Positions 1-64,000 of a DNA stretch of 64,000 nucleotides are shown piece after piece. Location of the stretch: the NCBI GenBank assembly GCA_965644315.1, contig CBFFRQ010000086.1, forward strand, positions 59,878-123,877. The letters are read 5' to 3'. Positions within the stretch are counted from its first letter, which is position 1; every line of letters begins with the position of its first letter. The notes below the pieces were generated by a model. The model had not been told where the DNA came from. It worked only from the letters and a program-made list of their open reading frames with translations, and searched no databases. Source of the stretch: Caecitellus pseudoparvulus. Lineage: Eukaryota; Protista; Bigyra: Bicosoecida. Both the position numbers and the translations under genes were made by a program.

Positions 1-1088
1 CCCTGCGCAGGGTGGGGTTTTTGTGCACCGGCGAGGCGGAGGTGGGGCTGCTGGAGGCTGCCCTGCCTGGAGGCAGGAGTGGGGAGGTGGGGCGGGGGGG
101 GGATGCCGCCCCCCCCTCGGACGCCGGCCCCCGCCTCCTGCCTACACCGCCTCCGCCCAGCAAGCCTAGCGGCAGCCCCGGGCGCCCCGGCCTCCCCCCT
201 CCCGCGGAGCTGCTCACGCGACCCGGGTCAGGCGTCGCAGTGACTCGTCGTGGCTGGCGCCGCCCCGCAGACCTCCGGCCCAGGCCTGCCCTGCGCAGAC
301 CCGCCTCGCGTGACTGCTGCAGCACTTGGCGCCGCGCCTCCTCAGCCGCCTCCAGCTGGTCCTGCAGTTTGCATCTGTCTGCGGCAATGGCAGCGGCCTG
401 TGCCTCCAGTGCGCGCAGCTGGGCATCCAGTGACGTGACGCTGGACAGGTCAGGGGGTGGACGGGCCGGCGTGTCTCCTGCACGCCGCCCGTGGGTGGCC
501 CTGGGCGCCTCTTGCCCACTCTCTACAATCGTAGTGGTAAGGGGGCGTGAGGCATCCCCGTCTGCGCTGAGCGGGCGCATGTCCAAGGCTTCTGCGGCGC
601 CGCGAGCGGCTGGGGACGGCGCACTGGCCTCAGCGCCAGTGGGAGAGCCGGCGCTGCGTTGCCACTCTGCCAGCCTCTCGCGCAGGCGCTGCTTGCCTGA
701 AGGTGCGCCCTGCGCCCCCTCCGTGACCGGCTGCTGCCCACGCTGCAGCTCTGTGAAGCCTGGGCTGGCATGCCCTGCCGTTGCCATGCTTGAGCCCAGC
801 AAGACGCTGGCAGAGCCTGCCCTTGCCAGCAACGACCCCGAGCTGGAGGTGGGCCGAGAGGCGACTTTTTGTTCGGCTTCTCCTCGCCGCCGGCGAGCGT
901 GGGGGCCAGACACTGGGCGCTGCTGGGGGCGCTGCTGTGGAGGAGGGTGGCGCGTGCAGCATGAAACGCCGGCAAAAAACGCGGCACACCACAGCACATA
1001 CCCCTGCCCCCTGTAGCCCTTCGCGGCCACGAGCTGATCGAAATGCATCTAGTGCATCCATGTCCCTCGCAAAGCCTCTATCAGCCAT
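1..1088 (-). CDS. Hypothetical low-complexity/coiled-coil protein, spliced, runs off the window start
   Basis: ATG at 1088 (MADRGFARDMDALDAF). A probable GT-AG intron lies at about 935-1000. The minus frame then encodes a coiled-coil-like stretch (LDAQLRALEAQAAAIAADRCKLQDQLEAAEEARRQ) and an S/P-rich tail. Confidence 0.45.
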
Positions 1089-1452
1089 GCTCTACGGGCT
1101 TGTGGACCCCCGCCAACCTGACCACTGGCGCTGGCTCGACCTCGCCGCAAGCCCGAGCACCTGCTGCACCTTCCACACTCCAAGCACTTCCACTGGAACG
1201 CGGAAACGGGAGACCACGTCGTTCCAAGGACAGGGGGGTCACCATTGCAGTGCGCTTAGTCGATGAGGCTGTCGCGATGCATTTGCGACGGCCACTGCTT
1301 GTGCACTGACCTGTATGGCCAGACACCCCATGCCAGGGCGCCCTGGAGCTGGCCAGGAGACATCGGGGGCTGTCTCGCGCACAACTCCAGTGCATCCGAT
1401 TCCAGTGCCCATGCTGAGACCCTTCACATGCGCCGGGCCTCCGTCCGCGATT

Positions 1453-2075
1453 TCAGCGCTCGGCAGTGGCCTCCGCACCATCCGATGTGACCGCTTGAGC
1501 CGCTTGCGCCTCCAGCTCCTCTTGCTCACGACTGCGGATGCAGGGGATGGGAGAGGGCGTGTGGGTCGTGCATGCGTGGCGGACGGCGCAGCACGCACTC
1601 CCAGTCCCACTTGCGCTTGAGCAGGTACAGCTGCCCAGCTTCGTTGCTGGCGTGGCAGGCAAGGAGCAGGTAGTTGCGGGGCTGCACCATCCACGCAAAT
1701 CGCATGAACAGCAGGCTGTACACGGCCAGGGCTGAGCGTTGGGCAGGGAGGAGGAGGAGGGGAGTGTGCCAGTCGTACCAGGAGACTGCGGCGGCTGCCT
1801 GAGCACGCACTCGCTGTCATCTTCGTGGATACTGTGTCAGGGGGCTTGTTCATGTCCATCAAAGCCTGTCAGGTGGAGGGGCACAGTAGGGCGTGTTGCC
1901 CTACAGCGTCACGTGCCATCCGTTGCGCGGCTCAAGGTGCAGCTGCAGTGCACCTGCTCAGGGGGCCACGCACCGCCACGACAAAGCCCCAGTTGGCGAC
2001 AGGGCCCCAGAAATGGGTTGTCTTCGGCCCTGCTTCGGAATTCACCCAGCCCATGAAGCGCCCCCATGCTGCCAT
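1453..2075 (-). CDS. MPC1: Mitochondrial pyruvate carrier (MPC1-like), multi-exon
   Basis: Exons encode [34 protein letters not shown] and [31 protein letters not shown], which are hallmark MPC motifs. Confidence 0.92.
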
Positions 2076-2347
2076 CGCTGCTCAGGCACGCAGAAACACG
2101 CCCCCACTGGCCAGGTGGTGTGGTGTTGCTTCGTCACGCTCGAGCGTGTAGCTCTGTGTATGGGCCGCAGCAACGCAATGCACTGGACACTGGTCACCCA
2201 GTTCGGTAAGTAACTTGGCAACAGGAAAGTACGCATACTGTATTGTCTCCTTCCGGGCATGCTTGGTACGCCACCGCAAAAGGCTCTGTCCAGCCAGCTC
2301 CACGCCACGCCGCCGCTCGTTCCCCCCCCCCGGCGCAACCACGCACT

Positions 2348-4339
2348 CTACAACGGCACTGGCCCATGCATCCCTCTGCACGCCTGTGCGCCCTGGGCCT
2401 GCGCCACCCACTGCGCCCTCAGCCCCGCCTCCACCTGGAAGGAGTACCGGAAGGGCTCCGCAGGGTTCGCTTGCGTGAGAACCAGCACCAGCTGGCGAGA
2501 CAGCGGCGGCAAGATGTCCGTGACGCTGTGTCCCTCCCTGGAAGCCAGGACATTCGCGCACCGCCCCCCCCAGGACACGCGCACCACCAGCGCCTGTGCC
2601 TCGCTCCCATTCTCCACAGCCAGCACCATGCCCGCATCTCCCTCGAGCGTGTACTGCAGGGCAGGCTTGCCTTGCAGCAGCACCTGGCGCCTGCCCAGGG
2701 CCACACACCGAGCCGCGAGCACAGCCCCAAACTCAGCCTCAGACAGGGTGCATGGCCGCACCTGCAGCCCGGCAGGTCCGAACACGGTCACAGCCATCTC
2801 TAACGCACGCCAAGCCTCAGCACTAACGGCCCACTCGTGGCAGGGCGCCGCCCCACTCTCCTCACTGCTGAGCAAGGCGCAGCTCACTGGGACTGCGAGC
2901 ACAGGGCCCTGGCCTGCCTCCAGCGCCGCGGTACACAGGCTCCACTCGTCAAATGCCCGAGGTGTCTGGGCCAACACCGTGCCCCCTGCATCCAGCAGGG
3001 CCCACCCCAGGTCTGGCCAGGCCGCCGCTCTCGCCATGCGCTGCCCAATGGCGCGGGTCGTGGCGGCTGGTGCAGTGAAGACGGACACGTCCCCACCCAG
3101 TGGCGCCACCGGAGTTTGGTTGAGACGCCCAGGCGCGCGGCAGGCCTCCACTGTGACGGTGGCGCCACTGGGCGGGGGTGTCAGCCGCAAGGCGGGGAAG
3201 CGAAGAGGCGGCGAGGGGGACTTCTCGGCCACTGCTTTGGGGCAGTGTGGCAAGGCCAGAGCCGCACGCCACACCGGCCTCGCACACAGCACTGCTGCAT
3301 CCACCACTCGGAAAGCTGCCGCGAAGGTCTCCAGGGGCAGCGTGAACCCGGCAGATGAAAACAACGGCGTTGCAGACTCGCCGCCAGGGCTGCCTTCCCC
3401 CTGCTCCTTACATGCAGGGTCAAAGAGCCACACCTGCGGCGTTCCATGAGGCCCGTCCACCCTCGTGCCAAGCACAGCGTAAGCGTGGTCTGGCTTTAGG
3501 GGCGGGCCGCCCTCTCCCGCCACGGCAGAGGGCGCATGTTGCAGCCCGGAACATGACGCCACCATGGCATGTCCTGCGCTGTCCCAGCGCCGCAGAGTTC
3601 GCCACAGCGTCGCTTGGAGCGGCGTGGAGGGCAGCCCTGGCGCCCGCGCCCCGGGGCGTACAGAGGCGCACCGCTGGCGCCGCCACAGCTGCTGCCCTCG
3701 CGTCTCGCCCGTGGCGCAGTCCAAGCTCAGCACAGGCGCCGCAGTGAGCATGCGCAGTCCATCTCGCCCGCCGCCACCCGCCAGGCCAGCCCACTCCCCC
3801 ACGCACATAGATGCCGCTCCAGCCTCCACCTGGGCCGGCCACGCCGCAGCCTTGCTCGACAGCACGCCCCGTGGTAGGGCATCTTTGGCCCAATCTGGCG
3901 CAGACGGCAAGTCGTGCCACTGCGTCCCGTTCCACAGAGTCAGGGTGGGGTGCAGGCGGCGCTGCAGGGTGTGCGGGGCGGTGTGGGCCACTGCTGCGGC
4001 AGCTGCGAGCAACCAACAAGAGTCCAGGCCTCCCTGCTGCACCTGCTGTGGGCGGGGGAGAGATGGAAGCCCTGCATGGTGTGCCATCGGCATCTGCTTC
4101 GCAACACCCGGCGTGCAGCCTGCCTGGTGGGCCTGTGCAGCAGGCTGTGGCTCGCCTGGTGCCGGCCGCTCTTGCCAGGGACAGGCTGTGACGGCGACAG
4201 GCCACAACACGGCGGGCTTGCCAGCCACCCCAGGCGATTCCTCGACAACGGCACAATTGAAGGAAAGGCCAACACTACACTCTGGGCAGCTAGCACAGTC
4301 TGCGGGCAACTGCCCCCAGCACTCAGGACACAAGGCCAT
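2348..4339 (-). CDS. Calpain-like cysteine protease (calpain-15/SOL-like) with N-terminal zinc ribbon, divergent
   Basis: Shows QQGGLDSCWLLAA (catalytic Cys region), DHAYAVL (His) and WLFDP in place of RNPW. There is an N-terminal CPEC-x8-CPEC motif and a C-terminus ending GMHGPVPL that resembles the SOL-homology tail. Confidence 0.7.
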   Translation of the reverse strand: MALCPECWGQLPADCASCPECSVGLSFNCAVVEESPGVAGKPAVLWPVAVTACPWQERPAPGEPQPAAQAHQAGCTPGVAKQMPMAHHAGLPSLPRPQQVQQGGLDSCWLLAAAAAVAHTAPHTLQRRLHPTLTLWNGTQWHDLPSAPDWAKDALPRGVLSSKAAAWPAQVEAGAASMCVGEWAGLAGGGGRDGLRMLTAAPVLSLDCATGETRGQQLWRRQRCASVRPGARAPGLPSTPLQATLWRTLRRWDSAGHAMVASCSGLQHAPSAVAGEGGPPLKPDHAYAVLGTRVDGPHGTPQVWLFDPACKEQGEGSPGGESATPLFSSAGFTLPLETFAAAFRVVDAAVLCARPVWRAALALPHCPKAVAEKSPSPPLRFPALRLTPPPSGATVTVEACRAPGRLNQTPVAPLGGDVSVFTAPAATTRAIGQRMARAAAWPDLGWALLDAGGTVLAQTPRAFDEWSLCTAALEAGQGPVLAVPVSCALLSSEESGAAPCHEWAVSAEAWRALEMAVTVFGPAGLQVRPCTLSEAEFGAVLAARCVALGRRQVLLQGKPALQYTLEGDAGMVLAVENGSEAQALVVRVSWGGRCANVLASREGHSVTDILPPLSRQLVLVLTQANPAEPFRYSFQVEAGLRAQWVAQAQGAQACRGMHGPVPL

Positions 4340-4438
4340 GCGCACATGCGAGCGCCGAGGCTTCAAAATCCGCACTCATCGAGCACTCACAGGTGCCATG
4401 TGTGCATTGGCTTGCCTGCAGGCAGGGTGTGGGCAGCA

Positions 4439-6970
4439 TCACCAGGAGAACTCCTCAAAATGAAACTCCCAGCCAACTGCAGTGGTCGCGACACTCGCGT
4501 CGTCGACAAGGCCCTTGGGGCCACATGCCATGACCAGCCCTGGCGCTCCTGCCGCACCTGAGTGGTGCTTCTGCACAACCCCCCGCACCTGAGGCCGCTG
4601 CGTGGTCGTGCGCTCCTGAATCCACGCGCCTGCGCCGGCTGGCAGGTCCAGCAGGGAGGCCGGCAGTGCCGAGGCACCGTCCTGGTGCAAGGCCTTGCAG
4701 TACAGCTGCACGCTCACGTGCAGGTCTGCGGGTGCGCCCTGGCTCAGCAACTCGAAGAGGGCCAGTCCGAACTCACGCAGGAGCCCAGGCTCCCGCACAG
4801 ACCACACAAAGGCAACGCGGACAGGGCCACCTGTCTCGCCCATGCGCCTGCGGTGCACGATCTCAGACAGAATGGCCAGCATAGGTGTGATGCCGATGCC
4901 GCCTGCCACCAGCACCAGGTGTGGGAATGCCATGAAGTTGGCGGGTCGCCCATACGGCCCGTCCACGGCAACCTGCAGGGGCACACCCTCCTCCCCCAGC
5001 AGCGCCGCGCTGGCGCCACTGCGCTGGTTCAAGCTGCCAGGTGCGGCGCCGCCCTCCCCGGACACCACCGCAAACAGGTCATCTGTCCAGGTCTTGTCCC
5101 CCATTGCCTTGATGTGGAAGGTGAACACTTGCTGGCTGGCACAGGGCGCGCTGCTGATGGTGAAGGGGTGCCACGCCGTCTGTGACACGGCAGGGATGTG
5201 CAGCCACGCGTACTGGCCAGCCGTGTGGCCGCCACTAGCCAGGAGGCTGGTGCGCAGGGCTTGGGCAGGCAGGGTCAGGCGGGTGATGCGGGAGCCAGGA
5301 ATGGCCTCTGCTGACGCCGTGGCGGCGTGCGTTCGGCGCAGGAACCGCCAGGTGCGGTCGAAGTAGTACAGTGTGAGGCCGAAGGCGGTGAAGTACCAGT
5401 TGCTCCAGGCATGCATCATGCCTGTCACCAGCACCACCACGCCCACGTATGCGTGGAAGGAGTAAAAGTAGTCAAAGAGCACGCGGCGAGCCATGATGGT
5501 GACGGCGATGGACAGCGTGAGCAGCAGCCACGCCGTGTGCACAAAGGGCATCGTAAAGTTGTCAAAGTGCTTCCACTGCCCGCCACCCTCGCGGTTGGTG
5601 ATGACGAGGTTGTGCGTGGTGACAATGTTGTTCCCCAGCACACCGTCCATACCCCACATGATCCACCACGTCAGCATGTGCATGGTCAGCCACGCGTAAG
5701 CAGCGGCACCCAGCCACCGGTGCAGCTTCACCGCCCGTTCGAATGACACGCCAAAGACACAGGTCCACACGCTGTCGCGGGCGACAGGCAGCATGAGCAG
5801 AGCAAAAGACAACGTGGTCATGTGCCCGAACACACGAGCCCATCGCTGGAACTGCGGGTGCATCTGCCCGTTGGACTTAGCTTCCTCCTCGATGTGGGTG
5901 AAGAACACGCTCCAGTACAGGAACCACGCGACGTACAGCATGACAAGCAGGGAAACAACGAGCACCTCACCGACGGTAGTGCCCCATGGGAAAGGGTGCA
6001 GCCAACGTGCCCAGGTGCCGGCAGGGGCGGGGGAGCCCCCGCCCACGCGCTTGTGCATGGTGCTGCGCCACAGTGGCAGGCAGTACGTGGCCGCGCCGCC
6101 CAGCACGACCGCCATGATGGTGCAGTAGAAGATGAGTGGGTCTGGGTACATCTTGAAGATGAAAGCTTTGTCCCCACTCCCAATGGACCATGACTCCGGG
6201 TTCAGAGCGTAGGGTGAGGTAGCTGGGAAGTACGAGCCTGCGCTGAAGTTCCAGATGCTGCTGAAGCAGCCAGTTGCGAACAGGAACGCCAAGGCGGCGA
6301 ACAGTGCCGCCCCAATCCCGCAGGCATTCGAAGACAGTGTGGAGGGAAAGGCTGGCAGCACTGGGCTGGGGCGGCTGTGTGGCACCAGCTTCGGCGCCGC
6401 CGTGGCTGTGGCAACATGGCCTCCGCTGACATGCCACGCCAGAAGAACCAGGCAAGCCAACCCCAGGGGCATGCCCGCAGCAAAGAGCCAGCCGCCGATG
6501 AACTGTTGCAGGGGATCCCTGTCCACGGCAAAGGTGTCTGCCGGCGTCCCGCACTGCGCCAGCGCGGTTGCCGCCAGGGCGACGAATTCCACTCCCAGGG
6601 CGCCCAGCAACACCAGCAGCGGCGTGCGGCTTTGCAGCCGGTGGGCAGCTTCCACGGTCCACCACGTCATCGCGATGCCTGCCGGCACGACGTAGAGCAG
6701 CAAGGAGATCCCTGTCATGTTCACAGGCCGGAGAATTCCAGTGTAGTCATCATCTCCACCGTCGTTGTTCAGGCGCATGCCTGACTTGGCTGAGAATGAA
6801 TGCGCAATCATGTACACTGCAGCAAGTGCGGCCCCCACAGTGGCTGCCTGCGAAACGATCAGCATGGCAAATACTCGGGGCCACGATGATGCACCAAGAG
6901 GCTGTGTCTTCATGATGCTTTTTTCTGACATTGCCATGTCCATGGACGTCTCGCGTCCCCTGGAACTCAT
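4439..6970 (-). CDS. Ferric-chelate reductase / NADPH-oxidase family flavocytochrome (FRO-like)
   Basis: Heme-ligand TM histidines (LHRWLG..LTMHM, FHAY..MMH), FAD motif WHPFTISS, NADPH motifs DGPYG, LVAGGIGITP and ACGP, and terminal HFEEFSW. Confidence 0.9.
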   Translation of the reverse strand: MSSRGRETSMDMAMSEKSIMKTQPLGASSWPRVFAMLIVSQAATVGAALAAVYMIAHSFSAKSGMRLNNDGGDDDYTGILRPVNMTGISLLLYVVPAGIAMTWWTVEAAHRLQSRTPLLVLLGALGVEFVALAATALAQCGTPADTFAVDRDPLQQFIGGWLFAAGMPLGLACLVLLAWHVSGGHVATATAAPKLVPHSRPSPVLPAFPSTLSSNACGIGAALFAALAFLFATGCFSSIWNFSAGSYFPATSPYALNPESWSIGSGDKAFIFKMYPDPLIFYCTIMAVVLGGAATYCLPLWRSTMHKRVGGGSPAPAGTWARWLHPFPWGTTVGEVLVVSLLVMLYVAWFLYWSVFFTHIEEEAKSNGQMHPQFQRWARVFGHMTTLSFALLMLPVARDSVWTCVFGVSFERAVKLHRWLGAAAYAWLTMHMLTWWIMWGMDGVLGNNIVTTHNLVITNREGGGQWKHFDNFTMPFVHTAWLLLTLSIAVTIMARRVLFDYFYSFHAYVGVVVLVTGMMHAWSNWYFTAFGLTLYYFDRTWRFLRRTHAATASAEAIPGSRITRLTLPAQALRTSLLASGGHTAGQYAWLHIPAVSQTAWHPFTISSAPCASQQVFTFHIKAMGDKTWTDDLFAVVSGEGGAAPGSLNQRSGASAALLGEEGVPLQVAVDGPYGRPANFMAFPHLVLVAGGIGITPMLAILSEIVHRRRMGETGGPVRVAFVWSVREPGLLREFGLALFELLSQGAPADLHVSVQLYCKALHQDGASALPASLLDLPAGAGAWIQERTTTQRPQVRGVVQKHHSGAAGAPGLVMACGPKGLVDDASVATTAVGWEFHFEEFSW

Positions 6971-7660
6971 GCTGGCTAATGCAGCACCTTGGTGCAACGA
7001 ATTCCGCACAAGCCAATGCGTCGGGAAGCCGAATCACGGTGCAGGCCTGCGCCCTAGCGAAGCGGATGAGATACCTGGGAAAAAGGTGGGATGCTAAAAT
7101 ATATGCAGGTTGATGAAATGCACCGACTCCGCTGCAGTTGACTTCGTCCGTTCTGGTGAGGGGGAGCCGCTTCTGAGTGCGCGGAGCCGGTGCTCCCCAC
7201 TGCCAGCGGCCGGGCGCACAAGTGCAGAACGACTCCCCCCCGAAAGGGAAAAATTGGATTGAGACACCTGCGCAAAATGCACTCTGATTCGCCCGAGGCC
7301 TGCAGCGCGCGCCCCCTGCTTCGCGTTGGCAAAGCGGTGCTGGCACTTCACAGAGTGGAACCCAGGCTTCCTGGCAATCCCTGTGGAAAGTCTCGCACAC
7401 GCTGCCTCCATGGTGTCGTGATGGATGCCTGATCGATGAAGCACGGCTTGGTGGCGCGCAGACAGGCGGCTCCCTGCCACTGTAACTTGCCCTCGGATTC
7501 GGACCGCCGGCCGAACACACACACTCCCACCGACAAAAACAGGACACGCCTCCTTGAATCCCTTGACTACACGGGGGGTGCGACCTTGTTCCTGTGCAGG
7601 GCACCTGGGGTGTGACAAGCTTGTGGTGTCTCAGGTAGCCGAGTCAACGGACGAAACGCC

Positions 7661-9224
7661 ATGGCAGCGGCACCGCCTTCAGAATCGAGCACCGCCGCCT
7701 TCGGGACAGAGTTCGTGCTACGATGCCTTGCTCACGAGGCAAATAGCCCTGCTATCTCCACGATGACATCAGGTTTGCCTTTCTTCGTCCCCGGCCTTGT
7801 CATTCCGGGCGATGGCGCGCACGAGGTGTACAGCAGCACGCCATCTCCTGGCCCACGCCAAGGCCCTCCAGTCGGGTATCGCGTCGCGAACGAAACAGCG
7901 CTAGCAGAACTCTTCAAGAAGGCGGCCAGTTGCACAACTGAAAGTGCTGGACGTGGTGAGCACTCCGAGGTCTGCTGGCTCGTGGCGCCGCCCCCATCAG
8001 AATCCGCAGAAGTAAGTCCAAGCCCCTGCCGCCAACCCTGTCCCACGGCCCTCTGAACGCTGCCTGAAACCCTTGCAGGAGCTGACCGAAGCCCAACTGG
8101 CACAAAATCTAAAGGCGCCTTCATGGCTCCCAGGCTCTGTGCTGGTGCCGGGCTGGGTGCGGCCGACATTCACAGTGGAAGCGATCGCGTGTTGCACTGG
8201 TCCGGTGTCTTTGACCATCAAGCGATGTGGAGGAAGCTCCACGAGCAAACCAGATTCACCACACCCTGTTTCCGTGAAGGATGAAGCTATTGACGAAGCT
8301 AGCCTTTCTGTGCTTCAGCAGTGCGGGGAGGCACTTTGGCTGTTGACCACAGCCAACGCGCCTGGCGTGCAGTTCATGCAAAGCACGTGGAGCTTCAGAC
8401 ACAGCGGATTTCCAGCGTTGTTTTCCGTAGTCGGGACGAGCTACGTCGCGGCACCCGACCTGAGACATGAAACCCCAGGGGAGCTCAAAGCGCAGCGACC
8501 TGGTACTGCACCTTCAAACGCACGAGACTCTGCAGCACAGGGCGCTCCCACTCGACGCCCACGCAGCGCGCAGGACCTTGTACGACTTCATGCCACCTAC
8601 GCCAAGGAGCTGCTGCCCAGCAAGCCCAGCGGGCGGGCAGGGCGACTGCCGCTGGCCAGGCTGCGTGCAGGCCCACAAAGCGACGTGCGCAGCAAGGACT
8701 CCTTCACGTCAGAGTTTCTGGAGCGGCTGGCCTCGACGAAGCAAGGACAGCTGCTGGCAACTGCCACAAGCTCAACAGGCCAAGTGCATTCTAAGGGTGC
8801 AGAGGGCGGGCCAATTCTTGAGTCTGGCAGCAAGGCATGGCGAGCCCGGCTGAATCAGCCCCTGGCCTACCTCAGGGCAGATGCACTGCACAGCTTTTCA
8901 CTGACAGCACACGCACACCCCAGCTTCAAAACCATGTTTGCCATCATGGGCATTCTGCTTCAAGGCAGAGCCCTTTCCTGGCAAGCTGCAGTCGTGGCGC
9001 TGAGGAAGGGCGACGGATTCATCCGCCAACTGCAACGCTTCAGTGCCGAGGAGGTGCCGCTCGCTCGCGCCCAAGCTGCCATGGACCTGCTGCCAACGTG
9101 CACTGCACTCACGCCTGACATGGCTGCACTGCAGCATGCCCAAGCCGGCCACCTGGCAAACTGGACCATTCACGCGGCTTTCTGGGCTGCGGCCCACCAT
9201 GGCCTGCCACCACCTTCCACATGA
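7661..9224 (+). CDS. Hypothetical protein with C-terminal dynein microtubule-binding-domain (MT stalk tip)-like region
   Basis: Two ORFs are joined by an intron (gtaagt at about 8012 to ttgcag at 8078). The C-terminal pattern ILL..LSW....FI..L..F....AGHLANWT resembles a dynein MTBD. Confidence 0.5.
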
Positions 9225-9244
9225 AAAGGAAAGCCATGAGGTGG

Positions 9245-10835
9245 CTAGTCCTGAGGCGAAGCCATCCACAGCGATAGCTTGCCTTCTGAATCTCCCGTGA
9301 CAATCGACGAAGCCCCAGCACAGACAGCAACGGCAGTGGGGAAGGAAGCTGCCACACTGCTCAGTACCCGAACGGTTTTACCCTGCAGGACATCAGTACA
9401 GGCCAATGCTTTGTCTTCCCCCACAGAGACAACCAGCAGCCCACATGGATGCCATGTAGCTTGCTTTGTCCACGCTGCGTGCGCTTCCTGTGAAGAAAGA
9501 GATGGAAGTCAGTGCCCGCCCGCCCGGACGGACGGTGCTGGCGCATCGAAGTACTCACGCAGCTGCAGACTTGAACTCCCGTCTCGGCATCGTGCACTGC
9601 GACCCTGTTGTCCCTGCCAGCCGTCAAAATGTACGCTGCGGAATCAGGACCGGTGCTTAAGTCTTCCCCACCCCCAGCAGCCGCAGCGCGGGGAGCGCCT
9701 TCTTCGCCGAACGAAAGCTGTGCCTTGACACCTTGCAGCGCTGCTGCCTGGGCAGATTTTCTCCTTAAACGTGCCGCTTGAGCAACCCCCGCAAACTCGA
9801 TGCTTTCCACTGCGTGTTCATGGGCAACCAACTCCAGCGAGCAGCTGCTTTCCTGGGCAGCGCCAGAAACCAAACTCCACACCTGCACCACCCCAGCATC
9901 CCCCCCCACAGCCAGCGCAGCCGCATCCGGCGAGACTGCCAGAGAGCGTATGGGTCCTTCTAAAGTCCTCCAGGTCTGGACACATGACCCCGTCGCGGCG
10001 TTCCACATTCGGCAGGTGCCATCCCTGGCGCCTCCCACCAAGTGGTCGCTCGCAGGCACCCAGGCAACGCACCCCACTCCTTCGCCAGCTAACGTGCGAA
10101 ACGCCTGCGAACCAGCACCAGGAGAAAATGACCACAGCTTTACAGAGTCATCTTGAGCAGTTGTCGCCAAGCGCTGGCCAGCCGCATCAAATGCAGCTGC
10201 CCTGAGGCCCCCTGTGTGTCCCCGCAACGTGCGCTCTCGAACCAGTCCATCCTCCTGTACAGCCCAGACATGTAGCAGGGCATCCAGCCCACCTGACACG
10301 ACCACATCAAACACGGGGTGGCAAACCAGCACGGACACGCCGTCGCTGTGCCCCGCCGTGCAACAAGCGGCAGGGGAGCAGGGGAGCCATTCCGCTGAGA
10401 GCGCTGAACCAGGAGTGGCAACGGTACCGCGGGCTGCCGCCTGCGCCGCTCGCAGCTCCCCTTGCAGGGCGTGCACCTGAGCCTCGAGGTCCAGGACCTT
10501 CTTTTGTAGCTTCACACTCGCGGTCCACTTCCGCACCAAGGTGGGAACGATCCCGGCGCCTGGGAGGAAGAGAAGTGGAATGGTGCAGAGCGTGCTGCCT
10601 GCCCCTGCACGATGCCGAGCTTACGTGATACAGAGTCTACCTCGAGGCCAGCTGCAGCTGCAAACTCCACAGCACACCCTTCAAATGCATCTCCTTTGGA
10701 AAGCAGGTACTGGAGTACTGCCTCGTGCCTGCGCAAGCGAGGCACGCCACCTTGGCCAACGCTGCAGCGGAAATTGCTTGGAGCTCTTGGCACCGCGACT
10801 TACAAGTCGCCGGACTGGCGCCTAGTCAACGCCAT
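9245..10835 (-). CDS. LIS1: LIS1/PAFAH1B1-like protein (LisH, coiled coil, WD40), multi-exon
   Basis: MALTRRQ..L/HEAVLQYL (LisH), LVRKWTASVKLQKKVLDLE (LIS1 coiled coil), and WD40 repeats (GHSDGVS..HPVF, RTLRGHT, AHEHAVESIEFA). Stop is at 9245-9247. Confidence 0.85.
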
Positions 10836-11571
10836 GGCGCCCAACTAAGTAAATCATCAAACTAACATACAGTTCTCCCTCCATTAATTTGGACTGTCAT
10901 TGATTTACGCTAAGTCCTGTGGAGTGAATGACCACCCGTTGAGGGAGCGCTTGCCTGCCATGGATAAGAAGACCCACTTACGGGTTCTAAATTTGCTGTT
11001 CTCACGGAATATGTTACTTGTAATCGTGTTAAGAAGGCCACTGAAGAATCGAATTCGCCCAGTCCAGAGGATACAGTCTTGCTGGGTCAGGAGCAGCGCA
11101 CATGGGCGCACAGCTGAGTGAAATGATGCCTCCATTCTGCTTCTGCAAGAATCACAAACCTGCGCGAGAAAATCAGCTGACAGGGGTGGTGCGGGAGTGA
11201 CTCGGCGAACTCCGCGCAGCAGCAAAATCCCAGTCCACCGAAGAACTTCATTCCTTCCTTGGTTAGAGATTCCCTCCCCCACCCCTCTGCTTGCCGCCAC
11301 ACACCCTGCGTGCTTGTCACGCCAGCACGGGATTGTCCACGAAACTCGGAAACGCACCAACAACGCAGGTGCAGCTAGAAAAGCTGCAGAAGGCACACCT
11401 GAGCGAAAACAATCAAAATGGTGCGTTGGCAGCACAGCCAAACGTGCCTGTTCACTGGTGCACACAATGGGAGGTAGTGAACACAACGAGAGGGAGTGAG
11501 CACGGAAGTCACACCAGCACCTCCCTTCTCCGCACCAGGCCACGGCAGCCAAAGGAGGGGAAAGAAGCTGG

Positions 11572-14500
11572 ATGGCCTTAATTCAAGACACCATCACAGG
11601 GTATGTCCCTGCAGATGCATCCTTTAGCAGCATCTGCATACAACCATCTCTGTTGCTGCGCAGAGCACTGCGAGTTGCGGCAAAAGAGCCTGGCCTGAAC
11701 AGGTACCTCTTCGTCGGGGGACACTTGTTCAGAGCGCTACAAATGATGGTATTCCCGGTACTTGCTGTCTTGGCTGTCTCAAAAAATACCGGAGGTGAGG
11801 TCAAATCAAACGCACATAGGCAAAAGCGGCGACTTTCAATCATTGTACACTTCTTGCCCAGGTGACGGATTGCGTGAGCTGCTGGCAGTGTCACAGCTTG
11901 CGAGCGTCTCAAGATTTCACCCGAGCATCAATATCATAGTATTCTTTCTGGCTCTTGCTTGGGCAGCTACCTTCTCAGCGCTCGCCATCAACGTCGGGTG
12001 GAGAGCAGCGTAAGTGCAGGATACCGCAAGCAAACCACCTGAAGCGATCATTCTGTGAACTACCTCCCCCTCCCTGCAGCACCGCCACTGGACAACAGCG
12101 ATGGCAGCTCTACGCATGGAGAGCCATGGTCTTCGTCAGCAGCACCTTCCTCTTCCTCCCCACTCTCGGTGCGTCGCCCAACCCCAACACCACTCCCACG
12201 CCTGCCGCCCCCTCGCAAGACAAGCACCGCCGCGACCATGCCGCCCTCCTTGCACGGCCCCCCGCACCACTGCGCAGGCGCCCTCGTCGACACCATGGGC
12301 TGCCAAGGCACGGAGGCTGTCCTGGGCGGCTGCTGGCAAGGCGCACACCTCGCCCTCAGCGTCCTCGGCGCCGTGTTTGGCTGCATGTTCACGGCCCTGA
12401 CCATCGCTGCCGCCGCCGTGTACGTCGACCGCACCCCCGGCACGACTGCATGGCATGCAGTGTCGGACGGGCGCGCAGATGCCACCATGCTGCTGCAGCA
12501 GGTGGTGCTCATCATGGTGTACGGCATCGTCGGCGCAGCCAACCTTCCCGGCTGGCTGTCCGTGGTCATCCTGGGCTTCGTCGCGACGACCTGGCTGCAC
12601 CACTTCATCATGCGGCAGCCGCACGCTGTGAGCTTCATGAACAGTCTGCGGGCGGGGTGTGGCGCAGTCTTCGCGTGGGGCGTCGTGTGCCTCGCTGTCG
12701 CGCTGCTGCGGGGCAGCTCCGATGTCGGCCTGCTCTTCTTCACAGGTGCCGTGCTCAGTGCCGCCCTGGCCCACTTCATGGTGCTGCGCCGTCGCATGAT
12801 GTTGCTGCAGGCCCAGGCAGTGGACGTGTCGTCAGATGTGGACCTGTCACTGTGGGCTCGCACCCGCCTGCAGCTGGCACACGACACGACGTACTCGGTG
12901 CTGGCGCTGCCTGCAGCTGTGTGGTTGGGGGGCGGCACGTTGTTGGCTGGGTGGGAGAGTCGAGCGAGCAGTGACGGTCTGACAGCCCGGCAGCAGGTGG
13001 AGGCGCTGCTGCGGGCGGTGCTGCCGCAGCAAAGCGAAAGCGACGCCTCCAAAGCCGATCAAACTCCGTATGTGCACAGCAAAGCAAAACGCCCAGGCAA
13101 CTTTACATCACATTCCTTGTTTCTTGCTTTGCACAGATTGCTGTACCAGGATGACGATAGTGAAGACTTCAGCCCCGTTGCATCGCTTCACTCCGAAGCT
13201 GGCCCCAGCCCCCGCCTCACTGAATCAAGATCATCATCGTTCAGAGTTGAGGGCGGGAAGGGTGCCTCTCTGGCTGCTGCTCAGCAAGCTCGCCGCATGA
13301 TCGCTGGGGGGGCGAAAACAGTGGCTCGCTCGCAGCGGAGCGGGGGCGGAGATGCTGAAGATGCTGATACTGATCTTGACACAACATCTCCTCGGGCCGC
13401 CATCGCCACGGCCCTGGTAATGCTCGTGCATGGTGAGCTGAGGGCACGAAATGACGACGCCAAGCTGTCTGCGACCCTCCTCATGCTCCTCGCCGACATG
13501 CGCGCCCACTGCCTCAAGAACAAGTTCATGGAGCTCATGGCCCTCTCACAAGCCAAATCACACGCCTCCCTCCCATGGGACGTCCAGTTCTGGGTCGAAC
13601 AACGCCTCCAAGTCCTCCGCACCGTGCAAGAGCATGCCACAGGCGAAGGCGACCTCAGCCCCGTCGACCGCCTGCTGTTCGACCAGCACTTCACATGGAT
13701 CATGAAGCACCAGCGTGCCTGGTACCGAGGCCTGGCCAGCATGTTCAGGGAGCTGGCCTCACCCACACCCGACATGGCTGCTCTGCAGGTCTCCGCGCAG
13801 GGCCTCGCTGACGCCCTCATCGACACCGAGCACAACTTCAGGGAGCTCATGGCCATCAACAAGAACTCCGTCAAGGTGCTGCGGGCCAAGGCAAACTACC
13901 TCATCCGCATCCGCAGGGCTGATGCCGAGGGCGCCGCCCTCCTCTCCCGCGCAGAGCGCCTGGAGGCCGCCGCCCTCTCACGCACACAACGAGAGGTGTC
14001 ACACTTCAAGCTCCTGGCCAACGGCGGCGAGCACCTCGTCATGGACGACACCGCAGCAGTCATTGTGGCCAACGGCGAGATGGCGCACCTGGGCGAGATC
14101 ACCAAGGTCAACGCCGTCGCAGCGGCACTCTTCCGACGCACCAAGAACAACATGGTCGGGCAGAACCTCAGCACCCTCATCCCCCCGCCCATCTCAGACA
14201 TGCACGACATGTTCCTCAGGCGCTACGCAAATACTGGAAAGACCCGCCTCATGAACAACACCCGCAACCTCCTGGGACTCGACTCCACCGGCGCCATCTT
14301 TCCTGCACGAGGCACTCTGCGTGAGACGCCACCCCTGGAGGGCAGCTCGGCGGCACAGTTCACCATGCTCATGCAGCCACTGCGGGTGGCGGAGCACCAC
14401 CTGCTCTTCGCGGGGCCAGCGCAGGGCTACCAGATCTGGGCTGGAGACGCCGAGAGCTACAAGCTCTTCGGCATCACCTACCGCTCCCTGGGCGAGACAG

Positions 14501-17442
14501 CCGTGTCAGCTGTGCAGTTCCTGCCCGAGGTCGACATGGCCTTCACAGCCGCGTGGCGCGCGCAGCGCGCGGCCATGGAGGAAGATGGCGCCGACACTGA
14601 CGAGGCTGGTGCGCCCATGAGTCTGCCCATGGCCAGCCGCGATGCAGGCGGCACTGGCTCGCGTCGGCGGTCCCTGCTGCAGGCAGACAAGGCATTCCAG
14701 CGCACACCTGTGACGAATGTGACGAGTGAGCACGTGAAGCATGTGTTCGCGATGGTGCAGAAGATCATGCTGCCGTCGGCGGGGGGCGTGCTGTACTTGT
14801 TGTCGTGGAAGCACACTGCCGAGATGCAAGGTGTTGTGGGAAAGGCACACGGCCTGCACAGCAACAAGAACGCCACTGCCCCATTGGCCGGAAAAGGGGT
14901 GGCGGCTTCTCTCATGCATGGTTCCGGAGCAAAAGAAGCTGGGGTGCGATTTTCTGAGGAGAAGCCCGTGGAAATCGCCGGCCCTCCATCAACCCCACCG
15001 CTAAGTGATTCTCATGTGAGGGTGGACACTTCTGGGGCCGCTGCTAGCTCACAGACGTCTGAGCCAGGCACACCGCACATGCTGTCTCCCGGGCCACTGC
15101 ACCATACCTCTCTCTTCATGCAAAGTCCTGCACATGGACAGCACGGCCGCCCACCCAGACCGGCTGAACAACTAGGAACACCCACCTCAGCAAGGAGCAT
15201 GCAGTTCCACAAACAAACATCTGACCTGCAAGCATCTAGTCCATACATGGAAAAGCCTGCTCCCGAAGTACCTGGGCACTCTGGAAACAGTAGCGAAACA
15301 GGGACGTCATCCTTTTCAGGGTCAGCGTCCACCGCCGCCACTCGCCACTCCCTCTGGACCAAACACGTCCTCGACATCACCGCCAGCGAGCAGCAACACC
15401 CCGTCGTACTCCACCTCCGCCTCTCCTTCCTCGCACAACTCATCCTCCTGCTCGCATTCTCCGTCGCCATCTTCGTCATGCGGGTCGACGCCGTCGAATC
15501 TCTGTCAGTGCTCGTCACTGCCATGAAGCTCGGAGGTGAGCGCCTCCTCCACGCCCGGGCCGCCGTCATGCTCGCCACCTCCATGGTGCTCGTCAACACC
15601 GGCGTGCACGTGGACTCCATCGCATCCCTGCGCACCAAGCTCACGGCAGAGCTGGACACCCTGTCCACCATCACCTCGGACCTGCAGCACTCCCTCGGAT
15701 CCATGCAGAACAAGCTGGGCTTCCATGTGGACGACTACACCCTGCCTGTGACCGGTGCACATGGCTCACTGCAGTACCTCACGCCCTACGACGCGACGGT
15801 ATGGCTGCTGGGCCACCTGAGTGTCGTGCGCGACCTGCCTGATGCCGAGGTCACGACAGACCACCCCAGCGTCGGGGCTGTGCTCAACGCCACCTCCCTG
15901 CTCAGCGACGTCTTCCCACGCAGCGTGCGGGAGGTGGAGAGTGCCACCGCACAGTGGATCGAGCATCACAACCTGGAGGAGGCCATCGTCACTGTCTCCG
16001 GCCTCGTCGTCGCAGTGGTGCTGGTGGGCTCCCTGTCCATGCTCTTCATCTCACGCCTGGCGTCCCACCGTGTGTTGGTGCTGCGGGCGATGGGCAGCAT
16101 GCCAGTGCGCATGGTGAAGGCGCTGGCGCGGGCGTCACTGCAGGAGGGGCGTCGTCACTTGGCGATGTTGGCGAACGCGGACGAGGCGGAGGATGATGTG
16201 GGTGTGGTGGACGACGTGGAGGGGGGCGGCTCAGCCTCGCCCGATGTTATTCCATACACGCAATCCTTTAAAGGGCCAATACAACCGCTTGCGGTCGCGC
16301 AAGAAAAGGATATCGAGCAAGCGACAGAGTCTCAGGCAGGTTCGTCCGGAAGAAGAGGAAGCGCAAAGAACACTAAGCACTCTTCTGCATTCCGGACTGA
16401 AATGCTCGACTCGTCCCGGTTCAGGACAGCTGCGCTTACTCGAATGATGGCCCCCACCGTCCTCATCTTCGCATTCCTCGCCGGCATCTGGTCTGACTGG
16501 TTCATCACCACCTCCGCACTCCTCAAAGACGCTGAACGCACTTACGCCGCACAGGAAACCGCCGTGCACAGCACCGCCGCACTGCAAACCATCCTCTCCT
16601 CCATGCTTGTCCTCGTCAGGGCTGGCGCCGTGCCTGGCGCTGTCGCTGCCGTCGATGTCAGCCTCGCCGCAGCCTTGGGCGGCCTGCAGACACTCGTGCA
16701 GGGCACCGCCGCAGGCAGCCTCACCAGCAGCCAGCTGCCCGCCATCCAAGACGGCACGTGGGCGGCAGGAGTCCTGACCGAGGATGCCTGCGCCGTGCAG
16801 GGCGGACTGTACGACATGGCTGGCTGTGCTGCCTTCGCCTCTGGCCTCCTGGCCACCTCCGGCGTGCAGGGCGGCATGCTGCGCTTCACGTCGCAGGCCT
16901 CCGAGCTGACGTCCCAGGTGCAGAGTGGCGCCATCGCAGTGGGCCTGAACGCCAGCCAGGTCGACACCCTCCTCGCCTCCCAGCGCTACGCCGCCACCGT
17001 CCTCGCCAACGGCACCGAAGCCCTCAGCCGCAGCCGCTTCCTGCACCGCTCAGTGCACCCCTACATGCTGGGCACCTGCACGGCGCTGGCAGAGGAGTTC
17101 CACGATGACACACGCGGCCTGCATGAGGCAGCCCTGGGCCGATCACAGGCCCTCACCGCCGTCCTGCTCTGCCTCATGGTGGTGTCCATGGTGGCGTGGA
17201 TCTGGCCAGCAGCTCGGCAGCTGGGCAAGGATGTGTTTGCGACGCATGCTCTGCTGGCTGCTGTGCCGCCTGAGGTGCAGGTGCGGGTGCCGAGCATGAA
17301 GGCGGCCCTGGTGAAGATCGCTGAGCTGACGGCGCAGAGTGGGTCGGACGGCACGCTGACGGACATGGGCGCGATGTTGGGCTTCGACGAGGATGATGAA
17401 GAAGAAGGGGGGCCTTCTGAAGAGCAGGGCCCTCAAGTGTAA
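11572..17442 (+). CDS. TmcB/TmcC-like multi-pass membrane protein with TPR-like helical region and PAS domain (copy 1), 5' end spliced
   Basis: N-terminal TM bundle, then WDVQFWVEQR/FRELMAINKNSVKVLRAKANYL helical region and PAS domain GEITKVNAVAAALF..MVGQNLSTLIPPPISDMHDMFLRRY. Four C-terminal TM helices follow. Introns at about 11601-11662, 11795-11861, 12010-12079 and 12169-12277. Confidence 0.8.
12071..13037 (+). repeat. Near-identical block A (partner 19044-20010), includes intron 12169-12277
   Basis: Direct comparison: constant offset of 6973 with only scattered substitutions. Confidence 0.95.
13451..14828 (+). repeat. Near-identical block B (partner 20430-21807)
   Basis: Direct comparison: constant offset of 6979. 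Confidence 0.95.
15325..16223 (+). repeat. Near-identical block C (partner 22529-23427)
   Basis: Direct comparison: constant offset of 7204. Confidence 0.95.
16444..17396 (+). repeat. Near-identical block D (partner 23765-24717)
   Basis: Direct comparison: constant offset of 7321. Confidence 0.95.
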
Positions 17443-18340
17443 GCAGGGGGGCGTCCCCCTGCGTGCAGGGTGTTGAGGATCGGAGGGCTGCGCAGCATGA
17501 CGCAGCAGGGAAGTTGAGTGCAGCAGCTGGCATGGTCTTCACACGTTGGCTAACTCTGCAGCATACGAATGCATCCCCAAGGGGAAAGCTCCCTCATGCT
17601 AAAGAATCTTGTGTGTTGGCTGCTGAACCAATTCTTCAGCTTCTGGCACCTGATCCGGCTTGCCAGCGCGCAGAATGCAAACACTCCGTGTTGGCGATGG
17701 GTCAGTCATCTCCAGGCATCATCCACTCGGGAATGCTTTCCTTCACCATCAGGCGTCCTTCTGAACGGTGCGGCTTTTCTTCCCTGCAGACTTTCTGCTC
17801 ACGAATTCAGCGGCGTGGGAGCCATGCCTTCAGATTCTCGCTGGTACAGTGCCGACGGAGGAGGCCGGCAATGCCCTACTGGCCCCACCTTGCACTTGGT
17901 TGACCTCGAGGCTTGCAGACTGAAGCACCCCCTGCCTTCCACAAGGAGAAAGGATTCATGCTTCCTTATTCATGTGTGACAGCTTGGCCAGTTCCTGGTG
18001 CAGTCGATGCGCTCTCAAGCGCCATGGTGAGGGGCCTGTGATGGTGTGCGTATGGCTTCACTTCGCCTGGGCAGGGTCGAGGGGGGGCAATCGCAGCCGG
18101 CACTGCACACAACCCGCCGAGGAACAAACCCCACCCTTCCCTCTCCACGCATACATTCGGTGTGATGGTGCATTCGCCTGGACCCCTGCTGACCCACCGT
18201 GGCCCACACGGCAGTCGAAGTATCCAGCCTCGGCGTGGCGAAGAAAACGCTCAGCCACGCTGTTGTCAGCCACGGCGTAGGACTCGCAGATCAGCGTCTT
18301 TGCAAGGAAACTGCCGAAGTCCACTAGGCTTGCTTGTGAC

Positions 18341-21300
18341 ATGGTGAGCTAGCTGATGCGAGCACCTAGAAGTCTTGAAACAAGTGCAGCCAACAATGAG
18401 GACACGCGCGGTGCCAGCCGCGGAAATTAGGCCCGGGAGCGCCAACTTGGCCAACTCCACTTCCCATGTCCCCCTCGCTCACAGGCTTCAAGAAAGGGTG
18501 CCAGCTCTGAGCGAGGATGGCTGGAAACAGTCCAGCTTGTATTTACTGAGTAAGCGCATGTGGAAGTCTCCATGGCTGCTTCGTTCCCACAGCAGAAACC
18601 ACGCGGCAACCTCGCAGAGCGCTCCGAGTAGCTGTCAAGGAGCCAGGCCTGAACAGGTATCTCTTTGTCGCCGGCCATGTACTTCGGACCCTCCAGATGC
18701 TTGTCTTCCCTATGCTCTCCACGCTCGCCATCGGGCGCAGCAGCGCGAGTGAGTTCCAGCCAGGTGCTTCGCAAGTGTACCACTCGCACGACCTTTGCCA
18801 CCGCGTCTTTCAGCCAGCGACGGCCTTGAGCAAGTGCTCACAGTCACTCAGCTAGTGAGCGTATCGCGGTTTGTCGGAGACGTGAGCGTTGTGGTCTTCT
18901 TCCTGGCCTTGGTTTGGGCCATCGCCTTCTCAGCGCTCGCCATCAACGTCGGGTGGAGAGCAGTGTGAGTTTCAGCGCATCAACAGCAGTCAAACTCGCT
19001 CGAGTTGGATGCCGCCGCACCTCCGCACTTCTTCCCTTCCCACTCCCTGCAGCACCGCCACCGGACAACAGCGATGGCAGCTCTACGCTTGGAGAGCCAT
19101 GGTCTTCGTCAGCAGCACCTTCCTCTTCCTCCCCACTCTCGGTGCGTCGCCCGACCCCAACACCACTCCCACGCCTGCCGCCCCCTCGCAAGACAAGCAC
19201 CGCCGCGACCATGCCGCCCTCCTTGCACGGCCCCCCGCACCACTGCGCAGGCGCCCTCGTCGACACCATGGGCTGCCAAGGCACGGAGGCTGTCCTGGGC
19301 GGCTGCTGGCAAGGCGCACACCTCGCCCTCAGCGTCCTCGGCGCCGTGTTTGGCTGCATGTTCACGGCCCTGACCATCGCTGCCGCCGCCGTGTACGTCG
19401 ACCGCACCCCCGGCACGACTGCATGGCATGCAGTGTCGGACGGGCGCGCAGATGCCACCATGCTGCTGCAGCAGGTGGTGCTCATCATGGTGTACGGCAT
19501 CGTCGGCGCAGCCAACCTTCCCGGCTGGCTGTCCGTGGTCATCCTGGGCTTCGTCGCGACGACCTGGCTGCACCACTTCATCATGCGGCAGCCGCACGCT
19601 GTGAGCTTCATGAACAGTCTGCGGGCGGGGTGTGGCGCAGTCTTCGCGTGGGGCGTCGTGTGCCTCGCTGTCGCGCTGCTGCGGGGCAGCTCCGATGTCG
19701 GCCTGCTCTTCTTCACAGGTGCCGTGCTCAGTGCCGCCCTGGCCCACTTCATGGTGCTGCGCCGTCGCATGATGTTGCTGCAGGCCCAGGCAGTAGACGT
19801 GTCGTCCGATGTGGACCTGTCACTGTGGGCCCGCACCCGCCTGCAGCTGGCACACGACACGACGTACTCGGTGCTGGCGCTGCCTGCAGCTGTGTGGTTG
19901 GGGGGCGGAACGTTGTTGGCTGGGTGGGAGAGTCGAGCGAGCAGCGACGGTCTGACAGCCCGGCAGCAGGTGGAGGCGCTGCTGCGGGCGGTGCTGCCGC
20001 AGCAAAGCGAGGGAGCACGAGGGGCCCACGAAGATGAAGGGTATGCAGACCACGCAGTCCATGATGACAGCGCGACTACCGCAACGGCATTGACCCCGGC
20101 CCACCATGGAGGCATCCATGCGCACTTTGGAGAGCCAGGTCCAGTGGATGTGCACCAGCCGGAGTACGAACCCGCCGAGAGTGTCAGGGGAACCCAGATG
20201 ACGATTCGCACAGATGATGTCCCATCCCTCTCCATGCCGCCAAGCACTTCGTTTGCTGCTGCTCAGCAAGCTCGCCGCATGATGGCAGGGGGCGCAAAGG
20301 CATCTGGCCGTTCCTCAAAGCGATCTCGAATCGCAGGCGGAGGTTCTGGAGCCATCGACGTTTCCTCAGCACGTACTGCAATCGCGACGGCACTGACTCA
20401 ACAAGTGCACACAGAGCTCAAGAGCCGTGATGACGACGCCAAGCTGTCCGCGACCCTCCTCATGCTCCTCGCCGACATGCGCGCCCACTGCCTCAAGAAC
20501 AAGTTCATGGAGCTCATGGCCCTCTCACAAGCCAAATCACACGCCTCCCTCCCATGGGACGTCCAGTTCTGGGTCGAACAACGCCTCCAAGTCCTCCGCA
20601 CAGTGCAGGAGCATGCCACAGGCGAAGGCGACCTCAGCCCCGTCGACCGCCTGCTGTTCGACCAGCACTTCACATGGATCATGAAGCACCAGCGTGCCTG
20701 GTACCGAGGCCTGGCCAGCATGTTCAGGGAGCTGGCCTCACCCACACCCGACATGGCTGCTCTGCAGGTCTCCGCTCAGGGCCTCGCTGATGCCCTCATC
20801 GACACCGAGCACAACTTCAGGGAGCTCATGGCCATCAACAAGAACTCCGTCAAGGTGCTGCGGGCCAAGGCAAACTACCTCATCCGCATCCGCAGGGCTG
20901 ATGCCGAGGGCGCCGCCCTCCTCTCCCGCGCAGAGCGCCTGGAGGCCGCCGCCCTCTCACGCACACAACGAGAGGTGTCACACTTCAAGCTCCTGGCCAA
21001 CGGCGGCGAGCACCTCGTCATGGACGACACCGCGGCAGTCATTGTGGCCAACGGCGAGATGGCGCACCTGGGCGAGATCACCAAGGTCAACGCCGTCGCA
21101 GCGGCACTCTTCCGACGCACCAAGAACAACATGGTCGGGCAGAACCTCAGCACCCTCATCCCCCCGCCCATCTCAGACATGCACGACATGTTCCTCAGGC
21201 GCTACGCAAACACAGGCAACACTCGTCTCATGAACAACACCCGCAACCTCCTGGGACTCGACTCCACCGGCGCCATCTTTCCTGTACGAGGCACTCTGCG

Positions 21301-24300
21301 TGAGACGCCACCCCTGGAGGGCAGCTCGGCGGCACAGTTCACCATGCTCATGCAGCCGCTGCGGGTGGCGGAGCACCACCTGCTCTTCGCGGGGCCAGCA
21401 CAGGGCTACCAGATCTGGGCTGGAGACGCCGAGAGCTACAAGCTCTTCGGCATCACCTACCGCTCCCTGGGCGAGACAGCCGTGTCAGCTGTGCAGTTCC
21501 TGCCCGAGGTCGACATGGCCTTCACAGCCGCGTGGCGCGCGCAGCGCGCGGCCATGGAGGAAGACGGCGCCGACACCGACGAGGCTGGTGCACCCATGAG
21601 TCTGCCCATGGTCAGCCGGGATGCAGGCGGCACTGGCTCGCGTCGGCGGTCCCTGCTGCAGGCAGACAAGGCGTTCCAGCGCACACCTGTGACGAATGTG
21701 ACGAGTGAGCACGTGAAGCATGTGTTCGCGATGGTGCAGAAGATCATGCTGCCGTCGGCGGGGGGCGTGCTGTACTTGTTGTCGTGGAAGCACACTGCCG
21801 AGATGCATGGCCGAAAGAGGGAGTCAGCCACAGCACATGGTGGCCGTGGCCGATCATCCAGCAATATCAGTGTTCGCAGTCGTTCAGCACGTGGCGGCAC
21901 TGACATCGACACAAGGCGACATCGGTCGACGAGCCATGTTGGTGCCAGCGTGGCGGAGGTGCCCATGTCGCCGACCATGGGACACGTGGCCCGCACCATG
22001 TCAGAAGTGGGCGATGGGGGCCGGGATGAGTCTGGGCAAACTGCCACCTTCCCCCAACCAGTTCCTGGGGCGGACGCTGCACCTACTGTGTTGCTTGCAG
22101 ATGCCGTGAACACTCCCAGCGACGCGACAGCAGAGCCAACGAAGCTGGTTCCCTCTGCGTTAGCACCACGGACGATGGGTACACGTGCAAAGTCTGTTGG
22201 AGCGAACAGCCCTTCAAGTCGTGAGCAGTCTGCTGCTTCTCCAACAGGGGGCATCGCGAAACCCACCCTGCTCGCTTCGTTCTCCTCACAAGAGTCCAAG
22301 GGCGGCAAGAAACTCTCCAGACTGCCGCCATCTGGCCAAAGGTCCGCGTCACTTACTCGTGCCACACGTTATTTGGGCTCAGGCCCACCGACGGGCGGGC
22401 CCACCCCCACCACGCCCATCGCAAGGGTGCCGAGTAGAGATCCGAGCCTTTCCAAAACGGACGGAAGCAACATCAACCCTTTCTCCGAGGACGAAAGTGA
22501 TATCGATGGTTCAGGATACGCCAACTCCGCGTCCACCGCCGCCACTCGCCACTCCCTCTGGACCAAACACGTCCTCGACATCACCGCCAGCGAGCAGCAA
22601 CACCCCGTCGTACTCCACCTCCGCCTCTCCTTCCTAGCACAACTCATCCTCCTGCTCGCATTCTCCGTCGCCATCTTCGTCATGCGGGTCGACGCCGTCG
22701 AATCTCTGTCAGTGCTCGTCACTGCCATGAAGCTCGGAGGTGAGCGCCTCCTCCACGCCCGTGCCGCCGTCATGCTCGCCACCTCCATGGTGCTCGTCAA
22801 CACCGGCGTGCATGTGGACTCCATCGCATCCCTGCGCACCAAGCTCACGGCAGAGCTGGACACCCTGTCCACCATCACCTCGGACCTGCAGCACTCCCTC
22901 GGCTCCATGCAGAACAAGCTGGGCTTCCATGTGGACGACTACACCCTGCCTGTGACCGGTGCACATGGCTCACTGCAGTACCTCACGCCCTACGACGCGA
23001 CGGTATGGCTGCTGGGCCACCTGAGTGTCGTGCGCGACCTGCCTGATGCCGAGGTCACGACAGACCACCCCAGCGTCGGGGCTGTGCTCAACGCCACCTC
23101 CCTGCTCAGCGACGTCTTCCCACGCAGCGTGCGGGAGGTGGAGAGTGCCACCGCACAGTGGATCGAGCATCACAACCTGGAGGAGGCCATCGTCACTGTC
23201 TCCGGCCTCGTCGTCGCAGTGGTGCTGGTTGGCTCCCTGTCCATGCTCTTCATCTCACGCCTGGCGTCCCACCGTGTGTTGGTGCTGCGGGCGATGGGCA
23301 GCATGCCAGTGCGCATGGTGAAGGCGCTGGCACGGGCGTCACTGCAGGAGGGGCGTCGTCACTTGGCGATGTTGGCGAACGCGGACGAGGCGGAGGATGA
23401 TGTGGGTGTGGTGGACGACGTGGAGGGTGGTGGAAGGAGCGGTGCGTCTGCGGTGATGCCTTCCCGGCAAGATAGCGTGGAGGTTCCCCTTGGTCCACCC
23501 ATGGCCTCTGCTGGACGCAAGTCCGACGCAGCAGCCGCCCACACTCACAGGTCAGTGCAGTCCACGGAGTCCTCAGCAGGAGGAGGTGTCATTGACGACA
23601 GTTCTCACAAGTCATCACAAGCCCCGCCCGGTGTGCTGCCTGGCGAAGCCTTCTCAGGCGGCGGCGCCCTTGCCGGCACCGGGCTTCGCGCTGTATCTCG
23701 CACGGGACGCAACCGAGGTGACCTTGTGGACTCCTCGCATTTCAAAGCCTATGCCTTGTTGCGGATGATGGCTCCCACCGTCCTCATCTTCGCATTCCTC
23801 GCCGGCATCTGGTCTGACTGGTTCATCACCACCTCCGCACTCCTCAAAGACGCTGAACGCACTTACGCCGCACAGGAAGCCGCCGTGCACAGCACCGCCG
23901 CACTACAAACCATCCTCTCCTCCATGCTCGTCCTCGTCAGGGCCGGCGCTGTGCCTGGCGCCGTCGCTGCCGTCGACGTCAGCCTCGCCGCAGCCTTGGG
24001 CGGCCTGCAGACGCTCGTGCAGGGCACCGCCGCAGGCAGCCTCACCAACAGCCAGCTGCCCGCCATCCAAGACGGCACGTGGGCGGCAGGAGTCCTGACC
24101 GAGGATGCCTGCGCCGTGCAGGGCGGACTGTACGACATGGCTGGCTGTGCCGCCTTCGCCTCCGGCCTCCTGGCCACCTCCGGCGTGCAGGGCGGCATGC
24201 TGCGCTTCACGTCGCAGGCCTCCGAGCTGACGTCCCAGGTGCAGAGTGGCGCCATCGCAGTGGGCCTGAACGCCAGCCAGGTCGACACCCTCCTCGCCTC

Positions 24301-24826
24301 CCAGCGCTACGCCGCCACCGTCCTCGCCAACGGCACCGAAGCCCTCAGCCGCAGCCGCTTCCTGCACCGCTCAGTGCACCCCTACATGCTGGGCACCTGC
24401 ACGGCGCTGGCGGAGGAGTTCCACGATGACACACGCGGCCTGCATGAGGCAGCCCTGGGCCGATCACAGGCCCTCACCGCCGTCCTGCTCTGCCTCATGG
24501 TGGTGTCCATGGTGGCGTGGATCTGGCCAGCAGCTCGGCAGCTGGGCAAGGATGTGTTTGCGACGCATGCTCTGCTGGCTGCTGTGCCGCCTGAGGTGCA
24601 GGTGCGGGTGCCGAGCATGAAGGCGGCCCTGGTGAAGATCGCTGAGCTGACAGCGCAGAGTGGGTCGGACGGCACGCTGACGGACATGGGCGCGATGTTG
24701 GGCTTCGACGAGGATGAAGAAGACATAGCACATGGAATGTCTGATGAAGTGTTGGTTGCCACGATGCCCGATGCCCCTGAAGGTGCAAACTCCTCCTCGT
24801 CAGATGGAGCACCAGGAGCAGCATAG
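18341..24826 (+). CDS. TmcB/TmcC-like multi-pass PAS protein (copy 2, tandem paralog); start uncertain
   Basis: Same domain blocks as copy 1. The 5' exons encode ALRVAVKEPGLNRYLFVAGH, homologous to copy 1 ALRVAAKEPGLNRYLFVGGH. The start is tentatively an ATG at 18341 followed by an intron ending at 18484. Confidence 0.8.
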
Positions 24827-25578
24827 TGCGCGTGCTCTTGGATCCCGTGAATACAATCGCATTCCACTCGTTCTCCCTTGCCAACTGCGTTGGGGCAAAG
24901 TCAGCTTCCCGCATCTACGACGCAGCTTGTTTAGTAGCACGAGCTTGGACGGTGTGTTGCTCAGTCAGAGTTCTTGCCCTTGCGGAAGCAATTACCGCAC
25001 CCAGGCCGGTAAACGGCGTGTGTCAAGCATCCCACGTGGCGCTAGCTCCATCAATCTTGCTCTCTGAGTCATACATATATGGAACCTGCTTTTTCAGTCG
25101 AGATTCGCGACGGCAAGGTGTGCAGCCCGAGCCCTGCCCTTCAAACTTTGTGGCCAGGTGCGGAAAAGCGGAAAACGAAGTTGAATAGGTAGACCTGCAC
25201 TTTGCTATCCCTGTGCCACGTTTTGCAGCACTGATTCATGGATCTTCTTGCCTTGACATTCTTAGAGGCGTTCGTCCAGTCCAAGGCGCACAATTGCCGG
25301 GTTCGTGGCGCCAGCCTCGAGGCCTCGTCTCAACCTGACGAATGTTTTATTGTCACACTGCGTGATTCTTCCGTGCAGGACCCCAAGCGCTATGTAGCGG
25401 GCCCTTTCCCTGCACTCACATTATCAAGCCGTCAGGGGATTCCGCCATCGTGCTGTCTGTTCATGCAGTTGATACCTCTGCAGCAAGCGACACGTCAGCT
25501 CCAGAAGTGGGCGGCACTGCGGTGCTCTGGCACATTCGGCAGCTGGAATCGCCAGAGAGGGATGCTGGCGAAGTTTCC

Positions 25579-27708
25579 ATGGGAAGCGCCAACCCTTTGA
25601 AGTCGCCTTCTTGTCATGACTTGCTCTCGCCCAGCCCTGCGGCTCGGACGGATGTGAGGGCAGGCACCGTGCAAGTCACCGTGGGGAACGTGACAACAAC
25701 CGTCGCTCGCAGGCAGCCTGTGTCCATGTCGGTGCGGGGTCTTCACTACGCAGTGCCCAAGCCTCATACCGCTGCAGAGACGGACCCTGAGACGAAAGTC
25801 ATCTTGCGGGATGTCTCTTTCGACGTGGCGCCGGGGGAGGTCATGGCCATCCTGGGGCCGTCAGGTGGAGGGAAGACCTCCCTACTCAACGTGCTGGGGG
25901 GACGCGTCGGCGCCACGTCCTTGGCCGAAGTGCCCTTGAAGGAAGGCAGCACATCAAACGAATGGAAGGCTGTATCCGGGCCCAGCACTGTGGGCTGCGT
26001 GTACGTGAACGGCACCCCTCAACGAAAGAGCGACAAGCGCTGCATGGGGTACGTGCTGCAGGATGACGTCTTCTTGTCTCAGTTGTCTGTGCGGGAGACG
26101 CTGACCTTCACAGCAGAGTTGCGCATGGCGGGAACCAGCACTGCAGAGGAGCGCCGAGAGCGCGTTCAGGAGGTCATCGACTTGCTGGGCATCACGAAGG
26201 CGGCAGATTCCCTGGTTGGAGACACCCACACAAAGAGCATTTCAGGCGGCGAGCGGAGACGGCTGAACGTGGCCAACGAAATGATCACGGACCCTTCTCT
26301 GCTGCTGCTGGATGAGCCCTCGTCAGGCCTGGACTCGTACGCCGCCCTGCGGCTGTTTGACGCCTTGTCAGCCCTCGCAGCGGCAGGGCGCACCATCATA
26401 ACCACGGTGCATCAGCCAAACTCCCAGCTGTGGAGCCGCTTCACAAAGGTCCTGTTGCTAAGCGAGGGTGGCGTGATGTACTGCGGGCCCCCAGCTGGTG
26501 TCGTACCATTCCTGTGCAGCCCGTCAGTGGCGCTGCCCCCACCGCCAGGCTGGAGCACAGCTGACTGGATGCTTGAGGTGGCAAACGGCGACCGCGTCGA
26601 CGACGTGAAGGAACTCTGGCGCCGTGTGGAGAAGGATGGCCTCTTGCTTGACAGTGCCATCGGATACGACGGCCTGCAACTGCTTGCCCTGCCGGCAGTT
26701 GCTTCAGACGACGACGGAGCCACCGCCCCTGCCATACCAGCCAAGCAAGTGGACGATGGCGGAGCCATCACCAGTAGCAACAGCTCAGAGAAGTGGCCGA
26801 CAACTTGGTGGCAGCAGTTCAGGACGCTGTCCCGGAGAGCATGGGCGAGCTCACGTGGAAACAACATGACAGGCTTGCGACTTGTGGAAGCTGGCTCTCT
26901 CACCATTGTCTGCAGCTTGCTGTGGTGGCAAGTCCCCAGTTCAGCTGCTGCACTCGAAGACAAGATTGGTATAATGGTGCGTTGAGGCAGGGTCTGTGCC
27001 ATGTGCGTGGAGCGCATCCCCATTCTTTCCCCTTCACAGTTCTTCACTGCAATCTACTGGAGCTTCTTCTCGTGTTTTTCTGTTCTGACCACCATGCCCG
27101 CAGAGCGATCAGTGCTCATCAAGGAGCGATCCAGTGGCGCGTACCGCCTGAGCGCCTACTTTCTTGCTCGGATTCTTGCAGGCACGCCCCTTCGCCTGGC
27201 CATGCCTTCCCTGTACATTGTGGTGGTCTTCTGGACCACAGCGTGGGGCAGCTCCTTCGGCACGTTCATGGCGGTGTGGGCCGTGATGCTGTTGAATTGT
27301 TATGTGTTCATGGGAGTCGGGCAGTTTGTTGCCGCGACAGTGTTTGATTTCCAGACGGCGTTTGTCACCTGTGTTGTCATGCTGCTCACCTTCATGCTGG
27401 TGGGTGGGTTCTACATTGCCGCCATCCCGCCTTGGATTGGCTGGGTCGCGTACCTGTCCCCCATCTCCTACTCCTGGCCCCTCATGGTGGCCCTCGTGTA
27501 CCCTGCCGGAACCTCACTGCCCTGTGATGCTGGCCAGGTCAACACGGAGCAGTGGGGGGCATGCCCCTTGACCCAGGAGGGAATCTTGTCCGGCATCGCC
27601 GCGCGCATCCATGAGCCTTGGGGCAACGCCCTGGTGCTGGTGTTACTGGCCATTGTCCTGCGAATTGGCGCCTACTTTGCCCTGCGCCGCAACACTGCCT
27701 ACCATTGA
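25579..27708 (+). CDS. ABCG/White-family half transporter; start may lie further upstream
   Basis: Walker A GPSGGGKT, signature ISGGERRR, Walker B LLLLDEPSSGLD and H-loop TVHQP. The ABC2 TM domain (ERSVLIKERSSGAYRLSAYF) follows an intron at about 26977-27039. Confidence 0.93.
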
Positions 27709-27717
27709 TGGCCACGT

Positions 27718-28636
27718 CTACATGAACATGCCGCCCACCTTGGTTTCACGCTGCAGTGCTGCCACCTTGCAGGCCGCTTGGCGGTCGACTCCAGGCAAAT
27801 CCGGGCTGAGAATGCAATCAGTGCCAGTGGGTGCAGGCGTAGCGCTCAGTACTGCGGCGACAGCGTCGAAAATTGCTGCTCCTGCGTCGCCTTGCCAGGC
27901 CAGGGGCACAGTCACACGCAACGCCGCGACAGGTGTTCCGCTCAAGTGCGCAGCCGTAAAAATCGCTGCCGCAGAGCCATCCAGGCAGTCTTGCGTTTGG
28001 ATCCGGCCCTCACACGCCTCAGCCACGGCCGAACAGAGCTGCGAGGGAGGGAGTCCCGGCGGCTGTGTGAAGCCAGGCGCCTCCCGAATAGCACACTCTC
28101 AAACACGCACAGGATGGTCAGGGGACTTGTCACTGACCAAGGCTCGGACTCTGTTGCAGTCTTCACTGACTGAAGGCGCATCAATGATGCTTGAGACAAC
28201 GAGGACACTGCGGATGGAAGGAAAGGCGGCTGTGGCTTGGCAGCGCGGAAATTGGCACCACCACGCCGCACCTCCGAGGCTGCACAGCTTCCAGTAGCTG
28301 GGATTCTGGGCAAGCAGCTGCGTTTCCCATGCCCAAATCATGGAAGAAGAGCACACCGTCCACGCCACATGTGTGCACAGTCCCCAGCACGACTTTCCCT
28401 GACACAATCCGCAAAAGCGGCTCAGGCGCTGCCTTCAATCCCGCTGACAGCACACCGGCTGCAGCTCCCACTCCGACCACTAGGATGCACTCCGTCTGTG
28501 TGCCGATGGCTCCCTCCACCTCTGCTGAAGTGGGCTTCCGCACGGCGGTGTCCATGAGCTCTAGCGCGCCGTCCTCAACCACACGCGACATGAACTCTTG
28601 GCGGTCCGCGCCAGGGCCGTGAGGAAGAAACGCCAT
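27718..28636 (-). CDS. Probable proteasome assembly chaperone 1 (PAC1/PSMG1-like), 3 exons
   Basis: N-terminal SRVVED, then LDGSAAAIFTAAHLSGTPVAAL and a C-terminal hydrophobic-aromatic-X tail (MFM), resembling the PAC1/PAC2 family. The match is weak and by eye. Confidence 0.5.
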
Positions 28637-28805
28637 GGGGAGCAGGGAGGAGAGCTGGATCAGGAGAGAGTCCTTCGCGTGTGAAAGCGTGGGCTTAGTC
28701 TTGATCGGAAAACTGTGCATTGTTCCTCAGCAATTTGCCCACTCGAGGCAAGTGCGCAGGCACCACACAATTCCACACACAACGCAAGCTTGCGACGAGC
28801 ACCAC

Positions 28806-31016
28806 ATGTGGCGATTTCAGCCCCGTCACGTGCTGAAGATGTCCAACTCGGAAAAGAACTGCACTCTGAATGATGTACGAAGCTTGCTTGAGATAGTGGC
28901 TGGCAGGGTGCACGGGCTGCCAGAACTCGGCAACGTGTTTGCCGCTGCAGTGCGTCGAGATGCGGCACGGCGACTCCTCGAAGTTTTCGAGGGACTTGAG
29001 ACAGATGAAGCTCGGGTGCAGTGCATGCTGCTGCCGCTGGCGTTGAGCGTGTCTGATGCTGCCCGACGTGTGGCCCGCTTCACGCGTGCCAGCCAAGCTT
29101 CGGGCAAGTTCAGCTCTCCAGAGCTCGCAGCTGAGTGCATGATTGGCATGTACCCGCTGCTTGCGTCAGACGCGCAGCATTTCTTTCAGCATGCTGCCAT
29201 GACCAAGGGGGGAAATGCGCGTGTGCTAGCGCTGCGGGCGGCGCTGCGACGAGTGCTGAAGCGCGGAAATTGGTCTGCAGAGCAGCGAGATTCAGGTCAA
29301 CTCAGCCAAGGCTCGCCTGTGAACAAACGAGGAAGCGGCAAGCGTGATTTTCACCCCACATTTAATCAGATCCGCCTGCTTCAGTCACTGGATGACCACA
29401 TGCGGAGCATGATGTTGCAGCAAATCAGCGCGAAGCTGAAGCGTATCCATGCCGATGCCAGCCCTGCCTTACTGCAGGTCCTACGCACGGCAGAACGGGT
29501 CCACCCACCTGCTGATGACGACGACCTGCTTAGGCGTGTGGGCGGTGACAAACACGCGCCGAGGTGGTGTTTCGGCCTCTTCATGCCCGGGCTCGAGTCG
29601 AGGCCGCTGGCTTTCGTCCTGTGTGCTGTCACACAAGGAATGCCCGCCCGTGCAGACTTGCTTCTGGCTGGGGACGATGCCGCCTGTGTTCCACCTCCGG
29701 GGGGAGGAAAGACTGCGGTATTCTACAGCATCAATAACTGTTTCCCATCGGGCACGCAAGGTTTGGGCTTGGGCTCCCATCTTTTGCTTTCAGCGTTGCG
29801 CCAGCTGAGGGGAGAAGAGGCAGGTATCGAGGACGTGGTCACACTGTCACCCATTCCCTCGCTTGCGAGAGCCTTGAAAGTTGGCTGCACCAGCGACCCC
29901 GTCTTCAATCTGCCTGCTGTCGATGTGCAAGGCTCCATCCAGAGGGCTTCTGCAGACGCCGCGCGCCTCACAAAACTGGTGGCCGCAGGTCGGGTGCCCG
30001 GGGGGTGTGTGGAGCATTGGTTGCCGCAAGTACGAGGCATTTGGTCCTTTTGGGGTGTTCGGCATGTTCTGTTTTCCCGGGGGCGCGGGGGGCGGCGGGC
30101 TGCGGACCCCGTCACGAACTTCCACGCTAGCAACGGAGCCAGCGTTGCCCGCATCAACCTCGGCGGCAACACCTCCCCGCGAGGAATGGCCACATCGTTC
30201 GGCGTCATGGTAAACTATCGCTATGACCTTCAACATGGAGCGCCAGGCCCGCCACTCTATGGTGTGGAAGAGAATCCCACTGTAGCCAGCACAGCGCCAA
30301 GAGCAGCCGGCGAAAGCGAGCCCCAGCGATTCGCAAGTGGTGGGCACAGAAGACGCGTGCCTGCAGCCGCGTGGTGGCAGGGAGTCCCTCGCATGTTTAC
30401 ACAGATCTTGAGGCGACAAGGCTCCAGTCCAACCCAGAGGGCAGGGAAGCCCCTCCGTGGCGCCGGCTGGCTGGGAATCGCGAGTGCTACCGGGTACAAG
30501 CTTGCAGGTCAACTTGTTGTGTCAGGCGCAGCAGTGCTGCTGCATGCGCTCTCTCCTTGGGTGGATGACTCTGGGAGCTGCCTTGCCTGGCCTGCTCTAG
30601 TCCGGGGCATGCAGCCTTCTACACTTCGTGACACACAGGTTGCAGGGTGCTGTGCAAGGGTACTGCGAGCCGCAGCTCCGGGCACGATGGAAAAGCAGTC
30701 CAACTCCATCGCAGTTAGTGATCCTGCTGTGCCGGAGGAGGGTGTGCTCGTTGTAGTTGCTGGCGGCTGCGCCACTGCGATGACCGCAACAGGCCCTGCT
30801 TCCCTTGTCCACGGCGATTGGGCGATTCTGGGGAGATGGCGGCCAAGGCAACCTTGCATGGTGTGGAACGGGGCCCCGACAAGTAGGTGGGCCTCATCCA
30901 TTTCGTGTTCCCAGGGCTCTGCGTGTGTCTTGATGATTTCAGCGAGCGCCTGGCGGGTCATGTCTGCAACCCGCGAAGGGGTTGGCTTCGGCGGGCAGCA
31001 AGAGTGCAAGCTGTGA
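28806..31016 (+). CDS. MLYCD: Malonyl-CoA decarboxylase-like protein with C-terminal extension
   Basis: AERVHP, LLRRVG, AVFYSINN..GLGLG..LL, TLSPIP and DPVTNFHASNGA..GMATSFGVMVNYRY are the conserved MCD motifs. Confidence 0.85.
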   Translation: MWRFQPRHVLKMSNSEKNCTLNDVRSLLEIVAGRVHGLPELGNVFAAAVRRDAARRLLEVFEGLETDEARVQCMLLPLALSVSDAARRVARFTRASQASGKFSSPELAAECMIGMYPLLASDAQHFFQHAAMTKGGNARVLALRAALRRVLKRGNWSAEQRDSGQLSQGSPVNKRGSGKRDFHPTFNQIRLLQSLDDHMRSMMLQQISAKLKRIHADASPALLQVLRTAERVHPPADDDDLLRRVGGDKHAPRWCFGLFMPGLESRPLAFVLCAVTQGMPARADLLLAGDDAACVPPPGGGKTAVFYSINNCFPSGTQGLGLGSHLLLSALRQLRGEEAGIEDVVTLSPIPSLARALKVGCTSDPVFNLPAVDVQGSIQRASADAARLTKLVAAGRVPGGCVEHWLPQVRGIWSFWGVRHVLFSRGRGGRRAADPVTNFHASNGASVARINLGGNTSPRGMATSFGVMVNYRYDLQHGAPGPPLYGVEENPTVASTAPRAAGESEPQRFASGGHRRRVPAAAWWQGVPRMFTQILRRQGSSPTQRAGKPLRGAGWLGIASATGYKLAGQLVVSGAAVLLHALSPWVDDSGSCLAWPALVRGMQPSTLRDTQVAGCCARVLRAAAPGTMEKQSNSIAVSDPAVPEEGVLVVVAGGCATAMTATGPASLVHGDWAILGRWRPRQPCMVWNGAPTSRWASSISCSQGSACVLMISASAWRVMSATREGVGFGGQQECKL

Positions 31017-31048
31017 AGAATGGTCACTGCATTCACGTTCACTGTTGA

Positions 31049-33592
31049 TCAAGGCCTGGAGCGCTTGCTAGCGTGGATGGACTCATCTTGCTGCATCCTG
31101 GCGTCCACTGCGCGCCTTCGCTTACCGTGCTGTGTGCCTTGGTTTCTTCCTCGCATGCCCGCATCCCCATGCTCCTGCACACGTAGGAACATCCATCGAC
31201 GCCCGCCCAAAGACCGACCCAAGACTTGTGCTTCGCCAGAAAGCGCAAAGTTGCACTGGCGCTGCGCAGGAGGCAGCACAGCGCGCTGCAGTTTGTCGGC
31301 GTCCTCGGCAGCCCGCAACACATTAACGTGCTTCTGTGAGCAGCGCAGGAGCACCGGCTGCGGCCTGCCGCGCTCTCGCATCCCTCCACTGAGGGTCGCC
31401 ACGTAAGTACCATCGCCTGATGGCTCAACGTTGATCAATCCAGCTTTCGACAGAGCTGCCCGGACGGCGGCGCGACTGCCCCGAACCTGGGCGGTACCCA
31501 GCGCCGCTAAGGCCTCTGCTGGGATGTCATCTGAGCGACGCCCGCGTGCCAGCTGAGAAGTGCACGTGTCAGTTCTCACAAGCTTGGACGGGATCAGAAT
31601 GTGCTGCGAAGCTGCCCTCTGTCGGACACTGACCGGGTCACCATGCAGCAAGCGGATGCGTGGCGGCTGCTTCAGGCACTCTCGGCGGGCGTGGGTCAGC
31701 GTGGGCGAGTCAATGCCCAGCAGGTTCAGTTGGCAGTCAATGCTGTGGCCTGGCTCCGAGCTGGGGACCTCGACTGTGGCCGCTCCCCCCTCACCTTTCG
31801 CCGCTGCCTCTGCTGGAACCTCGTCAAGCTGGTCCTTGCCGCCTGAGCTGGCAGTCTCAGGGGATGGTTGTTCAGCACTGGTTTCAGGCCTTGAGGAGGA
31901 TACACACACAAACACTGCCTGTCCTGCTGGGCCTCGGACACCTGGCACCACTTGCATCTCCCCTGCCTCGGCAAAATTGCAGCACCGGTCAGAGGGGTTT
32001 AAATAAACCTGTCGCTGCAATGCATCGGCGTCTGCGGCGGCGTCAGCTGGGTTGAGGCGGAGGCATTCGTGCCGGTGGAGCACCACGCTGTGCGGTCCGC
32101 ACGGAGGCAAGCGGATGAACGCTCGCCAGGCCATCCTTGCCTTGTGGCGCCCCCTGCGCGGATTTGTGGTTTGCGCAATGTTGATGAACATGCCGGTGAC
32201 GCTCGCGTGCGACAGGGCTGGAACGCCGCCAGCTTTCTTCGGGAACCTGCGGCCATACTTGACCCGCAGAGCGCCCTTGACCAAGCGCAACCCAGCACCA
32301 CGCTCGAGGTCAAGCGCTGCCCATGCCTGCGTTACTTGTGCCAGAGTGGCAAGAGGAACTGGCTCCTTCCTCGTGGCTCGCAAGTGTTCATGTGCGACGC
32401 TACCCTTGCCCCTCACCCGTGACCCACTTCCTCTGTGCACCAGCGCATACAGAAAGCGGGAGTTCTGGGGGTCTTTGTTCGGAAGCACTTGACCCTCGCC
32501 TCTGATGGCAAAGTTGCACAGCCGCTGCTTCGGGGCAACTGTCGCTGTGCGCACGAGGCAATCTGCGTCATGTGCTGCCTCCAGCGGACTGCGGCGGAGG
32601 ATGGGGCTCAGGACTAAGCTCAGTTGTTCACCTGGCCTGCTGTAAGCATTTGGCACGAATCCTACAAAGCGGATTTTTTGGTCAGGGCCCCAAACTGGAG
32701 CAACGTTGATCACCTGCTGCTCCACGAGGAATTTCACGTGCGAAAGGCTCGGCAGCACACGGGGCGCTCCCAAGTCGAAGTCGGCTGCCAGCAGCGCCAG
32801 CGATTCCGTGCGCTGCACAATGTTGACAAAGTGATTACTCCAACTGGCAGGCACATCTTCCACGCGCCGGCCCCGCGACAGGTCAGCTCCGCACAACCCT
32901 ACCAACCCGCCGTACACCTCATCCAGCAGACTCCGGCCCTGACGCAGCTCTCGAAGCTGAACCACAGAGGCTCTGACCCGCGCAGGGCATTTGATGAGCC
33001 TGCCCTTTTGGAAATTCCCCAGGGCTGCCGTGAGCACCGTGTGCGCATGCAGAGGAGCCAGCTGCAATTCCCACATGTTGGAAGAAGTCAAGTCGCCCAG
33101 CTCCACAGGAAGTGTGCGGCAACCGGAGAGCACAGAAGCTTCGCAATTTTGCCCAGCAGCTGCGGCATCCTCACTTTGACTCTGCTTGAGAACCGATGGA
33201 CTGAAAGTCACCTTGGCCGAATGGTGGTCACCCTTCGTTGTGTCTTCAAGGGTCAGAGCACCCCGTGCAAAGGTGCCAAGGGACGCGTGAGGAGGCACAC
33301 CTTCTTGACTTGGCGCACTTTTCCCGGGTGTGAGTGCATCTGTGCATGGTGTCCCAGTCATCAAAGCACTAGGAGGCTGCTCAGCATCCCGCCGTGGCGA
33401 TGCATCAGTGGGGAGGCTGTCCAGCACAGCCGACAGCTCAACTGCGCGACCGTCAAGAAAAGTTGAGGCAGCTGAAAGACGAGTCAGATCAAAAGCTGGT
33501 GGGAAGGGTGGCACTTTGGCGTTCCCGATACCTGTGCAGCAGCGGGGTGCCCGGCAATCGCGTTGACTGGCATTGATGTGCTGCCGCGGCAT
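31049..33592 (-). CDS. Hypothetical protein with an internally duplicated unknown domain
   Basis: Uninterrupted ORF of about 850 aa. Two similar segments are present (INV..; CNFAIRGEGQVL / CNFALSGEAQVL). Confidence 0.6.
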   Translation of the reverse strand: MPRQHINASQRDCRAPRCCTGIGNAKVPPFPPAFDLTRLSAASTFLDGRAVELSAVLDSLPTDASPRRDAEQPPSALMTGTPCTDALTPGKSAPSQEGVPPHASLGTFARGALTLEDTTKGDHHSAKVTFSPSVLKQSQSEDAAAAGQNCEASVLSGCRTLPVELGDLTSSNMWELQLAPLHAHTVLTAALGNFQKGRLIKCPARVRASVVQLRELRQGRSLLDEVYGGLVGLCGADLSRGRRVEDVPASWSNHFVNIVQRTESLALLAADFDLGAPRVLPSLSHVKFLVEQQVINVAPVWGPDQKIRFVGFVPNAYSRPGEQLSLVLSPILRRSPLEAAHDADCLVRTATVAPKQRLCNFAIRGEGQVLPNKDPQNSRFLYALVHRGSGSRVRGKGSVAHEHLRATRKEPVPLATLAQVTQAWAALDLERGAGLRLVKGALRVKYGRRFPKKAGGVPALSHASVTGMFINIAQTTNPRRGRHKARMAWRAFIRLPPCGPHSVVLHRHECLRLNPADAAADADALQRQVYLNPSDRCCNFAEAGEMQVVPGVRGPAGQAVFVCVSSSRPETSAEQPSPETASSGGKDQLDEVPAEAAAKGEGGAATVEVPSSEPGHSIDCQLNLLGIDSPTLTHARRECLKQPPRIRLLHGDPVSVRQRAASQHILIPSKLVRTDTCTSQLARGRRSDDIPAEALAALGTAQVRGSRAAVRAALSKAGLINVEPSGDGTYVATLSGGMRERGRPQPVLLRCSQKHVNVLRAAEDADKLQRAVLPPAQRQCNFALSGEAQVLGRSLGGRRWMFLRVQEHGDAGMRGRNQGTQHGKRRRAVDARMQQDESIHASKRSRP

Positions 33593-34249
33593 TGTGCGTG
33601 CGGAGACTATGCACTGCTTCCGCAGGCGACACCAGCACACGCACCTGGAGAGATTGAGCGTGGTTGAAGGCGCTTAGCTTGGGGTGGCTGATGGTTCATG
33701 GCATCAATCAAGAAATTCAATCGGCAGGCATCACTGAAACCCACGCCAGTGCCTCCCAAGTGGCCTGGCGCGTCTTTCAATGCCCCGCTCGACGGCGAAG
33801 CCCACCACGCCTTGGGTTGCTTTGAGGGCTCTGGACTGAGAACCTGCGCGATTATCGAGAATTGAACCCCTTGGTAGCATCAAACATGCTCTAACAATAA
33901 CACAAGCAGTGCTCACCGGCGACCCAAAGCTAGTAGCGCCGAGAACGGAGCTCGGCAATGCTGCTGCCATGTTTCCTCTTGCGCCGGAGGTGGGCAGGCA
34001 CGTCGAGGACGAAGGGCGTGGCGTGCCAGGAGACTTGAAGCGCAAGCTTGAGGGAGGCCAGAGGATGTGAGGGCCCACGACGTTTCCCAGAGCAGCACTG
34101 TGAGGGAAGCTTCTGGATCTCGAAGAAGTGCAGGGCACGGGCGAGGTGTGCATTGCGCTGGGACGCCAGACACCCCACCCCCCCCCCCACACCCCCCCTC
34201 AGGACAGCTACAAAGGCTGCCCGAGACCCGCTGCCCTGCGAGGACTGCA

Positions 34250-37200
34250 TCACCCTTCGCCACGCGCTTTCATGGTCAAGTTGATCACGAACTCCCTGAA
34301 GACCTTCATCGCGCGCTTGTCCTTGTTCAGGTACTGCGTGGGCACACTGAGCAGCAAGCTTCGGGTTCCGTCCAGCTGCGCCTGCATCTCTTCCAAGTGC
34401 GGCAGGTGCACCGCAAGATGCAACGCCAAAGACAAGATAAGAAAGGCGACATTCATGAGGACGTTCGCTTCTTGTGATGATTTGGCGGTTGTCCTCGTTG
34501 CATCGTCAAAGATGTTGTCCAGCGATCTCATGCCGTACCGAATGTACGGATCTTCCATCGTCACCATGTCACGAAGGCGCGTGAACAAGACCATCAAGTC
34601 CTCTTCTCGATTCTCCACTCCAGAACTGGTGCTACTGAGCGTCCTGTTACTGAGGACTGCGCCAATTTCTTCCGCGATTCGGTCGCTGGTGATGTTTCGC
34701 AAGGCAGCTGCGACACCACGACCCCGCTGCAAGTAGCGCTGCAAGACGATTTGCATGCCAAGCTTCATGACGCCTCCGTCAAACGTCGTGCAGTTTGGAG
34801 GGAGTAAATAGTGCTTCTCAATGCCTTCGCAAGAGTTTTCGTAGAAAATTTGGAAGGCCGGACCGTTAACTTTCAAGCCATCGACTTCTTGCAGTCCATC
34901 CTGAGCTGCAGAGCCTTGGAGTAACGTTGTCAGGCGCACCAGACTCATGTCCAGTGCTGTGCCAAGTTGCTCCAGCGCCGCTGCTCGAGCAGGACCACGG
35001 GGCAGAGTTACTGCCAAGCTGGAGGCTTGGTTCACCTTCATCACCTGGCTGGACACTTGCTGTGTCGCGTACAGCCGCCGAATGTCCTGCAACGTAGAGC
35101 GCTGAGAGATGAGCAGGTTCCCCATGGTGCCACCCAACCAAGTAATAGTGAGGGCAACTTGCAGCATAAGGATGCCCAGGTGGACGAGGGAGAAGTGCGA
35201 GGTGTCCACTACATCTCGTTCTCCAATGCGCTGGGCGGACAGGTGCCACTTGGAAATGGTACGATTGGCGGCCACCATGCGCATCGCCCTGCTGTCCGTG
35301 CTGCTCGCAACGCTGTCACCAGAGGTAGGCACGCTCACTTTAGCGACGCCCCCTTCGTCTTTACCAGCCCCGGCCTCCTTGTCGGCTGCTGCGTCCTCGT
35401 CCATGACGGCTTCCGCAGCAGCTGTCGATTCCTTGGCAGTGCTCTCCTTGAACTCCACAAGCCTCGCCTTGGCGAAGCGTTTCAGCTTTGAAAGAGCAGA
35501 CTTGGGCAGAGCTAGCAGCACCGCCAGCGCTTGCTGGCGAGACGTAGAGATTTTGGAGACCATGGCTGAAAGGTACAGCCCCAAGCCCAGGCCCAGGACT
35601 GACGTTGCAACGATTGCTGTCACCAAGATCAGGAGCTGAATGTCAGACATAAACGACGCAGTCTGGAACTGACGAAGAGCAATTGTCGCGTTCAAGCTGT
35701 CCACAAGCACCAGGGGGACGTTGCGCACTGTGTATGTGAAAGAGGGGTTATCCATGTTGAATGCAGAGGCATTCGACTTGACCAGCGAGTCCAAATTGGC
35801 AATGGCGTTCCCCATCGCTGCGTACAATGTCATGGTGCCTCGCGTGTCCCCCACGTCGTACACGTCAACGGTGGACTTCAGCCCGCCTGCTTTCAGCCGC
35901 TCGGCGTGGGTGTCAATCTGTTCCGAGTCGGAGACAACCTCACGCCATCGATCGCGAACAGTGGAAGCTTCCCTGGCCAGCGATGCCTTGATGGCATCCA
36001 CAGTTCCGATCGGAGCACCAAGCGAGTGCAAGTTTAGCATGGCCGCACTCACCGTGGCACCTTGGATGGTGCGCAGCACCTGTCCTGCATGCGTCAGAGA
36101 CTGCACCCGCAGCGCGGTCTGCTCCTTGATGATGTCCAGGCCAACGAGCTGCGTGATACCCAGCAGCACGGCAAACACCAGTGCTGCTCGCAGACCTCCT
36201 TTGATGCCCCTGATTGACGCCTCAGTGTACCCCGTGCGGCGAATAAGAGATAGCAGCACAGTTCGTGGGGCTGTGGCAGAGTTGGAGGATGTGGTGCTTG
36301 ATGCAACTGACCCCCCCCCAGGGCCAAATGTGTTGCCCGCCTCGCTCGCACCATCCCCGAATCCACTGATCGCACTTGCCACCGAACCAGGAGACTTTAC
36401 CATGGCCAGGACTGTAGATTTGGGGCGAGCGTCTGCGGGAAGCGCGCGAGCCCCACGCTTGGCATCCTTGCTGCTGCTCGGGGCGGCTTGAGGCTTGCCA
36501 TCTGCGCGGAGTATGCTCCGCGGTGGGTCTTCCCGTTTCACGAAGCTCTTCGTTTTTTTCTTCAAAGACGGCATGCTCGCATGGCGTGGAAGGGTCTTGT
36601 CCTCAGTGGGCTCCGATGCAGGCAAGAGCTGTCCAGCACTGCGTGAGTGGGCACGAGTGAAGCGACGCTCCAGCCCTGCCTCTTCGCCTTCTTCGGGTTC
36701 AGCACTGCCACCTTGTTCACCAGCCTCCAACGTGCCGACTCCTCCATCCTCCATGATAAGTGGCTCGCTGTCCAGGGGAGGGGGCAGCTCAGTGCCCTCT
36801 TCCACCGGGCTGACGCGCTCCTCAGCTGGCGTGGGGTGTGCAGCGGCCGGGGACACGACCAACTCGTCCAGCGCTGCAGTGTCGATGGAGTCTGCTGCAC
36901 TCATGGCGTCGACTTCAGGCACTCGCATCCCGTCTGGGTTGCTGGCCCCAGTCTCCGCACTCTCGGGGACCGGGTGGGGAACGCGCACCTCGAGCCTGGA
37001 AGCAGCCCTGACCTTCTGAGGCGGCACAGGCTGGGGGCTCGCGAGGGAGTGAAGGCTGCGTGAGCTGCTGTTAGCTGTTGATGTCATGCTGCGGTCGAGC
37101 CGCCTACTGGGCTTCTTGCTGAAGGGCTGCCACATGACCAAAGCCACGGCCCCACTCAGTGAAGCCCCCGCAGCGACCGCGTCAGGCAAGGCGAGCAGCT

Positions 37201-40068
37201 GCACGTGCACGGACATCTTTTCACCCCCAGGGAACACCATTGGTGCAACTGCATCGCCAACAGATGCTTTAAGACGCTTCCAGGAGAAGTCCCGGCGTGG
37301 TTGCTCCAGTGCGGCCTGCACCACTGCCGCCAGTTCAGGCAGAACCTCGTCCAGGTCCACGTCTGCCGGCCCATCTTGAGACGTCTCCACATTCAACATG
37401 CGGTACGCGCTTGCTGACGCGGAGAGCACCGACAGACCATCGCTGGCTAAGCCACAGAGCATGAAGTCATTGTCGATAGTGACATCTTGGAATACGCAGA
37501 CAAAGTTTGCTGTGATTTCATCCTCCTCTGGCGGCGCCTCCTTCAGGGTGAACCGCACCGGCCACAACTGATGGAACGAGTCCTCCACGACTGTAAGGCG
37601 CGTGTTGCGAAGCACGTGCTGGTTTCCTCGTCGAACATGTTCCAGCAGCATGTTTTCCAGCAGCCTGTCCAGAGGCTCCGGCAGGAGCTCGTAGAGGGGC
37701 GTGCCCACCATGTCCACTGGTGATCTGCGGAACAGCGCCGCTGCTCGGCTATTCACGAGCGTGATCTCCCCTAAGTTGGAAGGATCACCAGAAGCATGCA
37801 CGACTGCGGTCGATTCCACGCCCATGGACACTTGTCGCGTCTCGTCCATGAGCACAAACTTTGCGACGTGCCTGCTGAAGCGACCAGCCATGGTCTCCTC
37901 CAAGCGCTCGGCTTTGGCAATCATTTCGGACCCCTTCACCATCTTCCCCAGCACCGTGATCATAAAGGCTCCGTACTGGCGAAGGACGTTCACATTCTGC
38001 CGCTGCATGCGCAGTTGGGTGCTGTAGTTCTCCTCCGCGTCGCCGATGGCCTTGTGCAGCTTGCGCCCCAACTTTGCCAAGGCTGCCAAATCGGGCACTG
38101 GCGCTGCCAGCTCCTCCCACATGCGCACCGCCTGCTGTCGTATGCTGGTCTCTGCCTTGAGCGCCAGGGCTCCGTGCTGCTCCATCATCAGCCTGTCCAC
38201 CTGGGAGGTGATGTTGCCACTGCGGGGGCCACCGCCGTCTTCCTTCGTGCTCTCTCGCAGCTGTCGGTTTCGCTGGTAAACAAAGAACTGCACGTCCAGC
38301 GCATTCGTGGCCTTGCGCGCCATGCTGAGTGCTGTCAGCTCAAGGTACCGAGAGCTGTCGGAGGAGCGGTAGAAGTCCGCAGCTGCCATGTGCACCATGC
38401 CATTGTCAGGGAACCTCGCAATGCACCAGCGGAAGGCGAACTCGGCGGCATCACGCAGCTCCTGAGTGAGCTGGTCCCGTTGGGCCGGGCTGAGAATGGA
38501 GTCCAGTGAGGCACCTTGTCCTGCCATGGCGATGAGAAGCGCGTCAACTGTGGGAGCAGTAGTCACGCGTCCACTTGCGCTCGGTATGCCTCCTGCTGTG
38601 CTTGCTGCGTCATCCCCGCCGCTGGTGCCCCCCGACCCGACACCTACCACATCCCCCATGAGTGCATCTATATTGCTGCGGTTCGTGCGCATCATGGTGT
38701 GCATCATGAACAGTCGGGTTCGCGCCCACAGCATGGCATCAACGGATGCCGTCAAGTCCTGCAGCGGCAGGGCGGCGATGTGGTGCCGCCAGGCCCGCGC
38801 CGCCAGGCCGCCGGCAAAGGTAGCGACTGGGAGCAAAATGCACCAGCTGACTACCAGCAGCGGTTGTGGGGAGTACAGTGCCAGGAGCAGGGCAACGACA
38901 GCGAGGCAGTAGGCCCCACCGAGGCCAGCCTGCAACTCGTTCATGCGCGGGTTGACAAAGGGCTGCACTCGAATGAAAGAGTGCAGCCACAGTGCCCCAG
39001 CCAGGAGGAGCAAGACCACTTTGAACCACAGAGCCTGGCCTCGTAGCGTAGCATAGGCCACCATCAGCGCGATTTTCATGCCCAGCAGCCGCACATCAGC
39101 TCGCCCATCGGTCCGGGCACCAACATCGTCACACAGGAGGTGCCTCTTGATGAACACGCTCTGTGTCGCAAGTGCCAAGAAAACAAAAGGGGGCACTGTC
39201 AGCAGGACGGCGATGCAGCCAACGATGTGAGCTCCGTCCCAGCACCCAGTTGTGGCTCCTTCAAGCCCAGTGCAATCCAGCCACCTCAGGGACAAGGACA
39301 CGCAAGGAACAAACAGCACAAGTGTGGACAGGCGCGCGACTCCACGGTGGAGTTGCAACATCCACTTCACCTGCGGTGCTCCAGTGTGAAACTTTCGCCC
39401 GATGGCGGCTGTGAGCAGCGTGAACATGAGCATCCACATGAGCGCAAAGGAGAACACCACCGTATACAACATCGGTCCGATGAGACTGTTCAAGGACGAC
39501 GCATTGAAAATCGAGAGGACGGAAGTGACAGTTGAGCTGGCGGCTGTGAAAGGAGGGGGCTTGAGAGCGTTTCCGACACCGTAGGTTCTGAGTGTGACTC
39601 CAGCCCTCCGGCTGACACATTGTGGAAGCAGGGTGGGGAGGCCAGCACTCACTCGAGGCAGTCCCTGCTCGTTTCAGCTCTTCTTGAAGACTAGATAGAG
39701 GGAAGAGGCACCTGTGGGGGGGCAGGGGAAGACCCGTCACGTGTGCAGCGGAAGTAGCTGTGCTGCAGGGTGGCCGCAGGTGCGGGCCCAAGCGCTGCAG
39801 GCTGCCTTGACGCACATCTGCACTGCAGCCACCACGAGCATGACGTGTGTGGTCGTTTTTCCTGAGCTAGAGTCCTTGGCAGCGACGTAAAGTGCCTGTG
39901 TGTTCGTGGAGTACGTGAGTGAACGAATGGTGCACTGTTGTTGCAATCTATGCTCTGCAGGAGCCTGGCCGCTGTGACCTGGGCGGCACAAAGCACAGCA
40001 CCTACCCCGAAGATGCCTCCGCGAAGAGCATTGCTCCATTTCTCCAGGGTGCTGAGCCGCATGGACAT
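34250..40068 (-). CDS. TmcB/TmcC-like multi-pass PAS protein (copy 3, divergent paralog), 5' end spliced
   Basis: GCWDGAH, DGRADV, LDVQFFVYQR, NVNVLRQYGAF, PAS GEITLVNSRAAALF..MVG..LYELLPEP and VVDTSHF are collinear with copies 1 and 2. An upstream exon encodes ALYVAAKD. Confidence 0.8.
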
Positions 40069-40544
40069 GCTGCGCTGCAGGGTCTATTTCCGCAGGCACA
40101 GAAGATCAGCTGGTGCCGATACGAGGCACGTGGGGGCACAGCGGGAGACGCTGGAATACCTGCCATGCGCCCTTGCTGATGCGACTTGGACCTCGCCTTG
40201 CCGATGGTTTGTGACTGGTAGCCATAGCTGCGGCGGCGCTGTTGGTGCGCTGGTGCGGAGAGTGACCAGTTGGCTCTCGCCGTAGCCTTGTGAAGAAGGG
40301 GGGGTCAGCCACCGCCGCAGCAGACCCCGTTCACAAAAACTACCCGCCCAATCACCACGCAACGAACGCTCATCCCATCTAGCTGACTTCTTCGTTCAGC
40401 TGGGCAGTTTCTGCTTCCCACACCGCCGTGCAGAGCGAAAGACCCTGCCGCTATTGCACAGCGCCAGCACTTGCGGGAGCGACACGCCACTCCTGGGGGA
40501 CGACATTCAACCGCACCTCCCTCGCTACGACGCCATTGCACAAG

Positions 40545-43500
40545 ATGAGGACCAAGGAGGCAATAGTGCTTGCCTCGGTGGCCGCTTTCTTTGTTGCTGC
40601 CTCAGCCCGTGCGTGCGCCCTGCCCCTGCGCACCTGGTCCTGGTCGAGCTCGCATCACTTCGCTTTCCCTTCGCGAGGACAGGGTGCCAGGAAGGGTGGA
40701 CAGAGGGGCAAGATGAGTTTGGCGGTTGCAAGTGGTGCTACAAGATGATGGGGAAGAACAAGTGGAAGGATGCAGAGGCGGTCTGTGTTCGAGAGGGCGC
40801 CCACTTGGCGTCCATCCATTCTGCCGAGGTGAGCATCAAGAAACGGCCAGCCGTTCCCTGCTACAGGTCCATCGCCATGCCGCAGACTTGCATCTTGCCC
40901 TCACTGCGTCCCGCTTCTCCCTGCACAGGAACGTTCTCTCGTCGCTCGTCTGTGCACCAATGGCCATGGCTGCTTCTACGGGTGCGTTGCGCGCTGAGCT
41001 TGAGCAGAAACGCTCAGTCCCACCACGCCGCAGGCACCAACCCTCTCCGCTTTCGCGCACAGAGCACACGACATGGGGCAGTCTGAGGTGTTCGAGTACA
41101 CCGATGGCTCATATCTGGAACCCAATGGCCCATTTGACGTGCGTGAGCCTGGCACAGCGCCCAGCGCTGGCCCTCGGCACCTTGATCAGTCATCACCACC
41201 CACCTTGCCCTCGTCGCAGCCATACCACCTCTCCCGCCGTACCAGTGGCGCTTCCCGCGACTGCGCCTCCATTGACAGGGAGGGCACAGTATCTGTAGCG
41301 CTCTGTGGCACAGGCCACAAGTCCAGCGTTTGCAAAAAGCCTGCTGAAGATGAGAGCCGGCCCTTCTGCAGGGACTTCAAAGCCAGCCAGACCCGCCCCT
41401 GCCCAAACCACTGGATTCCATCGTCACGAGGACGACCTGCGTGCTACTACAAGATGCCCAGTGGCTCCACATGGACAGAGGGCCTCGCAGAGTGCCAAGA
41501 GCTGGGTGCCAGCCTTGCTGTATTCCCCGATGACGACACACACAAGGCTGTGACTGCCATCTGCGAGCGCACCAGCCCTGCCCGGTGCGCCATCGGCCTG
41601 TCAGACCGTGAGGAGGAAGGCACCTGGGCCTGGGAAGATGGTTCGCCTGTGCAGGAATCCCTCGCCTCCCTTCACGACCGGAGGTCGTGGGACAACTGTG
41701 CTAGGCTGGACGGCTCAGGCGAGGTGACCGCTGTCGGGTGCAATGGAGAAGCCGGCGCCGGAAACCTGCGAGCGGTGTGCCAGATGGGAATGAGTGCGAG
41801 CGGTGGCGGGGTGATTACGGACCTGCGCCCTGTGGACCCCGAAGACGATGACACCGGCCCTGAAGGAGCGCTAGCCTGGGCACATGGCGAGTACGAAGCC
41901 GGGGCAGAAGTGCTCGTCACCGTCACGTACACTGACAGTGACGGCCCGCGCCTGCAGTGGTTCGTCATCGACGCTGTGCTGCCAGGGGGGGGCAAGAACA
42001 CCACGGCGGCCTTCTCTGTTCCCAATGGGCAGGCGGGCACCGTGAACCTTGGTGCCGGCTTCTCCGGGGGCGAGATCATTCAACTGAAGCACTCCTCCAT
42101 GGCGGGGAAGCAGCCAGGCGGCATCGGTGTGAACCCTGCGGCACAGTGGATCAATGGCTCTGCTGCCACCACGCAGCTTCGAGTGCCTGGAGCAGGCTTG
42201 GACGAGATGCAGGTGCTGCCTGCGCCAGTCGTGGAGCCTGCCACCGGTTCGTACTTGACCTCCGAGGTGCAGGTGAACACCACCGTGGATCGCACTGATA
42301 TCCCCGGGTCCAGCCCTGAGATTTGGTACCGCATGGACCGCCGGGCGCCCTCGCCAGACGACGGCGTGAGCATGCTGTACCGTGGCAACATCACCCTGAC
42401 CACCTCCATGGGGCAGAAGCAGCACCTGTCCTTCCGGGCCTTCAAGACTGGTTTCATTGCCAGCAACGTCACCCGTGTGCGATACCTGCTGGGAGAAGAA
42501 GCGTGCCCCACCCGCACCGGCATTGTGTGCTCCACGGGTCCTTGCAGCGACATGTATCACTGGTGCGTCAAGGGCGAGGCGTCGGTGGACCAGCCTGTCC
42601 CTGCCGGCACACTGTGCTACAAGGGAAAGATGGTGCCCCACCACGGCAGGCAGTGCAGCGGCCGCAACACGCCAACTGACTCCCTGACACCGCCTGAACC
42701 GCGCCCCTACATCAACGCTACTGGCGGACCCAACCCTGACATCCCAGGCTCGTGCTCCGCCTACCTCCCCAGCAATGCTTGCGCAGGCAAGCGCAACAGG
42801 TGGTACTGCATGAACGATTGTGAGGCCAACAATACCTGCATGTACCAATGCGTGGGTGGTGGCGTTGCACAGCAGCAGGAGACACCGGCGGGCACTGTGT
42901 GTGCCAAGGGCAAGATTGTGCACGAGAGGGGACCACAGTGTGGCTGGGCGGGCCCCTACCCCAGCGAGGGAGAATGGTTCAACTGTGAGGGTCAGCGCAA
43001 GCGCGGCATTCACTGTGCGGGCTCCACCGGGTGCAGTGCCTTCTACTACAACTGCGGCTGGGGTGGCTTTGCGCCCAAGCAGCCTGTCGCGCCAGGCACA
43101 GTGTGCGCTGTGAATCCTCGAAACGGTCGCAGCCGAATCAAGCACGCCAGCACGTACTCATGCCCCGTGCCTTGCAACGTGGACAACTCCTTCACCTGCG
43201 GGCGCCCCACCAGCACTGGCAGCACCTGCTCTTTCAAGGTGAACTACTGCACCTCTCGCGGAGGTGCTTCGGAGCGTGGTACCTTCGATCTGCGCAAGCG
43301 CTCACTGTCTGGGAACGCCACAACTTCTGCCAGTGCCCTGATGTTGTGTGAGCGCCGCGGTGGGTATGGACTGGACCGCATCGTGCCGGCGTCTGAGGCG
43401 GACTGCGGCAGCCCAGCCCTGCAGCCGTACTCACCGGGCGTCTGTGCCTCTGAGCCCCCCAACCGACGTGGTGCTCGAGTTGTGTGCGAGTCCACCTGCT

Positions 43501-44450
43501 CCACCACCTACAGCGTGTGCGCCGGCACAGTGAGTCTCGGCAACGACCTGCCAGTGCCGGACGGCACACGTTGCAGGAATGGCCGCATGGTGCATGCGCG
43601 CCGCTGCGCCAACGGCGGTGGGGGGGCCAACATGACCGTCATTCGGCGACAGGTGGAGCAGGCTAACTCAACAGCAGCCCGCGCCCTGCTCTCCCGCAGC
43701 GAACCTGTGGCCCGTGTGACGGCCCTGCGCAGCCGGCGGCTGGATGATGAGGAGCCGTGCATGTCCTTGGAGCTCGTCATTCCAGGCGGTGCGGGGGGCC
43801 ACCTGGGCACTGTGGGCGGACAAGCGCTCGTCGCAGACACGGTTGCATCCGTGGTTGCCGTGCCGGGCGCCACAGTTGACTACACTTCCGGCGCCTTTGT
43901 CGTGACAGTTGCCCTGTGCGACGGCCAGCCATGCCAGCCCAGCCCAACCCCCGCACCCACGCCCATCGCCCAGCCTCCTTCGCTGGTTGAGATGGGGGCC
44001 CTGCCGGGCAGTCTCAATGCGCCCCTGGAGCTTCCTGAGGGTGTGCCTGTCGAAGCTGACGTGCAGCTCTCTTTTGACATTTGCGGCGTGCCCGAATCGG
44101 AGCGCAACGCTGTCACGGGCAGGCTTGCCGCATCGGGGGCGCTCAGCTTTGGCGGCTACCCGGTCGCGGTCCCCGCGGGCGGCATCGTGGACCCAGCAAA
44201 CAGCACAGAACCCCAGGGACCAAGTAACTGCGGCTCTTGTGGAAAGACTGACGGCCCAAACGTCCCCCTGGTTGCAGGCCTCTCTGCCCTTGGCCTGGTC
44301 ATTGTTGTGGTCGCTGGCGTGTTCCTGTGGCGCAGAAGCGCCGGACGCACGGAACCGCACGTGGAAGTCGCACGCCGCTCGTCACGTCGGCTCGAGGAAG
44401 GAGACGTCGAGCTCTCTGACCGCCAGCCTGACGACCGCCCAAAAAAGTGA
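40545..44450 (+). CDS. Type I membrane receptor: signal peptide, two C-type lectin domains, Fn3-associated/CHB_HEX_C-like domain, repeated Cys-rich chitin-binding-like modules, single TM
   Basis: Signal peptide MRTKEAIVLASVAAFFVAASA. Lectin motifs CQEGW..WCYK..WKDAEAVC..GAHLASIHS and CPNHW..CYYK..W.EG...C..LGASL..IGLSD..EG.W.WEDGS. Also P..EP.TGSY..IWY..D...PS..S.LY, and TM LVAGLSALGLVIVVVAGVFLWRR. Confidence 0.8.
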
Positions 44451-44480
44451 GATCCGTGCGAAAATGCATTCAGGCTACCC

Positions 44481-47400
44481 TCACCTCGTATGCCGCGTGG
44501 AAAGGCGCGCAGCCAGGTCCTCAAACTCAGCTTGGGACAACGGCAACAAGCAGGGATCGTGCCCAAAGCGAAGAGTTGCCTGGCCTGCTCGTGGCCTGGG
44601 GTGCAGCGGAGCCCGAGGAAGTTGCAGCCCTCGAAGCGGGTCACCTTGCACAGCACGGTCAGACAGACGCACGCCAATGACGGAAGGCTCGGCTGGCGCA
44701 CCCTCTGGAACGAGCCGCACGATAGGTGACTCCCTCGGAGCAGCTGTTCGCTGAGGTCTATGGGGTGCAATGCCAGGGGGCACCCAAGGAGGCTGGCCAG
44801 GACTACTCTTGCGCACCAGGCGCTCCAGTGCGGCAACGTCTGGTCCGGGCATGGCCGCGGTTGCTCTTGACTCCAACTGTGACAGCTTCGCGGCGATGTC
44901 AGCGAAGGGCTTCCTCTCGAACGACGTGACGGGGACATACTTGGCTGGGGGAGGGGAGCGGGTTGGTACTGGTAGCGGGGAAGGTGTTCCAGACCGATCT
45001 GAATCCCTGGACAGTCCACCTGCGGCTGTATTGCTGCTAGGTAGACTGCAGTGTTGCTCCTGCCGGGCCAGCGGTGGGCCACCCATTGAAGGGGCCTGCC
45101 GTGGAGCTTCTAGCCGCGCCTTTCCCGTGCTGGGTTTGGAAGAGTGGGATGCTCGTCGTCGCGATGCGGCGCAGCTCCATCGCTGGAGAACCCTTCGCAA
45201 CCGAGCAGCCGCAATGGCCTGCGAAGCCGCGGTCCGCTGCCGCTGCGCATACGCCAGCTCCACCCACTTTGCAAGAAGGGTGAAACAGCGCGACAAACTT
45301 CGTTGCGCTGCGAATCGCCTCACCTTACTCTCTTCGCGCCAGGCAGCCATATTCTTGGCCAGCACTTGTCTGCGGTGCCACTGCAATGGCTTGACTCGGC
45401 GCCGCGTGATAGTAAGCACGCACCATGCTCGCAACGACTCCTTTGCTGCCCTTCCCAGGCACCTTGCTCTGAGGGCACGGGCTGACTGCCGTCTGAGGGC
45501 CAACGCACTCCACACTCGCAGGCACGTGCGCGCACGAGCTGGTCGCACGATTCGCTCGTGCACCTGTCCAGCAGTGCACAGCAGCGTCTCTGTCACGGAT
45601 CGCCACGCTGCAAAGGTGCTGCTGAGGGTCTGCTGTGCCTTGGTGCGAGAGGCAAGCACCCTGTGCTTCGGAACTCCCTTCCAAGCTAAGAACGCTGCAC
45701 CCAAGCGCTTGCCGCGCAGGAACACGGCAGCGGCATACAGCGCTGCTTGCTCTTTTCTTTGCGCTCGGAGGGACTCGGACACCTGTGCCCAGGCACGAAA
45801 GTGCAGTGCCTGGCTCTCGTACTCTTGCATGCCGGCCGATGGGAAGGAGGCTAGTGCAGCTCGATGCATCTGCAGGCCCCGCTCTACCACACGTCGAAGC
45901 AGCGATCTTTCCCTCGCACGCCTGGCCCAAAGCCCCATTGCATCGGACGCTCGGCGGGTAGCCCACGTAGCCTGCAGTGCTTGTACGTGGCGCTGCTTCG
46001 CGTGCACGTGGGCAGCAGCACTGCCAACAACTTGGTGCCATCCGTGCAGCGCCCGCCGCAGAGAGCCCAGTCTCAACTGTCGACGAAGACGCCGGACAAG
46101 GTTGTACTCCCCAGCCGCCCGCTTCAAGCCACGCAGCACTCTTCTGCATCGAAGCCTGTCTATGTGGTGCGCTTCGGTGCTCCTGCGTGACGCGGCTGAC
46201 CACTGTGCAGCACCTTGCCAGGCAAGAAAGCACCTGCGCTGCCGTGACAAACTCCCTCGCGCCAATGCTCGCTGGTTCAGCTGACATGCGTTGTTGGAAG
46301 CAACTTTCAGCGCGGTGAAACATGCAACCAGAACACTGCGATGGCGCCGGACTGTCGCTGTCGCCACAAGTCGCTCCCGACGCGCATGGTCCTTGAGCCC
46401 CTCGAAGCACAGCCTCAGCAAACGCAGAGCAAAGATTCCCCTGACAAAGCTAACTGCGCTGCCATCAGATTCGGAGTCTGAGTCAGACATGCTGGACCAG
46501 GAGCTCTGAGTGTTTGAACTGTTCCGAGCAAGCGTGGCACGCCTGCGCACCGGATCCGGTGCTGATGCTGGGCGGCTCGCACCAGCCGCATCCGACTGGG
46601 CTGACTCCACAGAGCCTTGGGCTGGCTCAGCACGGCTGCCTGGGGCCCTGAGTGCAGACTGGCCGCCATGGCGGGGCACATCGCGAACGTGCTTTCCGCT
46701 CCGCCCGTGGGCTGCCCGCTCACTGATCCCCCACACAAGATCCGCCTCTTCCCGACCTCCACCGGGCACAAAAAGCTCTGTGGGTTGCCCTCTGAGCAGA
46801 GAATCTTCTGGATGTGTCCCAGCAAGCAGACCAGGAGGTCTCCCAGCTGCGCCCGCTGGCACGCGCTGCACTTGATCGCCCTGGAGCTCGTCGGCGAACG
46901 GGGGCATCGGCATTGAAGGTGTCGGTGACACGGTCCCAGGTGCATCTGCAAGGATCGGGGAAAGCTGTGAGAGGGGCAACTCCGCTGCCCACGACCGAGG
47001 CTCTGCCCGCCGCCGCTCGTCAAGCCCTTCTGGAACCGCTGCACATGCAAGGTGAAGCAAGATCCGGGCGTGCACCTCCCTCCATGCACTTTGCTTCACA
47101 CGTTTTCGGGCAGCTGCTGAGGGTGCTTGGGCGCCTGACAGCCCCAGCGCTACCTGGGGAGGCAGCCGCTCGACGCTGTCCCACAGCCTGGCAGGGTGCA
47201 GAGCCTGCCTAGAAGCGTTCTCCACGCTGCGAGACCCTGCAACTGCGCCGTTCTCTCGTTGCAGGGCGCGAACTTCGTGCTCAGCTTTGGCCCGCCATAC
47301 TGCGAAAAAGAATGCACACGTCAACCCGCACGACGTCCAGCTTGGCAGCATGCGCAGCGAGCCAGAGGTCCACGCAGCACGGAATGCAGAAATCTGCTCT

Positions 47401-49940
47401 GAGGCGTGATGCTTGGCTCGAAAGTTGCTCATCACGTGAGCAGTGGAGGTGAAAGACGTTCGGGGCGTCCGCTGGGGGGCTTGGCCAGGGTGAGACTCCC
47501 CTGCCCCCCTGGCCAGAAGGCGACTCCGGGCCTCTGAAAGGCGCTGGCGCGTTGTCGCGGCCTTGCTCGCGAGCGCATGCCAGGCTCTGAAAGTAGCATG
47601 CGCTTGCCTCGTGTTGTGGTGCTGGGCCGCAAGTTGGAGTGCTGCCTTCAATGCTGGCAGGGCGCGGGTGCAGCCAGCCCAACCCCGGAACGCCTTCTCA
47701 ACGGCTCGATGAGAAGCCAAGGCCCCGGCAGCCCTTGAGAGGAATCTTCGCCTGCGTTGACGCAGCATGAATGCGTGCCAGGTTTGTGTGAACGTGTGTG
47801 CCTTGCGCACCAGCGCCGCGACTCGATGGTTGTCAGCCGCCACCCTCCTCGCTACTGCCTCAGTGTGCACGGCGCGCAGAGCACACCACCCCTGCAGAAG
47901 CAATGCAGCGGCTTGTCCTCGTGCCAGTCCGTCGACAACAAGGGCCTCGCGCCGTCGCCTAGCTGCCAAAGGTGCCTTCAGCAGCTGCCATGCGGTGCTA
48001 AGGCGTTGTCGCCGAAGCGCGCTATTCATGACTGCCACGGCAAACTCTGAGCCGTTGAAGTCCGCGTCTGGCGCGTTGCCGTCGCCCGTGCCCTTGCTGC
48101 TGCCTGGGGCAACTGCAAGAACGCGAGGGTGCGGGGCACCTGGAGGATTCCCATGCCTTGACGGCGCCAACCAAGCCTCGTTTCCCTCGCTGCATGCGTC
48201 TGGAGTTCGCTCGACGCTTCTGAATGCCAGCGCCAAGGAACTGGAGGGCGACGAGGGTGTTCGGGGCGGACTCTGTGACGACGGGGTCGCAGAACGAGCA
48301 GACGCCACTGCGCGCTGGTGTGCCAGGTCTGCTCTCTGTCTCATGCTGGTTGCCAGCAGCGCAGCACTCTCCGCCTGAACAGCAGCCGCCGCGTTGCCTT
48401 CGACCAGCACCAGAGCGTGCAGGTGCCATGCCCGCCACTGCGAAGACAACGACTGAACCAATTGCTGCCACTTGGCGAAGCCCACCTGTGGGTCACGGTG
48501 AACCTCACTTCCCTGCCAGTAGAAACGCTCAAAGCCGAGGCGCAACGTGTCGACGAGTGCGTCGGTGACCGACCCGCAGCTCAGTGTCGCACCCTGGGGC
48601 AGGAGTGGGGAGGATGCAATGAAGGGCGTGGGCCATCTAGGTTTGTGGGGAGCGGGGCCAGGGGCGTGTGCGGTGGTCTGGGCAGCAACAAGCTCCTCCA
48701 CAGGGACCCACTTGTGTCGGGCCTGGGGCAAGGGCAAGGGTCGATGGGGGACTGCGTGCAGCTCGGCAAGGGAAGCTTGTTCGCTGTGCTGGCGCTGCAT
48801 GCTAAGGCGTGCTGCATGGCACGCCAGCCGGGCCGCTCGCTGTGCCAGGGACCCTCGGCGGTGCGCAATGGCCTGTGGTTTGCGAGGAGGTGGGCGGTCG
48901 GGGTCGCGTGGCTGCGTGTCTGGGGAGGGCAAGCCGAGTCCCCGCCTTGCCGCAGCGGGCGCCCTGGAGGTCTGCGAGCCGCCTGTTCGCGGCACCTTTG
49001 AACTGCTGCTTTGCTGTCTTCTGGCTTTGGTGGCGCCGCGTCGCTCGTGGCGCTTGGGGCCGGTGGTGGCTGGAACAGTCGAGGTGGACGGAGTCGCAGC
49101 ACGTGGGCGAGGGACCCGGGCACTGCCCGACACTCCAGGGCTGTCTCGGAGCTGTGGTGGAACTGTTACGCTGGGCACTGCCAAGGTGAGGTCTGGGTCG
49201 GAGGCCGGGGCGAGGTAGGGCAGGGAGAACGAGACAGCCTTTGTGGCCGCCCGACGCCTGCGCTGGGTGGCAGGAGAGGGAAGGGACACGGCCCGTGAGG
49301 AATGGGCTTGTCTCCACACTTGGCTTGCCGAGGCTCCTTGTGGGTGGAGGGGTGCGCGCACTCTCTGTGCCTGTCTTCGTTTTGACGCTGGCGCCTGCCG
49401 GTCGCTGTCCTGTCCAGGCACCTCAGCGCCAGGCACTGCGGGTGGAGGTGCCCCCGGGTCCCTTGCTGTTCGGTCTTTGGGGGTAATGGCAGAGAAGAAA
49501 GCATCAGCCACACTCTCATACTCTCCCTCGTCGAGTATTTTTCCCCCAGTCTCTTCCTCAGTGGGCAAAGGAGTGGGCAACGGATTTTGCGTTTCACTCT
49601 GCGAAACGCCGCTGCCGCACACGGGTTTCAGTCGCAGGGGCGCTTGGGACAGCGCCAGCCGTTTGGAGTGCATGGCCATATAGCTTCCATGCTCTTGGCG
49701 TGGCTTGCGCTGCGGCAGTTGTCCAGGTCGCGTTGGTGGTGCGGATGCAGTAGGCAGCCGTGATGGCTGGCTTTCAACGGCAGCACGCCCTGCCGCCGCC
49801 ACCTGCGCCACGCGGACTTCCGCGGCTTTGGCGGCAAAATCCTGCCACACCTGGTCATCTGAGCCTGCTTCGCGCGGCTCCTTCACTTCCAAAGAGTCTG
49901 CAGAGCCCACAGACGTCGGGGAGCTGCCCCGCTCCGCCAT
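44481..49940 (-). CDS. Large basic helical protein with Sfi1-like (centrin-binding) Trp repeats
   Basis: 1819 aa ORF with many spaced F..W/L..W motifs in R/A-rich helices (AFRGW, TFRAW, CFLAW, LHGW, HFRAW, AFLAW, TFAAW, LRVW, LRAW, LQRW). Confidence 0.6.
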   Translation of the reverse strand: MAERGSSPTSVGSADSLEVKEPREAGSDDQVWQDFAAKAAEVRVAQVAAAGRAAVESQPSRLPTASAPPTRPGQLPQRKPRQEHGSYMAMHSKRLALSQAPLRLKPVCGSGVSQSETQNPLPTPLPTEEETGGKILDEGEYESVADAFFSAITPKDRTARDPGAPPPAVPGAEVPGQDSDRQAPASKRRQAQRVRAPLHPQGASASQVWRQAHSSRAVSLPSPATQRRRRAATKAVSFSLPYLAPASDPDLTLAVPSVTVPPQLRDSPGVSGSARVPRPRAATPSTSTVPATTGPKRHERRGATKARRQQSSSSKVPRTGGSQTSRAPAAARRGLGLPSPDTQPRDPDRPPPRKPQAIAHRRGSLAQRAARLACHAARLSMQRQHSEQASLAELHAVPHRPLPLPQARHKWVPVEELVAAQTTAHAPGPAPHKPRWPTPFIASSPLLPQGATLSCGSVTDALVDTLRLGFERFYWQGSEVHRDPQVGFAKWQQLVQSLSSQWRAWHLHALVLVEGNAAAAVQAESAALLATSMRQRADLAHQRAVASARSATPSSQSPPRTPSSPSSSLALAFRSVERTPDACSEGNEAWLAPSRHGNPPGAPHPRVLAVAPGSSKGTGDGNAPDADFNGSEFAVAVMNSALRRQRLSTAWQLLKAPLAARRRREALVVDGLARGQAAALLLQGWCALRAVHTEAVARRVAADNHRVAALVRKAHTFTQTWHAFMLRQRRRRFLSRAAGALASHRAVEKAFRGWAGCTRALPALKAALQLAAQHHNTRQAHATFRAWHALASKAATTRQRLSEARSRLLARGAGESHPGQAPQRTPRTSFTSTAHVMSNFRAKHHASEQISAFRAAWTSGSLRMLPSWTSCGLTCAFFFAVWRAKAEHEVRALQRENGAVAGSRSVENASRQALHPARLWDSVERLPPQVALGLSGAQAPSAAARKRVKQSAWREVHARILLHLACAAVPEGLDERRRAEPRSWAAELPLSQLSPILADAPGTVSPTPSMPMPPFADELQGDQVQRVPAGAAGRPPGLLAGTHPEDSLLRGQPTELFVPGGGREEADLVWGISERAAHGRSGKHVRDVPRHGGQSALRAPGSRAEPAQGSVESAQSDAAGASRPASAPDPVRRRATLARNSSNTQSSWSSMSDSDSESDGSAVSFVRGIFALRLLRLCFEGLKDHARRERLVATATVRRHRSVLVACFTALKVASNNACQLNQRALARGSLSRQRRCFLAWQGAAQWSAASRRSTEAHHIDRLRCRRVLRGLKRAAGEYNLVRRLRRQLRLGSLRRALHGWHQVVGSAAAHVHAKQRHVQALQATWATRRASDAMGLWARRARERSLLRRVVERGLQMHRAALASFPSAGMQEYESQALHFRAWAQVSESLRAQRKEQAALYAAAVFLRGKRLGAAFLAWKGVPKHRVLASRTKAQQTLSSTFAAWRSVTETLLCTAGQVHERIVRPARARTCLRVWSALALRRQSARALRARCLGRAAKESLRAWCVLTITRRRVKPLQWHRRQVLAKNMAAWREESKVRRFAAQRSLSRCFTLLAKWVELAYAQRQRTAASQAIAAARLRRVLQRWSCAASRRRASHSSKPSTGKARLEAPRQAPSMGGPPLARQEQHCSLPSSNTAAGGLSRDSDRSGTPSPLPVPTRSPPPAKYVPVTSFERKPFADIAAKLSQLESRATAAMPGPDVAALERLVRKSSPGQPPWVPPGIAPHRPQRTAAPRESPIVRLVPEGAPAEPSVIGVRLSDRAVQGDPLRGLQLPRAPLHPRPRAGQATLRFGHDPCLLPLSQAEFEDLAARLSTRHTR

Positions 49941-50108
49941 GCCACCGCCACTGCCACAGCAACCCTTGTAGTTTCAATGGCTGCCAGAGGAGTGGTTGGG
50001 CCCTGTGGCCGTGGGTGGTTACTGTTGCACACTCCTACATTTGTGTCGCGCCTGTTGAGGAGGGGATTTGAAATCCTGGACGCTCTGGCACAGGTGGACT
50101 GCTGCGCG

Positions 50109-51259
50109 CTAAGGCTGAGCGGCAGGTGCCTCGCGCCCCTCCTCGGCGCACGGAAGGTCATCCTGGGGCACTTTGGTGTACTCTGCTTTTGCAGTGGCCG
50201 GGGGTGTGGAGGCACTGCCCCCCAACTTGCTCGCTGTGTACAGCGCCATGCCAACCATGGCCAACGCGATGCCAGCCAAGTTCTTGGCGTTCAGCGGGTA
50301 CCCCAGCATGATCCAGGAGCCTGCAAGGATCAGTACAGTCTTAAAGTGCCCCACCACGTTGTACGTGACAGCGGAGGTAGCCCCCAGCACCATGAGAATG
50401 GCCAAGTTGACACCGACAGACAACACTGCAGATCCGGCAATGGCCAGCACGACACCAGGAGTCCACTTGAAGTAAATGAGGCTTTGCCCATTGGCTCCAA
50501 ACAACCCCCAGTTATCAAACAGCGGCGCAACCATCGTGGCAATGACGGCACAGGCGTCAATGATGTTCATCAACAGTTGCTGAGAAGTCAAGCCCATGCT
50601 CGACCGCACGCCCTCCACGCGGATTTGGTACCAGGCTGTGACACACATGTTCGTCAGCGCAAAGATGAGTCCAACCGTATTCGTCTGGGCGGGGGGGGGC
50701 TTGTGGGGTGGACGTATTGCCTACCGCGCACGCTCGCTGTGTAGAGCGCACCTGAAAGTCATTCACTGTTGCCATGACCACACCGACGACCACAATGCTG
50801 AGAGCGCCGATAATGGGACGGGAGAAAGTCTTGCCAAAAGCGGTAAATTGCACCATGGCAATAAAAGGGGTCGTCAGAATCTTGATCTGCTCAGGTCAAG
50901 CAGGCGAGGTGTGCAGCAGACGAGCTGGTGGGGCAAGCAATTTCCGCAACTCGCACCATTTGGTAGACCCCGACGCTGTTGAAAGCCAGGGACAGGTTTG
51001 AGAGCGGGATGGACAGGGCGTATGCTGCTGCAATTGGCAGGACCTGAAGCAGCGCAACTGGCTTGGGCGTGAACAGCTTCTGCCACGCCATGAGCCGGAG
51101 ACCGGCTGCCGTTGCCCAGAAGTGCACAGCCGTCAGCGTGGCAGCGTAGTTGAACCCAAACACGTCAAACACATACTTATTGACCAGAACAATGCTGACG
51201 TTTACCGCCAAATTGAAAGCGATCAAACCTGCCACATGGCGCTGCTCTCCAGACAACAT
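50109..51259 (-). CDS. Nucleotide-sugar/triose-phosphate transporter family protein (SLC35E3-like), multi-exon
   Basis: SIVLVNKYVF..FNYAATLTAVHF, NLSLAFNSVGVYQM/IKILTTP and SAVTYNVVGHFKT. Confidence 0.88.
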
Positions 51260-51611
51260 CGTCGCACTCTGGCTCACTTGCGTCCACCAGGTCGCCAGAG
51301 CCAAGGATGCGCCTGGGACAGTTCCTTCGCACGGTGGGCTTCTTGCGAAGCGTAGATGGAGGGATGAGGGGAAATTAGTGTGTTGGGGCGAATGATACGC
51401 TTCCACCGCACTGGAATGTGGCGAACCGCGTTTTAGGGAAACATTTGGACTTTTGACTTGTGCCCGGAGAGCTATGCAGACTAGGCGACGTTTTGTTTCT
51501 CACTGGGACTCCTGTGCGCAAAATGAAAGCGAAAACACCATCCTCTCACGCCCTCGACTGGCACAGAAGTCGGCGTTGTGGTCGTTTTGCCCATCTGTGA
51601 GAGCCTTTGGC

Positions 51612-53195
51612 ATGGCACGGCTGCAAACGGTGGCAGGGTGTTGCCTGCTGGCTTGCTTGGTGGCTCAAGCTGCCGGGCGAGTGAACAAGCTGACGCTGAA
51701 GGACGATTCTCGTGCTGTCTTTTCCGTGGAGACGTTTGGCTTTGCAAGAGGAGGTGTAGCAGAGCTCCACGTGCGGAACGCTGCCCTGCCAGGCGCCATG
51801 CGCGCTGGCTTCATTTTGCTGAAGGTGCGGAAGTTGCTTTGCGCAGTCTCGCTGTGTGCTGTCTCGGTGGCGGCACGTGTGTGCCCTGTGTTGCTGCACT
51901 GCCGAGAATGCGATGCCCCCACTATACACAGAGCAAGACTGAGGCTGGCGTGGCACAAACCATCGAGGTGAGCCTGGTCACCGTGCCAGGGAGCTGGTCA
52001 CGTGGAGGCACGTGTTGCTGTCTGGTCCCACCCTGCTGCGCAGTACGTCATCAAGGAGAAGGAGTGCATCTTGGAGCCTCGAGTGACGAGCCAAGCAATG
52101 GCTCTGCACCTTGTGGAGGGTTTCCAATCCACGGGGAACGCAACTGCCAAGTGGTTCATCCAGGAGCCGGGCTTGTACGACTTGGTGTTTGCCAACTGCC
52201 ACCCCGGCACGCCCAGCACCAGCTTCAAGGCAGGCATGAAGTTCTACAACCCTGGGCCTGACTACTTGTCTGTGGGTGAGGCCCCGCTCCCCTGGATCTA
52301 CCTTCTCTCCGCGCTTGGGTTTGCAACCATGGCGGGTGTCTGGGTGTGGGCGCTGCGCACAGCGCCAGTGGGCAAGGCGGTCACCATGCACTACTTCATG
52401 TTGGCGCTGTTGGTGTTCAAGGCGCTTGCCGCGCTGTTCGAGGGTATCATGTTTCACTTCATCTCTGTCGTTGGGCACTCCACGGGTTGGAGCGTCGTGT
52501 GGTACATCCTCAACTTTTTCAAGGGCATGCTGACCTTCACTGTCATCCTCGTCGTGGGCACAGGGTACTCCCTGCTGAAGCCCGCCCTGAACCTGCGGGA
52601 GAAGTACACCGTCGCTGCCGTGCTGGCCTTGCAAGTGCTGAACAACATCGCCATCATCGTCGTGTGGGAGGGGCAACCCGGCTCCCTCGTCACAGGCACC
52701 TGGACTGACCTCCTGCACATCGTTGACATCGTCTGCTGCGCTGCGGTGCTGTTCCCCATAGCATGGAGTCTGAAGAACCTGCAGGTGGCAGCTGCCGCTG
52801 ACGGCAAGGCTGCCCGCGCCTTGGTGCGCCTGCAGCAGTTCCGCGCCTTCTACCTGTACGTCATCGTGTATGTGTACCTCTCCCGCATCGTCGTGTTCAT
52901 CATGACAGCGACGCTTGGGTACAAGCTGACGTGGCTGGCACCAGCGTTTGCCGAGGCGTTTGCGGCCGCTTTCTACCTCGCAGTGGGCTTTAAGTTCCGG
53001 CCAGAGGCCGACAACCCGTACTTGCAGCTGCCTACAGAGGATGGAGACGGTGAGTTTGGGCTGGGGGATGCGGACGAGCTGCAGGAGGACGCTGCTCCGC
53101 GCCCTCCAGCTGCAGCCGCCAGCATCGAGCTCCCCCAGATTCCTGCAGATGTTGAGGCAGGGCCTCGGGCTGGAAAGGGAGCTCTGGCTGATTGA
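51612..53195 (+). CDS. GOST/Lung 7-TM family protein (GPR107/GPR108-like), multi-exon
   Basis: Signal peptide, ETFGFARGG, GLYDLVFANC, YLSVGEAPLP, DIVCCAAVLFPIAWSLKNL, ADGKAAR..RLQQFRAFY and GFKFRPEADNPYL. Confidence 0.9.
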
Positions 53196-53296
53196 TGAGT
53201 GCAGGGCAAATGCAGCGTAAACGTCCGAATGACAGCTGTCATGTAGAATCCATCCATACATCAGTACATTGAGGTAATTTTTTCCGCACCAGGCAT

Positions 53297-53377
53297 CTCG
53301 GCTTAGCTCAGGGGCAGAGCGTTTGACTGTAGATACGAATATTCAAATAGTCCCTGGTTCGATTCCGGGAGCCGAGA
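53297..53377 (+). tRNA. tRNA-Tyr(GTA) with a short (about 9 nt) intron, copy 1
   Basis: Acceptor stem CTCGGCT/AGCCGAG, D-arm GCTC/GAGC, anticodon stem TTTGA/TCAAA with loop CTGTAG plus intron, and T-arm GGTTCGATTCC. A T7 Pol III terminator follows. Confidence 0.92.
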
Positions 53378-53636
53378 GTTTTTTTCACGCAGCGTGTTTA
53401 TGGTCGACACACGACCTTGTGCTTGACAGGGGCCTTCCGCAAAAACAGCCGTCCTCGACGCATGTCAGACTTGTTGTCACATGGGAACAGGGTAGGTACA
53501 GTGCTATGTGGAGAATTTGAAAGTTGACGGCAACCATGGTCGGTGCGACTCTTGGGCACGGACACCACACTCCGTTGACACCCGGATGCACTAGTAAAAA
53601 TGATATTATAATCACCAATATGTCCTGTCCTATCAT

Positions 53637-53717
53637 CTCGGCTTAGCTCAGGGGCAGAGCGTTTGACTGTAGATACGAATATTCAAATAGTCCCTGGTTC
53701 GATTCCGGGAGCCGAGA
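53637..53717 (+). tRNA. tRNA-Tyr(GTA) with intron, identical copy 2
   Basis: Identical to copy 1, 340 bp downstream, followed by a T7 run. Confidence 0.92.
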
Positions 53718-53824
53718 GTTTTTTTCGCGGCTCACCTTTCTGCAGAGTTGAATCGACCCAACAATCAGCGAGCAAAGAACACAAACTACCAAGAACACAA
53801 CCCGGAGCATGCATTGGGGAGATC

Positions 53825-55531
53825 TCAGAACGTTCCGAGGTCCTCCGCGACAGTGAAGGGCGCCTCCGTCTTGGCCTTGAGCTCCTCGATGGTGCAGCCG
53901 TCGGCCATTTCGATGAGGTGCAGGCCCGAGCCGTCCTTCTTCACGTCGAACACCGCCAGCTCGGTGATGATGCGGTCCACGACGCCCTTGCCGGTGAGGG
54001 GCAGGGAGCAGGCGTTGAGGATCTTAGGCTTGTCCCCCTTGGCGCAGTGCTCCATGGTGACCACGACGCGGGAGCCGCTGCCGACGAGGTCCATGGCGCC
54101 GCCCATGCCCTTGACCATCTTGCCGGGGATGATCCAGTTGGCCAGGTCGCCGTTGGCTGCCACTTGCAGCGCGCCCAGCATGGTCAGGTCCATGTGCCCC
54201 CCCCGGATCATGGCGAAGGACTCGGAGGAGCTGAACAAGGACGCGCCGGGGATGGCGGTGACCGTCTCCTTGCCGGCGTTGATGAGGTCGGGGTCGGCCT
54301 GGCCTGCCTGGGGGTAGGGGCCCATGCCCAGCAGGCCGTTCTCGCTCTGCAGCTCGATGCGGACGCCCTCTGGGACGTAGTTGGAGGCGAGGGTGGGGAT
54401 GCCGATGCCCAGGTTCACGTACATGCCATCCTTGAACTCCTTGGAGGCACGCTCGACGATGCGGCGACGGGCGGGGTTCAGCTTCACGTTGCCGGCGCCG
54501 TCCTCTGTCAGGCGCTCGATGCGCTTCTCGAAGGAGGCGGAGTGCACGACGCGGTCGACGTAAATGCCGGGCAAGTGCACTTCGGAGGGGGGGATGACGC
54601 CCGGCTCCACGACCTCCTCCACCTCCACCACGGTGATGGCACCTGCCTTGGCCATGTCTGGGTTGAAGTTCATGGCGGAGCCCTTGAACTGGACGTTGCC
54701 ACGGGTGTCGGCGCGCCAGGCCTTGATGAGGGCGAAGTCACCCCGGATGCCCTCCTCCATGATGTACTGGCGACCCCAGAACTCCCGCTCCTCTCGGCGC
54801 TCGGAGGGGATGGCGGTGCCCTCGCCGCCCGGGCCGTACTTGATGGTGGCGCCACCCTCGTGGATCATGGTGCCATACCCGGTGGGCGTGAAGAAGGCGG
54901 GGATGCCGGCGCCGCCTGCACGCACACGCTCCGCCAGGGTGCCCTGTGGAGTCAGCTCCACCTCCAGCTCACCAGACAGGTACTGCCGCTCGAACTCCTT
55001 GTTCTCCCCCACGTAGCTGCTGATCATGCGCTTGATCTGGCGGGTGTGCAGCAGCAGGCCCAGGCCGAAGTCGTCCACACCAGCGTTGTTGGAGACGGCG
55101 GTGAGGCCCTTGGTGCCCTGAGCAGTGCAGCGCCAGGCGGGAGTGGGCGTGGTGAGGCAGCGGCCCAGCGTGCAGAGTGCACTGGGCACTCACCTGGTCC
55201 CGGACAGCAGTAATGAGGTTCTCAGGAATGCCACACAGCCCGAAGCCGCCCACCAGCCTGCGGGGACAGGGGCACACTGGGTCGTCTGCAAGGCGGGGTG
55301 TGGCGGGGTGACACCGGCTGCTGTCTCACGCACAGGGTCGCGTTGTCTGGGATGTCCTTCACTGCTTCCGCTGCTGACGCAACGATCTTGTTCACTGGGC
55401 GGGAGCTCATGTAGCGGCTGGCCTGCGGGGCGCGTGTGAGCAGATGCGTGCAGTGGATGGAAGCGGCAGCAGCCCGCTGCAATACTCACTGCCGCAGTGG
55501 CCCTCGCCGCTGTTGCTGCGCGAGCAAGCAT
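53825..55531 (-). CDS. OXCT1: Succinyl-CoA:3-ketoacid CoA transferase (SCOT), fused A+B subunits, mitochondrial presequence, spliced 5' end
   Basis: [51 protein letters not shown] (catalytic Glu) and GMGGAMDLV. Codon usage is strongly GC3-biased. Confidence 0.96.
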
Positions 55532-56063
55532 GTTTAAGGAGTGCAGGGTGCAAAGCAATGCAAGGGGAAGGGTGCTACTGCAACTCTGACCGCTGGTGGA
55601 GCTCATTTGCTGTCACGCTTGGAAAGTGATGCACGAGCTTGACTGCTGCGGATTTTGACGGCTGCCATTTCGCTGGCTTCCAACCACTGCGTGGCGCACT
55701 TGCGTGCAGGTTGTGCCGCTCGACACGACACGCCCCCGGCATTGTGTGTGGTATGTCGTGACACAACAGCACCTTTCGTACCGCTGGCACTCGCTCGGGG
55801 TGGGCTTGTGTACTCAAGCGGCTTGCTAGGCAGCCTGCAAGGAGAGCGTTCAGCTGCGCCGCAGTCCCTGCCCAGAAGACCGCCATAGCCACTTCTAAAC
55901 TGGTCAGGGTGTTGCCACGACGTGAGGCACACGCTGCACCAGGAACTCGGGGCCCAGCGAAGGGCTCCCCCCTCGCCAGTGAGGTGGCAGGCCCGGCAAG
56001 GGACCTGGCCAGGCCAGTGGCAAGCGCCCGCGGCAGCCCAGCCGTGGAACTCCGCCTTCGACC

Positions 56064-57878
56064 ATGGCAGCTGCTGCACAGCCCGCCAAGTCCTCCAACG
56101 CTGAGCGCTTCATCTTCGCACAGCTTGCCCTGATCGTGAGTGAGGGGCGCGGTGCTGAGCGGCGCTGCTGCTTCGACAAGGTGCTCACACCAGCCTCACA
56201 CCGACTCAAACCCTGCCTGCACCTGCCTCAGGGCCAACACGTGCACGTGCGGACGAAGGATGGCAGCGTCTACGCTGGCGTCTTCCACTCCTCTGACCCG
56301 CGCCCAGGCGGCCTGGCGCTGACGTTGCGTTTCGCCAGTGTGGAGGTGTGTGCTGGTTCTTGCCCGTGAAACGCCGGTATGCTCCCGCTGCCCCTGCTCA
56401 CGCACCTCACCTGCCACGCACACCTCGCCAGACGAAAGGCTCTGCTGCCTTGGAGTTGACCCCAGACAACGCGGTGTTGGTGCGCTCTGAAGACTTCGTG
56501 GAGGTGGGTGGCCACCAAGACTGCTGCACCGCACACTCACGCCGTGCCACTCCGCGCTCCCCGTACCTCCCAGATGTGGGCACCGCATGTGGACATGGCG
56601 GCCCTCGTCACTCCCAGCAGTGACTCCTTCAAGACTGACGGCGACATCTCCCGCCGATCGGCCGCAGTGGGCCGTGACCTCACCCGGGCTGGTGCGGAGT
56701 GGGTTGGCGACAGCTCCACGCTGCTGGCCGGTCTCGAGGAGGACGACGATGGCAAGGGCTTCGACCAGTTCGAGACCATCCGCCGCATGACGGGACACAA
56801 CCCCACCTTCGACGAGGACGCGTACACCACGCGCCTGAACCGCAGTGAATTCTCCCAGCGCGACCGGGCCGAGGCCAGCCGTGTGGCCAAGGAGATCATG
56901 GGCTCCAGCACCACCAACTTCCACGTGGCGGAGGAGCGAGGGCAGGGCTTCCGGGGTGGCTTCGACTCCGAGGCACGCTACTCTGGTGTCCTGCGCTCCC
57001 AGGAGGCGCCGCCAGCGGACGCCACCCCCCCCACGCCTGGCAAGTACGTCCCCCCCAACCGCCGCAAGGACACACCCTCCTTCAGCGATGTTCTGCAAGG
57101 CAAAACGGCACCTGCTCCTGCGCCAGCACCGAAGCCAGCTCCAGCACCAGCACCAGCACCAGCTCCAGCACCAGCACCAGCTCCAGCTCCAGCTCCAGCT
57201 CCAGCTCCAGCTCCAGCACCAACACCAGCGCCAGGCAAGTCTGGGCGCTCTGCCGAGATCGAAGGTCTGCGTGAATTTTCCTCCAAGGTGGGCCGCACCA
57301 TCCAAGAGAAAAAGGGAGCTCGGGCCAGCGCTAAGGCTGCCAAGCAGGGCCGGGCCGCACCCGCACCTGCACCCGTGCCAGCCCCAGCGCCAGCTGCCGC
57401 TGCTCCTGCCCCTGCCCCTGCGACAGCAGCAACAGCAGGTCCCAAGGCCAAGAAGCCGCTGAAGTTCAACGTCAACGCAGCAGCGTGGGAAGGCGGCTTT
57501 GATGCGACCCCGGCCCCGGCACCAGCGCAGACCCAGCCCTTCCCCGGGCCGGGCACCCGCTATGGCCAGTTCATGGCTCCTCAAGTGCCCTACCACGGCC
57601 AGCCGCAGTTCGGCGCCGCTCCTCCCTTCATGCCCATGGGGGGGGGCTATGCCCCCATGCCCATGGGCGCCGGTGGGTACCCTGTTCCCAACCAGGGAGC
57701 CCCGCCCTACATCCCGGCAACCGGCCCTTTTCCACAGCAGGCGGGGGCCGTGCCCCACGCGCCCGCTGCAGGCGTGCCTGGCCCCGCCACGCAAGCCCCA
57801 GGCGCGCCTAGCCAGGCCACGCAAGCTGCACGGGCTGCCATGGCCAGCAGCGTCAAGCCCACCTCCCCCCGCCACTGA
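56064..57878 (+). CDS. ATXN2: Ataxin-2/PBP1-like protein (Lsm, LsmAD, PAM2), multi-exon
   Basis: GQHVHVRTKDGSVYAGVF (SM-ATX), FKTDGDIS, FDQFE..PTFDEDAYTTRL..A.RVAKEI..HVAEERG (LsmAD) and KFNVNAAAW (PAM2-like). Confidence 0.88.
57110..57232 (+). repeat. Coding hexanucleotide tandem repeat (CCAGCW)n encoding a Pro-Ala tract
   Basis: Visible run of ccagca/ccagct units. Confidence 0.9.
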
Positions 57879-57916
57879 CCTCGGCCAATGCACCGTCTCC
57901 ACGCGAACACCCTCCC

Positions 57917-59807
57917 TCAGCCATGCGTTGGCGAGCTCTCTGCACTGGCGAGAAGCCGGCCCGAGGAGTGCCCGGCAGCACTGCCCTGCCGCCGCACAGA
58001 CGCCCTCAAGGCGCGGGACTGCTCCAGGCTCTGCCGTGTGCTTGTCAGGCCGCGGCGCCCGCTGCTACGCTTGGACGCTGTGTGGCCGGCACTGGCCAGC
58101 ATGGCAGCTGCGAAGGCGCCGGCTGTTGTGTGGGACGCTGCACTGGCGACTGACGCGGTCCCTGGGGAGGAGTGTCTTGAGCTGGCTGCAGGGCGGGGCG
58201 GCGAGGGGGGGGGCAGAGGGGGGTGCGCGGGGGGGGGCTCGTCGCCCGCCACCGCCCCTACCCCCCCCCCGCACAGTCACGCGGGCGACTGACAACGTAG
58301 TGGCGGGGGACAGGCTGGGCGCTGGGGCTGCCGCTGGAGCAGGGGTAGGGGCAGGGGTAGGGGCAGGCGAGAGGGCTTGGGGGACGTAGCGCATGGCTGG
58401 CTGGGTGTGTGTCTCGCCCCTGCCAGAGGAAGGTGCAGCTGCAGCGTGCCCGGCGGAGACAGGCTGGGCTGCAGCGGCAGTGCTGGACTGTGCTGCACGC
58501 AGCACCTCCTCCACCGTCTTAACCTGGGCCTTGGGCGCTTGCTGCGTGGTTGTCGGGGGTTGCCTGGTTGCGACGGCGGAGTGCCCGGCCGCCCAGCCTG
58601 GCGGCGCGGCAGGGCTGGATGAGGGCGCACTGCGCTGCCCGGTCGCCGGGGACAGGGTGAAGCGGGGCACCTCCGCCAGTTGCAGTCCAGACAGGGGCGT
58701 CAAGCCGGCCACTGCTTCCATGAGGCCGCCGTGTCGAGCAATGGCGCTGGGCTCACTTGACACCGGCATTGGCGCCGCTTGGCTCAGGATACCACTCTGG
58801 CTGGGCGCAGGCACTGGCGCCGCATGCCGTGGCAGCGGCGTGGGGGAGGCAAGAGCCGACAACCCAGCACTGTGCCCTGCATATCCTGTCGGCTCAGCGC
58901 TGGTGGCAGGCTCCCCCGGGCTGAGCAGCTGCTGCAAGGCCGCCAGGGGAGCAGGGGACGTGCCAGGGGACGCGGTGGCGCCGTGTGCTTCCCGGTGCAG
59001 GTCGGCCACCACCCGCCCAGCGCTGTCCTTCAGCGCAGTCAAGGCTTGCTGCAGCTGCTGCACCTGTCGCTGCAGGGCGCTCTCCCTAGCTGCTGCTGCG
59101 TCGGCTGAGGCCTGAGCGTGTTTGCGCTCTGCCTGCAGCTGTTCGGAGGCGCTGGTCAAGTCTGCCCTGGCGCTGTCCAGGCTCTGCTGCAGGGTTCGCA
59201 CCGTCTCCGCCTCGGCAGCCGCTAGCTCCTCAGCTTCTGTGGCGGCGGCGGTGGCCGCGGCAGCCGCCTCTCTGGCTGCCTTGACACTCTTACGGGCTGC
59301 ATCTCGAGATGAACGCGTGGCCTCAAGCTCGCGCTGCAACTTGGCATTCTCTGCTGCCGCCGCTGCCACCTGCTCTTGCAGGCGCTGCACCTCGCCTTGC
59401 CAGTGGGCAGTCAAGGGGCCGGTGAACTGCCGCTCCAAGTCCTTGATCATGGCTCGCACTGCATACATGTCCACGCCCCCCGACCCACCAGCAGCGTGGT
59501 GCTTTGGAGGCCCTGCTTTTCGAGGCACACTGCTGCTGCGTCTGTGCCGGGTGGTGCCTTGCTCTCCCGAAGTTTCGCTTGCGTTTCCTGCTCGCTGCCG
59601 TTGCCGCGCAGCGCCTTGCAAGGGCTCCCGAGACCTCCAAGAGGAAGACCGGCTCCGCAACATGGGTGTCGTGGAAGTGTCTCGCGACAGGGGAATCATG
59701 CGGGTCAGCTCCGCATCTGTCTCTTGCATGAGCACTTGCAGGGCTTGGTCAGACAGGTCAGCGGGAGGTGGCTGACTTGCAGCTGCAAGGTCAGTCTCCG
59801 CAGCCAT
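57917..59807 (-). CDS. Hypothetical coiled-coil protein with P/A-rich C-terminus; probable frameshift near 58265
   Basis: Long Ala/Glu/Gln coiled coil (WQGEVQRLQEQVAAAAAENAKLQRELE...). A protein-like tail continues in another frame after a G10 run. Confidence 0.55.
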
Positions 59808-59912
59808 GGCCGCCGCCCCGCGCACTGCGGCAGGGACCGTGGGCGCTGACTCTGCTCGCACTCACCAGCCCTTGCGCTGCATGCGTGTGTCGCGTGAATT
59901 GTGCGCCCGGCG

Positions 59913-62006
59913 TCACTCATCCTCGGGCATGTCCCCGGCGTCCTCCTCACCCTCCTCTTCATCCTCCTCCTCCTCCTGCCCTGCCGTCATGGGCGTGCCC
60001 TCGCCCGTGCCAGGAGTGGACGGCGTCCTGAACGACGCCGCCGACGTGGAGGTGGTTGTGCGTCGCAGCTTCACTTGTGCCAGGGCGGCATCCCCAGCCC
60101 GCGGGCGAGGCGTCTCGCCGGGCAGCGTCACACCAGCGTGAGTGGCGGCAGCGTCCAGAGCGGCGCTGGTGGCGGTGCGCACGGCGCCCCCTGGCACGGC
60201 CTGCGACACCCGGAACACCATGGGCGTCGTCTCCAGTGTGCGGTTGTTCAGCAACACCACCGTGCCAGTGGTGGAGAACGTCGGCACGGCAACCACCCGG
60301 GTGGCACACAGCAGGCCACTGGCCGAGGCAGCTGCAGCTGCAGCGGAGGGGTCAGCCCCTGCTGTCCCCAGGGTGGACATGTGGGCCTCCTGTGCCGCAG
60401 AGGTGGCCATCGTGTGTGCGTCGAAGCTGACGGCAGTGGGTGTGACCAGGGCGGACCCATAGCAAGGCTGGTTGCCAGCGAACAACACATGTGGTGCGTC
60501 CAGGTGGGTCACCACGAACGGGTCCGTGTTGAAGAAGGGGTAGGCAGCCAGGGTGTCTGGCGCCGTGGGGGCCAGGTGCCGCCAGTACAGCATGTTGGCC
60601 AGTGTGCTGGTGCGTGCGACGGGGTCGTGGGCAGGCAGCGGGGGCGCCCCCAGAGCAGCACAGCCCTCCCTCTCCACACACGCCAGCGGCACGTAGCTGG
60701 TGGTGTACGCCATGACGTTGTCCACCGTCTGCCCTGCTGTCCCCGCCATGCGCAAGCCGTCCACCTCCTGGTCCAGAGGGTTGGGCGCACACGTCACAGT
60801 GCTGCTGCGACATGCCATGGGCAGCAGGACGGGGTGCAGGGGCTGTTGCGGCAGCGTGACGTTGGCAGGGTCGCCCTGCCCCGGCATGATGTCTAGGGCC
60901 ACGCAGGCTGCCCAGGAAGCCAGCAGCATGTCTGCCTCAGCCAGGGGGGCTGCCAGCGCCGCCTGCATGTCGCTGGGCACGGCCTTGGCGCAGAGGAACT
61001 CATCCGCAGCGGTGCCTGCGCGTGGGGCGACGAGGCCGCCGGCGACGACCACCCGCGAAATACGCGCAGATCCACAACGGTCCCCCACACCCCCCACACT
61101 GCCGCGAATGAAGTCGGTGAGCAGTTGCAGCGGCAGCGGGTCCGACCCCCCCCCGCAGTGCAGGCCACTGGTGAGCAGAGTGAAGGTGTCTGGTGCAGAC
61201 GCAGGGGGGGCTGCAGTGCCCAGGGGCGCCAAGACGGCCTGCCCCCCCGGGTGTGGCGTCGGGTGTGGCGCCATGCCTAGGAAGTGCAGGGTGTGCACGC
61301 GCAGCTCGCCGGAAGGCGCGACTTCGCCCACCACCCCTGCCACGACGCCGGTGACGACGTTGGCAGTGAGGGAAGCATGAATGTCCAGCGTCACACGCCC
61401 AGACATGTCCTCCAGCACGACGGAGTCATCCTCGGAGCAGTAGTTGTCCATGGTGCGGGGAGGGCCCACCCCCACCGAGCGCTCATTCGTGAACTCGTTC
61501 AGGATGTTGGGCTTCAGCTTCATGTCCTTGAACAGCGTGCCGACCACGGCAACCTTCCCGCCTGGCTTGAGGGCGATGATGCGATCCACAACGGGGATGG
61601 CCCCCGACTCTGCGCACCAGGGGGGGTGGCGGATGGCAAACGGTGGGCATGGGGCGAGGGAGTTTCAAACGCCGCAGTGCACCACGCACCAACGTCGGCA
61701 TTGCGGCTCTTGAGGACAGTGAACATGCCACCTCGCAGCTGCATGAGCCGCTTCTGGTAGATGTGCGTGTACTGCCGCTGGAAGTTCTTGCCCTTGACCA
61801 GGTAGCGCTGGAATTTCGGGGTGCTCTGAGACACTCCGCGTTTCACCACAGAGCCACCCCCAACCGACACGTCGCCCTCCTCGTCCACATGGCTCCTGCA
61901 CGTGAACGTGGGCAAGGGGTGGGTCAATGTGCACTAGGACCAGCAGGGGGAGGGTGCATTGGCACACGCACACGTCCAAAAAGGTGCCTTGGAAGGTGGA
62001 AGCCAT
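59913..62006 (-). CDS. POLD2: DNA polymerase delta small subunit (POLD2), multi-exon
   Basis: FQRQYTHIYQKRL, VGTLFKDMKLKPNIL, LEDMSGRV, MPGQGDPANVTLPQQPLHP and WRHLAPTAPDTLAAYPF..DPF..PHVLFAGNQ. Confidence 0.95.
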
Positions 62007-62183
62007 GGTGTCCCTGCGCAGCACTTGCCCGGGTTTGTCTGAGCACCGGCGCTTGCTGCACGGTTGTGGAACGGGGCGGAGCAGCCTGCAGTGTTTCCTA
62101 GTTTGAGCATGGCCCTGGCTTTGCATTGAGCCACGCAACAAGCATGGGGGCCCGACCCCCCCTGGTTCACAGAGCTCCGCAAA

Positions 62184-63835
62184 TCACTTCTCCCGCTTGT
62201 AAATCTTCGCCAGCAGGCCCTTGAACACATCCCCCGGCAAAGTGCCCTCCTCGTCCACCTGCGTGATCTTCATCTGCAGCGCCTTGTAGCTGGCCTCCTC
62301 GTAGGCCTTGAAGTCTGCCTCCAGGCCCAGCTCCACGTACAGCGCCTTCACCGCCGCCACGCTCGCGTCATCGTGCTTGCCGTAGTGTGCCTGAGAAGGA
62401 GGGGGGTTGACATTGACATGTAGCCACACAATCTTAGAGGTGCGCTGGGGGAAGCAGCGCGTCTCACCACGCATGCAGCGTTGCTGTTGGCAGGCGCCCC
62501 ACGGCCCAGCACATGGGGAGGTACTGGGCCAAAGCGGTTTGCCTGCCGTGCTGCTGCGTGGAGGTCCAGCACGCGGCACTCACTTTCAACGTCTCCAGCT
62601 GCGCAGGGGTGCCCTTCTTCAGCGCCTGCACCACCAGCCAGGAGCACTTGTTGTCCTGGATGTCGGTGCCCACCTTGCCGATGACCTCGGGAGCCCCATA
62701 GCAGTCCAAGTAATCATCCTGCACCTGGAAGTACGTGCCCATCTCCACAAGGATGTCCTTGGCCACTTGCAGGTTGCCCACGGTGGCCTTGCCAGACAGC
62801 ACCAGGGCCAGGGCAATGGGCAGGTAGAAGGAGTAGAAGGCCGTCTTGTACTTGACAATGTACATGTACCTGTCCAGGGTGAATCGGCTCAAGTCGGGAG
62901 GGCCGTCCATGGGGTTGGAGGTCAAGTCCAGCAGCTGCCCCAGCTCCGTCTGCACTGTCGTCTCCAGGAACAGGTCCAGCAGCTGGCCGTACATGACCGG
63001 GTGGGACTCCGCGAAGTGCTTGCGCAGGAGCAGGTAGATGTGGGACTTCAGCAGGAAGGAGTCGTTCACGGCGATGTTGCCGATCTCGGGCAGCTTGTAC
63101 CAGCACGGCGCGCCTCGGCGCGTCTGGCTGGCGTCCATGAGGTCATCAGCCACCAAGAAGAATGCTTGCAGCTGCAGGGCAGGGTGGGCGTGCGTGCACG
63201 CCTGCGGTGCCCTGAACGGCGGCAGGGCAGCAACTCACCCACTCCACACACCACCCAAGCAAGGCTGACTGCTGCAATTCCGTGGCGGTGAGGGGCGTGC
63301 TGCCCTTGATGCTCTGCAGGGCGTGCACGACAGTCAAGCCACGGTTCAGCTTGCCGCCCGGCACTGTGTACTCGATCATCTGCGCCAGGGCGGGAGTATC
63401 ACGCCCATTGAAGCAGGTGCAGCCTTCGCCACCACCACACAGCCGCCGGGAACGCACCCGCTTGATGTACGCCAGGGCCTCCTCTGACAGCTCGTACTTG
63501 GGGAGGATGTCTGTGATCAATTCATCTGTAAGGGTCTTGAAAGTGGCCAGAAACTCTGCAGGGTGGGGAAGGAGGACCGTGCTTGCGCAATCCCTAGTGG
63601 TGGCTGCGGAACTTGCACACGCACCCTCCTTGCCGTAGGCCTCTGGGCTTCCGGAGGCAGCCTGTGAGGGAAGACACGAAGCTGAGCGTGAGCAGTGCAC
63701 TACTTGAAGCAGGGGACAGCGGCAAAACAGTGCAGGTCATTCAGCGTGGCAGGCGTGACGCACAGACCGCTTGCCAGTGTCAGCTGGAGCTGCGTCAGCA
63801 GCTCGCTTCACTCCGCCAGTGGCTGCAGCTGCCAT
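62184..63835 (-). CDS. FDPS: Farnesyl diphosphate synthase, multi-exon
   Basis: [32 protein letters not shown] (FARM), [14 protein letters not shown] and [23 protein letters not shown] (SARM), ending KIYKREK. The start codon is tentative. Confidence 0.95.
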
Positions 63836-64000
63836 GGCGGTGGAGGGTGTAACAGCAGGAGGATGCACGCAGATGCATCAAGTTGTGACACAGACGAAAA
63901 CGTGTCGGTGAGTCGTGGAATGTGGCAACGGAAGAGGGCTGGCGAATGGATGGTGTTGCTGGGGCCAGTCGACGGCTCAGGTTTCGGCAGCGGTCTGGCG

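Follow-up and report, generated by a model that had tools for sequence, protein, structure and literature searches.

We establish that two TmcB-like genes lying in tandem in Caecitellus pseudoparvulus DNA (copy 1 at 11572-17442 and copy 2 at approximately 18613-24826 of the window, i.e., the whole 64,000-nucleotide stretch that was analysed) form a mosaic of near-identical and strongly diverged segments, with a marked contrast between the two kinds of segment at silent sites and with purifying selection on both copies. The mosaic is probably the product of an old tandem duplication followed by interlocus gene conversion of the conserved parts, from which the linkers between those parts escaped through loss of homology. 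Unless stated otherwise, all features are on the forward strand.

Structure of the tandem genes

Copy 1, which carries the Pfam domains TPR_TmcB and PAS, consists of four exons (11572-11794, 11862-12009, 12080-12168 and 12278-17442) whose junctions were read in the sequence; GT..AG is present at every one, and the introns are 67-109 nt long. In the recognisable coding part of copy 2 (18613-24826), exon 2 ends at 18964, exon 3 spans 19053-19141 and exon 4 spans 19251-24826. The candidate ATG of copy 2 at 18517 meets a stop 10 codons on, unless another small intron is removed. The frame of exon 3 in copy 1 differs from that of the long open reading frame, the first 75 codons of which are exon 3, read in the other frame, and intron 3. 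The exon 3-4 join (FLFLPTLG|ALVD) is found as the contiguous N-terminus of a relative, P0004. For annotation, the long open reading frames are therefore misleading in their 5' part, which conceals exon 3 and intron 3 in another frame.

Exons 1 and 2 of the two copies are 62-67% identical in nucleotides and 64-67% in amino acids, which agrees with the earlier description, made from the sequence alone, of 5' exons that are homologous yet strongly diverged. Exon 2, although otherwise diverged, carries a 39-nt identical micro-tract at its 3' end (11970-12008, partner 18925-18963). That reading had also claimed identity across an intron, which is correct for intron 3 (12169-12277, partner 19142-19250), where one mismatch was found in 109 nt, but not for intron 2 (12010-12079, partner 18965-19052). 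The latter is 70 nt long in one copy and 88 nt in the other, differs by several indels and is near-identical only over its last ~15 nt; it marks the 5' end of the first shared block. In intron 3, noncoding DNA is homogenised along with its flanks, which indicates that homogenisation acts on DNA and reflects neither constraint on the protein nor a cDNA template.

Shared blocks and their borders

A blastn comparison of both genes gave four shared blocks, A to D, with 98.3-99.3% DNA identity. Block A as delimited by blastn (11939-13037 versus 18894-20010) is 95.3% identical including gaps, and its near-identical part (~12063-13037, partner 19036-20010; 98.8%) includes exon 3 and intron 3 together with, upstream, the 3' end of intron 2 and, downstream, the membrane part of exon 4 with its five helices; its coding differences are synonymous without exception. 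Block B (13451-14828, partner 20430-21807) is 98.5% identical and gap-free, encodes TPR_TmcB and a FixL-like PAS domain, and has 18 synonymous differences among 21. The C-terminal half contains two modules, each a helical bundle between two transmembrane (TM) helices: the first is block C (15322-16223, partner 22526-23427; 99.2%), in which all seven differences are synonymous, and the second is block D (16441-17402, partner 23762-24723; 98.3%), with 13 of 16 synonymous and with a cysteine pair that is invariant across the family. A Foldseek search of this half against the PDB returned no match at E < 0.1.

The register shifts between successive blocks are +24, +225 and +117 nt, each divisible by 3, and every block border is sharp, a few bases being enough for identity to fall from ~100% to noise. 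Where blocks B and D begin, the drop is from ~99% to ~60% with register and homology retained, which is the appearance expected of the ends of conversion tracts. The 52 differences within the blocks comprise 45 synonymous, 6 nonsynonymous and 1 intronic, and the excess of synonymous changes implies that purifying selection acts on both copies and that they are real and distinct. Six consecutive third-position differences form a 16-nt island in block B (14232-14247, partner 21211-21226; chance ~3e-7), which is either an unconverted remnant or a separate micro-tract. The GC content at third codon positions (GC3) of the converted blocks, 0.82-0.85, is the maximum in the family and fits GC-biased conversion.

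Segments between the blocks

The blocks are separated by three in-frame linkers and followed by C-terminal tails, as had been proposed from the sequence alone with linker coordinates that agree with ours within 3 nt. Linker lengths across the pair range from 217 to 718 nt, with indels, and identity is at chance level outside the segments that can still be aligned. In linker 1 (13038-13450, partner 20011-20429), the N-terminal half is unalignable between the copies, and the 62 C-terminal residues retain an old homology (61% amino acid identity, z = 16; proportion of silent differences, pS, 0.71). This C-terminal half contains a family-conserved motif, over which lies a 38-nt near-identical island (13273-13310), and the predicted first helix of the TPR unit. 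Linker 2 (14829-15321, partner 21808-22525) has 164 and 239 codons in copies 1 and 2, with the frame open in both, and similarity between the two versions is not detectable (z = -1.5). In linker 3 (16224-16440, partner 23428-23761; 72 versus 111 codons), recognisable homology is limited to the last ~20 residues (35% amino acid identity). The tails (17403-17442 in copy 1, partner 24724-24826) are unrelated, and the DNA downstream of copy 1 is not homologous to that downstream of copy 2. Thus, the description of the linkers as mostly unalignable applies to linker 2, most of linker 3, the N-terminal half of linker 1 and the tails, but not to the C-terminal half of linker 1.

The linkers are coding, because they contain no in-frame stops in 862 codons, whereas 21.6 would be expected at the rate seen in the other five frames (P = 4e-10). 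Their predicted disorder agrees with the earlier reading: AlphaFold pLDDT is below 50 for residues 250-368 (linker 1, model starting at 12280) and 290-363 (linker 3, model starting at 15322), and these low-confidence regions coincide exactly with linkers 1 and 3 and the tail. Topology inference likewise suggests that the linkers are cytoplasmic. They are moderately rich in serine (10-16%) and proline (4-12%), which bears out the reported S/P bias in a weaker form. The short disordered loops of block B are identical in copies 1 and 2, so disorder alone is insufficient for copy-specific sequence and is not supported as its cause.

Linker GC3 (0.51-0.59) is near intergenic composition, suggesting weak constraint, and the linkers are hypervariable in all homologues compared. 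None of 88 comparisons of linkers with relatives or paralogues reached significance (z at most 3.3). A DNA search of the 30.6-Mb assembly with both genes found no third locus that matches any linker; its sole matches were the partner copy and one paralogue (C18; 67-69%, in blocks A and B). Tandem repeats or slippage were considered as a source of the linkers and rejected, since the repeats present are trivial (15-46 nt).

Divergence at silent sites

Comparison of synonymous (dS) and nonsynonymous (dN) divergence between the copies supports an old duplication with later DNA-level homogenisation. In the blocks, dS is 0.025-0.056 (about 0.03-0.06) and dN is 0-0.004. In the alignable unconverted segments, namely exons 1 and 2, the C-terminal half of linker 1 and the end of linker 3, pS is 0.56-0.85, which is saturated, and dN is 0.24-0.79. 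Silent differences amount to 43 at 1026 sites in the blocks versus 96.5 at 135 sites in these segments (Fisher p = 1.4e-73). For annotation, identity between copies 1 and 2 is consequently uninformative about their age.

Heterogeneity of divergence is not significant among blocks (p = 0.11) and marginal within them (p = 0.01-0.1). The former value is compatible with a single burst of conversion. Repeated conversion of this pair is plausible, with the 16-nt island in block B as the sole firm sign of more than one event.

Conversion in the TmcB-like family

The TmcB-like family has more than 20 members in this genome, all of them large membrane proteins whose PAS domain is FixL-like. A third member lies in the window on the reverse strand (34250-39652) and shares ~32% amino acid identity with the pair in block B. 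At the DNA level it matches neither copy 1 nor copy 2, which indicates that proximity alone does not bring conversion. The sequence-only reading had raised the question of further copies with the same breakpoints, as parts of a possibly genome-wide family of constant scaffold and variable cassettes. Such a shared architecture is not supported. Conversion tracts stand out from a diverged background in at least three other family pairs of the same genome: C44, whose members lie 280 kb apart (1038-nt tract, 95.7% identity, background 58-64%), and two inverted pairs (C31, 1.8-kb tract, 93.5%; C94, 4-kb tract, 98.4%). Tract breakpoints differ from pair to pair, and linkers 1 and 2 are included in some tracts, those of the two inverted pairs. 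The linkers are unalignable in every old family pair, converted or not. No close relative of copies 1 and 2 was found in databases, the best matches having 52-59% amino acid identity, and these closest relatives occur as one copy each on their contigs.

With a gathering score of 27 as the cut-off, TPR_TmcB (PF25474) scores 33.7 and 33.6 bits in the whole proteins, and 36.4 bits when block B is taken by itself. Pfam PAS is borderline (20.7-23.2 bits, cut-off 22.6). By Foldseek, the PAS domain of block B matches the heme domain of Bradyrhizobium FixL (2vv6) with a TM-score of 0.93 by target, an rmsd of 1.3 Å and 26% identity, and by phmmer it matches Rhizobium FixL (1d06) with E = 4.6e-9, the His-Asp pair of the heme-binding helix being aligned. 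The fold is thus closest to that of FixL heme domains, and the aligned His is, by comparison with FixL, the putative heme ligand. A family of more than 20 members with FixL-like PAS and no known output may merit study as candidate gas or redox sensors.

Origin of the mosaic

In the explanation that we favor, a TmcB-like gene for a membrane sensor would have been duplicated in tandem long ago, specifically in this lineage, to give copies 1 and 2, and non-allelic (interlocus) gene conversion would later have acted between both loci wherever homology sufficed. The converted segments would be the four folded parts, comprising the membrane domain at the N terminus, the TPR and FixL-like PAS unit, and the two TM helix-bundle-TM helix modules. 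Elsewhere, in the 5' exons, intron 2, the tails and the long linkers, which are disordered and cytoplasmic, evolution would have been fast, with indels, until homology was lost; strand invasion or heteroduplex extension would then fail, tracts would end at the edges of these segments, and the segments would retain the true age of the duplication. We infer that the borders are set by homology loss rather than by selection for different linkers, and that conversion took place on several occasions. Against this simple view, all four blocks but none of the three linkers are converted, though the long tracts of other pairs carry linkers. The escape of the linkers could be explained by short tracts or by selection against linker replacement.

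The second of these possibilities leads to the strongest alternative, which we nevertheless regard as unlikely: conversion acts, but selection keeps the linkers different, for example as copy-specific docking or phosphorylation sites that give one sensor scaffold two outputs, as the earlier reading proposed. The same contrast between four of four blocks and none of three linkers, set beside the inverted pairs whose tracts include linkers, fits such selection; the reading frame is open in six of six linkers; and theory predicts that duplicates undergoing conversion show peaks of divergence where sites are under selection (PMC3924837, section 3.2). However, special selection is not needed to account for linkers that are unalignable in every old family pair and in all relatives. 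In the alignable part of linker 1, dN is well below dS and a sign of diversifying selection is absent, the near-intergenic GC3 suggests weak constraint, and breakpoints are not common across the family. There is a small chance that selection maintains the difference in all three linkers and the tail, so that one heme-PAS/ectodomain sensor is wired to two sets of partners. If so, this expanded family would have, in such modular escape from conversion, a general means of diversifying its outputs.

An artefact of assembly or polishing is a very unlikely source of the pattern. Near-identical repeats of 1 kb are a recognised weak point of polishing, and cross-mapped reads could have given block identity to genes that are truly more different, or to what is really one gene. 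Errors would not, however, be expected to pass a selection filter such as the one seen in the 45 synonymous and 6 nonsynonymous differences, nor to leave block borders in frame. Similar mosaics occur in pairs on three other contigs, including the pair 280 kb apart and the two inverted pairs, and polishing is unable to turn the ~60% background of unconverted pairs into 99%. The internal evidence of the assembly suggests that block near-identity is physically real.

We give almost no weight to a recent duplication of the whole gene (dS ~0.04) after which the linkers, tails and 5' exons gave way to unrelated sequence or were overwritten by conversion with a third paralogue as donor. The uniformly low divergence of the blocks would suit it, but exons 1 and 2, the C-terminal half of linker 1 and the end of linker 3 are homologous between the copies and closer to each other than to other family members, which makes them old versions of the same sequence rather than imports; moreover, the genome contains no donor locus, and at least five independent replacements would be required. 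Equally hard to credit is the proposal that the linkers are introns or facultatively spliced exitrons and the mature proteins nearly identical: linker GC3 is near that of intergenic DNA and linker 2 of copy 1 lies between a GT (14831) and a pyrimidine-rich AG (15319) that are 489 nt apart and preserve the frame, but a comparable splice-site pair is missing in the other five linkers, the confirmed introns of the gene reach just 67-109 nt, the linker codons are free of stops, the C-terminal half of linker 1 holds the conserved motif and the first TPR-unit helix, and the called proteins of homologues in other organisms vary by insertions at the same places.

Under the favored explanation of old duplication and conversion, the evolutionary mechanism is already textbook, and the pair is a clean but ordinary example of it. 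Its value would be as a very clean natural case of conversion confined by homology loss, in which folded domains stay in concerted evolution and long disordered linkers escape, recording the age of the duplication.

Related systems

In its superposition on the FixL heme domain, and in the sequence alignment of the His-Asp pair, the block B PAS domain resembles the FixL/DosP heme-PAS oxygen sensors. Unlike those sensors, it is accompanied by no histidine kinase, cyclase or phosphodiesterase output domain; a Pfam search of both proteins found no HisKA, HATPase or other output domain. Dictyostelium tmcB is reported to have a part in macrocyst formation, cAMP signalling and cAMP-linked sexual development and to respond to hypoxia by induction (PMC12750705). 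The present proteins resemble Dictyostelium TmcB in having TPR_TmcB above the Pfam threshold and in being large and multi-pass with a cytoplasmic helical-repeat unit, but the profile covers the TPR unit alone, and the remaining architecture is defined in the present analysis.

For the mosaic itself, the tandem HMA4 copies of Arabidopsis halleri (bioRxiv 10.1101/2025.10.29.685298) offer a parallel in that the effective rate of conversion varies along the gene and generates a mosaic in which low and high divergence alternate. HMA4, however, is a young triplication with population data and a model, whereas the present case is an old duplication in one genome with a sharper contrast. Interlocus conversion with divergence peaks is also known from the primate red and green opsins and has been treated in the models of Innan and of Teshima and Innan (reviewed in PMC3924837). 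There, as probably here, adjoining paralogues are near-identical over most of their length via repeated non-reciprocal copying; in both cases, segments of old divergence are sharply bounded, and noncoding DNA is homogenised together with coding DNA. The divergence peak in the opsins, in contrast, is a short exon with two selected residues, whereas the segments that diverge here are long disordered linkers with indels, whose escape can be put down to homology loss alone.

Mosaic structure of the tandem copies

The window is part of contig CBFFRQ010000086.1 of a eukaryotic assembly (30.6 Mb, 215 contigs); its GC content is about 62%, and its introns are short, with GT..AG ends. Two TmcB-like membrane-sensor genes, copy 1 (11572–17442) and copy 2 (about 18613–24826), are arranged head-to-tail, with long open frames at 12055–17442 and 18914–24826. 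Comparison of the two genes by blastn yields four colinear blocks, located in copy 1 as follows: block A at 11939–13037 (95.3% identity with gaps; 98.8% from about 12063 onward), block B at 13451–14828 (98.5% over 1378 nt, gapless), block C at 15322–16223 (99.2% over 902 nt) and block D at 16441–17402 (98.3% over 962 nt). The borders are all sharp, with identity dropping from about 100% to background over a few bases. Outside the blocks, DNA-level alignment is limited to short stretches of linker 1 (38 nt) and exon 1 (58 nt). The mosaic of near-identical blocks and diverged linkers and tails described in the sequence-only reading is thus real, and its coordinates were correct to within 3 nt.

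The linkers (13038–13450, 14829–15321 and 16224–16440 in copy 1) are, as had been claimed, in frame and unequal in length: the register shifts between successive blocks are +24, +225 and +117 nt, which keeps both frames open. Identity across an intron was confirmed for intron 3, where 1 of 109 positions differs, but not for intron 2, which adjoins diverged exons, measures 70 nt in copy 1 versus 88 nt in copy 2 and contains several indels. Two near-identical micro-tracts of 38–39 nt lie in otherwise saturated segments, at 11970–12008 (the end of exon 2) and 13273–13310 (within linker 1, on a conserved motif); they are either conversion tracts of very small size or the product of constraint at the nucleotide level.

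Age of the duplication

Nei–Gojobori estimates between copies 1 and 2 give dS of 0.025–0.056 and dN of 0–0.004 in blocks A–D. The unconverted set comprises whatever remains alignable outside the blocks, i.e., exon 1 (11572–11794), exon 2 (11862–12009), the C-terminal half of linker 1 and the last 20 codons of linker 3, where pS is saturated at 0.56–0.85 and dN is 0.24–0.79. The contrast in silent differences between the two classes (Fisher p = 1.4e-73) bears out the proposal of an old duplication with conversion of the blocks. In the old, diverged segments, copies 1 and 2 are each other's closest family members, which indicates that the duplication is lineage-specific but old and that these segments are not imports. 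When the whole genome was searched at the DNA level with both genes, no third locus matched any linker.

Differences inside the blocks number 45 synonymous, 6 non-synonymous and 1 intronic, and on this pattern both copies appear to be real and under constraint. Such filtering is not expected of sequencing or polishing errors, and a decaying pseudogene would show mostly non-synonymous differences. Within block B, six third-position differences in succession at 14232–14247 (chance about 3e-7) mark an island of old divergence.

Nature of the linkers

All six linkers (three per copy) are open in frame, with 0 stops versus about 21.6 expected (P(0) = 4e-10), and each of the other five frames carries 1–10 stops. 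GC3 is 0.51–0.59 in the linkers versus 0.80–0.85 in the blocks, and the linkers contain more Ser, Thr, Pro, Gly and Ala and fewer hydrophobic residues. AlphaFold modelling from small family alignments assigns low confidence to linker 1 (residues 250–368 of the model starting at 12280), to linker 3 (residues 290–363 of the model starting at 15322) and to the tail. In the family alignment, every homologue has gaps and unalignable sequence at the linker positions, and no likeness to relatives or paralogues was found for any linker. The alternative that the linkers are spliced-out introns is unlikely, because only linker 2 of copy 1, among the six, contains a plausible frame-preserving GT..AG pair. 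This pair (14831–15319), a GT and a pyrimidine-rich AG separated by 489 nt, a multiple of three, is without a counterpart in copy 2 and may represent either a facultative in-frame intron or chance.

Gene models and protein architecture

Exons were analysed singly rather than as a joined spliced protein. The initial 75 codons of copy 1's long open frame are non-coding in that frame, and comparison with relatives places exon 3 (12080–12168) in a different one; the end of exon 3 connects to exon 4 (from 12278) across the 109-nt intron 3, and the resulting join is contiguous in P0004, a relative's protein. All splice junctions are canonical. The 5′ ends of the open frames (12055–12277 and 18914–19250) mislead: the Pro/Ser-rich "N-terminus" is wrong-frame exon 3 plus intron 3, open by chance, and in its true frame exon 3 codes for a hydrophobic stretch that is conserved in relatives. 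In copy 2, no ATG follows the last upstream stop in the homologous frame of exon 1, unless one postulates an extra small intron. A conserved ATG at 18517 (within 18480–18620) runs into a stop after 10 codons unless a weak-donor intron of about 56 nt is removed. The 5′ end of copy 2 may differ from that of copy 1.

Both copies match Pfam TPR_TmcB above threshold and Pfam PAS at threshold; their nearest relatives in the protein collection reach 52–59% identity at best. Seven or eight N-terminal membrane helices, encoded by exons 1–3 and, for five of them, exon 4, are followed by linker 1, the TPR_TmcB unit, the PAS domain, linker 2 and two modules, each a long helical bundle with a transmembrane helix on either side, between which linker 3 lies. 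By fold and sequence, the PAS domain (14020–14500; partner 20999–21479) is closest to the heme-PAS oxygen sensors FixL and DosP. It superposes on FixL heme domains with a TM-score of 0.93 and an rmsd of 1.3 Å, and in the sequence alignment to FixL the heme-helix His-Asp is in register. The domain is a candidate gas or redox sensor. Pfam identified no output domain, kinase or other, in either protein, and the helical bundles have no clear PDB match. Block D contains a cysteine pair with a spacing of 12 residues, followed directly by two glycines, and all four residues are invariant in 14 family members; the cysteine pair lies in the second bundle, suggesting a disulfide within a helical bundle that faces outward. 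Should the PAS unit be cytoplasmic, like that of FixL, the three linkers and the tail would be cytoplasmic too, and both bundles would face outward.

Conversion across the family

The genome encodes more than 20 TmcB-like paralogues with open frames of 1600–2700 codons. Nucleotide identities (%) by region, in the order A/L1/B/L2/C/L3/D with L1–L3 denoting the linkers, are 99/46/98/39/99/42/98 for the window pair, 64/44/83/41/61/46/58 for the pair on contig C44 (L032/L033), 67/85/92/49/52/41/50 for that on C31 (L034/L035) and 99/98/99/90/51/46/56 for that on C94. The C44 genes, 280 kb apart, share a 1038-nt tract in block B (95.7%). The C31 pair is inverted and shares 1.8 kb at 93.5% over linker 1 and block B. 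The C94 pair, also inverted, shares 4 kb at 98.4% over linker 1, both of its flanking blocks (A and B) and the greater part of linker 2, and a third C94 neighbour has tracts of 210–250 nt (94–98.6%) with each member; the three C94 loci are L036/L037/L038. Across these other pairs, tracts span 0.2–4 kb at 93–99% identity against a background of 50–67%, and some take in linkers. A third paralogue in the window (34250–39652, minus strand, about 32% amino acid identity) is untouched by conversion.

From these DNA-level comparisons, gene conversion is common in the family, with breakpoints that are not shared. The unconverted state is conserved blocks at about 50–67% nucleotide identity and unalignable linkers. 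The suggestion of a genome-wide family is thus upheld as regards conversion tracts in the other pairs, but not as regards common breakpoints. The idea of a constant scaffold with variable cassettes by design finds no support in the rest of the family, where breakpoints are unshared and some tracts carry linkers.

Determinants of the borders

Short disordered loops within block B (model residues 451–462 and 771–794) are identical between the copies, the first predicted helix of the TPR unit contains the block B border, about 60 nt in, and the block D border falls just past a conserved juxtamembrane motif, itself diverged. These details suggest that homology, and not disorder as such, sets the borders. 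The best reading is interlocus gene conversion, which would homogenise the blocks and be confined by loss of homology. Additional protection of the linkers from conversion by selection is mildly suggested by the window pair, in which all four blocks and no linker are converted although two other pairs carry linkers along, but short tracts would yield an identical pattern.

For each block, GC3 in the converted window pair (12280–17400), at 0.82–0.85, is the highest in the family when compared with paralogue loci L031–L038, and in the C31 pair it is 0.72–0.81 in converted versus 0.59–0.66 in unconverted blocks. This pattern fits GC-biased conversion, although it is not a test of it.

The core of the earlier interpretation holds, and the phenomenon is of a well-known kind. 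Converting duplicates are known to retain high divergence in certain regions and to be homogenised elsewhere (PMC3924837, section 3.2; the HMA4 model).

What the first reader, a model, noticed from the sequence alone, without database searches (positions are those of the whole stretch)
12071..17396. Each homogenised block has its own C-rich to G-rich skew gradient
Seen (approximate hand counts in 60-nt windows, C/G near block start vs near block end): A 30/8 vs 11/30, B 25/12 vs 15/22, C 29/11 vs 11/28, D 26/10 vs 14/26. Much of this is synonymous: CTC/GTC/GCC/ACC at block starts and CTG/TTG/GTG/GCG at block ends. The gradient resets at every linker, so each block is dyad-symmetric, with both strands G/T-rich toward their own 3' end. 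Inference: this is the footprint of a strand-asymmetric mutation or repair bias acting at conversion-tract edges (single-stranded DNA exposure or biased heteroduplex repair), repeated many times with fixed boundaries. I do not recognise a described case of such a sawtooth inside coding paralogs.
Basis: partly seen in the sequence, partly recalled or inferred. Interest (0 to 1): 0.8.

Follow-up and report, generated by a model that had tools for sequence, protein, structure and literature searches.

The report
Strand-skew sawtooth in gene-converted blocks
Two neighbouring copies of a large receptor gene in a marine protist overwrite each other in four sharply bounded blocks, and each block starts rich in C and ends rich in G at silent codon positions, which looks like a lasting imprint of how DNA strands are exchanged and proofread during gene conversion.

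Summary

- **Blocks.** Copies 1 (12238-17442) and 2 (19211-24826) share four blocks that are 98-100% identical. The linkers between them are unalignable but coding.
- **Skew at silent sites.** At fourfold sites C:G runs 103:13 in the first sixth of a block and 21:82 in the last sixth. At block starts C/T-ending codons are 41:1 and A/G-ending codons 16:11. At block ends they are 21:13 and 3:36. Starts therefore avoid G and T, and ends avoid C and A, a dyad-symmetric pattern.
- **Edges.** The skew begins and stops within 60 nt of the homology edges.
- **Controls.** No random segment from 51 control ORFs of the same genome matches it more often than 1 in 10,000. It is absent at homologous columns of seven paralogues and orthologues.
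- **Replication.** It recurs, more weakly, in an independent 99.5% block of another paralogue pair.
- **Populations.** Contigs from four public runs break at the same edges.

Best explanation (inferred): strand invasion is polarised by the homology edges, and mismatch repair corrects G·T and G·G mismatches better than A·C and C·C. Gene conversion as the cause is likely; this particular mechanism is about even odds. I found no published description. The scan had noted a related G-ending codon excess in homogenised arrays elsewhere in this genome (s1-661158), but not this sawtooth.

The parts
12238..17442 (+). Copy 1 of a TmcB-like, PAS-containing membrane protein gene. The ORF is open from 12055 and the first ATG is at 12238.
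   Evidence: ORF list. Pfam PF25474 TPR_TmcB E=3.8e-8, above its cut-off, and a weak PAS match. NCBIfam FixL PAS region. First ATG.
19211..24826 (+). Copy 2, the tandem paralogue. The ORF is open from 18914 and the homologous ATG is at 19211.
12065..13037 (+). Homogenised block A (copy-2 counterpart 19038-20010). It includes about 170 nt upstream of the ATG.
   Evidence: blastn and MAFFT identity profile. A single 968-nt contig at double depth in three runs.
13450..14831 (+). Homogenised block B (copy-2 counterpart 20429-21810). It contains a small island of non-homogenised sequence at 14232-14247.
15322..16229 (+). Homogenised block C (copy-2 counterpart 22526-23433).
   Evidence: An 899-nt contig covering 15325-16223 in three runs.
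16441..17402 (+). Homogenised block D (copy-2 counterpart 23762-24723). Sub-block 16843-17402 is the most uniform part.
13038..13449 (+). Linker 1: unalignable between the copies, coding, fourfold sites unbiased.
   Evidence: About 45% identity. Stop-free only in the gene's frame, and GC at fourfold sites is 0.48. Single depth in the runs.
14832..15321 (+). Linker 2: same properties as linker 1.
16230..16440 (+). Linker 3: same properties as linker 1.
12065..12364 (.). C/A-rich start zone of block A.
   Evidence: first 240 nt: C114, G51.
12838..13037 (.). G/T-rich end zone of block A.
13450..13749 (.). C/A-rich start zone of block B.
14632..14831 (.). G/T-rich end zone of block B.
15322..15621 (.). 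C/A-rich start zone of block C.
16030..16229 (.). G/T-rich end zone of block C.
16441..16740 (.). C/A-rich start zone of block D.
17203..17402 (.). G/T-rich end zone of block D.
34250..39652 (-). Copy 3, an unconverted paralogue used as an internal control. It has no sawtooth.
   Evidence: CUSUM z = -0.7. Homologous columns show C:G 47:66 at block starts and 38:49 at block ends.

Best explanation
What is shown: the two tandem genes are kept identical by repeated interparalogue gene conversion in four blocks, each bounded by heterologous linkers. Inside every block the silent sites carry two layers. One is a general rise in G+C. The other is an edge effect: the first ~300 nt avoid G and T on the sense strand, and the last ~200 nt avoid C and A.

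Proposed mechanism (inferred):
1. A break inside a block is resected, and the 3'-ended single strand pairs with the other copy.
2. Pairing cannot pass the linker. A site near the left edge therefore always enters heteroduplex as recipient top strand on donor bottom strand. A site near the right edge always enters as recipient bottom strand on donor top strand.
3. Nick-directed mismatch repair removes the broken (recipient) strand only when it recognises the mismatch. Recognition is good for G·T and G·G, poorer for A·C and nearly nil for C·C.
4. On the invading strand, G is therefore replaced by C or A and T by C more often than the reverse.
5. New G-to-C, G-to-A and T-to-C changes spread to the sister copy and their reverses are erased. 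This is a transmission bias, and it has opposite sign at the two edges.
6. Repeated over many events with fixed edges, the result is a block that is C/A-rich at its start and G/T-rich at its end.
For: - **Specific to homogenised DNA.** The skew is absent from 19 unconverted relatives at homologous columns and from 51 control ORFs.
- **Confined to homology.** It switches on and off within 60 nt of the identity edges and is absent from the linkers.
- **Dyad-symmetric and base-specific.** It does not follow optimal versus non-optimal codons. At starts C:T is 41:1 but A:G is 16:11; at ends G dominates and T rises. A strand-exchange process fits this; translation does not.
- **Replicated.** The inverted pair L020/L022 has a 1339-nt block at 99.5%. 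Its first 240 nt show C:G 25:12, C:T 14:1, A:G 4:6. Its last 240 nt show 9:19, 14:6, 0:14 (p = 0.006). The 95.7% block of L017/L018 goes the same way but weakly (16:13 to 13:24).
- **Soft internal edge.** Inside block D, the best-homogenised sub-block starts at about 16843 and is followed by a renewed C-rich stretch (3:22 and 6:19).
- **Fixed edges and ongoing conversion.** Contigs of four runs end at the same edges at about twice the linker depth, and the copy-1/copy-2 differences are resolved differently among runs.
- **Ingredients are established.** The nick is always on the strand from the broken chromosome, and repair efficiency depends on mismatch type (PMC3649680). MutS hardly forms a sliding clamp on C·C (PMC3783165).
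- **Toy simulation.** These rules give a C-rich left edge and a G-rich right edge within about one heteroduplex length. Uniform recognition gives nothing, and the effect weakens at 6.6% divergence.
- **Scale.** The edge zones of 180-300 nt are of the order of the minimal efficient processing segments quoted in PMC3758752.
Against: - No direct evidence exists for where breaks fall, for heteroduplex polarity or for mismatch-repair specificity in this organism.
- The mismatch hierarchy cited here comes from E. coli MutS and, from my memory, from yeast.
- The toy model gives only about 1.7:1 at the edges against 5-10:1 observed. A population-level drive has to be assumed to close the gap.
- The mid-block plateau of C:G 1.6:1 in this pair is not predicted. 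The other pair has 55:79 instead.
- The G-rich blip at 14275-14394 in block B does not sit where a simple soft-edge reading would put it.
- The beta-tubulin pair shows no edge effect.
- All positive cases come from one gene family.
- Damage to resected single strands predicts the same base composition, so composition alone cannot separate the two mechanisms.
Confidence: 0.45

Rival explanations
1. Break hotspots lie in the linkers or flanks. The resected 3' single strands that reach into the blocks accumulate damage (C to T, C to G, A to G on the exposed strand), as seen around human meiotic hotspots. This leaves G/T-rich DNA to the left of each break and C/A-rich DNA to the right.
For: Polarity and base changes match. 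Hinch et al. 2023 (PMC7615360) report C>N and A>N on one strand and the reverse complements on the other side of breaks, over about 2 kb. The linkers have lower G+C and could be more open chromatin.
Against: - The skew collapses at the homology edge instead of ramping through the linker. Bins just outside the blocks read 12:8 and 9:13, if anything the opposite sign.
- Breaks in linkers repaired from the paralogue would homogenise the linkers, which stay unalignable.
- Other family members with the same domain-linker layout show nothing.
- The replicate block in L020/L022 is flanked by ordinary diverged coding DNA, not by special linkers.
- With breaks inside the blocks, this mechanism predicts the opposite polarity.
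Confidence: 0.12
2. Cause and effect are reversed. G-rich non-template DNA at block ends (and C-rich DNA at block starts for antisense transcription) forms R-loops or other structures that trigger the breaks starting conversion, so the skew is an initiator rather than a footprint.
For: Positive GC skew on the non-template strand is known to favour R-loops (established knowledge; review PMC13560373 listed, not read). The G-rich zones sit at fixed places.
Against: - This gives no account of how the skew arose or why it is dyad-symmetric.
- The G excess sits at every third base, and there are no G-quadruplex motifs.
- The A rise at starts and the T rise at ends have no role in R-loop formation.
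Confidence: 0.05
3. Selection on translation: codon choice changes near domain ends to slow ribosomes for co-translational folding, or to tune accuracy in folded domains relative to disordered linkers.
For: Blocks correspond to conserved protein segments and linkers to low-complexity segments. Mid-block usage resembles that of highly expressed tubulin.
Against: - The shift is by base, not by codon optimality. Starts combine optimal C-endings with non-optimal A-endings, and ends combine optimal G at purine sites with non-optimal T.
- The about 170 nt of block A upstream of the ATG is equally C-rich (C81, G34).
- Paralogues and orthologues with the same domains lack the pattern.
Confidence: 0.04
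4. A one-off burst of clustered, strand-coordinated hypermutation on single-stranded DNA during a single repair event, later copied to both genes.
For: Strand-coordinated clusters near breaks are known (PMC6786661, listed).
Against: - Eight edges in one gene pair, plus two in another pair, all have the right polarity.
- The net change is a gain of C (or G) from all three other bases, not a loss of one base.
- The edges are shared by several populations.
Confidence: 0.03

Closest known systems
GC-biased gene conversion raising GC3 in converted paralogues (for example histone and Hsp70 paralogues; recalled from memory, not checked here)
   Same: Silent-site G+C is much higher inside the converted blocks (0.82) than in the linkers (0.48-0.52) or in unconverted paralogues (0.63-0.68 for the closest ones).
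   Different: gBGC as described treats G and C alike and leaves G-to-C changes neutral. Here G and C are driven in opposite directions at the two ends of each tract, and A (at starts) or T (at ends) rises locally against the G+C trend.
Strand-asymmetric mutagenesis flanking human meiotic break hotspots (Hinch et al. 2023, PMC7615360)
   Same: Reverse-complementary base changes on the two sides of a recombination feature, at a scale of 0.1-2 kb.
   Different: That work describes a spectrum of new mutations around short-lived hotspots and reports no standing compositional sawtooth. Here the sign change is centred on blocks of paralogous homology and stops at their edges, and the most economical reading is biased correction rather than damage.
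Classical yeast heteroduplex genetics: preferential strand transfer and poor repair of C·C mismatches (Petes and Fogel laboratories, recalled from memory), and the MMR models of Lesecque et al. 2013 (PMC3649680)
   Same: The same ingredients: a defined invading strand on each side of a break, a nick on the broken strand, and mismatch-type-dependent repair.
   Different: Those are per-meiosis marker effects at allelic loci. A long-term genomic imprint of them at the edges of ectopic conversion blocks was not described in the papers I could search.
Strand bias of mismatch resolution in single-strand annealing (Pokusaeva et al. 2022, PMC9001825)
   Same: It shows that break geometry, not mismatch context, can set which strand wins, and argues that such biases shape base composition.
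   Different: That work concerns annealing between direct repeats with deletion, in mouse cells, where mismatch type had little influence. Here both repeats persist and the base identity matters.
Partial concerted evolution of receptor paralogues with divergent and homogenised segments
   Same: Sharp mosaic of near-identical and anciently diverged segments in neighbouring receptor genes.
   Different: No strand skew has been reported for those cases, as far as I could find.

Membership tests
Interlocus (ectopic) gene conversion / concerted evolution | Paralogues are near-identical over tracts that are flanked by much more diverged sequence | tested here: met
   Four tracts at 98-100% identity beside linkers at about 45%.
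Interlocus (ectopic) gene conversion / concerted evolution | Evidence of continuing transfer: sites that differ between copies are resolved differently in different strains | tested here: met
   In four runs the blocks assemble as single double-depth contigs. Sites 12822, 12834, 12858, 14055, 14421 and 14694 carry the copy-1 letter in some runs and the copy-2 letter in others. These are contigs rather than reads, so rare variants are not seen.
Interlocus (ectopic) gene conversion / concerted evolution | Paralogues within a species are closer to each other than to orthologues in sister species | not testable with these tools
   The closest proteins found are at most 59% identical and single-copy.
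GC-biased gene conversion | Silent-site G+C is raised in converted tracts relative to unconverted ones | tested here: met
   GC at fourfold sites is 0.82 in blocks, 0.48-0.52 in linkers, 0.65 in copy 3 and 0.68 in the closest paralogue.
GC-biased gene conversion | The bias is strand-symmetric: G and C are favoured alike and G/C changes are unaffected | tested here: not met
   C:G is 103:13 at block starts and 21:82 at block ends. A rises at starts and T at ends.
Break-hotspot strand-asymmetric mutagenesis | The skew is centred on the break site and continues through it with a sign change | tested here: not met
   The linkers show no ramp and the skew stops at the homology edge. There are few sites per bin, so this is moderate evidence.
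Break-hotspot strand-asymmetric mutagenesis | Break sites are mapped at the centre of the pattern | not testable with these tools
   No break or resection maps exist for this organism.
Replication-origin skew switch | One C/A-to-G/T switch per origin, with domains of many kilobases, independent of homology | tested here: not met
   Four switches occur in 5.3 kb, each inside a homology block, with resets at the linkers.
Transcription-coupled strand asymmetry | One sign of skew along a transcription unit, reversing with gene orientation | tested here: not met
   The sign flips seven times within one ORF. The pattern is invariant under reverse complementation.
TmcB-like proteins (Pfam PF25474) | Match to the TPR_TmcB model above the curated cut-off | tested here: met
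   33.7 and 33.6 bits against a cut-off of 27 for copies 1 and 2. At least 17 family members in the genome.

The most novel reading that the evidence does not exclude
Homology-bounded gene conversion leaves a general, previously undescribed signature. Each strand becomes C/A-rich where it acts as the invading strand and G/T-rich where its complement does, because mismatch repair handles G·T and G·G better than A·C and C·C. If this is general, the polarity of strand invasion, the heteroduplex length (about 200-300 nt here) and the in-vivo mismatch hierarchy could be read from a single genome sequence. It would also mean that G-to-C changes, usually treated as neutral with respect to conversion, are not neutral near tract edges.
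Probability: 0.4. Interest if true: 0.85.

Novelty: new variant of a known kind. Interest (0 to 1): 0.72.

Why it matters
- **A second, hidden bias.** Biased gene conversion is a major non-adaptive force on base composition and codon usage, and it is modelled as blind to the difference between G and C. This locus shows a strong, strand-specific G-versus-C (and A-versus-T) drive tied to the edges of conversion tracts. The drive is strong enough to give 5-10:1 ratios at silent sites and to override the local G+C trend.
- **Consequences if the repair explanation holds.** Classical per-event findings (which strand invades, which mismatches escape repair) would be linked to a durable genomic footprint. 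That footprint would give a sequence-only ruler for heteroduplex length and break position. It would also warn that codon-usage or selection tests on converted paralogues can be misled.
- **Testability.** The genome holds many other homogenised receptor blocks (earlier notes), so the idea can be tested directly.

Tried and rejected
- **Polyketide-synthase-like modular gene:** rejected. Pfam finds only TPR_TmcB and a weak PAS match.
- **Trypanosomatid origin:** no spliced-leader match, and relatives have mixed gene orientation. The organism stays unidentified. It is marine and widespread in metagenomes.
- **Linkers as introns:** rejected. All six linkers are stop-free only in the gene's frame, and their lengths differ between copies by multiples of three.
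- **Amino-acid composition as the cause:** rejected. The skew is at silent sites, and positions 1+2 stay within the paralogue range.
- **RNA or DNA pairing of G-rich ends with C-rich starts across linkers:** no inverted repeats.
- **G-quadruplex initiators:** no motifs.
- **Break inside the block plus single-strand damage, or damage to the displaced D-loop strand:** predicts the opposite polarity (reasoning; note).
- **Thymine-glycosylase-type G·T to G:C repair:** predicts G-rich starts, which is the opposite of what is seen (reasoning).
- **Further replicates:**
  - The beta-tubulin inverted pair gave no edge effect under extreme codon bias.
  - The C13 SRCR pair is a patchwork of blocks too small to score.
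  - The vitellogenin and ASC family searches did not locate the homogenised genes of the earlier notes.
- **Polarising the copy-1/copy-2 differences with the four runs:** too few sites near the edges.
- **First simulation:** timed out and was rewritten.
Full report
**Setting.** The window is G000:C86:59878-123877, from a 30.6-Mb, 215-contig assembly with about 63% G+C. I could not name the organism. The stretch is held by isolate-type runs and by many marine metagenomes, so this is a widespread marine protist. The finding covers one long ORF, 12055-17442, whose first ATG is at 12238. A second ORF, 18914-24826, has the homologous ATG at 19211. Both match Pfam TPR_TmcB above its cut-off and weakly match PAS. 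The genome holds at least 17 such genes of 1,600-2,700 codons. The closest proteins elsewhere are at most 59% identical and single-copy.

**The blocks.** Self-comparison finds four tracts shared by the two copies: A 12065-13037, B 13450-14831, C 15322-16229 and D 16441-17402. Identity within them is 98-100% and falls to about 45% within a few bases at each edge. The three linkers cannot be aligned, but they are coding. They are stop-free only in the gene's frame in both copies, and their lengths differ between copies by multiples of three.

I laid Logan contigs of four runs from different studies on copy 1.
- Contigs end exactly at the same edges (12070-13037, 13451 onward, 15325-16223, 16444 onward).
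- Block contigs have about twice the depth of linker contigs.
- Several sites that differ between copies in the window carry one letter in some runs and the other letter in others.

The block structure and its edges are therefore shared by several populations, and homogenisation is continuing.

**The observation.** The skew is almost wholly synonymous, as the pooled counts by sixths of a block show (p-values).

| Site class | First sixth | Last sixth | Comparison |
|---|---|---|---|
| Fourfold sites, C:G | 103:13 | 21:82 | p = 4e-26; intermediate sixths 83:30, 80:41, 83:40, 54:58 |
| Two-fold pyrimidine sites, C:T | 41:1 | 21:13 | p = 6e-5 |
| Two-fold purine sites, A:G | 16:11 | 3:36 | first sixth vs all other sixths (8:120), p = 2e-9 |

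Block starts thus avoid G and T on the sense strand, and block ends avoid C and A. This pattern reads the same on either strand.

Aligned on the edges in 60-nt bins, fourfold C:G behaves as follows.
- Left edge: 9:13 in the last linker bin, then 31:6, 31:3, 36:9, 36:7 and 33:9 inside the block.
- Right edge: 20:21, 11:32, 3:32 and 8:31 inside the block, then 12:8 in the linker.

The shape is therefore two edge zones of about 300 and 200 nt on a plateau, not a straight gradient. G+C at fourfold sites is 0.82 in blocks and 0.48-0.52 in linkers.

**Is it more than chance, and is it specific?**
- Against 20,000 random segments from 51 other ORFs of this genome (56,564 codons), the start-versus-end log odds of the four blocks are 2.48, 2.41, 2.42 and 3.57. 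The null has sd 0.59 and a 99.9th percentile of 1.95, and at most 1 in 10,000 segments reach the observed values.
- A within-gene shuffle test gives z = 4.1 for copy 1 and 3.6 for copy 2. Copy 3 gives -0.7, and the other ORFs of the window reach at most 3.1.
- None of 16 other family members or 3 foreign orthologues shows the sawtooth.
- At the very columns that align to the start and end zones, seven relatives have C:G near 1:1. Examples are 76:66 and 67:52 in the closest paralogue, against 142:26 and 41:116 in copy 1. Codon positions 1+2 barely differ.

**Replication.** All-against-all comparison of the fetched family loci turned up two more converted tracts.

The inverted pair on contig C31 (L020/L022) has a core of 1339 nt at 99.5% identity. 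It shows the same three-part signature (p = 0.006 for the fourfold contrast between first and last 240 nt).

| Zone of the L020/L022 core | Fourfold C:G | Two-fold C:T | Two-fold A:G |
|---|---|---|---|
| First 240 nt | 25:12 | 14:1 | 4:6 |
| Middle | 55:79 | 44:8 | 2:37 |
| Last 240 nt | 9:19 | 14:6 | 0:14 |

The 95.7% tract of L017/L018 leans the same way but weakly (16:13 to 13:24). A beta-tubulin inverted pair at 96.8% shows no edge effect. Its codon usage is extreme (no A at fourfold sites), so selection may mask any such effect. This is the main gap.

**How it most likely works.** The pattern is tied to homology and symmetric under strand exchange. It is also base-specific rather than following codon optimality. 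This rules out transcription, replication and translation as causes and points to the conversion process itself. Geometry supplies the polarity.
- After a break inside a block, the strand left single-stranded on each side is the one that runs 5' to 3' toward the break.
- It pairs with the complementary strand of the other copy.
- Pairing stops at the linker. Sites near the left edge therefore always enter heteroduplex with the recipient's top strand, and sites near the right edge with its bottom strand. Mid-block sites do both.

The nick that directs mismatch repair is on the broken strand, and repair efficiency depends on the mismatch (PMC3649680). MutS binds C·C about as weakly as homoduplex and hardly forms a clamp on it (PMC3783165). 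From memory, yeast shows the same ranking, with G·T and G·G well repaired and C·C poorly.

It follows that, on the invading strand:
- G opposite G, or G opposite T, is excised and replaced.
- C opposite C, or C opposite A, tends to stay.

G-to-C, G-to-A and T-to-C changes therefore spread between the copies near a left edge, and the complementary changes spread near a right edge. This predicts all three site classes observed, including the local rise of A and T against the G+C trend.

A toy simulation with these rules gave C-rich left and G-rich right edges within about one heteroduplex length. Uniform recognition gave no effect, and the effect weakened at 6.6% divergence because of co-conversion. 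That simulation is a check of logic, not evidence. The zone length of 180-300 nt is of the order of the minimal processing segments quoted for ectopic recombination (PMC3758752). Within block D, the part most uniform among runs starts near 16843 and is followed by a renewed C-rich stretch, as a soft edge would give.

**Rivals.**
- **Single-strand damage.** Damage to resected single strands, as around human meiotic hotspots (PMC7615360), gives the same base changes. It gives the observed polarity only if breaks lie in the linkers. In that case the skew should ramp through the linkers and the linkers should sometimes be homogenised, and neither is seen. With breaks inside the blocks it predicts the opposite sign.
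- **Thymine-glycosylase type of bias.** This also predicts the opposite sign.
- **R-loop or G-quadruplex initiation, hairpins across linkers, a translational pause at domain ends, and a single hypermutation burst.** Each fails on specific observations.

I put conversion as the cause at about 0.8, the mismatch-recognition mechanism at about 0.45 and linker-break damage at about 0.12. The remainder is an unidentified process.

**Unexplained.**
- The mid-block excess of C in this pair (about 1.6:1), which the second pair does not share.
- The G-rich blip at 14275-14394, next to the small unconverted island at 14232-14247 in block B.
- The size of the effect relative to the toy model.

**Comparison with what is known.** Raised silent-site G+C in converted paralogues is known. 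A strand-specific, dyad-symmetric G-versus-C sawtooth at tract edges is not something I could find in five full-text searches aimed at it. The nearest published relatives are the following.
- The hotspot-centred mutation asymmetry in humans.
- The flap-dependent strand bias in single-strand annealing.
- Classical yeast heteroduplex genetics (recalled from memory).

I file the finding as a new variant of a known kind: a new footprint of gene conversion.

**Earlier notes and handling.** Earlier notes of this scan report G-ending codon excess in homogenised arrays (s1-661158) and A/C-to-G/T skew flips at low-GC islands (for example s1-668623) in the same genome. They may be related, but I did not test them.

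Noticed in passing
L020:2310-3648 with L022 (G000:C31, about 622-643 kb): Two TmcB-like paralogues, 18 kb apart in inverted orientation, share a 1339-nt block at 99.5% identity inside an otherwise 50-90% identical region. It carries the same start-C/A and end-G/T signature.
   Followed up: yes
L017:3356-4393 with L018:3110-4147 (G000:C44, 280 kb apart): A third converted tract in the family, 95.7% identical over 1038 nt, with only a weak C-to-G trend.
   Followed up: partly
window 14232-14247: Six third-position differences within 16 nt inside block B, a small island that escapes homogenisation. In other runs the contigs also break at 14306-14385, where variants appear at 14340, 14349 and 14353. 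A G-rich blip at 14275-14394 lies beside it and is not explained.
   Followed up: partly
L051/L052 (G000:C80:81151-88410) and L053 (G000:C13:320975-324352): Beta-tubulin is present as an inverted pair 4 kb apart (96.8% over 1622 nt, including sequence upstream of the main exon) plus a third copy at about 95%. Codon usage is extreme: no A at fourfold sites and C:G about 2:1. There is no edge skew.
   Followed up: partly
G000:C13:934330-940351 (L034-L037): Two adjacent SRCR-domain genes form a patchwork of 100-350-nt identical tracts interrupted by short diverged patches. The last about 150 nt of the homologous region is extremely G-rich (for example C2, G30 in 50 nt).
   Followed up: partly
L020:7232-8903: Three short-period tandem arrays (7232-8102, 8268-8563, 8647-8903; copies 84-99% alike) lie downstream of the TmcB-like ORF.
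   Followed up: no
G000:C210:123-14327: Three LRR-rich ORFs of 1701, 1912 and 1546 codons lie in tandem. The DNA could not be fetched.
   Followed up: no
window 53294-53389 and 53634-53729: A 96-nt direct repeat at 99% identity, 340 nt apart.
   Followed up: no
window 12065-17402 in public runs: The stretch is held at 57-81% of sampled words by isolate-type runs of three coded organisms and by marine metagenomes of several studies. The organism is therefore widespread in the sea, and natural population data exist for a polarised test.
   Followed up: partly
other pieces of the genome (earlier notes s1-668623, s1-668513 and others): Earlier readers report gene-free low-GC islands of about 3 kb with an A/C-to-G/T skew flip. 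This is the same polarity as inside the converted blocks. Whether the islands are also homogenised between chromosomes was not checked.
   Followed up: no
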